The notes: generated by a model not told the origin, from the sequence alone. A stretch of 64,000 nucleotides of DNA from Raillietiella orientalis (GCA_036172245.1 JAYWIR010000006.1:3658001-3722000); one strand, 5' to 3'. Positions 1 to 64,000 are shown, numbered from the stretch's first letter. Numbers and translations: made by a program.

Positions 1-311
1 ACACACTTTATGGAAAACCATATCTTCAAAGATCCCATGGCAAGATTTTGTGTCTTTTCCGTGCTTCCTTCCTTTCTTTCTTTTTTGTTTGGTTTGGTTT
101 GGTTTTGTTTTGTTTTTTGTGTTGTGTGTGTGTTTTTTTGCTCATGAAACTTGGCAACACTGTTTTTGGTTTCTCCTGAGAAACCTACTTCACTGTACTC
201 AAGAGAGAGAAAATTAAAAACAAATGAAACTGACAGTGCACAGAAACACACACTTCATTTGAACAGGTAATCATAATAGGATAGTAAATATGTGCTTAAT
301 AAGGTACCCAC

Positions 312-542
312 CATTGAGCAAAATGGATGATCCACTTTCTTATTTTTTGATCGTAATTGGACAACAGAGAAAAGTTCATCTGAAATCGCAGGAGGATCTT
401 CGGACTGAGCATCTAAATCAACTTTAAGATTCTCTGGAACCGCTCCTTCAACAGCAATAAAATCAGGAATAAAGCAGTGAAAACAAGGTGGCACGATGGC
501 ATTTCGCTTTGGACGGCGGTGCACAACGTATACCACAGGCAC
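312..542 (-). CDS. Putative internal exon of an unidentified gene continuing off the left edge
   Basis: 231-nt open frame (VPVVYVVHRRPKRNAIVPPCFHCFIPDFIAVEG...HPFCSM) bounded by an AG acceptor (543-544) and a GTGGGT donor (from 311), phase 0 at both ends. No family recognised. Confidence 0.35.
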
Positions 543-699
543 CTATGTTTCCAGTTAGGACCAACACGACAGGGAAGGGGAAAAGGGAGGTGATGACGGC
601 GCCCGATTTTTTTTTTTTTTTTTTAAAAAAGAAAAAAGAAGAAGAAGCTGGAAATCAAAATGGCCAACCAAAGCTTCGACATTTTTTTTTTTTTTTTTT

Positions 700-925
700 T
701 TGAGAATCGGCGGGGTGGGGGCTCTTCGAGGCGGCCTTCTACCGCACGCTTCATGGCCGCATGTCGGTTCCCTCAAACACGTCAACCTCGGGTGCGTCTT
801 GCGACACACCACTTCGTCCCTCGGACGAGTGGGAAAGACCCCGATTGCCTCATCGGGAGCACCGCTCGACGGCCCCCAAGGCAAGCGGCGGGCACTTCGC
901 ACGGGCCGTCGGTGAGGCGGAAAGC
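700..925 (+). mobile_element. Degenerate non-LTR RT fragment
   Basis: GC-rich island. Mixed-frame translation gives AAFYRT and KDPDCL...RRP, resembling the EFYKT and KDP..NWRP motifs of the LINE RT N-terminus. Frameshifted. Confidence 0.3.
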
Positions 926-3900
926 ACGTGAGCGAGCGGTAGGGGTACATTACATTAGGGATCGGACTGGAATACACGCAACACGGATGGTGGTCGAAAA
1001 TGAATCGCAAACACTTCTTTTTGCTTAAAAAAAAAAAAAAAAAGAAAGGAAAAGAAAAGAAACACTTTATAAACCAATATCGGCGTCCTGTTTGCGATGT
1101 GCAAACACGTGCTTGCAGCAAGATGGCACTCTTGGACGCACACGGAATGCCATGATCACATCATTCCTTTATTAAAAAAAAAAATGCACTTGAAATGATG
1201 ACGATCACGTCCAAGCTCAAAATGATCTTCCATCAGTCAGAAGGAGTTCCAAAAACCAAAGACTTGAATCGAGGAGGGAGACGTAGTTATAAATAAGTGG
1301 ACAAATAAATAAAATTCGTAGTTAGGGATGTCTGCAAAGGGAGCGAGGGAGAGAAGAGGGAAGGGGAGGGGGGGGGGGGATGCACGCATTTAAACGCCCA
1401 AGATGGCTGCACGCGCAGACCGCACGGTTCGGATGGAGGCCCTCCGCTTCCGGGCAAAACACATCGCGCACTCAAAAGATGCGATCCGACTGACTTACCC
1501 AGTGAAAAGTTGAGGCTGACGGAGTTTCTCAGGGAGAACTTCTTGTGTCTTCTGCAGAAAGGTAGGAACCACCCCGTCAGCTTTTGACCCGGAGCGAGAT
1601 GGTTCACGTCGACGTGCCTGACGTTGACATCCATCGGGGAAGGTCTCTTCTACGCTCTGGAGTAGTCCACTTTGCTCAGATCAGCACCAACTGGCATCGA
1701 GCTGATGCCAACTCCACTGCGGGGACGTTCCACAGACGTTGTGGATTACGGGGATTTCGTTTCTACAAACATTCCGAATTCACCGTAACAAAAAGGATCG
1801 ACTGCGTGGGTTTCCAGCATTCGTGGAAATGTGGTTTTCGTATAACGCGATTTTGCCCCCCCCCCCCTCCCCCCGGAACACAAAAAAAAAAGCAGTGCAT
1901 TCCAGAATTCCGCACGCGTACACTGAGGGACGGTGGAAAACCCGAAACTCCCGATCCGTAGAAATCTCAATTGCGTAAAACAACAGCGCGTTCTCTCAAG
2001 TCCCATCCACTCTTTCGGAACAAGAGTACTGCTGAAGCTAAAAACAAAAAAAAAAAAAAAAGAGAGGAAAGAAAGAAAGAAAGAGGAAGGAAAAAAAAAA
2101 AAAAAAACCCAATGGATCACGTGGATCCTCCAGACGAGTTTGTCAACGAGGGCCCACCCCGGATTTCAAGACAAAGGTAACGCCAGTTAAGCAAAAAGCC
2201 AGACACGCCAAGAAACACAAAGGGAGAACCACAACCAACCAATGGGCTGGAGGATGCTGCGCGTGCAGCTCGGTCAGATGCAAAAAAGGAAAACAGAATT
2301 TTTCTAACCGTGGCACGCACGGCTTCCCACGGCCGCTGCGATCCCGAAAAGGCTACACACACCGAGTCCGGGGCCGCGCCAGCCAAACACCACGGGTGGA
2401 CATCCACGGGGTGCACGGAGCCTTGCAGCGGGGACGCGGGAGCCGCCGCCGCCGCCGTCGTCGGGGCGACGATCCTCCCACACCTCCCCACACGCGTTCC
2501 CCGCTGCGCAACGAATGCGCGAACCTCCGGCACGGCTCCGCCGCCGGCGGCACGCGAGGGGGCGGCGCCCCCGCCCGCCGCTGGAGGCCTCCCGGCGCGG
2601 CCTGGCGGCGCCCGGGAGATCCCTCCGGTGAGGAGGCGTCCCTGCGTTCCCCCCCCCCCCTCCCCCCTCGCCCTCGAGAATCGAAGCGGCCCTCGTGGGC
2701 AGGATCGAACGGCCGGGACACGCCCTTCGCGAGACAAGGGAGCGTGCCTTAGCATTTCCGTCCGAATAGCAGCAACGTGCAAATCTGTGCCACCGAGTTG
2801 GGCAAACAAACGCGTGAAATCAAACCCTTTTGCGTGCGTTTTCTCCTTCGAAGGCCCGAAATTTCGTCAGTGTATGCGTTTTGTTCGGTAATTTGCACCC
2901 AGCCGTGCATCCCATCCTTCGGTGGTGGTGGTGGTGGTGTTGCTGGACAGATCGTCCCAACATCAAGCATAATGCCAGTTCTCTGGTAATTCATCATACG
3001 CAACCCGAGTGTTCGAGTTCCATATGACAAATTACTGGCAAATACAAAATGTACAGCATAGCGTTCAGAAGTGTTCCCCGTACAAACACCGATTCGCATC
3101 CGACGGGTGATCTTCGTGGAAATTACCAGGAATGAAAAAATGTCGCGGCTGCCGCACTTGCCTGGGATTCATCACGTTGATCATTGGTGAATGCTTTCTA
3201 GGAACTGAGATGAGGACAACACCAGGACCACAAAAGGAGCTTGCGGTGCAGCAGATTTCAAATCTCTCAAAGTTTCTTTCAGCCGCTTTAGGGGTCAAAA
3301 AAGAACTCGGCTCATTTCGAGCACCAAGCAATATGCCAGCAGAACAGGTTTTCAGCATGCAGGTATTCTGATCCTAATCCTAATCGGTGACATGTTCGTT
3401 TAAAGTGAAGTGGGAGAGATTTCACTTGTCACTTCAGCGTAGAATTCTCAGAACACCTTCTGATGTACCTCCAGGGCATAACATATTAGGATGTTCACAC
3501 ACAAACCCCTTTTGAGAACAGCAGGATTTTTCAAGAGCACATATTTTTGAAACTTTATATTTCTTTGAAAACATCCACGCAAACTTGATTTTTTTTTTTT
3601 TCTCTCTCCCTCTTGCTGTCTTTCTGTGTTCAGACTAATCCTATTACGTTGTTTCCAGTGGAAATGACTTCCATAGTGAATTCATTTTTATGGTGCATTT
3701 GACATACATACTGCATGAGGTGTGTGTTCATTTTGAACCCACTCTTGATTGGGCTTTGGTATGTCGTTTGACTTGTTTTATTTCAGCAAATCTGATGAGA
3801 GGACAAATCAGCTAGTGTAGAGTAGGAGACTCCTTATCAGACTCCAAGTTGGGAACTTTCAGTGAAGCCTGCATGCATCAAAGCCATACAACAAATTAAT

Positions 3901-5608
3901 CAACCACAACAACAACTTGAAAACTTCATGCATTTGTAGAATTTGGATTTCCATTCCATTAATTTTCATTGGAAAAAGCCATTTCCATTTTAGATGCATG
4001 TTTTTGCATACCAAGGTACCTAACTGTGAGTGAAGATGTCATTTCAGTGCTACTCACAAGGAAGTAGAAAAACAGTAATGAGGAAACCAAGAAGTTTGTA
4101 ACTTTATGGTGAGAGTTTGCGTGCAACAGTTTGCAACTGAAAAATATAAAAAAAGTAGTGCTGATTACACATCTGCCAAGCATGGTAGTTGGTAGATCTA
4201 TTGGGACAAAACCTTTTTTGGGCCTTGAAAACAAAATGTCTACACTCTGAATGTCATGTTTTATCACTGTGGCTCAAAAGGTTGCAACATACATTCTGGA
4301 AAGTTTTTGTTTGAACATGTAAATGATTAGGATTAGTTTTGAACACTGTTGCTTCAACAAGTTACATTCAAATCATTAAACTGCTAATGACGAAAGTTTA
4401 TTTACTTTAATTAATAAAGTAATGGTACAAATATATTATATGTATAGGGGAATTAAGATACACCCATCTCAGAACAACACACTACAAAGAAACACATAGT
4501 ATGGAAATGTATTTGTATTCAAATTCTTTCATCAAAGAATGCTCAAGAGTAAAACCAAATGACAAAGTAATGGATGTTGTGTTTGCAAAGCAGCACATGA
4601 AACAGAATGCTGCAAAAAGAAAACTGCAAGTAGCAAGCTAAGATACCATCATCAGACATAGTTTACAAATTCAGAAAATTTCCTGTCAGTGTAGATTTTA
4701 CACAAAAGTGACTGAACACGTTAGCATTTCAAAAAGGGCAGAGTATCAATATGAAAAATCACTGTAGCACAAAACTATGCAATGCTTCAAATTTTCCATG
4801 AGCTTGCTCGAAGATAACAAACAGTTGTTATATAAAATATAGTCAATATATTTTGACAAAGCACTCCTTGCTCTGGCAGGAAGTTGTGCTCAAAATGATT
4901 GCAGGATCAATCGATCAGCAAATTCAAACAACTGATACATGCTTCAGTCATCACTGTATCATAATCACATTAACAAGATTAACTAGGGTAACCATTAAAA
5001 ATAGAACTCCACATTTGCAGAGACCTATTTTTACTACATTTACTTAAAACTGCACGTATCCGCCTTGAATTTAAACGTGTTTGAACATGTCGTGTCTTTC
5101 CTACTAATCCATCCATTACTGGGTGGCATCTGAAAACAGTTTAGTACATGTCTTTCACTATACAGGTCAAACGTTTGTACAGGTCCATTTGTTCTTACGA
5201 TATAAAAATACCTCAACACGTTCAAGGATGGAATTGACAATGAGAGAACTTCTATCATAGAAAGAAAAAAAAACTACTACTAAATAACAACTACCAAATT
5301 CATAATAATGACGTCTCTTCCATCAAAATTCTGAAGAGTTCGTACAGTGACTTCGACAGCGACAAACAATTTGTGCGAGCCCTATAATTCCTCCCAAACG
5401 CCTTCAGACGTTATTTAAAGGAGCCAACTCGGGGACGTCATTTTTCTTTCCTGCTTACCAGTTGGGACGTCGGGGTCAGCCGCGGCATCGAAGAATTCCA
5501 AGTATCTTGCGGTCAGTCTTGGGATGCAAGCCGACTTTTGGCCCAGAAGAACTCAAGCAAAGCGCTTAATCCGCTGCGTTTCGGTGAAGAACCCTTTCTT
5601 CCCAGAGT

Positions 5609-7297
5609 CTGCCTCCCGCAGGCCGCCCGCGCTCCCCACAATCTCGAAGGCTCCATCGGAATCCCGGCGGAAGGTGCCTCGGAAGAAGTACGCCTTGGAG
5701 AAGGAGCCCCTCAAGCATTGGGCCTTCCACCCACGCACTGGGGAGGATGCACTCGGAAAGGGCTGGCTCCCGCAGGCTGCCCGCGCCCCCCACAATCTCG
5801 AAGGCTCCATCGGAATCCCGGCGGAAGGTGCCTCGGAAGAAGTACGCCTTGGAGAAAGAGCCCCTCAAGCATTGGGCCTTCCACCCACGCACTGGGGAGG
5901 ATGCACTCGGAAAGGGCTGCCTCCCGCAGGCCGCCCGCGCTCCCCACAATCTCGAAGGCTCCATCGGAATCCCGGCGGAAGGTGCCTCGGAAGAAGTACG
6001 CCTTGGAGAAGGAGCCCCTCAAGCATTGGGCCTTCCACCCACGCACTGGGGAGGATGCACTCGGAAAGGGCTGCCTCCCGCAGACTGCCCGCGCCCCCCA
6101 CAATCTCGAAGGCTCCATCGGAATCCCGGCGGAAGGTGCCTCGGAAGAAGTACGCCTTGGAGAAAGAGCCCCTCAAGCATTGGGCCTTCCACCCACGCAC
6201 TGGGGAGGATGCACTCGGAAAGGGCTGGCTCCCGCAGGCTGCCCGCGCCCCCCACAATCTCGAAGGCTCCATCGGAATCCCGGCGGAAGGTGCCTCGGAA
6301 GAAGTACGCCTTGGAGAAAGAGCCCCTCAAGCATTGGGCCTTCCACCCACGCACTGGGGAGGATGCACTCGGAAAGGGCTGGCTCTCGCAGGCTGCCCGC
6401 GCCCCCCACAATCTCGAAGGCTCCATCGGAATCCCGGCGGAAGGTGCCTCGGAAGGAGTACGCCTTGGAGAAAGAGCCCCTCAAGCATTGGGCCTTCCAC
6501 CCACGCACTGGGGAGGATGCACTCGGAAAGGGCTGGCTCTCACAGGCTGCCCGCGCCCCCCACAATCTCGAAGGCTCCATCGGAATCCCGGCGGAAGGTG
6601 CCTCGGAAGAAGTACGCCTTGGAGAAAGAGCCCCTCAAGCATTGGGCCTTCCACCCACGCACTGGGGAGGATGCACTCGGAAAGGGCTGGCTCCCGCAGG
6701 CTGCCCGCGCCCCCCACAATCTCGAAGGCTCCATCGGAATCCCGGCGGAAGGTGCCTCGGAAGAAGTACGCCTTGGAGAAAGAGCCCCTCAAGCATTAGG
6801 CCTTCCACCCACGCACTGGGGAGGATGCACTCGGAAAGGGCTGGCTCTCGCAGGCTGCCCGCGCCCCCCACAATCTCGAAGGCTCCATCGGAATCCCGGC
6901 GGAAGGTGCCTCGGAAGGAGTACGCCTTGGAGAAAGAGCCCCTCAAGCATTGGGCCTTCCACCCACGCACTGGGGAGGATGCACTCGGAAAGGGCTGGCT
7001 CTCGCAGGCTGCCCGCGCCCCCCACAATCTCGAAGGCTCCATCGGAATCCCGGCGGAAGGTGCCTCGGAAGGAGTACGCCTTGGAGAAAGAGCCCCTCAA
7101 GCACTGGGCCTTCCACCCACGCACTGGGGAGGATGCACTCGGAAAGGGCTGGCTCCCGCAGGCTGCCCGCGCCCCCCACAATCTCGAAGGCTCCATCGGA
7201 ATCCCGGCGGAAGGTGCCTCGGAAGGAGTACGCCTTGGAGAAAGAGCCCCTCAAGCATTGGGCCTTCCACCCACGCACTGGGGAGGATGCACTCGGA
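5609..7297 (+). repeat. Tandem array, 154-bp unit, about 11 near-identical copies
   Basis: Unit CTGSCTCYCGCAGG...GGATGCACTCGGAAAGGG recurs at 5609, 5763, 5917 and so on. The minus-strand ORF starts at 5810, 5964, 6118...7196 fall on the same 154-bp period. Only a few SNPs separate copies. Confidence 0.97.
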
Positions 7298-10200
7298 GAT
7301 CTGATTCGGAAAATGTTGTTGATAGCGGACAAACTTGCAAGAATCAGCCTGGAACAAAAAGGTAATAAACGCGTGCATTTGGAAACGAACAGACAAAGAG
7401 AAAGAAAACGCAACATTTTCCATAGCTCGTACTCACATGCAAGTGAGTTTGATGGTTTCCTGTAATTGGGGATGCCTTGATGCGTGATGCAGCACCAAAA
7501 TGTCAAATGTTGTTTCAGCATTGGCGTTCTGAAGGATTTTTTTGACTCAATATTTAGGAATCAGAACCGATTAGAACAGTGGGATCCCTGATTGCTGAAC
7601 AAAACAATTTGAGAAAGTGTGGCTCATTGGGTCCAGGAAGTGCTTTCACTGCAGGACTTGGACGTGTCGGATGTGCTTCCCAAAGAGGTTCTTTCTGATA
7701 CTTGCTACTGCTTTTGGCGACCAAAGGCTGGATGCTCGATGTTGGCTCAATTCTGAGCGAACTTTGAGGAATTTCCGCAGACGCGGTTCATCGTGGCCAA
7801 TTTTCATGTCCGTTTTTCTGTGGTTGTGGTAATGACCTACGGGTAAAGTATGGATAGCCCTCCGATCTGATTCATCCGACACTCGCATGGCTACAGAGTG
7901 TCGGATCAAACGGAAAATGAATGAGTCGGGGGCCAAGGTTTTCTTCCAAATTGATGACAGTTTCCGAGATTTCGCGTGCTCCTAAGTCAGAATAATCATC
8001 GTTCCCCTTTCCCGTCCCTGATGATGCTGTTGCATAGATCGGCCAAATTTGAAAATGACATCAGTCAATGCACGTCGATGGATAAGCTGCATCTGCGAAA
8101 CTTTAATAACTTGGATTAAAATCATCTTAAATTTGAATCATGAATTTACGGAAATGCCATTAATCATTTGGAAGCAAAGTCATAAGATTATGGTCCATTT
8201 CTTTGCCATTAGTTACTGCGCAATTCGGTCATAGTTTGACGAACAGTCCTCTTAATCGAAATGGAAAGTCTTGAAAGCGGAAGCATTCTAAAAGTTCCTC
8301 GAGCATTGGCAAGTGGAGTATGTGTTTTTTTTTTTTTTTCGTAGTGGAAACACGTCATTTTAAGATACTTAAATTAGTGTCTTACGTACATACTCTTCCG
8401 TGTGTTTAAGAATGCAAACGAAAGAAGATGGAAAGTGAATTACGGGATCTGACTGCCCTCTTAGATATATGCTAGAATGTACCTTATGAAAAAGGTACAA
8501 GGAAAGCTACATTTGTACAAAAGTCTTTGAGAATCAACCCCTTCTTCTTGTTGGGTTGAGAACCATACGCTGTTCTCATTTGCTTACTACTCAAAAAAGC
8601 CGGCGTTTCATGAAGGGAAATGTTCGCCTGTTTTCAAAATCATAATGAACATCAGAGTCCGGGATAATTCTATATAGCTGGTCATCTGAATCCTTTTATT
8701 GTCTCAGCAGAATTCAACGCCAGCATTCTAATGCTTGTAAAAATCAATTATAGAAAGAAAAAAAAAATTGTCTGAACGCATTCCTTGAGTGCTGCTTCCC
8801 TCGGTGATTGCCCTCCAAAACCGTTTTGGTGGAAGACAGGATTTTAGAATTCCTCTCCTGACAGTGCTTTTTGCCCTTTTAAAACTGCTTATACATAATG
8901 TAAGGAGATCCATTTTTTGAGATTGTTTTTCGTGTGCTGATGATCTTTACCCTCGAGGGATCTCATTTGTATTTTGTCGACCTCGAGTTTTCCGTATCAT
9001 TTGCGTGGAATCCTCTGCACGGATGTCTTTTCCAGAGAGAAAACTGTTGTGGAGGATATTTTTCAGGATTCTGGATGCTGAGTCTATACGCATCTCCAGT
9101 TCTATCGTTATTCATTTCCCTTCCGTCGCAGAAAAAAGGTGTGCACAAGATACTGATTATAAATAGAATCGACTCTCTTTCCGATATTATCTATCGGTGA
9201 TCCCTGAGGATGGTACGAGGTGTGGGCTAAAGTAATTGCAGAATCTGGAAAATGTGATTTTGTTAATCGTCGTGGCCTTTTGGGATGGTCATGAGACAAC
9301 AACATGGAAAAAGCGTGGGAGTTTCTGCTCGTCGCTGGCAGATGGAGATGCATGTGTGAGTGCTTTTATCAGACTCCGCCATGGCCGGCTTAGAGAAGCA
9401 GCTCCACGACCGATGTAACCAGCTTCACAATCAGGAACAAACCGAGGAAGAACAAGGATGATAAGAGGCCTCCGTCCGCGTCGGGAGGGGTGCAATAAAG
9501 GAGCTGACTGCTTGACAACCAGAGAGCGATCGATATGCATCTCCAGAAGATGCAAAGCGCTACTCTGGAGAAGGACACACTCGATTTTCGGAACACGGTC
9601 CAGGCACTTACTCAGATCCCGGAAGATCAGAACACGAAAGGGAATGATGGGGCAGTCTAGCAGCCATCAATGCTCCATGTTGGCATTTTCATTTTTTTTT
9701 TGCAAACAAGGAAAGCACTCGAGTCACAGCGCCCGTCGTCTGGTTGTTGAAGCACCAGGAACAACCGTCCTAGAAAGAAACTTCGGGTTACGTCTCGATG
9801 AGGTGCACAGCGCCGGAAGCCAAACAGCAAAATAGAGGCAGAGACCTTCCAGATATGTGTGCTAAGAGATTTAGCCAGAAATGTTGAACATGGAAAAAGG
9901 ACACCGAAATAAAAAGACAGTTTTTGTGATATGAATTCTCTGTTTTGAGGCCTCGTTTCTCCACGTTGTGTTCGTTGAGTCGGATTAATTCATCGCTCGT
10001 TGTACGGGAGGAATTTCCAAGGCAACTTGGCATGCTCGGTGTTCCGTTGAAAGGGCGGATGAAAGAAATTCGCCCTTCCTTGTCCCCCCACGAAGTGGGT
10101 TTGTAATTTGTACGACGAGAATCTTGGATTCTGAGGCCTTCTTCAAACTCCTATGCCGTTAGCAAGTGACCTCTCAAACTGCATACATCCATAGTTGAAG

Positions 10201-10568
10201 TTATAGACGAGTCCATTTTTTCCGGGGCATTTATTCAAAAATACACATATAACGAGAACTGTGATTGGACCAGTGGTGCAACCACGCACAATTTAATGGA
10301 GACCAGCCGGGTCACCGGTGGGCGAGTCGATGGCAAGGCGGAAAACCTGACCCTGGTTCTGTTTCTCTAAATAGGCACGAGATGGCAAGAGCTCACGCGC
10401 ACGATTCAACGTGCAGAAAATTTACTTTCAGGCAAAGAAGGAATTCCGCGAATCCAGCTGTGATCCAAGAGAAAGTCCGAAGATGCAGCTCTGATACAAT
10501 GAAATGCATGGCCACACTCAAGCGGGTATCACCCCTTCCTGTCGAACGGTGGTATCGTTTTCATCGTT

Positions 10569-11805
10569 TTTCCCCAAACCCACAAGGGGTGGGATAAATT
10601 TATTTTCTTTTAAATCTCATTCATTCTACAATAACATTCATACAACATACCAACACTTTATCACTTTGAAGTCCTTGGGGGTATCAGAAGTTCTGCTTTC
10701 AGGGTGGGTTCCCAGATGTTTGGTCCGGGACGTCGTCTTCAATCCTCCTCAGGATGAATCGGTATGTGCAGGCATGGAGTCGTCCACTGTTCCTGATGCC
10801 GATTTCCTTCTTGATGAGTCCTTGCAGGATCTCCATCGGGGGTGCGGCTCTTCTGGCTTTCCTCATCTTCCACCACCGTACAAGTATGGCGGTGATGAAG
10901 AGAGCAATGGTCGTCCTCACCATGGGATTGTAGCAGGGAACATTACCGTCTCCCTGAAACATCCCGGCAAGGATTTCCATCGTGAAGCTGGTGGTCAGTT
11001 CAATGATCCCTTTCAGGATCAGCCAGTCGTGAAGCAATGTGGGACACGTCAAGACGTGAAGTCTCGTATCGATGTCTCCACATGCCGTGCAGTCTTCATC
11101 TTCCCTTCTTCCTGTGAAATACTTGAGCCTGGACCCGCTCTGGATTCCGCCATGATAAAACATCAGGAGGTCATCCTGGGTCCCAGGCGGAAGGTCACTC
11201 CTCCAGAGCGTCGTACCGATCGCTAGCAGGTTGATCCTGTCACTCCCGTAGCGATCGGCGGCTTCTTGGAGGGCACTGGTATCCTGGTCTTGATTCTTGA
11301 TTAATCTTCGGAGATTTATCTTGGTTACCCTGGACCACGCAAGGTCATTGTGGTTGATCCACACTTCGCGGGTCATATGGGTGAACCTGCCTAGCATCAT
11401 CTCTATATACCGAAGTATACGAGTGTGATGTAGGTATCCTCCTCGGCGCCATTCCTGGATTCTTTGCAGGGTAACTCTGGGCCGCTGGTAGATCCAGCTT
11501 CTCGTGTCCTGGTTGACCGGAAGCATCCACGGGATCACCAGGATGGATTCCTACTGGCATAGTTCCCTACTTTTGGGTACGATTCTGATCTTGTGCTTGG
11601 GGCACTAGCCGTTGTTTTCGTATCCAGGTGAGGTCGATGGTGTTCCACTCCTCTGCTCGGCCTAGCAGCGCAGTCATCAGGCCTTTCGAGTTGTTCAACA
11701 ACAACGCGTAGGCCCTATGCGCCGCGTACGGCCAGTCATCCCAGTGAGTAGCGATATCCAGAATGTGTCGCGAATCCATGATTTCCATGGAGTGTGCAAG
11801 CGACG
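10569..11805 (-). mobile_element. 5'-truncated LINE (L1/Tx1-like), ORF2 C-terminus with CCHC zinc knuckle, flanked by a 15-bp TSD
   Basis: ORF 10699-11538 contains CTACGDIDTRLHVLTC. The identical sequence ATCGTTTTCATCGTT lies at 10554-10568 and 11806-11820. The 3' end has AATAAA, a GC hairpin and a short A run. Confidence 0.85.
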
Positions 11806-12781
11806 ATCGTTTTCATCGTTGCCGCCGAACAATCTGCAGCACTACCATGGCTTTAAGGGTAGTAAACAATTCCCCAAAGTGAATCTCGTCACGAGAAGTG
11901 ACCTTTCGTTACTAACTGATTCCTGATTGCTGGGAACAAGAGTAGTTTGGGTTGCCCAAGACGAGGCCGATCATAATGATCCCAGCTGTGAGTTCGCGTG
12001 ATTGTACTGTCGCCTTCTTTTCGCAAGAGATCGCACACGACAGTGTTCTTCAACTTCAACAGCGGAAGAGAGCACGTCTCCATCTAGGGGCCAGCATAGC
12101 AGGAGAAGGAAGTGGTGCTCACCAGAAAATCGTTCAAGAATGCTTCCATCCTCGCCAAATTGTGCATGAGGGCAGGATGCAAGGACGTTCGTCCCTCCAT
12201 GGACTGGATTCACCGGAGATGTCACTTTGCAATCCAACGTCGTACGTAGCCTTAAATGGTTGCCGACGGCTAGGAAAGAAAAGAGGCTACTGGATCTGCA
12301 GTCTTCTCGGGTATTTCCTTCCCTTGGGACCTCTCGCTCTCCGAAGCTTTCGTCTTTTTCCTTTGAGTTTTCCTGAGTGAGATTAAGCGTTCTGGAAAGT
12401 TCCTCGAGTGCATCCCATTTGACCGCGCGTGTCCTCGGAGCCTCCTGATTCATCAGCGGCCGCTCTGCAGCTCCTTCGCCGTCGAGGCTGCTCGTTCTCC
12501 TGTTCTTCTACCGACCTCACCGTGTGACAAAATTAGAGGCGTACTACGGCTTGGCCTTTGTCGGGACCGAAATCTCGTGGCTGGATGCAGATGAGAAGGA
12601 AGAGCGACTCTATGCCGGAAGGTTTCTTGTTTCGGGAGAACAGTGGCGTGCCCAGCGATGCTCTGAGCGACTGCCTTGCTGGCGTGACCGTGTCTCGGGA
12701 AACGAGCGTTATCTGGGAATCAACCTGCATTATTCAGTCCGAGTTTTGGAGTCCCGACTGGGAGGCAAAGAATGTTCTGCC

Positions 12782-12818
12782 ATCGCTTCTCCGACTTTTG
12801 GCTGAGATCAAAGTGCAG
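12782..12818 (+). ncRNA. U2: U2 snRNA 5' half (disrupted copy, nt 1-37)
   Basis: ATCGCTTCTCCGACTTTTGGCTGAGATCAAAGTGCAG versus the canonical U2 start ATCGCTTCTCGGCCTTTTGGCTAAGATCAAAGTGTAG (4 mismatches). Similarity stops abruptly after GTG(T/C)AG. Confidence 0.9.
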
Positions 12819-14169
12819 CCACCGAAAGGTTCGTGCGCAGCAGGTACACAAATCTTCCAGCACTCGGATCGGCCACTCGAGGGACGCATCTTCCATCTTC
12901 CGTAAAGGACAGAAGGAATCCCGATTTCTTGCAATCCCAGAAGGATAATTCGGAATTCTTTGTCTGTCGAAATTTCCGACACATAACTTCACGGTCAGAG
13001 AAACTGGGAAAAAGCCTGGATGCTCTTATTCATCGAATGGTCCGCAGCTCTTGAGATAGGACATCCTCTGCAAGTCCATTCGGAATGCTCTGTTTCGCCA
13101 CACCCAAAGTTCATATGGACCTGGAGAAAAAGTCATGCTTATCGTGATGGAAGAAGTCTAGAAATCTTCTCCCGATCTTCCGAGAACCCTATCTTGAGAA
13201 TACCGTTGCTAATGAATCAGCAAGGGCTTCTTGTTCTCGTGCGGTTACCACGGCGTTGCTCCGTTGTGGTGGAAAGCATGCAGAATCGTCGCGACGACAG
13301 TCGACGACAGTAGGCGACCGACAGAGAAAGACCTCTGCCTCTTGGAACCTTGGAAACCTCTCTCGGTCCGAAACCTTCCAGTGGAGTGGTCCCAATCCGC
13401 TCTCCTGCGCGCACACGTTTACGACACGTTTACTTGCGATCGGCAGGTGCACCTTGGAGACCGTTGGCTCAGTCCAGCCACGATTCCCCCTGCGTTTGTC
13501 AAAAAGCTCTCCTCAAGCAGTTCTGATAGCCACCAGCGAAATGGAGATGGTTAGCACTTCCTCCCTCTCGATAGTGCTAAATCGCGCCACTCATCCTAAT
13601 TTCGTAATTATAACCATCATAATTGCATTACCTTAATGATCCTGGTTGCATAGCTCTTTCGAACTGATGCTATTCGCCGTTAACTTCCTTGCAGCGTCGG
13701 CGGCGCCTCTTTTCGAAGACCCCTCGCTTCAGGCTTCAGGTGGAGGAAGGAAGGAGGAGGAAGACCACCTTCTGGTGCTTCAGGTCGAAGCTCATTCTTG
13801 GCAAACAAAAGATGTCGTACTCCAGTGCCCGTTTCGAAATCACGAGCAAACGTCCCCTGACCCTCCTGAGTCGGGCCAGGAGACGAGGACCTTTTGCTGC
13901 TTAACCGATATGCCAGCGGTCTGTTGTGGGTTGTTGTTTTCCTTCCGGATGTAGAAATGACGCGCTCAGAATCCGATTCCACAGCCTCAGCCACTGCTTG
14001 TAAGGCGCGCCAACACGTACAGCATCCTCCGCCGGCGTGCGATGGATCGCGGAGCTTTCGTTGTGAACTTTTACTTTTCCATGCCATTGAAAAGAAAATA
14101 CCACGTACGGGGGAGCCATCCAACTGATCGGTATGTTGCCATGCAACCAAATGAAGCCACGAAATCCAA
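12819..14169 (+). mobile_element. Insert splitting the + strand U2 copy; starts with a degenerate non-LTR RT fragment
   Basis: ORF 12833-13054 reads HLPSSVK...QKD...NFRHIT...LGK (RT domain 1: xPxSWK..K.D..NFRPIT..GK), followed by LFRHTQSSYGPG in another frame. The distal part is unrecognisable and may be a mosaic. Confidence 0.55.
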
Positions 14170-14261
14170 TCTGCGCTCTCCAGTTTCCTATCCCATACAA
14201 CAACTGTCTCGGCGGCCAGAACATTGAACTACTAGTTTGGAAGTGGACGCGAAGCTTGGAG
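14170..14261 (+). pseudogene. U2: Degenerate U2 snRNA 3' part starting at TCTG, lacking the terminal stem-loops
   Basis: Aligns colinearly with the minus-strand U2 copy from TCTG..CAG.TT..TATC..ATAC through GCCAG to TGGAAGTGGACG.GA.GCTTGGAG. Confidence 0.65.
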
Positions 14262-14366
14262 AGACCGTCTTCGTTCACAAAATGGACAAACAACTACTTT
14301 CTCGAGGGAGTGCGGAACGTGGATTTCACTTTGCGTTTGTTTTTCGGTCCTCCCGCAATGGGGAGT

Positions 14367-14516
14367 GGTGAGCCGATCACGGAGGTGCTGCAATATCGGG
14401 TCAACCCGCGCCGGGAGAGGAGCAAGCTCCAAGCATCTCGTCCACTTCCAGAAAATAGCTTAGTATACTGGCTACCAGATAGGTGGCGTATCAGATATTA
14501 AGCTGATAACAACAGA
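14367..14516 (-). ncRNA. U2: U2 snRNA 3' part (from TCTGTT to the 3' end), missing its 5' end
   Basis: Reverse complement reads TCTGTTGTTATCAGCTTAATATCTGATACG...ATTTTCTGG (Sm-site-like)...GGAGCTTGCTCC...TATTGCAGCACCTCC...CGGCTCACC, which covers stem-loops IIa/IIb, III and IV of U2. Confidence 0.95.
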
Positions 14517-14905
14517 TTCTATTGAATGAATTCCGTAATACATCAAATTTATAATCACCAATGGCTCATCCCGATCTTCCCACCCTTCCCTTGTTCTCAT
14601 TACCTCTAGGTCTGCTTATTGCGGACTGGCTGGAGAGGTGCCGTGTTTAAGCAAGTGCTCCATGGGATCACTTGCATCATCTGGCATCAGTCTACGCGTC
14701 CAGTAGATGTCTCTACGGGCCTTTATACGAGAGGATACTGCCAATTTCCTCATCTTGTTTGCTTGCTGTCCTGGATGAAAGGATTCCCTCCCCTTGTTTG
14801 CACAGTTCCTGGGAATTCCTAAAGATCGTAGCATGCCATTTTTCTTGGGATCCTAAGATCCTAAGCATCCAACCAGTCACCGGAGCAACGGTGTGGGTGG
14901 TCCTT
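14517..14905 (-). mobile_element. 3' end of a Utopia-like (NeSL/R2-group, restriction-like endonuclease) U2-specific retrotransposon
   Basis: Translates as VGCLGS*DPKKNGMLRSLGIPRNCANK...MRKLAVSSRIKARRDIYW, matching the recalled Utopia C-terminus VGALGSWDP..L..LGI...MRKL.VS..I..SRDIY. About 100 nt of 3' UTR ends in AATAGAA, joined directly to U2 TCTGTT. Confidence 0.85.
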
Positions 14906-14909
14906 TGAA

Positions 14910-17190
14910 CTCCGGCAAGGACGCGCGCGACCCGCGTCCCTGACCGGCCGGGATGAGAGGCTCGCTGGCAAGCGTCGCCTTTTGTACAGCCTTCCTCTCC
15001 CTGCAACCGTTCCTCATTGGTGTTTTCAAAGACTCCCTGTGATCCTTCCTTTGAGCTCGCGTTCGTTCCCGCCTGCCGTCATTTGTACCTTCTATGCTCC
15101 CGCCGCACCAGGCGACCCCTGACAGAGTCCTCTCCAAGGAGACAGCGGATCATGTAATGGCAGCCGCGTTCGGACGAGAGGACCTGAGGAGAGCCGCGGT
15201 CCGAGAACCTGCTCTGCACTGGGTTCGACGAAAAGGGGAGAGAGCGCCAGCCCTCGCCGGGGCTTGCGTTCGGCCCCTCTCGGTCGAGACGATCTTCCTC
15301 CTGCGCGCCACCACCACGCCAGTCCCCTGCTCTTTAGCACCTACTTCGAGTTGGTGCCGAGAGCGTATAGGGCGACTTTGGCCCCCTTGCCGAACTCGTG
15401 CCCCGGCACGCCCGCCGTAGCAGCGTACGCCGACGATCTTCTGCTGTTATTACCCATGTCCACCCCGGCAGCCGCAGTCGAGGATTTCTTCGATCTGCTT
15501 AGCCGCGGGACGGAACTACGGGTGAACAAGGCAAAGTCGTCGGTGGTGGCGGTTGGTGCGACGTAGGCTGGACGGCCTGACTGGATTTGCTTAGGGATCC
15601 CCACGGCCAGGTACCTGAAGTACCTTGGCGTGCCGTTGGGGGACTTCTGCCCGTCAGGAGCCTGGTCAGGTCGTCTCCAAAAAGTGGAGTCGGCGGTCGG
15701 CCCGTTCCTGGAGGGCAAGTTCCTCTTGCTGGAACGGGCCGCGGTATGGAACGCGTTCGCGGCTCCCATCCTTCGCCCCCTGCTTTTTGTTTTCCCCGCT
15801 CCCCCCCAGTTGAAGAAGAGGACAAAGGACATACTCCATATCGCCCTCTGGGGCAAGGGGAGGCCTAGAGTGCCTCTGAAGGACTTATGCGCTCCGCGTC
15901 GAGACGGCGGTCTTGGTCTCCTGAGCTGGAGCGCTTGGAAATCCAGCTGCGATGGCGCACCTTGGCCATCGCAGCGAAGTTGTGGAGCACCCCTTGGTGC
16001 GTTCCGGCCCGCCTTCTTGCCAGCCGTGTCTCCAGGACGCAAGGACTAGCGTCTTATCTTCTGTGCTCCGGCCGGAAGATGCGAAGATGCGGCCTGCTCC
16101 TTGGACGCATGTCCACCTTGGCAAAGGAGAACGGCTGGATGGTCTGCAGCCCCGCCAACTCCTCCGCATGGCTGGAAGAGTCCACTGGCACGTGGGCGAA
16201 GATACATGAGGAACCACGAGACGTGGAACTGCCTGCAAGTCGGCTTCTACGCCCTCCGCACTCTGCGTGAAATTCTTGAATTTCCAGCGAGTTGCACGTG
16301 GGCGGAAGGGACACCCCTTGCTTCGGCGATGCCCTCCCTCCGTAGGGCGCTTCACAACAGCCGGAAACCGAGGTGGCATGTCTGTTGCCGTATCGCAGGC
16401 AGAGAGAAGATGATGAGCGGCTGGACCATGGGAGAGCTGACAGATTCTACGACCCCTAGTGCCCAGCCACGTGGATTAAGCTGCTCGGCATCCGGTCGGA
16501 TGACCTGAAGTGTCCCCCGGTTCTAATTGGTTCCAGGATTCTGCCCCTAAGGTGGCAAGAGTCGGCTCTTCTGTGGCTGCATTGGGGTCTACCCTGCAAC
16601 TCGCGCCGCTTCCACTGGACGCGGGGAAGTGTAAATCCTGCGTGTGCCAGGTGTGGGGAGCGGGAGTCCCTCCCCCACCTCCTAGTTGACTACCCTGCCC
16701 TCCGGATTCTTTGGGATCGTCTTGGAACGGCCCTCGGGAAACCGGATGTTGGCAACCCCAGGTAAGTTTACAGTCTTCTCTTCGTGAGGCTGCCAGTGCT
16801 GCCAGCCGCAGCCCTGGCAGCACTTTGCTGCATTCGTGGTATCGTGGCGGCCTGGAGTGATGCCGAAGATGAAGATTGAAACGCGACGGACGTCATCCAG
16901 TATGCTGTTCGCTTCCTGCAGAGAGCTACAGGATGGCCCCAACTGGGAAGAATAAAGAAGGACCTCGAGGGCATCCTGCAAAGGATGGATCCTCCCCGAA
17001 GTGGAACGTGATCCCTTCCCGGCCCTCCAAACTCTTTTTGTTGTTTTTTTTCTGAATTTTATTTTATTTTTGTTTCCTCCCCCATCCCATTCCACTGCCG
17101 AGGAGAGTCACACCGGGCTGCGTCCCGGTGTCCCGGCAGGTCCAGTATTGCGTGGCCGTTAGTGGGGCCTTGTACCACGTTCTGTACTGA
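14910..17190 (+). mobile_element. Degenerate Tx1/L1-like LINE ORF2 (RT, thumb, zinc knuckle) with 3' UTR
   Basis: AAYADDLLLL (about 15420), LRVNKAKS, KYLGVPLG, LCAPRRDGGLGLL, CxxC region near 16640, and a T-rich 3' UTR. Multiple stops and frameshifts. Confidence 0.9.
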
Positions 17191-17899
17191 CGGATGAAGT
17201 GTTTTAATGGCGATGTTTAAATCCGACTGGCGATGCCACCCGGCGTACCCGGGTGGCATCGCCGGTCTCCCCACCAGCATCCCCCCACTGCCTCCGGGAG
17301 AGCCCGGGTGCGGCAGGAGGCTGCGGCGACTTCCGTTTCTCTTTCCCAGGTTCATTCTATCACCTCCCGTCGGTTCCTTCCTTCGGCTACTCGCCTCCGG
17401 TTCCTCAAGCTGCCAAGAAAGCGATGACTTCCTTGCTCGTTTTGCATCTTGAAATTGTGACCATCGTTACGGGACACATTCTAAATCCATTCTTCGTTCT
17501 AACTTACTCCAAGAATTGCTTGGATCGATCTTGAAAAAAAAAGAGGGAGAGAAATAGAGAAATAGATGCCACCACGAATTGCCCCAAATGAATCAAACCG
17601 CACGCATAAATGGGTGTTGGAGAAACGGCAGCTTACGGATCACTGCCCGAAGGAACGCGGTTTCCGTGGAGACGCAGAACGCCGCGCTAGGAAGCGGGAA
17701 GACCGAACAATAAAACACTAATCTTCTCAATTAGATAAGACTTGATGAAAGGAGCAGCATCCATTTCCGGCTATCATCCGCGCTGCTTGGTTAGTCCGAC
17801 GCTCGGATACCAGTCTCCCAGGATTTGCCTTGCGGCGTCTCTTCCGAGCAGCCGCACGCCTTGATTGCTCGACGGACGCTTCGACCACAGCAGCAGGAA

Positions 17900-18556
17900 T
17901 TCAAAGGAAGCCGTGATCTTCCCCCCCCCCTCTCCCCCCAATCTTTCAAAACCTTTACGAGCAGTGAAAGAGCGCAAACACTTAGCAACGGGCTGTTACC
18001 GTGAACCATCGAGGAAGGATCGAGGGATTCCCTCTTTCAGCGCCACGGCCTAGAAGCGGAGCGGCACGGAGGCAACGGCGCTGCCGCCCCTTCGGAACTG
18101 CCACTGCGAGGAAGAGGCGCTGCCGTTCAGGCGGACCTCGAATAAGGTCTTTCGAGACATGGCCGAGCCCTCTCCGTCCGCCGCCGGCGGAGAAGAGAAT
18201 CGTTACGGGAGACCGCCTGCGTTTTCCCTCTCCGAGGACCCGTCTGAAGGTGCCCCTCCCAACCTTCCCGACCGAGGAGCTTCCTTGGGGGGCGCGTCTC
18301 CGGCGGGCCCTCCGCGCGCGCGCATTTGGAGGAATGCCGAGGCGCCGCCACCTTTTGGCCGTGTGCGTGCGCGAACACCGACCGTGGCGCGGATGGACTT
18401 GCGTGGTGTTAGGGGCAAGGGGGAGGAAAGTAGGGAATCAGGCTCGTGCTCTTCCTTTCCCGGATTGGTCAACTGGACCAGCTCTGCAGTTAACGGCCTG
18501 GACGTCCTTTCCCGGGTGCGGCTGATTCCTCCTCCGAGAGGGGAGGGGAAAAAATA
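17900..18556 (+). mobile_element. Eroded LINE 3' end upstream of the mannosidase gene
   Basis: HLLAVC...W zinc-knuckle remnant. Ends in a GC hairpin plus A run, like the element at 10569. Boundaries approximate. Confidence 0.35.
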
Positions 18557-19164
18557 AGCTCAAAAACATGTGCATGCGCGCGCGCAAAAAGCGAACGTCC
18601 AGGGTCGAAACGCCACCCTGGATCTGGCTCTGTTGGTTTACCAAGAGTTCGCCCGTCTTCCCGGTAGCCACAGTGGGTTAGAGGTTCTCCCGTTTCTCTC
18701 CTTGTCTCTTGCAAGAAAGCCGAAAGCGGCGAAGATAAGGACGTGCGCTGGGGCGCTTCCGCGGCTTCGATCGGGCGCCCTTCCGCGCCCGACTTCCTCC
18801 CCTTCCCGCGCTGGCGATCGAAATGTCCGTTCGATGCGGGGAGGGAAACAAATCAGGGGTTGACAAACGCAACGGGGAGCGCGCCAGCCCCTGGCCACCG
18901 TTCCGCCGCCAGCCGCGCGTCTTCCGCGAAGTGGCGAACCTGCGTGCGTCATGGGTGAGGGCGCACGTTCTGCGGGCGCTTGGCCGAATTCATAACGGGC
19001 GGCTAGGCGGCAACCTGCTTTAGTCAAGCGCGGGCGAGGATTGTGGTGCGCGCTGCTCGCGCTCTCCGTGCGGTCGCCCGTCAACGCGCGCGCTCGGCAC
19101 TCTCAGGACAGACGTTTCTCCAGTGCCTCCCCCCTCTCTCCCTGGACATGACCGCGGCAACATC

Positions 19165-22100
19165 ATGAAGCACGCACTCCTCTGCCGCAAGCTGATGAAA
19201 CTTTTGTTCCGGTACGCGACGCTGGCGTCGCTGTCCGTGCTCCTTGTGATCGTCCTGGTGACTCTGCTGCGCACGGTGTCCGTCGGTAGGACGCGTGCCA
19301 GCGGCGGTGAGCGCCGCTCGTCCCCGTGGACGTGTCCGACGGTGCTAAGAGCCACCACCAACGTCAGCACGTTTGACGAGTTCCCGTCCTTCCAGTTCCA
19401 GGTAACTAGACTTAAGAAGCGAGTCCCCGAGAATGCGACGACCACTTGCACGTGATCGTTGGTGGCTAAGTAGAAAATGATAATGAGGGTCTGATGTGCT
19501 CCTGTGGCCCTTGCGTGCCACGATGCTGGGCGATGCTCTGCTCCCAAGTGCGAGGGCGAGCGACTGAGAAACCGGCCTGCCCGACTGAAGTCCGGCTTGC
19601 CGGCGTGACGTCAGCGTTCTCGATCAGCACGGCGCGCAACAATGCGATCTAAAAATACGGGGCGAGCGGCTGGGAGACAACGGCGCGCCTCGAGTCGCGG
19701 CTTGGCGGCGTGACGTCAGCGTTCTCGAGCGGCACGGCACCCAACAATGCTATCTAAAAATACGGGGCGAGCGGCTGGGAGACAGCGGAGCACCCCGAGT
19801 GCGCGGCTTGGCGACGGAAACGCACCAGTCGTTGAGAGGGTGAGTGTTCGGTAGTTCGCCCCGTAGAAGAACGAGAAAGGCGTCCGGTTTAGCGATGCGC
19901 CTGTAGAGTGCACGGGTCGTCCGGAATTCCCGATATCGATCTAACTTCATCCCTGCGCATGCACCGTCCGACCTGAGAGGCGTGCGTTCCACGGCAACTT
20001 GGCATGCTCTCAGCTCCCGTTATCCGGCTGCCGTCGGTGGAGATTGCTCGTTCTGCGAAGGAGCTGCCTCAGGAGACGGTCTGGCCGGACGCGAGGGAGG
20101 AATCCCACAGCGGGACCGCGGAGCTCCCGTTACGAGCGGCGAGATTGCCCCGAGCGCGACGACGGGGAGAAGCGCGAGCGCTCGTGCGCTTCCAGCCGCA
20201 GCAGCCCGCGCGCAGCTTCCGTCCTCCTCCTCCTCCTCCCCGTGTCCTCCTGGAAGCGAATCACGCGGGTGAGCGGATCTTCGCGTTCGACTCGAGAAGA
20301 ACTGTTGAGGAACCGCCGCGCTCCTGGAGGGGAGGGCATGGACGTCTACTTTCCGAGGGAAAGAAGGGAGTTCACCCTCTCCCTCTACTCCTTGTACCCT
20401 TCCACGCTCGCAGGATGCGGCGGAGGCATCGGAAAGCTCGCGGAAGTTTAAAGAGAAAGAGGCGTTGAACTGAAGGGAAACCCTGGGTTTCTCACTGGGA
20501 GGTTGGCCGAGGATGGCAGCAGCATCCTTCCTCGAGAGGGAGGTGAAAAAGAGTCGCTGACGATTTTTCTCCCCGGCCGGCCGCCAGTTCGCCGCTTCTT
20601 CCTAGGGGGAACTCCGCTTCGCTCGCCGCCATCTCAGGCGCCATCGCCTCCACCACAGCAGCGACCGTCCTCTCCGCGGTCAGCTGGCGATTCCTGCATG
20701 AAGGCAGGAAGGTGGTCTCCCGTCACGAGGAAAAAATCCAGGCGCCCTGGCGGCACTACGTTCACGGGATCCTTCCCAGCCCTTGTTCCTCCCAAGGGCT
20801 GGGAGGAACAAGGGCTCTCCCAGCTCCCAAGTTCGCCGGCAGAGGGGCAGAGGCTCCTTCCGGCACGTCTGATGGCGACCCTTCGAAGGCGCACGGAGGG
20901 GATGAGTCAGGGAGCGCAGGTCGCAGGCGAGGCGACCAACGACGATGGGGGACCACGCGCAGTGAACCAGGGAGATCCGTGCCCTCCCCCTCTGGGTGCA
21001 AGGAGGGCGAGGCGAGGTCCCCCGTCAGCAGAAGTTTGAGTGAGGAGGAGGAGAAACTCCAGGGCTTCCTTGGGCAACTCAGGGGGAAACGGAGAAGCGG
21101 AACCGCTCGGGAACATCTCGGTCCACAACCAGGCAACTGGTGGTCCACTCTCAGGGGGACGCTCCTGGAGAGCGACTGCTCCTTCGAAGCGCTCCCTCCA
21201 TGGCCCTATTTCCCCTTTTCCCACGAGAAAACTCCGCTTCCTGCGGAGAGTCCCCCTGTCCGGCTCCGCGGAAGCGGAGGATCCATGGCAACGCCTCTTC
21301 GTGACACCATCCTCCGGTCCGCCGGCCGCTCCGGAAGTACTGCGAGGCATCCGGCCGCTGCCGAGACCGGCGGAACGAGTCCACCAAATGCGCGTAGTCC
21401 GGCTCCCGGGGCGAGAGGCACGCCGGGAGGGAAAGCAAGGGGCCACTTCTCTTCCCATCGCTAGACGGCTCGGGGGAAGCGCCTGCTGAACGCGGTAACT
21501 TACAGTGCCCGCAGGTGGCCTCGGGTTTAAGGCGGGCGTCCCCCTGCCGGCGCACCTTGCTGGATGGATGGTAACCCTTCGCCTTCCCTCCTTTCCCTTC
21601 ATCCCGTGAGCGGCGTTCCCGTTTTCTCCCCGTCAGACGGCGCCGCGCGCGACCTGCACGCACCATGCAGAGAGCGTGCGTTCGAGAGCGAGCGAACGCC
21701 CCTAGCGGGAAGGGGTGGGAACTCCGTGCGTCCGTCTGACCGAATCCGCGACTGGCGAAGTGGTGCCACCTCCCTCGCTCCTTGCCGAAGCTCGAAGCGG
21801 TCAGGTCTCTTCCTCTCGACTGCCTCGGGTGGGGCACGTGCAGAGCTCGGCGGATCGGGAGTTCCCACCCGGTTCTAAACACAGTATATTTGCGGTACTA
21901 GGCCCCGCTGCGGCCAATAGTTCATGGGGCTTGCCGGGAAGCCGGTACGCAGACCGTCTCGACACTCCTCGGCAGCAGAGGGAGATGGGGGAAAAAACAA
22001 AAAGAAAAATAAAGGAAACAAAAAAAAAAAAAAAAGAAACACTTTGGAGGGCCGGGAAGGGATCACTGCCCGCTGGAGGAAGAGACCATCCTTTCCAGGA

Positions 22101-25100
22101 TGCCCTCGAGGTCCCTCTGCATAGCTCCCAGATGGAACCAGCCGATCGCGGTTCGCAGGTAGCGACCCGCGTGTACGATGGGGTCCCTATCGCTGCTTCC
22201 TCTGTTGGCTGCGCTCCACGTAGCCACAATCCCTCGGAGGCAGCAGAGCGCTGCCAGGGCTGAGGCTGGTTGCAGGGCGTCTCACATGAAGAGGAGTCGC
22301 ACAACGTCTCTGGGGGGACTGCCAACCGGCATCCGGAGGGTCGTAGCAAAACGCTCCCACAAGGGCCGGAGGGCAGCGCAGTCCACTAGCAGGTGGGGGA
22401 GGGGTTCCTTTTCCCCGCACACTGCACACTTCTGTCCCACCTGGCAGTGCGCGTTGTAGGGAAGACCCCAGTGCAGTAGCAGCAGCGCCGATTCCTGCCA
22501 CTTGAGGGGGAGGGTGGACGTGTCTGTAAATACCGGGGGCCACTTTAGGTCATCCAGCGGGATGCCCAGCAGCTCGCCCCATCCGAATTCCTCGCGGGAG
22601 GACTCTCGGGGTCGCGGCGTCAGTCAGTTCCCTCGTGGTCCAGCCGCTCATCATCTGCTCCCTGCCCGCTATCCTGCAGGAGACTTGCCATCTCGGCGTT
22701 CGGCTGCTGCCTAGCGCCCTCCTCAGGAAGAGCAGCGCCGTGGTCAGTGGGGTCGTCTCTGCCCACGTGCTTCTGGCGGGACGCTCGAGCATGTTCCGCA
22801 GCGTGCAGCGGGTGTAGATGCCGGGTCGCAGGCGGTTCCAGGATTCACCACTTTTCTGGTTCAGCTTCGCTTACTTGCCAATTGTTTCTTCCAGCCATGC
22901 GCTGGAGTTGGCGGGGCTGCAGGCGATCCAGCCGTTCTCCTTGGCCAGGGTGGCCATGCGTCCGAGGAGAAGACCGCATCTTCTTATTTTCCGGCCGCGG
23001 CACAGAAAAAAAGAGAGTCCTCCCGCTCTGGATACACTGGGAGTGTGGGGGATTGCAGGTCCATGCCCCATTACCTCACCTCGGCGGCGGGACAGCAGCT
23101 GCTCCGCGAACGTCTCGAGGCTCGGCGAGGAGGAGGAGAGAGAAGAGAAAAGAAAGAAGAGGAAGAGGAGGGGGGAGGGAGGCGGAGGAGGATAGAGGGA
23201 GGAGGAAGGGAGGGAGTGGTAGGAAGGGAAGAAGAGGAGGAGGAGGAAAGAAGGAGGAAGAGAGGGGACGGTAGTCAGTCCCTCTGTCCGGTCCTCGCGA
23301 AACGAGCTCTTACCGCGGTCTCCTTTCCCCCAGGAGCGCATCGCGATCCGTCGCCACTACGAGCGCGCCCCATCACCGTGTGCCCTGCTGTGGCTGAAAC
23401 GTGCCGCTTTCTTTGCAGGAGGACTGGATCGGCAAGATGAGCTGGTGGAACGAGGACTTCGAGTCGCGGTTCCTGAAGGCCAAGTCTTCCAGGAAGAACC
23501 GCACCCTGAAGGTAAGAGGCTTGCCGCTGCCGCGGGAGACTTGCCGGGCCTGCGCTCTCCCTGCTCCTTCTTTCTGGGAGCCGCGGTATACTGTCCAGGA
23601 GTCAACACAAAATCTCATCTGGGAAACGCGCCATGCCTTTTCCTCGTCCCTCGCGAGAAGGAAGGGAAAGATGGCGACGACACCCCTGACCGACGATGGC
23701 CACAGGTGCCTCGCCCGGACGCCCCTGTTGACCAGCCGGGATTGAAATTCGGCCCTCCAGGGTCCTTCCAGGACAGCTCAAGGTTCCGAAACGTCTCGCT
23801 GGGTCCGAGTCATGGAAACGCTCTTCCGTTGCCACTGTTACGACGGCGAGGATGCCCTCGCTGTCCGTGCCGGGTTCCACTCGCCAATCCCTTTACTCGC
23901 GGAGTGTTGTGTTTCGGGGACGCTCGTGGCGCTTCCCGACAGCGGCCCGAGGCTATGACGCGAAGCGACCTCTCGGAATTCCGGATCGCCGAGCGAGCTC
24001 TCTTGGTGAGCATGGCGAGGACAGCGTGTGGGGGTCAGCGACTGGGCGCGGCAGGGCGCCTCGAGTGTACGACGGCGGAGATCGGTCCGTCGCGGACGCC
24101 GCCTGGGGGCACTGCCCTCTCGCGCGCCCTTTTCCCCTCCCCTCAGCTTTCAGGGGCTCCTTGACGCAGCGGTCTACGCTAGCAGAAGCGGCATCCCTCT
24201 GCCACCCGTCTCCGACCTCAGGAGCTCCATGCCGTCGCCCAGACCGCGTATAGACGGAACAGCAGCCACTTTCCCCTTGACCTGTGTGCACCACGCAGAG
24301 CACGGGCACCCGCCTCCACCGTCCTCCCTGTCCGGTTGCGCCAACCCGTCCTCTTGGCTCACCATCCCGGCAGGCTATGTGCGGGGGGGCGCGCGCGCGA
24401 CCTCTGACGCTTTCGCGCAAGCTGGCCGTCTCACGCGGGGCTGCGTGCCGGCACGCCGCCACTGCGCGGCATGGCGGACTTTCCCTTTCGCAGACAGCTG
24501 ATCGGTTCGCTCCGTTTCTCTCCAACAGTGGGAAACCCAGGAAACCGATCGCAAACGCTCGAGCTCGCGCGCGGGCGGAGGCATGTCCCCCCCCCCCCAT
24601 TCAAGAAGCGGCACAGCAGAGCGTTCCCCTGGGAATGCAGTGGGTGCTGTCCCTAGCTCGGGTTCTTTTTCTACGAGGCGTGGAGCGGTGAAGCTGCCGC
24701 TCGTCTCGAAGCGACCTCTCCCCCGTCCCCGTCCCTCATTGCGGCGAATGGAAGGGAGCGGCGCTTACAACCAAGCCGGGAACGCGCGCCCTCGTCCGTG
24801 GGTGGATGCACTGCGCGCGTCGCAGCGCAGAGGGTCGCTGGGCCGGCCTGCCTGCCTCCTGCAGTCCGGGAAGGGGCGCAGGGGATTCGCGCTTGCCGCC
24901 GCTGCCTACCGCCGCCAGCAGAGCTCTCTCTTCGAGACGCCTCCTCCCGGAGGAAGCCGCGCGTCTCCGCCGCCTACGAAAGGGGCGCTGCTGGTCGGAG
25001 AGTGTTTCGGAGAGGCGCGGGGGAGAGCGCGACCAAAGCTGGATTTCCGCGGATTTTCAAGGTCAACCCGGCACCTGGGCTTCTCTGCGTCGAAGCGCGA

Positions 25101-28100
25101 CAAACTTTTTCTCTCTTCTTCCCCTCCTCCCCTTTTGAGACGTGGAAATTTTGCCTTGCGGACCCCCCTCCCCTACTCCAATGTGGGGCACGCACCACAG
25201 CAAACACGCGGACACCAGTGATCTCTCCCTCCCTGGGCACCTGTCCTCCATCAGAGTACCCGCGGGAAGTGGATTGGATGCTTCCGGCCCCCAAGCAGCC
25301 TGCTTTCCGTTTCCCCGGAAACGACGACGGAGGGGCAAGTGGCGCCCTTTGGCGGCACTTCCGGTGGAGCGCAGCGCAGGTGCTCTGGCGGTGGCGAGGC
25401 GCGCTGAAAAGTTTTTTACACTCTTGAGCGTTCGCCTGAGGCCGCCGTGGGATTTCTTTTTCTTTTCTTTTTGCGGCAGGAAGATCCCACCATCTCTCAG
25501 TGTTCTTCCACGAGACTCTTTCAGATCGCCTTGTCACCGTTTTTTATAAAAAAAAAAAACAAAAAAAGAATACTTTTTTTTTCTTTCTTTCAATTTTTTT
25601 GCCGTTGCGCTTGCTGCGGCCATTCCTCTTTGGCATCGTCGCGGAGACAGCAGAGGTGCGCGAAGACCGTTTCGAGCGTTTCTCTCCTGCCCGCTCGGAG
25701 GACTTCCAGCAGCCCCTACTCAGAGCTGCTCGTGGAGATGCCAAGCGCCGCCGTAGGCGAATCGTAACGGCGGTTTGCGAAAACAAAAGAGGGAACTTTC
25801 CCTCAGGCGCTTCTGTGCGGAGCATTTCGGAAGCGTGGGAGAAACGTGCGGGAGGAAAGGATTCCTCTCCTTTTCCGGGTCTCCCTTCTCCGACACAGGA
25901 ACGAGAGATTGCGCCTGCATTTCCCGCGTTTCTGACAGCTGGGATTCCATCCCTTCCTCCTCCTCCTTTCTTCTGCCTCCCCCTCCCTCTCTCTTCCTCC
26001 TCTTTCTCTTCCCTTCTTTTTCCTCCTCCTCCCTTCCTTCTTTTGCTCCCTCCTCCTCCTCGAGGACTGCTCCTCTCGGTTCCCGGACTGAGATCACGGA
26101 GAGCGTCCCACCGCCGGCTTTCGGCCTCACCGCCAGAGGGCGGCGCATCCCGTGGAACGGGCGCAATAGGTACCCGTTCCACGGAAGCAGCAACGGTCGG
26201 CTCTGCGATTTTCGTGCTCACCCGATCCTGATTGGCCGCATTGAAGAGCGCACAGGAGAGCGCGCCGGTGCCGAAGAGAACTCCGCACTCGTCTGCCTTG
26301 AGGACGTCTCCGTGCCCCATCTCCCTGGAGTGCCCTGGAGCACAGAGAGCGGGCCCTGCACCCCCAGCGAGAGCAGCTGTCGCGGTCCAACGCCCCTGCT
26401 CCGCCTAGCCGCTTGACACCGTCCATCGGGACGCAGGAACGCCACCGCAGGGTCCGGCCTCCGTCGCGGGAGAGTCCCCTCCGTCGCAGAAGCCGCCGCC
26501 GGTGGAGAGCGCAGGCGCAGCGCGTACGCCTCGCGCTTGCCGCCGCCGCCTACCGACCGACTAACGGACCGCCGGCGTCGGAGCAGCGGCGGCCAGTCAA
26601 AACAAACTAAAACAAAAAAAAGGCAAACAAAGAAGAAAAAAAGGTGCAGGCGGGTGCTGTGCTGAGATAAACAAAGAGCGCTCCGTGGCTACCTGGTCCG
26701 TTACTACGCTACGCCCGCTGCTGCTTCTTTTCTTCCCCTCACCCTCTGCTGTGGGTTTGCCGAGGTGGCTCACAGGTCGCGGGGTTGTGGTGTGGCAGCC
26801 CTGCGAACGCGCCTTTTATTGGGCTCCTGAGAGGGCGCCTCCCTCTGTTTTTTTCCTTTTTCCGGTGCGTTGCCTTGAGGGCTGCCGCTTGGCAACGGGA
26901 AAATGCGCTGGAAGAAAACGTCTCGGCTGCGTCGTCGTACCCCGCCACACAGGCCCAAGGCGACGACCACGCCACCCCGGAGTGGCTTCCGGTAAAGAGC
27001 GCGCACCGGCGGTGGAGACTCGCGACGAGGAAAACCGGTCCGCTGCCTCCGGCAGCGCTCGGCGGAAGGCCTTCCGCCCGTTCTGAAGCGACACCTGGCG
27101 AGCGCCACCGCGAGCGACCTTGGCGAAACAGCGAGACACGGCTATCGTGCCTCCGGGACGTCAGTCTCGTACCGCGACGGAGCCAATACCCTCTCCCCCG
27201 ACCTTTTTCGGCCCTTTCTGCGCTGTCCGTGCTCCCCGTTCTAGTTCGGAGGTTCATTCGCAGGCCAACGGGAACCTTCCTCGGGACCGCCTGCTCCTCC
27301 TCTTCCCTTCTTCGTGCTCTCTCCCCAGGTGCTGCCTCCTGAGGGGTGGTCACGATGGTCTGTAAAGCACCGTTCATGCGAACAGAGGGTATACGCGTGC
27401 CTTGAAGTACGTGCCTACGTACGTGGCTCTTGAAGTTACAGGGCTGGTGACCCCGGAGAATCCAACCCTTATGAATCCAGGAGGAAGGAGTGCATGCCTC
27501 TCACGCTTGAAGAAGGAAGGAGCCCCCTCGTTTTCTCCGGAGGAACCCCCCCCCCGCTACGTAGGGGTCGCTCCTCGAGTCTCCTCCACCAGGAACCCTC
27601 TAGGGAACGGCTGTTTGCTACATCCTCTGAAGACAACCCCGAAGTGCCTCTTAATGTCCTGGAAGGGACCCCGGAGGGTCGACTTTCAATCCCTGCGGTC
27701 ATTCAACGGTGCTCGTGCGATGGCGGTGAGCCTTCCGTTCCGGGCAAGAGCGGGCAAGCTTTCGGAGAGCACTTCCGGTCGTCCCCCTCCCCGGTTCGGA
27801 CCGGGAGACCTTCAACCTTGCCACCTCCTCACGTCCCCCTTTCGAGGGCTCCATGGCGCCCCCGTGAGCTGACATGCCGCCTTCCGTCGGCAGCTCCTCC
27901 ATCCCGCGGGAATCGGGGGCACCTTCCCGCCCCGGAACGAACCGCGGCCCCCACCTGGAGCCACCTTCCGCGCGCTCCATCGACCCACGGCCGAACCTGC
28001 GGTCTGCCCGCTGCGCCGGCTTCGCCCTCGCCCCGCTGTCAGCCGGAGAAACGCCAAGCGACCGCGCCCTCCGTCTTCCGGAGGCTGGGTCCGGAGTACC

Positions 28101-31100
28101 AACGGCGGCAGGGAAAAGACGAAAGGCATTCCGTCGTTTCATCCCCGGGATGAAAGTGGTTGTTGACCCTCCGTGGTCCAAAGAAGACCCTCTTTGTGGC
28201 CATGGAGCTGGTTGACCCCCCCCCCCTCCGCCTTGAGGGGAGGACGCTGCTCTCCAGAGTGCCACTCCTTTCGGAGTTCTCTCCAGAGGAGGAGGAACGG
28301 AGGGGCGGTTCCCTTGCGGGCTCCCTCCGGAAAAGAAACGACGGAGCAGCCCCCTTCGGGGGCAACCAAGGTGGAGGGAGTCACTTCTGGGTTTTCTCCC
28401 TAGAGTGAGAGCCTTCCTGGATTCACAGGGTGCTCCCCTCCCGGGTTGCCCTCCTATCCTTGAAGAGTTACGCGCATCCCCGAGTGGTGTGGGCGGTGCT
28501 TCAAAAGCTCTTTGGCCACCTACACACCCATCCACTCCCTCGAGGAGGTGGGCGGGTCTTCAGCACTGGCCAACCAAAAGCAAAAGCAGGAAGGGAAGCA
28601 GGGAAAAGGGGATTTCCCCATCCATGAGCGGGTGTCCGAAGAGGAAGATGGCAGTGGGAACCCTGGAGAAGTCGTGACAGCCTGTGGGATACCCGGGAAC
28701 AGCGGCTTTTTTTTTCCGCGGACGTTCCCGGAAAAAATTCACGGGCAGCACCAGACGCTCGCCCCGTCCCTTCTGCCGCCGTTCCGGACGCCCGGAAATC
28801 CCGACCTGAGCGTAGGCGGGCCCTCCTTCCCCTCTCCCCCTCCTCCGACCCCAACCTTTGGTTGGGATCCGGCGCGTCCCTGGTTTTCCCCGGAAGGACA
28901 CCCCCCGGGGTGACCGGGTGATGAATTCCCCCCTCCGTCGCGCGCGCGATCGAACGGCCGCAGCGCGTGCATCGACCCGAGAGCTTCGCCTTTTTCCTCC
29001 CAGGCGGCGGGGCACGCGTGCGACCGGCGACCGCTCTCGCAGCCTCGGGCTGTCGCGACCCTTCTCCGGGGATCCCGTTGCTTCCTTGGCTCCGCGGATT
29101 CCGGGCACTGCGATCCACTCACTCCGACCCCTCTGCGCCCCCGCTCTCGCAACTGCTTGGCTTCCGGCAACCGAAGTTGCTTCCTCGCGCCGCTGCCGGA
29201 CGAGGGCGCGGCGGGCCGGGGATCTCCTCCACCCTGCGGGCACCAGGCGGTTCGGTCGAGTCTGAGGGACGCGTGAGCAATGGCGCAAAGAGGGGAGGGC
29301 GCCGCCAGGTCCGAAGCAAAGCCGCTCGCGTCGCGCTCTGTGTGGTTTTTCCAGAGCTGCCGGCAGTGACGCAGCCGCGCAGCGCTCGAGGCGACGCCCG
29401 GTTGCGTTCTTCCGCGAGATGCAGGGAAGAGCGCCGACGGGAGCGACTTGCCGGGACACCACCCCTCCCCCGCAGCGAAACGGCCGACCTTGAGGGCGAG
29501 GGACCGGAACGACTCCCCTCTCTAGAGACAAACGTGAGCTTTTAGGTCACACCAGTATCCAGGGCATCCTCCAGCCGGGACGGAATCAGGGCCGCGGCCA
29601 GCGGGCGCGACCGTCGAAGCGCCCTCTCGCGAGGCGGTGGTCCGCCGACCGCCGCGCGCTGCAGGGCCCGAGGAAGCGCGGGCGATCCCTTTGAGGCGCA
29701 AAGGCCGGACGGAGTTGCCCGCCTGTGCATCTCGGCGACGCGCGTTCGCGTGTGACCCGTGTGCTGGTCTGCGCAGGTTCACCCTTGCTGCGGAGGGAGG
29801 GTCCCCTCCAGCACACAGGGAGGCAAGCCACGCCCCCGGGTGATGGCGCGCGCGTCGAAGGCCCTGCCAGTCCTCCCCCGCCGCTGCTTGGCCCGCCCTG
29901 GCGTTGGTCTGTTGCCGTGGACCGCCGCCGCGCGCGACCCCAAGCCTGCGGAGGTTGTCGTCTAGCGGCGAAGGGAGCGCGCGCGTGAGCACGCACGCGC
30001 TCCGCTGTTGCCCCGCGAGCAGCCCGCGGGTCAGGGCATCTCCAGCGTGGAGGCTCCCCGTTCTTCGTCAGCTCCCGAGCGTGGACAGTCGCCCGCGCAT
30101 CACCACGTCAGGGCGCATCACAGAGGGCGCCTCGGGCGAGGAACGCGTCCGAACGGGGATGGCACTTCAGTCATTCCTTCTCGACCGTCCCCGACCCTTC
30201 CTCTCCCGTCCCTGGAGCTCGGGTGCAGGGCAGCAGGAAGAAGGCAGAGGGCGCCGTGCACCCATGCGATCTCGGGTCGGGTCGCGTCCAGCCCGCTGGC
30301 GCTTCGTCCGTGCGGTCTCGGCGACGGAAGTCCGGAGGGCCTGCGCCAGCGGGAACGGTTCGGGATCCACGCGTCCCCTTCCCGGCACGAAGGGCGGGCG
30401 GAGCAATCCGGCTGCATTGCGCCGCTTCCCGCCCAAGGAGACTGACCGCGGAGCCCATTGTGCTTGGTTCCCTCCGCCACCGGAGGAGCAGCGGGTGCGC
30501 GCCAGCCGACGGGGTAACGTCCGACGCCTCTCGCGGGCAAGAGACCGCCGCTTCCTCGGCAGCTTCCGTCGTCTAGGCGACGAGGCCTCGAGTCCCCCCC
30601 CCAGGGGGAGGCAGCTCTCAGTCTCCCTTCGCTGGCACGCCCGGTCTCAGGTGCGGCGACGCGCTCGGGAGCCAGGCGTGGCAGGAGCAACTCCATCGGG
30701 GGCACCAGGGACCAATGTCTATCGCTGCCGCCTCCCCCGTCCAGCCTGAAGGCCTTCCCTGCTGCAGGACGCGCCCCGGCGCTCCTTCTTCGGCCCTTCG
30801 ACCTTCTCCCGTGTGCCCTCCCTGCCGCCGACACTCAGGGCTGCTGGGTCGGACACGCGGGGTCGCTGGGGCGCGCTGAAAAGATCCACGCCCCGTCCTG
30901 TCCGGTGACCCAGGACGCGCGCCTCCCCGGCTGTCCCCCGGAGGATGCCCGAGGGCTCACTGCTATTCTTCCCTGCCCGCGCGCCCTACCGCCCACATCG
31001 ACCTCCTCCCGTGCCGCCCGCTTCTTGCGCTGCCGCCGTGCAAAGAGCGCCAGGCTCGGGGCGCAGCGCCCAGTAGGATTCCCCCGCTCCGGAAGTCACC

Positions 31101-34100
31101 TCCTCCCGCTACCCCGTCTTCGTCGTCACCTCCTCGGTCGCGCGGGGCAGCCCCCGCAGCTCCTGGAGTCTGGCGGCCCAGCTTGGCGGCGGCGGCTCAC
31201 ATGATGCCTCGTGCGGTGACCTCTCCGCCCGTCGCTGGCTCTTGCGCTGCCTCCTGTAGGGTCCACTCCCTCGAGGAGCGAGGAAGAGGGGAACTCTCCG
31301 GCGATACTGACGTCATGCGCGCGCGCACCGCGGCGGCGGGGTGAGGTGTTCGGGAGGAGGTCGGAAAGTGAGCCGGCTTCGGCGCGGGCAGTTCCTCTCC
31401 CCTCCCCTTCTGCTCCGGCTCCCGCCTTCCGCGTCCCGGAATTCCCTTTCGTTCGAGGAGTGGCTTTTCCTGCCCGCTGAGGACGAACCGCTAAGGAGCG
31501 CGCGCCTGCATCGCTCCTCCGCTCTCCCCTCCCGGCGCGGCGTTTCGCGAAAATCCAACAATGCCGTTTCCGGTCGCATTGTTGCATTTCCGGCGATCGC
31601 GCCGAGTTGTCCCGATACCGCCATTTCTCCCTTCGACGTAAGGGTATGCGTGTCGCGGCCCTCTCGCCGTGCCCCTGCGCCGGTGAGCGGTCTGGCTGAG
31701 ATGTGATCCCCCAATCGGTGCACCAAGGTAAATGAGGCACCTTCCCGTGGGAATTCCCAGTCTGATCCTGTCAGGCCGCTTCGCCCACTTCGTCGCTAGG
31801 CGTCCCTAGCGGTATGACCTCTGCTTGCTCGCGCGGCCACCTGCTCTCCGGTGGACAAATGTTTCGGTTGACACTCCTTGGTTGACATCCGGGTGGGGGT
31901 GCCGCCGGCGCGCAAGGTCAGGAAGCCGGCAGGACTGCGTCAAGGGTTTTTCTTTTTTTTTTTTTTTCCTTGCAACCTTTCCGAGCTGAAGAGCGTAGAG
32001 CGTGGACAATCCCCCTTCTTTCCGGGACTCTTTTCCTCACCGTACACGTGGGGGGGGCTGCCGAAAGAGATGGCGATTGGTGCCCTGAGCCATAGCGAGC
32101 GCAAGCAGGGAAAGTGCGGGAGGGCGGCAAAGTTCCAGGAGTTCGTGCTGCAGCGGTCTCTGCGGGCAAGCCAGGGTCCCTCGATTCCTCCTTCTCCTTG
32201 CGGTGTCCCGCCCTCAAGCTCTCCGGGTCTCGACCAGTCCGCGGACCGTCTCGAGGTCAACCGCGTGCTGAATACAAGGCACCGTGCCCGCACGTGGAAC
32301 GGACGTGGCTTCCAGCGAGCCCGCACTCTGTGGCCAGTTATGCAGTCCACCAGTTCTTCCCGGAACTTGGCTCCCGAGCTCGATGGTGTGCCCGGAAGCC
32401 AGTTGTGCAAGGCCGCCGCACGGGTGCCAAGGAAAGGAAGCTGCTGCTCCTCGGATGGCTTCCCTGGGCTCCTGCAACGGGCGGCGACCTCGTCGGCGAG
32501 GGTGGCTGGCGGCGACCTTTGTCCAGCCCAGAGCGGATCTGATTTTTTGAAAAGAGCGATTGTCCGTGGTGCTTCATAGAGATAACAACAGAGGGGGATC
32601 TACCGTACGTTCTTCCCTATGATGTGTACATATGTTCTCTCCACATGCACAATTATGTGCATGAAATACATACTGCGAAGGCCATTTGAAGGTTCATTGT
32701 GATTCTGGCCTTTTCTAATTTGAGTGTTTCTATTCATATAAGTTTCATTTTGCCAAGGGTAGTCATTACCGCATATAATGTAGAGGGAGGATTTCTGAAT
32801 TAACCGAGCATACTTATATTACATTACTACGGGCAGGAAACATTGCATTTGTAGAAATATTTTGGAGAGAGACGGCCGAAGGTACTATTCGTGCTTGGGA
32901 TGTCGGCAAACACATGTAATACTGTGGAGCATGGTCGAGGAAGAATGAAAGCGTGCGGCAACCGGTTGCCTGCGCTCCATGGCAACGGACGGAAGTGGTG
33001 GCGGTTTTTTTTTTTTTTCGCCGGGGGTCCTGAATGCAGGCGCACCTCCCTGCGAAAGTTCGCCGGCAGAGGGGCAGCAGCTCCTTCCGGTACGTCCGAT
33101 GGCGACCCTTCGAAGGCGCACGGAGGGGATGAGTCAGGGAGCGCAGGTCGCAGGCGAGGCGACCAACGACGATGAGGGACCACGCGCAGTGAACCAGGGA
33201 GATCCGTGCCCTCCCCCTCTGGGTGCAAGGAGGGCGAGGCGAGGTCCCCCGTCAGCAGAAGTTTGAGTGAGGAGGAGGAGAAACTCCAGGGCTTCCTTGG
33301 GCAACTCAGGGGGAAACGGAGAAGCGGAACCGCTCGGGAGCATCTCGGTCCGCAACCAGGCAACTAAGCGTTGGTTCTGTCGGTTGCGTTTTCGGGCGGA
33401 ACGAGACGAGATGCGGCAATCGCGTGTGGGATGACGTCACGTCCCCCCTCCCCTCCCTTCCAGCCTGGGAAAGCAGGGCACGTGGGCGGGAAAACTCTTC
33501 CCTTCCGGCTGCAGAATGGGCACGCCGCACTTCGATCTTTGTGTTTTGCAGATCATTGTTGTCCCCCACTCCCACAATGATCCAGGGTGGCTGAAGACGT
33601 TCGAGGAGTATTACCATCAGAGCACGAAGAAGATACTGGACAACATGATGAAATACCTGACGAAGAACCAACACTCGACGTTCATCTGGACTGAGATATC
33701 GTACTTGGCCAAGTGGTGGAAAGAGTAAGTCGCAAGGACTGGGAAGGGCCCGCGCGCCGTCGAGAGCCGTCCGGCCCACTGCCGGTTACGCTGCGCCCGT
33801 CTCGTCTCGGTCCCTGGTCGGGACGCGAGCCGCGGAACACGGGGTGTCCGCGGGTGCACCCCGGTGCCCCTCAAGGAATGCGCGCGCGCAGGCGCGCGTG
33901 CCGTTTGTGCGAGGGCCCGAACCCGTGGACCGAAGGCCAGCCCTCTTCCCCGTCGCGAGTACTCCCTTGGTCAGCACGCACGCCTGCCGACGAGCTTGCA
34001 GGCTGCCGGAGCTGACCTGCGCCTTGGACTCGATCGGTCATCATCGAAGATTCATGCCTATCGCTGCTCCTGCTCAGACCCCTCTCCACCTTGCAGGGCC

Positions 34101-37100
34101 GCACAGGCCTGGCTTGGGATTTCGCTCTTTTTGCCCGCCAACTCCCTTTCGAGAGGTTTCTTTTTCCTTTCCTTCTTGTTATCTTTGAGAAGAGAGAAGT
34201 TTGCAGTGTCTCTCTCGGTCTCCGTTAATGGGGCGGGTTGAATCGGCACGGGTGTTGCCTCCCCGCAGCCTCCTCGTGGAAGCGTTTCCTCGTGTTGCTG
34301 ACACCTCGTGGTTGTCTTTCGGACCGGGGAGCTCGAAATGGCCAGATTGGCAGCAAAAACGCGCGCACCACCCACGCTTCACCTGATCCCGGAACGCCTC
34401 CCTCCCTTGGTCCTGGGAGACGCGCTGCAGCAGGTTGCTTTCCCCTTTCCTGCGGGAAGCAGAGAAGGCGGGACCGGGTCAGATTTACATCCGGTGAGGG
34501 TTGCGGTGGTAGGAACGTCCTTCCTTCGTTTGGCTCAAGGAAATGTTCGATCCCCTTGGGATTCCTCGTGATCCAGAACGCGCCCGTCCCCAGCACGCAT
34601 TCCCGGCTGCACCGGACGCTGGAGAGCACACCGCCGTTCTTCCCTGCATTCCCCCTGCCGCCTGGCAGGGATTACTCATCGGAAGCTGCGGTAGCAAAGA
34701 AACGATTGCAAGGATCTTTTGGGGATGGTCATCCAGGCGCATGGATTTTTTTTCTTTCCTTCTTTTCCTGATCGAACATTCCGTTGCTTCCTTTCTTGCG
34801 ATCGTCCAGCACACGGCGGTGGCATTTCTGGAACGAAGCCGCACCTGAGGTCTCCGAGACTCCGCCCTCCGTTCTTTGTGTTCCGCTTCTGCCGACGTTC
34901 TTCGAGTGAGCGCTCTCGCCCTCCCTGCTGACGAACGAGCAGCGCGGCAGCTTCTGACACCGTCAGCGAGAGGGTTTCGTAGCTTCAAGATCGGAGTGGA
35001 GATGGGTGAACCCGCTGGATGCTGGGAGGAGGAGAGAGAGAGAGAAGAGGGGGGGAGGTTAAATTCGGAACACACTAGGAGCGATGATTGGAAGCGGACC
35101 ACGAAAACAAGTGCTGGAGCTCCGGAGGGGTAGCTGAAAGTGAGGGTGGGGGAGGGGTGGCGGACATTTCCTGTCTGGCTTTCCCTGTCCCGGTGATCGG
35201 CGCATGCGCCGAAGGCAGGCGTCTGACACGCGCATTTCCGGTCGCAACTGGCAAAAGGACGCGGAGTGGACCGGCGCTAACGTGTCCCCGCTACTGCCCG
35301 CCGGAACTGCTCTGGCGGAGAGAGAGCGGCGGCAGCGTTTCCCTTTCGATGCTTTAAAAGACCTGCCCAAAGCGGGCAGAGGAACGCACGCAACCCAAAC
35401 GTTCCCTGAGGAGTGCGGAGAGGACCCGGCCGCTCACGAAGCCCCTGGGGCACGCGTCTCGGCAACCGGTAGGAACGAAGAAGCGGAGAAGAGGACGCTC
35501 GCAAGTCGTCCGCTAGTTTGAGCCAACTGTGCTGCTGCACCTCGAGGAAGAAGTTCCTGTTGGTGGGAGGAGCGGCGAACCCTTGAATTTCGGACAATCG
35601 GACCAAGGAAAGAAGGAGGAATAGCCTCAGCATCTTCGGTCGTCCTCCTGTTCCAGAGATCCACGCAAGCACTTCTCGCAGGAAAGGCATCAGGAGCAGC
35701 TGTAAAAGAGCATCCGGATGTCTGCGGTGCGACCCTCAGATGCAATAAGGCCTCCCCCTATCGACTGCCTCTTGCACTGAGAGGGTCGCTAGGCAACGCA
35801 ATCTGCGGGCCTGCAAGCACGCGTGCATTCGCACATACATCCTTTCGTACGTGTACCGTTTGCACAGATGTGCATGCATGGGTGTGCAAGAGTGCCTGCT
35901 CTCATCAAAATAAAATAAAATAAAAAAGGAAGCTGTTGGTTTTCAGAAAAAGCGAAAAAAATACCTGCACCACTGCGCTGATAATTTGTAGATGGTGGGA
36001 ATGAAGAACGCGCGTATGACACCGACTTTAATGAACTTGATTTAAGTGCAGACGTGTCTGCAGAAGCAGCTCTTGGAAGAGTACGATGTTGATTTGAGTG
36101 ATGCTGTCTCTTTCTCCTTTTTGTTTTATATTCAGGGGTGCCCATGCGAATAGAATGCAATTCGCCGCTATGTCCTTTCTATTTTATTTTATTTTTTTTC
36201 CCTGTCTTTGTACACATCACTGAATACGTCTCCCCCCCGCTTCCGCCCCTTCGTACGTCCGTGGAAGTCTCTAACGTCCCCAGCTTCGCATTCGCCAGGT
36301 TTAGCACCCAACCGAACACATTTGTCTTCTCTGCTGCCGTGGCTTCCTGGAATTCCCCCTGATCTCTTAATGAACTAGTGGTTAATTTTCAAAACACTAT
36401 AATGGAGCCTCGTGGCTTCATTACAGTGTTTTGAGATCACCAGCTTGCAACAGTTCTTCCCCCTCCCCCCATCCATGTTCTCGGAAGTGTGTTTGTCTTT
36501 TTTCCCTTCTCCCCCGTGAAAACTTCACCCGCTCCGCTCTCGCGGTCTTTGCGCATGAAGGAACGTCCTTCTCGGCTAATGCAAGAACGATCAAAGACTC
36601 GCATGGGAGCATCGCGTGGGGCTCGGGACTGTTGGAGCAGGCTGGGGCTCTTCCGTCGCCGGACATGTCTTCGCCGTGATCCCACGATCCCCTTAAATTT
36701 TGGATCCCCGTCGATCTTTGCACGTTGGGCAAGGACTGAAGTCCACCTTGCGGTCACGAAGCACGAAAGCGTTGTGTCGCGGATGGCATCTTCGTCGTCG
36801 TGTTGCTGCCTGCAGCGGTCGGTCGATGCTTCCTTCTAATGCATGTTTCTCTTCCTCAGTACCTCAGTTAAATATCAAGATTCCTTTAAACAATTATTAA
36901 AGGATGGTAAAATTGAGATCACTACTGGTGGATGGGTTATGACTGACGAAGCCACAGTGAATTTGTATTCCATGATACACCAGCTCGTTGAAGGTACTTT
37001 CACTTTTCGTAGTTTCCCTGTACAGCAGAGCTCTCACTTCACTTGTGGTGCCAAAGATCACATTTGAGTTTCCACTGTAAAATAATTAAGGCATTTGCAG

Positions 37101-39782
37101 GTCGTTTGTCCGAGTGCCAACTCATGGTGTATAATATGGTGTTTGTGCTGCTCAGGTCACCAGTGGGTCAAGCACCACCTGAATTTTCACCCCAAATCTT
37201 CCTGGTCCATTGATCCGTTCGGCCACGGCGCCACGTTTCCGTATCTCCTAAAATCGAGCGGCATCGAGAACATGGTCATTCAGCGCATCCACTATGCGTG
37301 GAAGAAGTGGTTCGCCAGCAACAAGGCCAACGACTTCATCTGGAGGCAGTCCTGGGACGCGAAAGGGAGGCACGACATCCTGTGCCACAACATGCCGTAC
37401 GACATCTACTCCATCAAGCACTCCTGCGGCCCGTTCCCGGAAGTGTGCCTCAGCTACGACTTCCGCAAGCTCCCGTTCGAGCTGACCGAGAGCGGCATGG
37501 TGTCCGTCCCCATCGACAGACACAACGTGGAGGCCAAGGCTGAGACGCTCTTGGAGCAGTACGAGCGGACGGCGTCGCTGTCCGATCACGACGTGCTCAT
37601 GGTGATCGTCGGCGATGACTTCCGCTATGACCACCAGCTCGAGTGGAACCAGCAGTTCGGGAATTACAAGATGATAATCGATTACCTGCAAGAGAGATCC
37701 TCCCTGTACAACGTGAACATCTCCTTCGGCACCTTGTCTGACTACTTCGAGGAGGTGCGGGACCGCGCCGACAGCATGCTGTCCATACAGGGGGACTTCA
37801 TGCCTTACAGCGACGTATTCACCAGCGGCGAGCCGGCGTACTGGACCGGCTACTACACCACCAGGCCCTACATGAAGGCCCTGGTCCGAGAGGTGGAGCA
37901 CAGCTTGAGGGCTGCCGAAATCCTCTTCTCCCTCGCCGTCACGAACCCGAAGACGACGGGCAACCTCGCCAGCAAGTACGGATCCCTCGTGGAAGCCAGG
38001 CGCAACCTGGCGCTCTTCCAGCATCACGACGCCATCACCGGCACCTCGCGAGCGGCGGTGATGCACGATTACGGCGAGATGCTGCACAGCTCGCTTCAGA
38101 TCGCCAACGACCTGCAGGCGTTGTCTTCCCAGCTCATTCTTTCCGACGGACTGCAGCAGACGCCGAGGATGCTGTTCATGGACCACGAGAGGAACACCTA
38201 CGACCGCTACTCCACGAACAAGGTGCTTTCCGTGTCCGCAGACAAGCCTCAGAGGATCACCCTCTTCAACTCTCACCCCCACACCCGCGAGGAAGTCGTC
38301 CGCGTCCTGGTGCCCACCGTCCACGTCCGGATATCCGACTCGGAAGGTCGCGACGTGCCATTCCAAGTGAACCCTCTGTGGTCGGAAGAGCTGACCATAC
38401 TGGACAGCAGATACGAGGCATTCTTCCTGGCGGTCCTGCCTCCCTTGAGCTTCGCCTCGTTCCTGGTGTCGTGCAGCGACGTCGCTCTCTCTACGGCCAC
38501 GGTGTACAGCAGCCACGCGAACCAGAGCCGCAAGAGCGACGAGCACTTCCAGATGAAGCGGATCCTGGACGGCGACATCAAGCTGGAGAACGAGCACATG
38601 AAGGTAGTCTTCTGCGGGAAGACGAGGCTGCTCAAGTACGTCGAGGACAAGCGCACAGGGCGCTCCATGGTGTGCAGCCTCAAGTTCGCCGCGTACAACT
38701 CGGAGAACGGCGCCAGCGGCGCCTACCTCTTCAAGCCGACCAGCAGCGTCGAGAGCGACGTGCTGTGGGACATGGACCCCAGCGTCTTCGTGACGTCCGG
38801 GAAATTGTTCACGGAATTCACCGCGGTGTTCGGAAACGTGCTCGTGTACTCGATGAGGATATACAACGTCGGGAGCGACCTCTCGCGCGGCATCTACCTG
38901 GAGACACTGCTCGACATGTCCCGGGACATGCGCTTCCTGAACAAGGAGTTCATCCTGCGCTTCCTGACCGACCTGAGCACGGACGTCCTGCACACCGACT
39001 CCAACGGCTTCCAGATGATCAGGAGGAAGCACGTCCCGTCCGTGGGACTGGAAGGAAACTACTACCCCGTCACCAACCTGATGTTCCTGGAGGAAGGGAA
39101 CGTTCGCTTGAACCTGGTCGTGTCCAGGGCTCACGGCGCGGCCGTCTGGAACACGGGGATACTCGAGCTGATGCTGGACAGGCGCACGGCCTACGACGAC
39201 AGGCGGGGGATGGGCGAGAGCGTCCTCGACCAGAGGAAGACGCTGTCCAAGTTTTGGTTGCTCCTGGAGAGCGCCGGAGTGAGCGGCGCCGACGGGGCGT
39301 CCCGGAAAGGGTCGGACGCCGGTCCCGGAAACCGCATCCCGAATCCCAGCTCCCTGGCCGACTACCTGTCCACGAGCCTCAACTACCCTCCGCTGCTCTT
39401 CGTGGTCTCGAAGGATTACTCCAGCCGGATGAAGCAAGCGGAGGGGTTCCTGAGCGCCCCATTCCCCTGTGATACCGAGCTCGTCAGCCTGAGGTCCCTG
39501 GCCGATTCCCGGACGTTCTCCGAGCCCTCCCGCAGCGTGCTGATGACCGTGCACCGCAAGGGGCAGGATTGTCGCTTCGCCGATGGGACCTCGGCGGCGG
39601 CCTCCTGCGAACCTCCGCGCGGAGACTACCCCTTCCCGGACCTGCGGTTCCCAATACACCAGGTCGAGAGCCTGGAGCTGGTCACGCTCACGGGGCTGAG
39701 GTCACTGGGGCGGCTGCAGTCCTTCCGGAGCCTGCGCATCTCGCCTCAGGAATTGCAATCCCTGAACGTGACTTTCCGGTGA
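19165..39782 (+). CDS. MAN2A-like: Golgi alpha-mannosidase II (GH38; alpha-Man-IIb-like), 5 exons, 1087 aa
   Basis: Exons 19165-19401, 23419-23511, 33552-33724, 36860-36993 and 37156-39782. All introns are GT-AG with matching phases (0,0,2,1); CDS 3264 nt. N-terminal type II membrane anchor, Zn motif [20 protein letters not shown], nucleophile [25 protein letters not shown] and [10 protein letters not shown]. Confidence 0.96.
19593..19815 (+). repeat. Tandem duplication, 105-bp unit x2, each copy with a CRE palindrome
   Basis: TGACGTCA at 19606 and 19711, each followed by CAACAATGC.ATCTAAAAATACGGGGCGAGCGGCTGGGAGACA. Confidence 0.85.
20829..21138 (+). repeat. 310-bp dispersed repeat, copy 1 (within a probable LINE ORF1/ORF2 junction remnant)
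   Basis: Nearly identical to 33056-33365 (AAGTTCGCCGGCAGAGGGGCAG...CAACCAGGCAACT). Confidence 0.9.
21880..23010 (-). mobile_element. Tx1/L1-like LINE 3' fragment, same family as 14910-17190
   Basis: Shared peptides [47 protein letters not shown] and DPFPALQ; homologous 3' UTR. Confidence 0.9.
23126..23268 (+). repeat. Polypurine (GAG/GAA) low-complexity tract
   Basis: Almost pure A/G run. Confidence 0.9.
25950..26062 (+). repeat. Polypyrimidine (CCT/CTT) low-complexity tract
   Basis: Almost pure C/T run. Confidence 0.9.
26100..26410 (-). mobile_element. Degenerate non-LTR RT fragment (domain 4 region)
   Basis: [17 protein letters not shown] resembles GVxQGxPLSxxLFNxA. Confidence 0.45.
27440..28480. 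mobile_element. Two oppositely oriented fragments of a GC-rich repeat family (probable LINE ORF1 C-terminus)
   Basis: CCCT(T)ATGAATCCAGGA motif and EP(S/A)RE...SS(E/G)(D/E)N(P/S)E peptide at about 27465-27720 (+), 28130-28440 (-) and 39990-40400 (-). A related piece lies at about 23720-23780 (-). Confidence 0.6.
28900..30100 (-). mobile_element. Heavily eroded Tx1/L1-like RT (domains 0-4)
   Basis: Colinear remnants [35 protein letters not shown]...LP.ALEKPH and SEWI follow the normal order of the LINE RT N-terminal motifs. Confidence 0.6.
31990..32570 (-). mobile_element. Degenerate non-LTR RT N-terminal fragment
   Basis: [13 protein letters not shown]...CLVF...ADWSRP resembles .C...G.VP..WK...LI.K...NWRP. 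Confidence 0.35.
33056..33365 (+). repeat. 310-bp dispersed repeat, copy 2
   Basis: Direct copy of 20829-21138. Confidence 0.9.
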
Positions 39783-39880
39783 CGGTGACGCGCCCGCGCG
39801 CGCGTTTCCCCGTGCTCGTGATTCTCGTGATTTCACCCAAGGGAGGGGGAGGAGAGAGAGGGATCTTCGCACCCTCCCAA

Positions 39881-39886
39881 AATAAA
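39881..39886 (+). promoter_or_regulatory. Candidate polyadenylation signal of the mannosidase gene
   Basis: AATAAA about 100 nt after the stop codon. Confidence 0.55.
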
Positions 39887-39989
39887 AGGCTATTTTTCAA
39901 GTCCCGGCTGCTACTCATCGTCATTCCAGCGAGCCAGCACGTTCGGAAAGTGGACATCGATCAGCATGATTCTCCCGGTCCAGCATCCC

Positions 39990-41130
39990 CAAACTGGCGG
40001 GTCTAGAGGAGAGGCCTCCTGGTTTGGAGCCGGTTCCCTTCGGGGCTCCGTTCCGGTTGCAAAGGTGGAGTCGTCCCTTTCCCCTCGAGGAAGGACCCTC
40101 CATCGCGTGACATGGAGCTGGTTGATGTCTTCCTCTGGGAAGGGGCTGCTTCTCCAGAGTGTCAAGGTGCTCGCTGCTTCCTTCGGGGAGAGCCCCTCAG
40201 AAAAAATGGGAAGCGTCCCTTCGGGGTTCTCTTCCGAGGAGGAGGGAATAAGGGCCGGTTCCCTTGCGGGTTCCCTCCGGAGACAACCCGGGGGAGGGTT
40301 CCCTTCGGGGTCCTCCCCCAAAAGCGTAAGAGAGGGACAGACTCCGTCCTCGAGAGCCCTTCCTGGATTCATAGGGTGGTCCCCTCTCGGGGTATCCCCT
40401 AGCATGTCTCGTTGGGCGAGACACCACTCGCCTTCCCGGAGGCACGGGGTGCGTGGGCTGTGGGATCCGCCCGCGGTTCAGATGCTTCGTCCATTGTCGA
40501 GAGCGACACACACAAATCCTTGAGGCATCTCTACGAAAAGGATGCGGTGGTGATCTCCGCAGAGAGGGCTTGTCCAGCGTGCCAGGAAGAGGAAAGGGTG
40601 CTCGGCCTCGGAGGCCTTGAAGTGCGGTCCAAGGAACCTCCGCAGGGAAGAAAGTTTTCATCTAGCGATGATCACGCCTCTGCAAGCATCCTTGGCTATG
40701 ATGTTGCCCGCGCGCAAAGCCCAGAAGAAAGAGGTGGTGGTGTTTTCAATCCTCCGTCCGCTCGAGCCTGGATGGGCAGACATGAAGGGCAGTTGCGTCC
40801 CCGTCTCGAGAGTGCGATCCACCACCCGTTGCTGAGCAACCGGTACACCGCACGGATTATCTCGATGCCCTTTTTTGGTCTCAACGGCCTGTCACCGACG
40901 GCGCGCCCGCGGGTTAGGAGCTCCTTTTCCGACCGGGAGGCAACCATCCCCTGGCTGGGGCCACGGAGATCCTGCGGCCGTCGAAATCCGCCTTGTCAGA
41001 AATATTTCTCAGCATCCGCCGTGTCCTTCGACGGAACGGGAAGGTGATTCGGCGATCCCTGAGTTTCAAGACAGGTTCTCCTCCGCCCCGCTCGGGGAAA
41101 CGCTTGTGGCTGTGAGGTGAGCGTCCCTGA
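39990..41130 (-). mobile_element. LINE ORF1-like remnant
   Basis: Frameshifted coding remnant (RVVDRTLETGTQLPF...RFLGPHFKASEAEHPF) with an inverted homologue at 42530-42740 and homology to the repeats at 27.4-28.5 kb. ORF1 identity is inferred. Confidence 0.5.
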
Positions 41131-41289
41131 TCCCTTGAAAGCTGGAGATGCGCTTCCGTGGAGCGAATAGCCTCGACACTTTTCGGAAACGGGAGGAACG
41201 GAGCGCTGAAACGGTTGGAGCCCTCTGGCTCGCCGAGAAGGCAGAATGCCGTCCTCCGTTCCAGCGAACTTCGGACTGCGCAGAGATTC

Positions 41290-42140
41290 ATGAGAATGGA
41301 TTGCCATCAGACTGGCCTGGTCCTGTTCCGGCTAACAAATTGGAATTCCAGGACCATCGTCGGGGCGACTGCTTTGGAAAAACAGGGGTTTCGGAACTTG
41401 GCCTTTCACAGCAGCCTGCCCACGGCAACGCTCCTCCTAAACCAAGATTAAATGTAAATCTCCACAATCGCCTGTCTCCGGGTCATCGGTATCCAGCGCA
41501 ACAGCCAAATTCCGAATCTCAAGCGTATGCAAATCATTTACAATGCAGTGATCAACGGACTCCCGATGAACATTGGCGGCGGCCCGGACTGTTCCAACCC
41601 CGGCGTGAAAGCTCACACAGTTGCATCGGTATCCCCGATGTCTGTTCATTGAATCAGTCAGTAGTGACAAGAAGTGGTGCTGGTTCCACCACATCTCGTC
41701 CGCAAAGCACCCAGCTCAACTGAGAATGCAAACGCGGGAATTGAGACTAAGGGATGATTCACATCAGAACGTTCCCAAGACATCCGAGAGCATTGGGAGA
41801 TCAAGAGAAACCTCTGCGTTCCAACTAAAGACAGGTGGGATACTCTTATCGTCCAAAAAAGTGTAAAATTTGACGATATGTTCGATGTCCTGACTACCGG
41901 ATACAACCAGTATAGCTCTCACAGCGATAAAGACTTTTCTTCTGGAAGTCTCCAGAGATCACTGAGCGCCAGGCTAAAGCGGCAGAAGTTCGAAGACAGT
42001 GATAATGCTTCTTTTCCTGTGAAATCTCTGGTTGTGCAACGCAACAGGAAGATTCAGCAAAGAGAAGAGTGTGTGAAGAGACTGCTGGAATGGAAGCAGC
42101 GAATGTTGCAGTCTCCTCTGAAACCGAAAGTCCTCACGAT
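41290..42140 (+). pseudogene. Probable fragment of a PLEKHA5/6/7 (kramer)-like gene
   Basis: LQRSLSARL...RKIQQREECVKRLLEWKQRMLQSPL matches a motif recalled from arthropod kramer/PLEKHA-like proteins (REESMKRLLEWKQRMLQSPL). The upstream frame is interrupted and no PH domain is seen. Confidence 0.5.
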
Positions 42141-42529
42141 GTACGTCATTGCCGACCAGAGATCGGCCGCTCCCACGGTGAGCTGGCAGCAGCTCTCCGC
42201 TGTCATCGAGAAGGCCCATTTCTTCTTGCGTGCTTTCCTCCGCTGTTTGGTTCCCAGACTAGCTGATTCGAGCCTCAAAATCAGCGAATTTCTTCCTAAT
42301 CCATCCACCGCTTCTAAAAGAACAAAATGACACCGGTCTGGATGCACCGTCTCTGCCTGTCAAAGCGCGACGTTTCGTGACTGCGTGCCCCAACAACCCA
42401 TTCGTGCATCTTGGCACGAATCCAACCCTTCAGGCGTTCCTTGGTGTCAAAGCTGCTGCCGCTCGATGTCAAAACTGAAATCGCAAATAACGCAACTTGA
42501 GATGCAGCAAAAAGAAACTCGGAACCCGC

Positions 42530-42740
42530 AAGGAGGGGTGTTCCGGCGTGTTCTGGATCGCGTTCGCGAGACGGGAACACAACTGCCTTTCGTGTCTGTT
42601 ACTTCAGGCTCGGGCGGAGGGAGGATGGCACGTACCACTCCCCTTTCTTTGAGGAGGAGAGAAGGAGGAAGGGGGTTCCTTGGACCTCACTGCAAGGCCT
42701 CCGCGGCCGAGGAGCACCCTTTTCCTCCTTCCGGCACTGT
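42530..42740 (+). mobile_element. Short copy of the 40.5-40.9 kb LINE remnant in opposite orientation
   Basis: RRVLDRVRETGTQLPFV and GFLGPHCKASAAEEHPF. Confidence 0.7.
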
Positions 42741-45519
42741 GAGATGCAGATATGACGGATTCGGTGCTGCATTCTTGAACTTTGTACGGTGAGATTGCCT
42801 AAGCGATAGCTTTGGAGTGTTCATCAGTGAGAGCTTAGATCCCATCGTCAAGCTGTCAGTCAGTCTCAAGCGATCATTGAGATGCTGATTGCGGTTGATG
42901 TGAACTTCCACAATCCTCACGTGGCCAGAGGCAACTTTAATTACCAGACCTGGTCAGCCTCTTCGCTCTCCCAAAGAAAAAGATTGGCATCTGCAGTTCC
43001 GAGTACCGTGGCAACTACGTTACTTGATGATGAGACCTTTACGATGCTTCTATTCCGATGCTCTTTCCTGAAACTCTGTGTTCTTTCAACCTGTGTCTCT
43101 CTCTCTCTCTCTCATTTTTCCACATCTAAATGCTTTCTATGCTTTCCTATACCTTTACCCCTATTCTGAACCCTCTTCTCCCTTTCGGCATCAGTTTGTT
43201 TGCTACTGCAAATTTCGAGACCACATTAAGTTTGGTTGCAGAACCCAGGCATGAGCACAACTGCCAATGGCCACGTGGTGTGCCCCCCACCTCAGGTGCA
43301 GCATGGCAGTGATTTCATCTCTTCAAAGAAGAGGCATAGAAAGGACGTGAGATTTCCTTAGCAGCTTACAAGAGCCGTCCGTGTCTCATCAATACACATC
43401 GTGTGAATAAAGATTGATTGATGTACAAAGTAATGCGTGTATTTATATTACTGTTTACAATATGCTTTATAGACGCCCTGCTTTTAGCCTTTAGCGAATC
43501 TGTGTAGCTTACTTGGTCGGCAAGTAATTGTACAATGCGGTACACGACCACTTTTTAGCCGTGGTTTCCAAGGCACCAACTGCCGGAAATTGCGAGGCAC
43601 GCTTTGACTGGCAGCACCCTAAGAAAAGTATCACCCAATGCTGTTTCGAAGGGTTCAGTCCACCGTGAATCACACACAATTGAAAACCCTTGGAAAATGT
43701 TTCCAGGAAGCCAATTGGTGTGTTTTCTGCAGACAGAGACTTTTCCTTTCTCGCGCTCTAGTAAAAATCAGCGCTTTTGTTTTAAGAAACAGTGATGCCA
43801 AGTGCACCAACTTTGAATTCGTTAGTCGCTGTTTGGCAAAAACTTAGCCCTCCCCTCTCCAAATCGCCTTCAACGTTTATGACTTTCTCGTGTTGTTACA
43901 TGAGTTTGGGAACGGTGAGCACAAAAGGGTTTTCATATGATTTTTCATGTTGCGTGGACGAGAAACCTCATCACGTGTTCGCACTGGTTCGTTATCCCCA
44001 CGATGCGTTTCACAGACTTTGGGTGAGTCTGCACTTGCAAGTTGTTCATTCCGTAATGCACAGCACGCTACTCGCTCTATGTGAAAATCGAAACAGAAAA
44101 GAGAAGGTCCGGAGAAGAAAAAAAGGCCTCCCGATACGTTTCTCCCCCTCTTGTATGGTGGTGATTCACGTTCCTCGTGAAAATCTGTAAAGTAAAATCT
44201 CCGGGCTAAGTGAACCTGAGATCGCATTGTGTCCTGCAAAGTCAGCCTTGAGAAAGATGAAACCATCACCTCTGAATGCCCCCGGGAACTCCATCTTCCA
44301 GTTTCACGTTTTCAAAAGATACACGGAGGTGCATGTTTTTGTTTTTGCTTTTTAAGCTCGTTACATTCAAAAGACAGAACCTATTTCACACAGTCAAGAC
44401 GATCTTTCCGATCTGTGTTGGCTCGAGAAGCTGTTCGGCAGCAGGGGATTGAGAGAACCCACGCACGCCGAGCACCAAGAGCGCTTGCGGCTCCATCCCT
44501 TGCACCGGTCCCTGCAAGACAAATCGTTCCCGGTTTCTTACAAACCAGCTGCTGCCTTCCCGCGCCGGGGGGTCGTGGAACCGTCCGTTTCGGGCTTGTT
44601 GGCATGGCACGGCCAATTCGATCATCAGTCGGTAGCTCCAACCCAAAGTGATCTCACGGATTAATGAAGCTGCAAACGTGCAGCCTCTACGGCGTCGCAA
44701 AGACGGGAAGAACGTATTCCCACCCACCCTATCGCTCGGAAGAAATGTCCGTTTGATTCGAAATGATTGTGGGTCTTCTTGAAGAGGAACATCATACATC
44801 GTACCGTACATCTTCTTTCGGTGTGAGATTGGAAAAAAAAAAAAAAAACGGCGTGGTACGCTCGGCAGGCATGTACATGATCGGGGATGAGAATATTCCC
44901 ACTGGAAGCCTATGACTGCTTTGGTTTGAACCCCACGGGTTTATTTGGGGACACGGGTCCCTGACTAGGGATTCGCATGATGAAAAGACCTTCAAGGAGA
45001 CCAGGCCGTACTTCAGAAAAATATATTTTTGGATTTACAGAGATATAAAAATTGGCATTTTCCGTATCGTGGATGACGGCTTCGCAAGCTCACACGGTCT
45101 TGGGTTCCCGCGAATTTTCGACTGACCATGATTTTCTAAGAAGTGGATGCTGTTGCTTACGCACCAATCACTCAATTCTTGAATCGCAGGCAAGGGGGAG
45201 GGGGGGGATAGGGAAAGGTCACTGAACACCAGCCCTACGATGAGGGATTCTGAAAGGAAAACACTCGCGCTGAACCCCGTCTGAGTGATTCGAAAACACA
45301 ACATGCACATCAGACCAATTTAAAGAAAAAAACAACAACAGGGGGGGGGGCACACGCAGGCGCATCAACGAGAATGCCGGGGATGACTGCCGTTTAATTA
45401 GGAAATGATAACGCACTTGCACAAAACAGTGCATGAAGCAACAGGGGCGCATTCGCATAAATAACATGCATTTTTGATAAAAGTTATCTTTGTAGATCAC
45501 TGCAATATATACACACAGT

Positions 45520-48500
45520 TTACGAGCTGGCTACAGATTTCTTTCGCAGAGACTTCCTGACTTTCGTTACCACCTTATCACAACTGCCTGAGGAGGAGCC
45601 TGGGTTCTGTAGATCTTTTTCAGGAGGATCTGCTTCTGAACTGCAACATGAAGTGAGCTCATGAGAAAAGGAGGGGACTCGAAGTCCTCACCTAGTTTTC
45701 CGAAATAAGCGCTTGCTTTTCTTTATTTTTTTCTTAATGATGCACGGTGTGCCGACTTGACTGTCTTTGCTGCCCAAATCAGCATCCTTGGAATCCGTGG
45801 TCTTATTGTTTTTATTCCCAGAAGTAGAATATTCTCTTGACTGTCCTCTATCACCAGTTGCTTGAACATTCTCTGAGGATATCTGAAGGGCCTGAGCTCT
45901 TGCTCGCGTCATTGGAGGTGAGAACACGAAAGAGGTATGTCTGCTCTTGGGGACACTTGAAACTGGAAAGACCCAATAATGAAATTTCCCTTCGGAATGG
46001 CTCCGAAATACCTTCTTCGGGACTAGCCACAGGTATTGGGATGGTGAACTGGAAAAGAGGAGAAACCGGCTCTTTTGCATCCAAGTGCTGCAACGGCGAC
46101 AGATGTTTGCTCTCGGAATCATCTTCGGAGACACGAATTCTTTTTACCTAATTAGGAGATTCGATTGCAAGCTGGAAAACCCAACCGACCCACTCTACTT
46201 ACACTCTTGGACATTTCGTGTGGAGGTGTTTCATTTGGTGAGATGGAATGCGCACCCTGCTGCAGCGTCACTCCGAGGGAACTACCTCTGGCTTTCTTTC
46301 TTGTTCTCAAGCACTTTTTCGATGGTATTCGGGATCGGTGTACCATGCTGCGTACAATTTTCAACTTGGAATCGGCAGAATCGGAAAACACGTAAGGTTT
46401 TCCTATAGGTGGCTGAACTTTTTCCACATCATCATGTGATTTTTGTTTTTCTTCTAAGCAGAGTTAAATGATGATTTACTGTGCAAAACATTCCTCACCT
46501 TTAACAACAAGTTCGGTGACTTCTTCCAGTGACTCAGATGCTGGAGTACTGCACATCAAAGAGTTGCCTAGTTCACTTTTCTTAGAAACAATTACGGGCG
46601 TCTGTTCCGACAAACTTGGAGGTTGCACATCCTCTTCAAGATACCTAGCTTCCAGGTCTACCACCAGCAATACTAACGTGATTAAAGACTACCTTGATGA
46701 GAGGTTGAATGAATTCTGCGTCTTCAGGATGGCACTTTGATCAATTTCATGGTGTTTCATGGAGTTTTTCTGCTGCAGCTTGACATGTGAGCGACGAGTT
46801 GGCGAATACAGACGTGCTGGTGAATGCATCCCTGCACCTTCCTCAGCTTGCAATTTGAAGGTACTGACTTCTGGCAAAGGACTGAAGAACGGTACTCATG
46901 AATACTATGTCCGTCTCACCTAGAGATGTTACTCATATATGATGGTGGCAGTGCTATGGTGGCCCTCGTCCTCGGTAGTTCGGGGATATCAAACCGCAGC
47001 TGTTTGCATGTTGGTTTTTCGGTATTTGCACCCGATTCCGAATGCGTCAATTCAGAATCGGATGTAGTCAACACTTCAGGTTCAAATGCCAGCAATGCTT
47101 TCCCACTATCTTGATATTTTCGCTTGTGCTGATGAAATGAAATTCTGAGATGCCTTTAATACCCTTAATTCTACCTTGAGAATGGAAAGAGGGGTGTAGG
47201 ACCTGGGGGAACAAATGCCTGAAACTTTATCACAAACAATAGGATGAATAATAGCTGTATTTAGAATACTGTAAACTTCCTTCCATCTGATGAATATCAT
47301 TACATTCTGTTTCCATTCTGTATCTAGCTTACTCAGAATATTTTGTCTGCATTCTGTTCACTTGATCGGTGTTACATGGCACATCCTTGTTTTCCTGCTT
47401 CACAGCTACATATGGCACAGTCTTTCTATCAGTAGAATCAACACAAGTGCATACTGGTTCTGAAAGTATAAGACGTTTTGGACCAGAGTACAACAGTACC
47501 AGAACTCGAGAACGGATGCTGTTTTTGCTGAGAGTGTTGATTTGCTAACACCAAAATTGGAGGTACGAAGCAAAGGTACTTAGCAGACAAATAACTGGCA
47601 TATCCCGAATCATGTAATAGAGAAAGAGCTTCTTTGTATCTGTGGCACTAATGAATCTCCTTGCCATGACTTGACTTACCTTGAATGGTACAACAGATAA
47701 CGTAAGACAAGCTCATCGCTCTTCTGATTTCCATACATGCTGGCTAAGGATTCTTTCAACATCAATATCTCTCCATTATCTAGAATGATTTCCAGCAACT
47801 GCGCACGGCAAGCTTTATTCTTCCAGGAATCTAAGTAATACTTTTTTGAACAGAAGAACATTTGATTCCACTAGTAGCAACCTGTGAAAAGTTGTTTCAT
47901 CTCTTCTTCATAATCCAACAACGCCTGGTGTTGACGGAGCAACATTACAGCTTCCAATACCTTTTCTGATGCCAAAAGAATACGTATATCCAATTTCATG
48001 GAACTGCAACATGTCTGGACAGGGGCAAAGTAAGTCCAATAGTAACGTGCAATAGCTGCCTCCTTCCTATCTAGTAATAACTCAATTATGGCCTTATGCT
48101 GCCAGTGCTTTCTGTCTGATAAACTGATCACAGGATCCATCAAAATGACAATGCCAGCCTACAAATACAATTTTTTTTCCCTCTTTTTTTTTTTCTTTAA
48201 AAATCTGTAACCTCATTATCTTCATGATCTATCAGCCAGAATGCTTCTGTCAATTTAGTCAACCCAGGTTTCAAAAGAAAGCTTGAAGGGAAGGAAGCCA
48301 GATGCTCCAAAACTTCGCTGTTCCAACATTCCTGTCAGTATCCTCTATACTTTCAACTTCAATATCTCACCTGTTCTTATCAAAAATTCTGGCCAAATCA
48401 AAAAATAAGTAGTGAACTAGGCAGTGTTTGGCATAAAGTGGAATGCTTGGGACCAAATATATAGCCAAAAGAGACTGTAAGGATGGAGGAGGGTATTTTC

Positions 48501-51500
48501 CATCTCCTCCTCCTTCAATCCAACATTCCCTTAACATTGGGCTCAGTTCTTCCACAACGAGATCAATGAGAAGAGCTGATTCCTGCAAATTTTTCCTCAA
48601 ATTGCTATACTGCTGAAGCATTTTTGTGTATGGATAGCTGATCTGATCACAGACAAACCAATCCTCTGCACGTTCTGGCAGCAGGCCAGCATTAAGAAAC
48701 CAAATAACTACATCTAGATACTCAGTCAACAATTGCACAACTTCGCAATGAGAATGAAGCTTGGCTGAAACATGCTAATAAAAATAACTGCAAACTTTTC
48801 GCTACCTTTATCTAAAGGATCTCTCTTGCTAGCACAAATGGTAGTAAAGATTAGCCATAGAGTATGCATCTGGTCTGAAAGAGACTGCAATTTCTGTAGT
48901 AAACTCTGTTCTATTCCACAACCACTTAAATCGAATAAAGGTTTTCCTAAGATATGCAAGTTGGAAAAAGCAGTTACCAAAGAATGATCATACTATAAGC
49001 ATCCAGTTCATTCTTGAAGAAGGTGACTCTTTCCCATGCCCAGGATGTCAAAAAATCAAGTGTTCCAACACTCAGTGGGATGTTATATCCTTGACACCAT
49101 TGCTGGATGCTCAAGTCAAAAAATGCAACTTGCCTTTGTTCTAGTAACATGTTCAGCAAAAGATGAATTTGCACCCTCTGAAAAACCACAAGGGAAACCT
49201 AAGAACTGAGTTAAAACTACAATTTGATGTAATAGTACATAAATGCAATTCATTTTGCGAAAGTAGATTTTTAATATAAAAAACAGTTTGGCTAAAAACT
49301 TAACAAAAATGTTCATCTGTTCTGCAACAGGACAAAATGACTTTGATGAAATAATGCTAATCAAAATACAAAGAATACGTATGGCTTTCATGGAAAAGTA
49401 CAGTGTTGATTTTTTTTTGTGCGATGCTCCATAACACTGTTTAGAAACATTCAGAGAAATTTGGCAGCGATAGACCTGAAGTAATATCTCTTAGCTCATA
49501 ACAAACCAAAAACAAAGCCTAAGGATCACAAGAAAGAAAACACATGCTCTCCTTATAGCAATGGTGACTTAACAAACTGGACAGATTACAATGCAAGTTT
49601 ATCGCGTTTGTTGACAAGTTCTCAAATTTAAATGCTGCAAGCAACAAAAAAAAATCAAGGGATTTCTAGCTAATCTTCTTTCTAGAATTGAGTATAAATA
49701 TAAATCACACCGAAATCAAATGTTTCAACAAAATAAAAGATTACTTCTTTTCCACCAGTCCATAATCCATGTCCTTTCTTCACTCTAATCGTACTGTTCT
49801 ATTAAAATCTGCAATTGACCACACTTACACAGAACCATTCATTTCCATTAATGCTGCAAATACGCAAACCGAAAAGCTTTGCAGTGCTTTCCATTATCAA
49901 ACAATTATCTACCCTCAAAACTAGAGCGAAAATTATTTTCCATTTGTTTTAAGAAAAGAAAAGTAGATATTTATTACTGCAGCATGAAAAGCTAATGTAT
50001 ATTAAGAATATCATCAAAACTGAGAAAAGGCAACTGAAAAGGACTTACTTCTGTCATTTGTTGTGGAATAGCTGTCTTAGTTGATATCAATCCACAGTCA
50101 AGACTGGCTGCTAAGAAATCTTCTGTATACTCGAAAATAAAAACCCCTTTATGAACCATCTGCTGCATCATGAATTCCTGGATTCCCATAAAACTAACTG
50201 AGATTATGGAATGCGTAGTTAAACATCTCGCATCTAACGCAGGTTGGATGAATATCAAAATTAAAAAAGTTTCTTACTAAATGACAGTGACTGAGGATGA
50301 AGATGTTCAGAATGCTGAACACCTTTAGGCCGATGTAAAAATGGGCCAGCATGAAAAGAGTTTATAATTCTGCAATCTAAGAGCTGCTCTTTGTGACTAT
50401 CTATACATTCCAAATGGAAAGTAGCAAAAAAAGAGCACGAATCGAATTCAGTAACGACTGGACTGAATGGCATCAAGGCTTGATACCACTGATTGAGATC
50501 AAACAAGCCCAAATACCATTTTGGTGCATGGCCCATTTCTTGGGCTAACCAAACCACAGCCATTATCGTATGATCCACATCACTGTTACCTGTATGTCAT
50601 CAGATAAAAGCAGAAAAAAGTTCTTACTTACTGCTATCTTCCAGAGTACTACTACTAACTTGGATGAAAGGATTAAGTAAAGTATAACATGAAATGAGTT
50701 GACTAGAGATGTTTTTCTCTGGAATTTTGCAAGGGTTATGACTCAACTCCAACAACATCCGACAAGTGATAGCATGGATTCCCTATGAAAAGTTCTGAAA
50801 AATTTAGCTACCTTGATTACTACCTGATAACAGATACGACCATCTGTTGAATGCTTTCTGTCAAAACAAATAGAATACAACACTAGAGAAGCCAAGTTCT
50901 CAGAATTTAGAGATGACATTTTTGCATCTGTACCACTATAACCAACCCACAAATACACATAATTCCGAGGATCATTTTCAGGGTCTTGGAAAGTGAAGGA
51001 TGCTACATTTGTATGAGAAACTTCCGTATTAACAAATCTGAAATCACGAGATTTCTGAAATACCATTTAATTGATTGGAGTTTGCCTCACTTTAAGTATA
51101 TGCCATTAATTTTTTATGATTGCGCTTAAAGTTATTTCGAATTCTACAGAATTCAGTCAGTTTTTTTAAGGCACCGAATATGAAATCTCAAATCAATATT
51201 CATCTGCTATGCAACGTATTTATATATGTATGATGTTAATACTACCAATATAATAACAAACTGCCATGTTCACTAACTCCAACCATTATTTATGTAATAC
51301 TGAGCAAAAGGATTTGAATTTCTGCAACTTTGTTGATAGGACACCAACACATGTTATTAAACTCGTACACGCTTTAATGTCTTAACACTTCTTGAATACT
51401 TTGAAAATTTTTTCCAAGAGAATCTTAACAAAAGGGATGAACACTATATGTTCTGTACATGCATTCTCCCAAAAGGTGCACAATCTGGGCAATTAAACAA

Positions 51501-54500
51501 ACGGTTCTTATGAAATTATTGGCAAAATACTGCCTACTTATTATTCTGCATACTAAAAATAAATATCTAAATGCTATAATGTTGATTGATAAATAAGAAT
51601 TCATAATGAAAACAAAAAAACAATGTAAACAAAAATGCTGATATCTGGGAAGAATTTCATTCACTTTTCATATATTATAAGCACATTGAACTCTGCTCAA
51701 CATCTACAAAAGGCATGTCAGACTGTCACAGGAATTTTACACAAGCTTAACAAAGGTTTACAAAAAATGCATTTTAAAATGAACATATTACTTTTTAAAA
51801 CTTTCACACAAACTTGTCGCATCAAACATGCTTTCCCAATACATTAGAAAATTCATTAACAGATCTATAATTTCATTTCTTATTTACTTACTCTAGTGTT
51901 AACTGGGCTAAGTTCCAAAACTCTATTTTCCCATTTTGGAAGCCAACTGCCAAAACGGTAATTTCAGGAATATATTTGAGGCAGCTAACAGAATTATTCG
52001 TTTCTTGTTGCATGAATTCTGGAAAAATATTATCCTTCAAAATGGTATTTGTAAAGCCATTAATGAGCAAATAAATGTCACTGGGTATTTTCACTTGTGA
52101 TTTATTTTGGAAAAACTGTAATGATAATACAAGGATATATTCAGGGATAAAGTAAAAACATAAAAAAATCATTTGTATTACAGAATGTTGACCTACAACC
52201 AAGATTACATTCAGAAATATCAATAGTATTCAAATTATTACTGATGACAATCCTAGACACATTTAAATTAACCACATAGGTTCACTGTATGGGTTTAACT
52301 ATCAAGAGGTCATGCTAGTTTACTCAATAAATACAATGTGCGATTGCACAAAGGTCTTATGAACTTAGTGGCATAATAATTTACATAAATAAGGCAACAG
52401 TTGTACCATAATGATTCACAGATTGTTAATCAGGATGCAATCATGCTCACATTATATATCTGCAACTGAAAAGCAAAAAGACAACAATCAAGTAGTATTC
52501 TCGAGTATACTTCAAGAGCTCAGAAAAAAATACTGAAAGGAGGTTGATATGCTTACAATCTGCCAAGTTTAGGGAAACTTGAAGTATCAATAATTTACAT
52601 TAATTGTGGAAGATCGAAAATGTAGGATGTCACAAGTTAAGCCAGTATGTACAAAGAAAATATTTAGGTGGGATCCATTTTACTTTGGAAATAGTAATAA
52701 ACCTTATAAGCAATTGCACAGAAAATGATATAGTAGGTAATGGAAATTGTTGCTTATGTGCCATTAGCAGCAAGTCATAGTGGAAATAATGTACAAAGTA
52801 AAAAATATGCAATGGAAATACGAAATGCATTCGGAATTGAGAGTAAAGAGTTTGGTTCATACCAGCTGCTAGTGCTCAATACCAGCATTTTGGACTTATG
52901 ACACTAGAAAGACAAGGTAGTCTTTTGACTAAGGTACTAAAGGTAAAGGTGTTTCCACTCTCAACATATATGGATTACACAATGAACCAGTTATGAATAT
53001 GCACTTCAAGTTGGAGAACAATCACAAGATAGAAACATATGAGACCAACAATTGTGACATTAAAGTACTGAAAAGAACTAAGGTATATGCCCCTGTAAAT
53101 AACGTAGATAATAATCATTGATGAAGTTAATAACAGGGAAAGAGTGAAATGAAAGTTAGTGCAAATAATAAAAATGCAACATTAACCTTAGCAGTAACAA
53201 AACACACATGCCAATACCAAATGATCAAAGAATTACTACTAAATTCAGATATTAGAATGAAAAATGATCCAGTTAACTCAGAACTCTTAAATGTCTTCTC
53301 CAGTTTATACAAAAATTTTGCAAATTAATCACAATCACTGATAATCAAGGTAATAAGTTATTTTATTTTTTTTAAACTGGAGGTATTTCAAATGCTCTAT
53401 TAATAACAACACTGAAATAATTTTGCATATAGAATATCATTTCAACTGAAATTCTAGAAAATGAAAGCTCTCCCAGTACATTAATGCAACATATAAAGTC
53501 AATCTTATAGAGACAAAAAATACGTTTGGTTATACATTTGATTTCATTAGAAGCAAGCAGTGAAAATGAAACATACGCAAAGCAGAAATGAAAAAATCAG
53601 AAAACACCATGAACACGACAAAACAAAGCATGATCAGATATAAGATGAAAAACAAATATTTAAAAATTTTTGAATCCGAATGATAAATTCATAACAAAAT
53701 TCCATTGACCAAAGCAATTTTAAGAAGCAGAAAACAATAACTGAACATTCTGACAGTAAAACTTCTTTCTCAGTAAACCTATAGACTCCAAATGCAGGTA
53801 TTTCTCATAAAAATTTACGTAAATTATTATGCCATACTTCATTTTACAAATGATGTTGAAAATGCAAACTTAATTTGTAAGATCTAAAAATAATAATTAA
53901 CTAGAATCGTATAATTAAAAAGAATTGTGCTTGTGATCATGTGCATGATTAATATAGTAAACATTCAAAAAGCTTTAATTCATAACCATGAGATCTTAAT
54001 TAATCGACTGAAGACTTAATAAATTCAATAATATTGGCATGATGAGACTCTGGAATAGAAACTGGAACTGCTAAATGAAAATTTGGATTCTACATTCAAT
54101 GAAATTTGGTTTTAAGCCATCATATACTGTAATATTAAAACACAACCAAATCTAGATATGCATGCATTCAGATGTGTCCCCAATAAATTATCTGGTTCCA
54201 TGATTACAAGTATAAAATAAGCTAGTGAAGCATAATATCTAAACTTCTAGGATCAAAAGCAACAAGCAAAGAATAGATAACCAACATGCAGAAAAAGACA
54301 AAAATAATACAAAATCAAAGAGAACTAAAAGATTTTCATAACATTGCTTTTCTTCTTGACCTACAGAACTACATACCATGTAAAGGAACAGCCATATGTT
54401 TTTGATCATAGGAATGTTTCTTCCATCTCTCATTATTACAACTACCAATAAGGGTGATCTCCATAGGTATGGTTGGAATCGTGCTTTGAAATGCCTCATC

Positions 54501-56349
54501 ATTAATTTTATCCATGTTTAGGTCAACTAGGTAGGCATGTCCCTTAAGAGTACCCACACAAGCAATGCATTGCATTTCTTGTAACATTGGTTCCAGTGCT
54601 TTGGTTTCTGATTTACTGATCACCTCTAATGAACTTACCTAGAAAGGGAAAGGCACATTAGCTTTGCAATCACAGGTGAACAAGCACAGTACTATAGTAT
54701 ATGTAACAGGTAAAAAGGAATATCTGAAGGAATACATTTTTTGCTGACATTAGTTGAATGTATCTTTGAAAATGTAGTCACTGTACAGCATGGGTTGTGC
54801 ACATTTATAAATTTAATTATACACTATCAGTTAAACAATATATTGTCAAGCATAATTGACTTATTCAACAGAAAATCCTAAAAACATGAATGAAAAACTC
54901 GGGAATCCATTCAGCATATTTGATGAAAGCAACATTTGATGGAAGCAACATCTGAATAACTGATCATATGATGGGTTCCTGCTTTTATGTATTAAATAAA
55001 AGGTTGAATAAGACTGCAAGTTTACTGAAGTTCTCTACTTTTCCTTGTTCCTGTAGATTTTATACTTGTCATTCCATTCTCTTCTAATTCTTGAAGAAAT
55101 GCACAACAAATGCAACCCCAATTTTCATAGAAAGTACTTCTCTTCAAAATTTATCCAGCACTTTAAAAATTTTACATTTTGTATAATTCAGTATTCATTC
55201 ATATGTTACACACATCTCATCACCTCTTTACAGTTTTCCTCACTCTATCTTTATGTCACATTTCTACACAGGTAATTAAGGTAATTCCTCATTCTATATA
55301 AATGTACTTGAGTGACATAATCATTCTGATAATCTGTCAATATAAAATTTTAAAACTCCAATTCTAACTTTAGTTCTTAAGGTCCCACAAATAGCATTCA
55401 AATTCTTATCTTAATACCCTCTTCAGCATTCCATTCTCAAGCAGCCAGAAAGCCTCCTACATATTCACAAAGTTTTATCCCTTGAAAGCTACTTTTCCTC
55501 TTTCATGAAACTCCATATCATTATTCACAAACAGTTCTCATTTCTCCAATATGTACAAACTAGTGAATATTATTCTCATGTCTAAATTAATGCTAGTTTT
55601 CATTACAATCTGATTTTTTAGTTGTTCAACAGCTGGTAATATAATCTAATGTTTCAAGGGATCATTCTATGACAGGTGTATGTGACTTACAAATGTGATA
55701 AAGACTTACTGATTTTTTTGTTTTTTTTTCATGTTTACATTATTGAATGCCATGGAAATCATAATCACTCACAAAAACTATGTGGCAAACAGGAATGTAT
55801 GACCAACAGTTTTATACATTTTAAAAACACAAACATATCCGTAAATTTTCATCTACTTACTTCTTCAGGAATGCTAAAAATTCTGCAAGGATATTTCTTC
55901 TTATAATGAAGCAAGCAAATTAGTCCATAAGAATCGCACACATTAAGTGCAACCAAGATATAACCTCCAAAATCATTTTTGCAAGACTTCACAAGCTCAC
56001 AAATTCCAGTAACCTAGGAAATTAATTTAATTATCGATTACAAAATAGCAAAATTCTTACTGTCAAATTATTGATGGAAACTGAATCTTCCAACAACCAG
56101 TGGTATTGTCTACTTGAATCAGTATAAGACGAAATTGTTATAGCTGAATCATCATAGATTATTGCCCACATTCCATCTGCAAGCAATTTTGTAAACATGA
56201 TCGTAAAAACCATTTGCAACTCTTACTAAATTGCCATAAAATGTTCAATTACCTTGGGTTAATTTTCCATTTGAAGGATTCACGTTATTTATCCAATGCA
56301 ATGGGATAAACTTTTCCACTTTGGAAGGTGACAGTATATATTGCCGCAT
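45520..56349 (-). CDS. AHCTF1: Nucleoporin ELYS (AHCTF1/MEL-28), about 25 exons, roughly 1500 aa
   Basis: Motifs shared with vertebrate ELYS: LAVGFQNG...WNL, FTFQDPENDPRNYVYLW, YLGLFDLNQWYQALMP, VVIWFLNAGLLPE, GKYPPPSLQSLL, AFWLIDH and WQHKAII. Phase-consistent exons: 56349-56253, 56176-56061, 56013-55861, 54638-54377, 52018-51892, 51037-50824, 50782-50632, 50589-50278, 50233-50049, 49177-48994, 48946-48806, 48764-48371, 48317-48212, 48158-47882, 47830-47680 and 47639-47500. About 9 less certain exons follow, to a TAA ending at 45520. Confidence 0.93.
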
Positions 56350-57079
56350 GATGATTTAAGTTTCCACTTGCAAATTAAGTTTCCATCTATATAAAAAGTC
56401 ATTATCGAAATCGCAATGCTATGAATTACCTAATTCATGTCATAAACCGGTTGAAAGTCGAAATTTTTACGTTTCCCTTTGCATTGCCATAGGGATCGTT
56501 CCTGGATTCCAAAATTTTCAATCAAAACTTACAGTTTGAACAGATTCAGAGTAATAGTGGCACATCACATAGATCAGCATTATTAGCACAATAAACTTTT
56601 GTGAACACTGGTATTTTATCAACACAAAATACTAATTTTAACGATATAATAATTAATTTTCTTATTATGTGAAAAGGTTTCAACTGCTTGTCAATCCATA
56701 TCTCTGCATGTGATTACAATAAGCAAACAAATATTACAACAAACAAATATCCCGCACACACGTGGGTTGCAATAAATTCCAAGTACATTCATACAGCATT
56801 AGAATGTTTCACGCTGTGTTTTAAAAATAGATATGTTAGGTGTTTATCCATATTATCGGAAAATAAGGAAAAATTTTCCATTTCCTGTTGATGCTAAATG
56901 AGAAGCTCCTTTATCCTTAGCCTGTATGTTCAACATCGTTATATGCAACTGTAAATAAAAATACAAATCACGAGTTCACGTGAGATGTTTTTTCTGTGTT
57001 CAAAAAGTGCATTTTTATCAGCAGTCACATTTGATTTGATATATTTGATAATGAGAAGTATCGGTAAAGAAAGTTCAAC

Positions 57080-58690
57080 ATCTAAAATAGCCAACTAGTA
57101 GATTGTAATGCAAAAAGCTGAAAATTCAAACAGTGGGCTGTCATTTCTTGTCTTCCTAAGCACATATTCGAATGAACATCTCTATTATCTTTCTTGAATT
57201 GATTGGAAAAACACACTTTAACAGTGAAGCTGCTCTCGTGAGTACAAGGAGTTGTAAAGACTTCAAAGTTCAATGTCTACTTATGCTTAGATGCTTTCTT
57301 AGAAAAAAAATAAAATAAATGGCGAACCTCCCGTCATAATTTCAAGGTATTCTTTTGATTTCTTTGAGTCTTTTGAAATGTAATTTCCGTCTCGTTTACT
57401 GACAATTGCTAACTATCACTTGCATGATTCCCTCAATCAACAGTTACAGCAACAAGATGTCTTATCCCAAACACATCTTATGCATTCTGTGAAGTCTTTG
57501 CTGTGTTATGGCAGCGTAGACCTATTTAATCTTGCTGTTCTCAGTTTTGTGACTTTTTCGAAATTTCTACATCTCTATAATTTATTTATAGAGCAAAGAG
57601 CGGATCCGCGATTTCTTTGCGATTTCCATATCTTCGACAGCTATGGTCAGCCTTTTTGTCGCAATGAACAGCATGTTTGTTCTAGGAATGTGCGAGCTGC
57701 AATTCACTTCAGAAGTGTGGAGCAGTCCCAATTTTAGACACAGAATGCGTTAAATTCTTGAATTAAAGACTTTTTTTTTGCCTGTTTATTTCCATCTTTA
57801 TGTTACATAGGTGCCTTCTAATTTGACCACTTTACACCACTGGTTGTACCGGGAATAGAGTAGAAAACACTTGCAGTTCCAGAATAATTTCTTTGAATAA
57901 CGCAACTCTACTTGCAAAATTCTTCGCTAATTTTTTGACATCCCTTCCTATATTTGGATACACCAGATTTCGGGTGCATTGCATGAAGGTGAAGAAAGGT
58001 ATGGTGTCGTTGTTGAGGTGCATCGAGCCAGCATTTGGCTTCACATGATGATGGAGGACAAGGAAGACATCACCCGCAAAATAGGGAACCTTAGCGTTGA
58101 GCTCCATCTATGGCTACATCCACAGTTTTTTCATATGGCAAGTTACGTTTTAATGATTAGAGCTCCACTTCCATCAATAAGTCTGTCCCTTTGGTATTTT
58201 TTTTATCTCGAATTGGAATTCGTTGGATCAAATCCTCAGAGATACTCATCTTTTGTTGACTGTTCCAATGAAAATTAATAACTGGGTTCTGTTTGTGATA
58301 TCATATTCCTCAACAAGTGCCATTTTCCAAATAAATAACCTCACGATCTTAACAGCTGTTACAACGCCATCTTTAACAAACTCTTCTTTCAAATCCAGTT
58401 AAAGATGTTTATCAACAGTTTACTAATTGCGTAGTGTGCACACTCGATATTGAGATTTTCAAGCCAAAGATTTGTCATTCACTGCTGTTGCAATCCCAGA
58501 GTCTGTTTCAAACGACACATTTCTCTCTTTGGATCTTCCCCAATAGGTTTTTAGAATTGTTCGTGTTTTGTGGTGAGATAGCTCTCCACGTTACATTTTT
58601 TTCGTAGCTGCAACATATTTAGGACAAATCAAGTGGCAGTTTTCTTGTTTACTTTTGTAAGGAAAAAAAACCAACTAGATTTCAACTGCT
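57080..58690 (-). mobile_element. hAT (Charlie/GTF2IRD2-like) transposase relic
   Basis: Colinear remnants WFFFLTKVNKK, KCNVESYLTTKH, LKQTLGLQQ, EEFVKD, EDLIQRIP..TKGTDL and KTVDVAIDGA (catalytic DGA) at about 58050-58690. Many stops; the 3' boundary is uncertain and no TIRs were identified. Confidence 0.65.
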
Positions 58691-61600
58691 GCTGATCATT
58701 GCACAGATTCGTTTTCTTACCATTGCCGATATGACATTGAAGAAGTACATTTGTAGGGATTGGAAATATTATATTAAACATCCCGAAACGAAAAGAATTG
58801 TCCAAACTTGTACATGGATTTAAGTGCATGTCTTAAGATGCCTTTGAACTTAGAACTATGAAAGTGCTCCTCCCCAAGCTAACATCCCATGCAACGGCAA
58901 ATTCTTTTGTACATAGGACGCTGCTCACCGTACATTTTCATTGCCTACCTTAAAATTTGTGAGGTAGTAAATATAAATCAGAGAGTACCATTGTGAAAAG
59001 TTATATTCGTAATAGTTTAATCAAAAAGGGATAAGTGGTCTGCGAAGGAGGCAGCAGACTGTTCATCTCTGATATATATAAAAACGAAGATGAAAGCATG
59101 GTCAAGTTAAAGATCAATATCATTTAAGAAACTTGCAAAAACGAAAGCCAACCTAATCAAGCGTACGCATTGACTCATGAATCCAAACAAGATGGCGAGC
59201 CTGCTTTTCCACGTTCAGTTTCTTTTTACCTTGGCTTATGATAGACCCAGAGCCAGTGCCTGACTTCAGTAGAGATGCTCCAACGGAACTCATTTAGGCA
59301 TTACTGCTTACTATCTCCCAAAGTAGGGGAACCAGTTAAGGCCACGGACGAAATCCGTGACCATTTTCATCTGGAGATGGAGAAGGGAGCACGCGCCAAC
59401 TTCCTGACAAATCAGCTCACTTAAACAGCTTATTCTTAGAGCTGCAAATCGCTGATATCAAAAGTAGCGATCCGTCTTGTGCGACATTTTCTATTCAGTG
59501 TACGTTAACTCGGTTATTCCACATGGACTACTTTGAGTTGTACATAGTTTTTTGTTTTCCAGCTACGAGATATTACTTCAATGCAAGATCTACATATTTC
59601 TGTTTTTTCTGTCCTTGTAACTGATCTCAGGAATGAGGTGAAATGACTTCAGCAAAATTAGAAAACAGTATCACGACAAATGAACCCGACTAGTCACAAT
59701 TCTATTGCAAACCTCAAATTTATGGAGTTTTTTTTTTCTTTGTAAACAGAATTTTGACCCTTTGTGTTTCACATTCATTTTATCGGTTTCGACAAAGTGA
59801 TTAGAGGTACTGTGAAACTTTCGTTTCATAAACTAACAACCTCCACCTTTTATCAACAATTTCAACGACGCTATTTTGTTAAATCACTAATTTTCGATAG
59901 CTGCATACTTTTCCAAGCCAAACAATTTTGTTTGAGAAATTATTCACTCCCAGATTTAATGTACAGTGCAACCTTTGATCAGCGCACTGATTTTTTCCAG
60001 TTGAGAGAAGCTTTTCGTCCGTCTCTGGGCACTGATCAAACAAATTGCAATTTAAGTGGTTGACATTGGCACCCCGTATTCGGTATTTCCCATGAAATCG
60101 TCGAAGAGCTTCCTTTAATGCAAGTCTGTTGTGAAATCAAATTGGAGTAAGACTTGGCTCATGGAGTACGAATTCAGAAAACTGAAATTTGCATGCTGAG
60201 AAGGACGAAGAAGGTTTTATGTGAGATGCATTCCACGTATGGGTCGAAACAAGCTCAGTGTTTCTTATTCACATTTATACAATGACTCTGTTGTGTATTC
60301 TATTTTTACAGTTGAAGAACACAGCAAAGCATTACAATTCCGAAGGAAAAAAAGAATCATGGCGATGAAGGAGCTGAAACATTTATTTCCTAAATAAATA
60401 TCTCTGCAAACGTATTGAACTCTTCGGAAAAGTGGTTTTACAAAAAGTTAATAGCCTGAGAAGATTTGATAGCTGTTAAGTTTCCTTCTTCATTATATGT
60501 ATTATGTGGCCTTCCCATTTCTTAGTAATCGTGCCAACCAAAACCCTTTGTCTATATAGCCCCTGTAAGAAGATATGATCAAAAAGGCTCTTTGAATAGC
60601 TGGTTTATGTCCTATTCATTAAAAATTAAATAATTATGATCGCAAATCAGAAAATTATGAAAGCCATTGAAAGTTAGAAAACGACAAAATTTGACTGTCA
60701 AAAAGTTGCTGAAGACAACTGTTCAGTTTTAGTCTTTGCAAATATTGTTAAAATTGGCATTTCTTTTTTACCAAATGAGAATTTCTAATATTCTTGATAT
60801 CAACAGTACTAATATGATTGTTTTTTTACTAGCATTAGCTTATGGATAGTCATTGGATCATTTAATTTTGCTCAAATTTCTGAACCTAATAAATATAAAT
60901 TGGAGCAACTCACTTGAAAGAAACTATAAAGATGAAAATTACAAAGTATGAAACGTGAAAATCCCTCAAGCATGATCATTTCTATAATTGTTTTTCATTT
61001 AGGGAGCCAAGCCAGAGGCCAAGGCTGGCAACAAGAGACAAGAAACTGAATGCTGGCAAGAATGACTTACAGATAGTTTAAACTTTCATGATCAAAATCA
61101 CAAAAAATACAAAGCAAGAAATCAACAGTGAAATCCAAACTCATTATCCCCAAAACAGCTTATTGGCATACATAAATTGGCAGATTTATACTACAGATGC
61201 AGTGCAACAGTATCTAACAAAACAAAGCATAAAGATTGAACTCATAGGAAAGCTAGAACAGACAGAGACTGATTTGCTGTGAAGATTCTTACCAGAAAAA
61301 TTTCAGTATTACATCGTTGTTTTATTTGTTTTGTGTATGTTATTTTTTCTCCATCTGTTCTAGCTTTCAAAAAACAAATTTCAAAGTACAAATCAAACAA
61401 CAAAGCATTACTGAAATTTTTTTGGTAAGAATCTTCACAGCAAATCAAACATTCTTAGATAAATAAAATACTCAGTAGAATTGGGGAAAAATAGTTCTAA
61501 ATTGGATTTCATGTAAACATAAAACTGCTTCTAGAAATCCTCTGAGTAACTTTTGCAAATCATGGTTTCTGGTCAACTAAATCTTATGCACTTATATGTC

Positions 61601-61767
61601 CATGACCATTTGTTTGGATCACATTTCTTTCTAAATTTTGTGTTCTGGTACTTGCAAAGCAAATTTTATTGTATCGTAACGCATAGGCCGTTTGCCTACT
61701 AAACATTAGAAACCGTCAAATGCACTCATTCGTAATCAGCACTGAAATGTTATGCATGAAAATGCTT

Positions 61768-62117
61768 CTAATATGAATCTACAGGAGGAGATGGTTCATA
61801 ACGTTCGGACAGCTTTCCTTGTGAATACAGTTTGCTTCTCTGCTTTCTCATGGCTTCAAGACGTTGGCCCTAAACAAAGAACTGATATTGCAACTTTAAG
61901 GAGTAGGCTATTTTTTAACCACCTGTTTTCTTCTTCCGTTACATTCGCGAACATCATGCAGTATATCTTCGCAGACACTTCGTGCTTTCACACTTCCATA
62001 TGCTTCCGCACATGCAGCATAACGAAGAATAAAATCTCGACAACGAGTTGTTTGTCCAGTCTTAACTGTAGAAGTTAAATCTGTTAAGGGCAATCTTAAA
62101 AATGGGTTAATATCCAT
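61768..62117 (-). CDS. NDUFS5: NADH:ubiquinone oxidoreductase 15-kDa subunit (NDUFS5), 2 exons, 98 aa
   Basis: Exons 62117-61923 and 61869-61768 (53-nt GT-AG intron, phase 0). Protein MDINPFLRLPLTDLT...CRDFILRYAACAEAYG...CEDILHDVRECNGRRKQGQRLEAMRKQR...PPVDSY has twin CX9C motifs and matches insect ND-15. Confidence 0.92.
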
Positions 62118-62510
62118 ATTTCTGCAACTAATTTACCACGGTTGGGTCTTAAAATACGTCCCGCACGATTACCAGCTGACGGGCAATATAATTATTCATT
62201 GAGATGAAACTTGTTTTAACAATTGTAGCGATCGTTATTTCATCGTCCTAACTGGGCTCAACAGGTTCATACAGTTAAATAAACAACTACTTCGATATTG
62301 CGCCCACTATTTTCAGAGGTTTTCATCCATGTGGAAACAATTTACAACTTTATCACCTACTTTACTGTAACAGCAAACATCAAACCAATGCTCCAATAAT
62401 CGCGCATGGCTTAACCTTGCTGAAAATCAGTAGCAGTCCAGGAAAATAGGAAAACTCTTTCGACTATCTAGTACGAAAAGACAAATAGAACCAAACAAGA
62501 AGTACACTAG

Positions 62511-64000
62511 GGCGTTGGTGTTCCGCATCTTTGCCCTTCTTATCACGATACTCGTGAAGGGAGCGATGGTAATGCCCACCATGGGAACGGGTATCGGGGA
62601 ACGTTCCCGTTCCTTTCAAACATTACCTCCAAGATCCTCATCTTTGTTTTCGCATGCAGGCCGGGCACCACCTTCTGCTTTCTCTAATTTTGATACAGCA
62701 TAGGGCAGGTGAGAACGTGAAGCTGGTTTACCTGTCTCCACATGACTTGCAGAGCTCATCTTGGCTGTTGCCTGTCCAATATTTATGTCTGGAGCCACTG
62801 AGAATTCCTCCGTGGTAGAACATGAGAACGTCATCCTGAGTGTCCGATAGTAGGTCGCTCCTCCATATCGTTGTGCTAACCACTAGCAGGTTCACATTCC
62901 GAATCATCCCATAGCAGTTGGCAGCCTTGCCCAATGAGTCATTTTCTTTTTGCTTGTCCTTCATTTTCTCGCGGATGTTGGCCATGGTAATCAGACACCA
63001 CGTATTGGTTGCCTGATGAGTCTAGAGTTTGTGGGTACTCTGACTGAATCTTCCCGTTATTCTTGTGATGCAGCAGTGCAGTCGCGTTCTGTGACAGCTG
63101 CTACTCTGGACGAAGTGTTCGTAGTCATGGATGGTCATTCTTGGCCTTTGGAATATGCATTTCCAGGTGTTCCAGGAACCTTATAAAGTGCGGGATCACC
63201 ATTACCGGTTCTTTCTGCCACCATTCCTTGATTCGAGGCACGATTTTGAAGCGTTGAGCCATCACCAGTGCCTGCTTGCTCTTCTAGGTGGGGTCGATTT
63301 CCCCCCAGTCTCCATGTTTGCCTATGAGGACTCACGCCAGAACTTTCGACTTGTTGACCAGCTTCGAGTAGGCTCTCTGGCCCCAGTCGTTGATGAGATC
63401 CAGGAGTTGTGACACATCCACGTCGTCCATAGATTGTTGCTGCGATTTCAATCCCGGTCCCCTCTTCCCTCAGGCGCACAAGAGTGTGAGCCTAGCCCGC
63501 AGTTTGAACTTCTACAGAAGCTTCCGCTACATCTGTTCCACTTCCATGCTTGTCTTGTTCATTCGTCAGAAGGCGACCCGAAGAATACCTTCGGAAGGAG
63601 CACGTTGTTCCAAAAGCTAGTCCTCTGCTTCATGGTGAAGTCGATGTGGATGTTTCTTGTTGCTTCCTTTCCGAGTTTTCCCAAGATTTCTTTTCACTGG
63701 ATTGACAGAGCGGATGCAGCCCCGATGTGGATTTTCAGGTACTTGATGTCGTCCACCACTTGGAATCCTGTCTCCATTAATGTGGAGAGGTACAGGGCAG
63801 CAGTTGTGACTTCTGAGCGTTGATCTTCAAGTCCAATCCGTTTTCCATGGACTCGACTACACTGAAGAACGCATGTCGATCCCTCTCACCCTTCAGGAAG
63901 AAGGGAAGATTGTCCGCATACTCCAGGTGAGTGAGTCTCTCGTCGTCAATGACGATGCCTAAGGGGCCGCTTCTGTCGATCAGGGACAACACGGCCTCCA
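62511..64000 (-). mobile_element. Degenerate LINE ORF2 (RT plus zinc knuckle), same family as 10569-11805; runs off the window edge
   Basis: HLEYADN, LKINAQKS, IKYLKI and TTIWRSDLLSDTQDDVLMFYHGGILSGSRHKYWTG...CKSCGD, versus TTLWRSDLPPGTQDDLLMFYHGGIQSGSRLKYFTG...CTACGD in the other copy. Confidence 0.88.

Follow-up and report, generated by a model that had tools for sequence, protein, structure and literature searches.

A probable layered fossil of Utopia-type retrotransposon activity around a back-to-back pair of U2 snRNA fragments in Raillietiella orientalis

Introduction

Utopia elements, non-LTR retrotransposons of the NeSL clade with a restriction-like (PD-D/ExK-type) endonuclease (RLE), insert into U2 snRNA genes (Kojima and Jurka 2015, PMC4640811). 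In that article, they have a C-terminal RLE and join U2 by their 3′ end at nt 39, several families occur per genome with an arthropod distribution, and disrupted U2 copies lacking the first 38 nt outnumber intact ones. The genome described here resembles this picture in each respect, with the junction at nt 40 owing to one extra A in the U2 head. It differs in three others. The article describes U2 arrays of one direction, whereas we find dispersed U2 halves and an inverted, dead U2 arm that travels with some of them; it explains missing 5′ halves by deletion; and it describes arthropod Utopia as TSD-less, whereas a sister copy of one element here has a 25-bp TSD and 101 nt of U2.

Four other described systems bear on the comparison. 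Keno elements (Tx1 clade, APE; PMC4640811, PMC4494074) share the U2 3′ junction, whereas neither junction here has APE/Tx1 coding sequence in sense. Tailless snRNA retropseudogenes, as described by Noll et al. 2015 (PMC5322556) and Kojima 2010 (PMC2912911), are 5′-complete and 3′-truncated, have TSDs and no A tail, and are formed with the RNA 3′ end paired to the target, a mode that fits both the dispersed U2 heads and the TSD-bounded sister copy reported below; they are known from therian mammals and ascribed to L1, whereas the heads here end at nt 34–38, beside the Utopia site. In 3′ transduction by L1, R1Bm and R7Ag, as described in PMC7265360, downstream read-through sequence is copied along with the element; here the cargo would come from the very gene that the element targets, and from the flank of that gene, and the evidence consists of genomic fossils rather than an assay. 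Crocodilian SINEU (Kojima 2015, PMC4494074) likewise have U2-derived heads and form retroposed units without an internal promoter, but the DNA behind the head studied here is single-copy, with no multicopy headed family. A search of mostly open texts (PMC4640811 without its supplements) returned no report of an inverted U2-arm cassette or of 3′ transduction by Utopia, and PMC13580325 contributes none for the latter.

The window analysed here is a 64,000-nucleotide stretch of the Raillietiella orientalis assembly (GCA_036172245.1 JAYWIR010000006.1:3658001-3722000), which comprises 210 Mb in 491 contigs (designated C plus a number below). A sequence-only reading of positions 12782 to 14905 had proposed two convergent U2 genes, each split at the same site by a retroelement. 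We followed up this proposal by comparing the locus with U2-related loci throughout the assembly, and we regard it as a layered fossil of Utopia activity, with a probability of about 0.7 for the proposed history as a whole.

Results

The U2 insertion site is fixed across the genome

Of 5640 candidates, 47 were scored with RF00004; these yielded 46 matches, of which the best 30 were retrieved. All 30 of these best loci are U2 3′ halves that begin at TCTG behind A-rich tails of many families. The start is exactly TCTG in 26 and lies within 3–7 nt of it, owing to substitutions, in the other four, and in all 30 loci the 14 nt before TCTG match U2 nt 26–39 at no more than 7 of 14 positions. The insertion site is thus fixed genome-wide at TCTG, and the break points cluster there rather than scatter, as the sequence-only reading had expected. 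An RLE in sense orientation was detected upstream of 20 of 36 U2 loci, mostly 134–368 bp before the junction, with a profile that is partly circular for loci outside the window; at least 150 RLE matches were obtained among 1454 candidates genome-wide.

The intact U2 junction motif had no match in its human-type form and six matches with the extra A, none of them an intact gene. An additional A at this place is insect-like. The assembly yielded no intact U2 gene; its real U2 array probably remains unassembled, so this result is not evidence of absence. U2 promoters were found at four loci (C389, C482 and two places on C30; two of the four on tiny contigs) and at no position in the 64-kb window. 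All four promoter loci keep a U2 head, cut at nt 33–38, and none of the dispersed 3′ halves has a head in the partner position. One interval, C30:2719000-2728999 (L091), contains two promoters with heads in opposite directions together with two Utopia pieces, and is an authentic remnant of a U2 cluster.

The minus-strand U2 half follows a truncated Utopia-type element

The minus-strand copy (14363..14516) is a U2 3′ half, from nt 40 to the end, which opens with TCTG at 14516 directly behind an A-rich retroelement tail, as had been read from the sequence. It scores 88.7 bits with RF00004, the true part of the match being 14516-14363 and the 5′ part of the model being forced over the tail, and it is 90.6% identical to the modern copy. 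The description of this copy as split has to be given up, since no U2 5′ half was found beyond the element on the minus strand when the U2 of this genome was used as BLAST query. A head-like stretch at 14898-14931 (minus strand) was considered as a decayed head at the 5′ end of the element and rejected as not significant, its score being equalled by 75 of 4264 random windows. No U2 promoter accompanies either copy in the window and neither copy is contiguous across nt 37–40, as a functional gene would be; the locus, a defunct remnant left by an element of known type, is not expected to yield functional U2 RNA.

The element in front of this half, termed Y (14517..14876, minus strand, 360 bp), is 5′-truncated. 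It consists of the end of an RLE (to 14682), a short C-terminal extension, a 3′ UTR and an A-rich end, with a 39-bp insertion near 14765-14803, and its homology to relatives ends on the 5′ side at 14876. Its 3′ end abuts nt 39 of U2 (human numbering), and the two run in the same direction. The RLE was detected with E 4.2e-12 by a profile built from the fetched loci with the window excluded; the window copy keeps the last ~50 profile positions, and the catalytic motif has been cut off. In fuller relatives of Y the RLE matches the R2 protein 9NL2 (E 3.8e-7), and a relative at C389 carries a zinc knuckle and an RLE together, two parts of the Utopia order of zinc fingers, RT, zinc finger and RLE within a single ORF. 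Members of the Y family occur at C23, C29 and C30; four copies other than that in the window were found, three of them followed by U2 (four of five with the window copy). By its RLE sequence and its junction, Y can be classed as Utopia-type, Utopia being one of the two element types that the earlier reading named for this target site. In ESM Atlas the RLE matched unnamed clusters only, of which the nearest are commonest in Arthropoda on thin taxon data.

On the far side of Y, an unclassified flank (14877..15320), which contains the weak head-like stretch at 14898-14931, is followed by a 5′-truncated L1/Tx1-like LINE (15321..17050, plus strand; weak RVT_1 match, E 0.004; a 70% relative at 21894-23037). 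This LINE points away from the U2 halves and is antisense to the minus-strand U2; it is not positioned as Keno would be.

The plus-strand U2 arm belongs to an old inherited block

U2 sequence was also read as resuming on the plus strand at TCTG 14170, and this too was confirmed: the segment 14170..14261 is a decayed, inverted U2 arm covering nt 40 to ~130, cut at both ends. It matches the genome's own U2 at 78% over 81 nt (BLAST, E 1e-10) and gives 41.6 bits (E 4.4e-12, profile positions 1-90) with an nhmmer profile built from 29 other U2 halves of this genome. A check with Rfam, by contrast with that for the minus half, did not detect this arm at E<=10. The gap to the minus half is 101 bp (about 100 bp in the earlier reading). 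This spacer (14262..14362, minus strand) was delimited in an alignment of 18 loci; its first ~45 nt are the 3′ flank of the minus-strand U2, common to nearly all U2 halves.

Arm and spacer together were matched at 10 other loci in the genome. A scan of 33 loci (30 chosen by Rfam and three because they resemble the window) detected an inverted U2 match within 600 bp at 12 of them, in 10 cases with the junction seen in the window; L012, whose inverted match is without that junction, was dropped, and L021 has a separate arm. For the Rfam-chosen loci alone, the same-junction arm is present in 8 of 30, the window counted. Six arms preceded by the same tail type as the window arm (tail X, below), on six contigs, group as one clade (support 99/95 on 92 columns, from a bootstrap that had not fully converged). 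Of 25 internal changes in the window arm, 14 are also present in three to five of the five other arms. The forward U2 halves, on the other hand, form a star tree with private changes only, and their tails differ between arm-bearing loci. From the clade and the shared changes, the arm is of single origin, made once and long before the minus-strand hit. The decayed state of the arm, set against star-like forward halves with differing tails, indicates that the forward U2 was still conserved and that its copies were hit separately later. The two junctions in the window are thus separate insertions, far apart in time, and the back-to-back pair is an old shared block, not a local accident. The idea of a U2 mini-cluster hit twice independently therefore stands as to the separate hits and falls as to the local mini-cluster, the block recurring at about 10 other loci and being promoterless.

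At C30:1093.3-1093.7 kb (L082, within C30:1089000-1098999), both arms have one tail family and share a TCTG-to-TCTT change, which suggests copying between arms or a repeated hit at that locus; over its first ~33 nt the arm looks renewed.

Immediately before the plus arm lies an old retroelement-type 3′ tail, termed X (13954..14169, plus strand), which is 74–80% identical to sequence in the equivalent position at C13, C32, C19 and C23; its relatives stand before the plus-arm type every time. The 3′ end of X likewise meets nt 39 of U2 in human numbering, profile position 1 being 14170. X has a GAGCCA motif at the spacing found in 12 of 30 tails (background 3%), and at C13, alone among the copies, there is an RLE ~910 bp upstream from the arm; the closest relatives of the C13 copy carry other, short tails. 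The RLE search upstream of X in the window was negative, and a tail profile that found Y (E 1e-4) gave no match to X in the window. X is probably a Utopia tail.

Proposed history of the locus and the mode of arrival

The history that we propose has four steps. In the first, a retroelement tail with U2 nt 40–130 would have landed antisense downstream of a U2 gene, ~100 bp from its 3′ end, and undergone decay at that site; the single origin is seen in the arm comparison, and the landing may have taken this form. In the second, which the comparison of loci shows, the unit of U2, spacer and dead inverted arm multiplied, the forward U2 being conserved and the arm and spacer drifting. In the third, different Utopia families would later have inserted at nt 39/40 of forward copies, family Y hitting the ancestor of the minus-strand copy; the site is the one observed throughout the genome, and the chemistry would be target-primed reverse transcription. 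In the fourth, a unit consisting of truncated Y, the U2 3′ half, the spacer, the arm and the X tail (14876 to ~13954) would have been placed at the present location via read-through RNA. For this last step we put the odds slightly above even. Arrival by read-through would explain the missing promoter and the missing 5′ half.

A different fourth step is the most serious competitor: a dispersed U2 paralog with a dead arm would have been hit by Y in place, its 5′ half and promoter being deleted at insertion or later, as has been suggested in the case of Phytophthora, and the variable ends of the loci would be the result of later erosion. The first three steps are the same in both accounts. We consider such decay in place less probable than arrival by read-through but well within reach, and the evidence divides as follows.

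Arrival as RNA is exemplified by the Y sister at C30:1392.9-1393.6 kb (L084, within C30:1389000-1398999). A 25-bp direct repeat (23/25 identical) encloses a truncated Y followed by 101 nt of U2, and the 3′ end of the unit overlaps U2 by a few bases. This copy moved as internally primed read-through RNA in a clean 3′ transduction, and its clean TSD is at odds with decay in place. Among 30 RLE loci, 8 end their tail–TCTG junction with 20, 24, 25 or 43 nt or with near-full U2 (control 1/90). Homology among the 36 U2 loci ends 108–511 nt past the junction and never runs into shared outer flanks. Decay in place is also countered by the four promoter loci, every one of which keeps its head, and by the young copies at C34 and C27 (97–98% U2 identity, tails not exceeding a few hundred bp), which are without head and without promoter after little time for erosion.

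Other observations point the opposite way. The TSD scans were positive at 1 of 36 loci and negative for the unit in the window, and the 35 loci without a TSD suit decay in place; age could have erased a TSD of the window unit. A TSD-like match at C12 lies 1134 bp away and was left uncounted. Read-through in the window unit would also have to run for 560+ nt beyond the junction, farther than at any other of the 36 loci. In the four Y copies compared, the tails differ at 340 of 1353 aligned positions and the U2 halves at 97 of 585 (25% vs 17%, from pairs that are not independent); the greater divergence of the tails means that no single master RNA gave rise to them, and it fits insertion in place into separate genes equally well. 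Spacers likewise are more diverged (418 of 1971 positions among arm-bearing loci) than U2 (385 of 2279). Erosion does occur, one arm elsewhere being split by a later 850-bp insertion, and oomycete Utopia copies without upstream 5′ fragments are described in PMC4640811, where deletion is proposed.

The plus-strand U2 head and the DNA behind it

The sequence 12782..12818 on the plus strand is a U2 head, nt 1–37, ending where the sequence-only reading had placed its end. It has four differences from the genome's own U2 head (33/37 identical; BLAST 89%), and its Rfam score is 17 bits (E 1.3). No U2 promoter was found upstream of it (z 1.0), and a candidate promoter at 12858-12900 was rejected, its likeness being at shuffle level (z 1.8). 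The head is 5′-complete and 3′-truncated and has neither an A tail nor a gene promoter, the form of a tailless retropseudogene. Its TSD-like flanks (7 bp with one mismatch; score 4) were equalled by 38 of 300 controls. An assignment of the head to the interior of the minus-strand LINE at 10566-11850 was dropped, LINE homology ending at ~11850.

Heads of this kind are dispersed through the genome. A 34-nt U2 head pattern with two mismatches allowed, which is blind to shorter heads, gave 332 matches (control 0). In the 34 heads inspected (30 of the 332 pattern matches, three from another search and the window head), the U2 match stops at nt 34–38 without exception; 17 of the 34 have TSD-like repeats, compared with 6 of 300 controls, and their flanks are unrelated to one another. 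The 332 dispersed heads fit tailless retropseudogenes as characterized in PMC5322556 and PMC2912911.

Two heads, at C3:1470.5 kb and C9:4868.8 kb (L104, L118), run within ~15 nt into other sequence. These second parts, which we take to resemble the 5′ ends of U6 snRNA and 5S rRNA, would make the two loci possible template-switch chimeras.

The distance from head to plus arm is 1351 bp, as originally counted, and this DNA had been taken for one retroelement splitting one U2 gene. Relatives are known for the last 216 bp only, namely tail X. The bulk, 12819..13953, is unclassified: it had no relative in a DNA search of the genome at E<=1, no Pfam match in the stop-free frames searched, no RLE by the RLE profile, no match to L1/Tx1 queries (five LINE fragments of the same genome) and no tblastx match to 37 Utopia loci. 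Assignment of 12819-13400 to a minus-strand L1 end was dropped because homology of the neighbouring LINE halts at ~11850, and although the insert could be aligned weakly with the region upstream of the C13 arm, this match was discarded as low-complexity and not colinear. Between the window block and the C13 copy, homology reaches 13954.

It follows that a single gene split by a single retroelement does not describe the plus strand, where the U2 piece ends at nt ~130 and 12819-13953 has neither relative nor coding signal. More broadly, the head, the 1351 bp and the plus arm might belong together as a single unit: one element could have split a U2 gene, or a read-through retrocopy with a U2 head could have landed antisense behind a U2 gene. 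Order and strand fit such a unit. With 332 heads in 210 Mb, the average density would give a particular arm a same-strand head within 1.4 kb upstream with a chance of ~0.1%, and this rarity counts against an independent head. Headed, promoterless Utopia pieces also exist: a head was seen within 1.5 kb at 8 of 30 RLE loci, two of which also carry a U2 3′ stub, and at C34:1295184-1298561 (L172) a U2 head, a truncated Utopia and an A tail lie inside an 11-bp direct repeat without a promoter. In those pieces, however, the head joins Utopia coding sequence, and behind the window head there is no Utopia signal, which favours an independent head. The C13 and C32 copies of X have neither 12819-13953 nor a head, the window head has no promoter and no bracketing TSD with the arm, and it is less decayed than the arm. 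This last difference (4/37 for the head vs 23/90 for the plus arm relative to modern U2; Fisher p 0.09, or 0.05 without the last three bases) weakly suggests different ages. We therefore regard a single unit as unlikely, and the window head as likely a separate tailless U2 retrocopy that is not the partner of the plus arm; if so, it is probably the younger of the two. The proposal that one or two missing target bases (T or TA) reflect staggered cleavage consequently has no basis here, the head probably not being the partner of the arm.

Fold-back copying and Keno

The arm might instead derive from fold-back or template-switch copying of a disrupted forward copy, with both junctions from one insertion. 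The U2-pair region does fold as a long imperfect hairpin (z -4.6), a short hairpin in the spacer adjoins the arm junction, and the arms at C30:1093 kb share their tail family and the TCTT change. The two tails in the window are, however, unrelated, X and Y giving no self-match; decay of the arm is threefold that of the forward half; and the loci with X-type arms carry at least three different forward tails. Such an origin is accordingly very improbable.

Least probable of all is that one of the two elements is a Keno (Tx1 clade, APE endonuclease) and the locus a Utopia/Keno double hit: Keno uses the same 3′ junction according to PMC4640811, 16 of the 36 loci are without a detectable RLE and L1/Tx1-like LINEs are common nearby, but L1/Tx1 coding sequence abuts the U2 junction in sense at 0 of 36 loci and is likewise absent from the plus-strand insert when five LINE fragments from this genome (not Keno) are used as queries, and the RLE-less tails resemble RLE-bearing ones in their motif and A-rich end.

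Other features of the window

The region is a pile of broken LINEs. At least two L1/Tx1-like families are represented, at 10566-11850 (minus), 15321-17050 (plus), 21894-23037 (minus) and 62591-64000 (minus), the last continuing beyond the window into an endonuclease-RT region. The 5′ part of a U4 snRNA lies at 40644-40721 on the minus strand (RF00015, 48.6 bits). An uninterrupted, intronless and GC-rich frame of 898 aa at 37086-39782 (plus strand) has all three glycosyl hydrolase 38 (alpha-mannosidase) domains, and 5609-7297 is a tandem array of ~11 copies of a 154-bp unit that are 97–98% identical. A search for tRNA in the 64-kb window was negative.

Discussion

The inherited inverted arm serves as a marker for dating the Utopia hits that struck a single U2 gene lineage one after another and independently. 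A wider possibility, which we hold only tentatively and at a little under even odds, is that Utopia read-through scatters U2 heads, 3′ halves and whole spacer cassettes across the genome. If this is true, many disrupted U2 copies without nt 1–38 reported from Utopia hosts would have arrived by transduction as retrocopies, instead of being genes inactivated where they stood. Read-through, if general, would provide an alternative account of the missing 5′ halves left open by Kojima and Jurka, and it would bear on the off-target leakage of site-specific RLE elements, which are of interest as insertion tools, when their RNA carries downstream target sequence.
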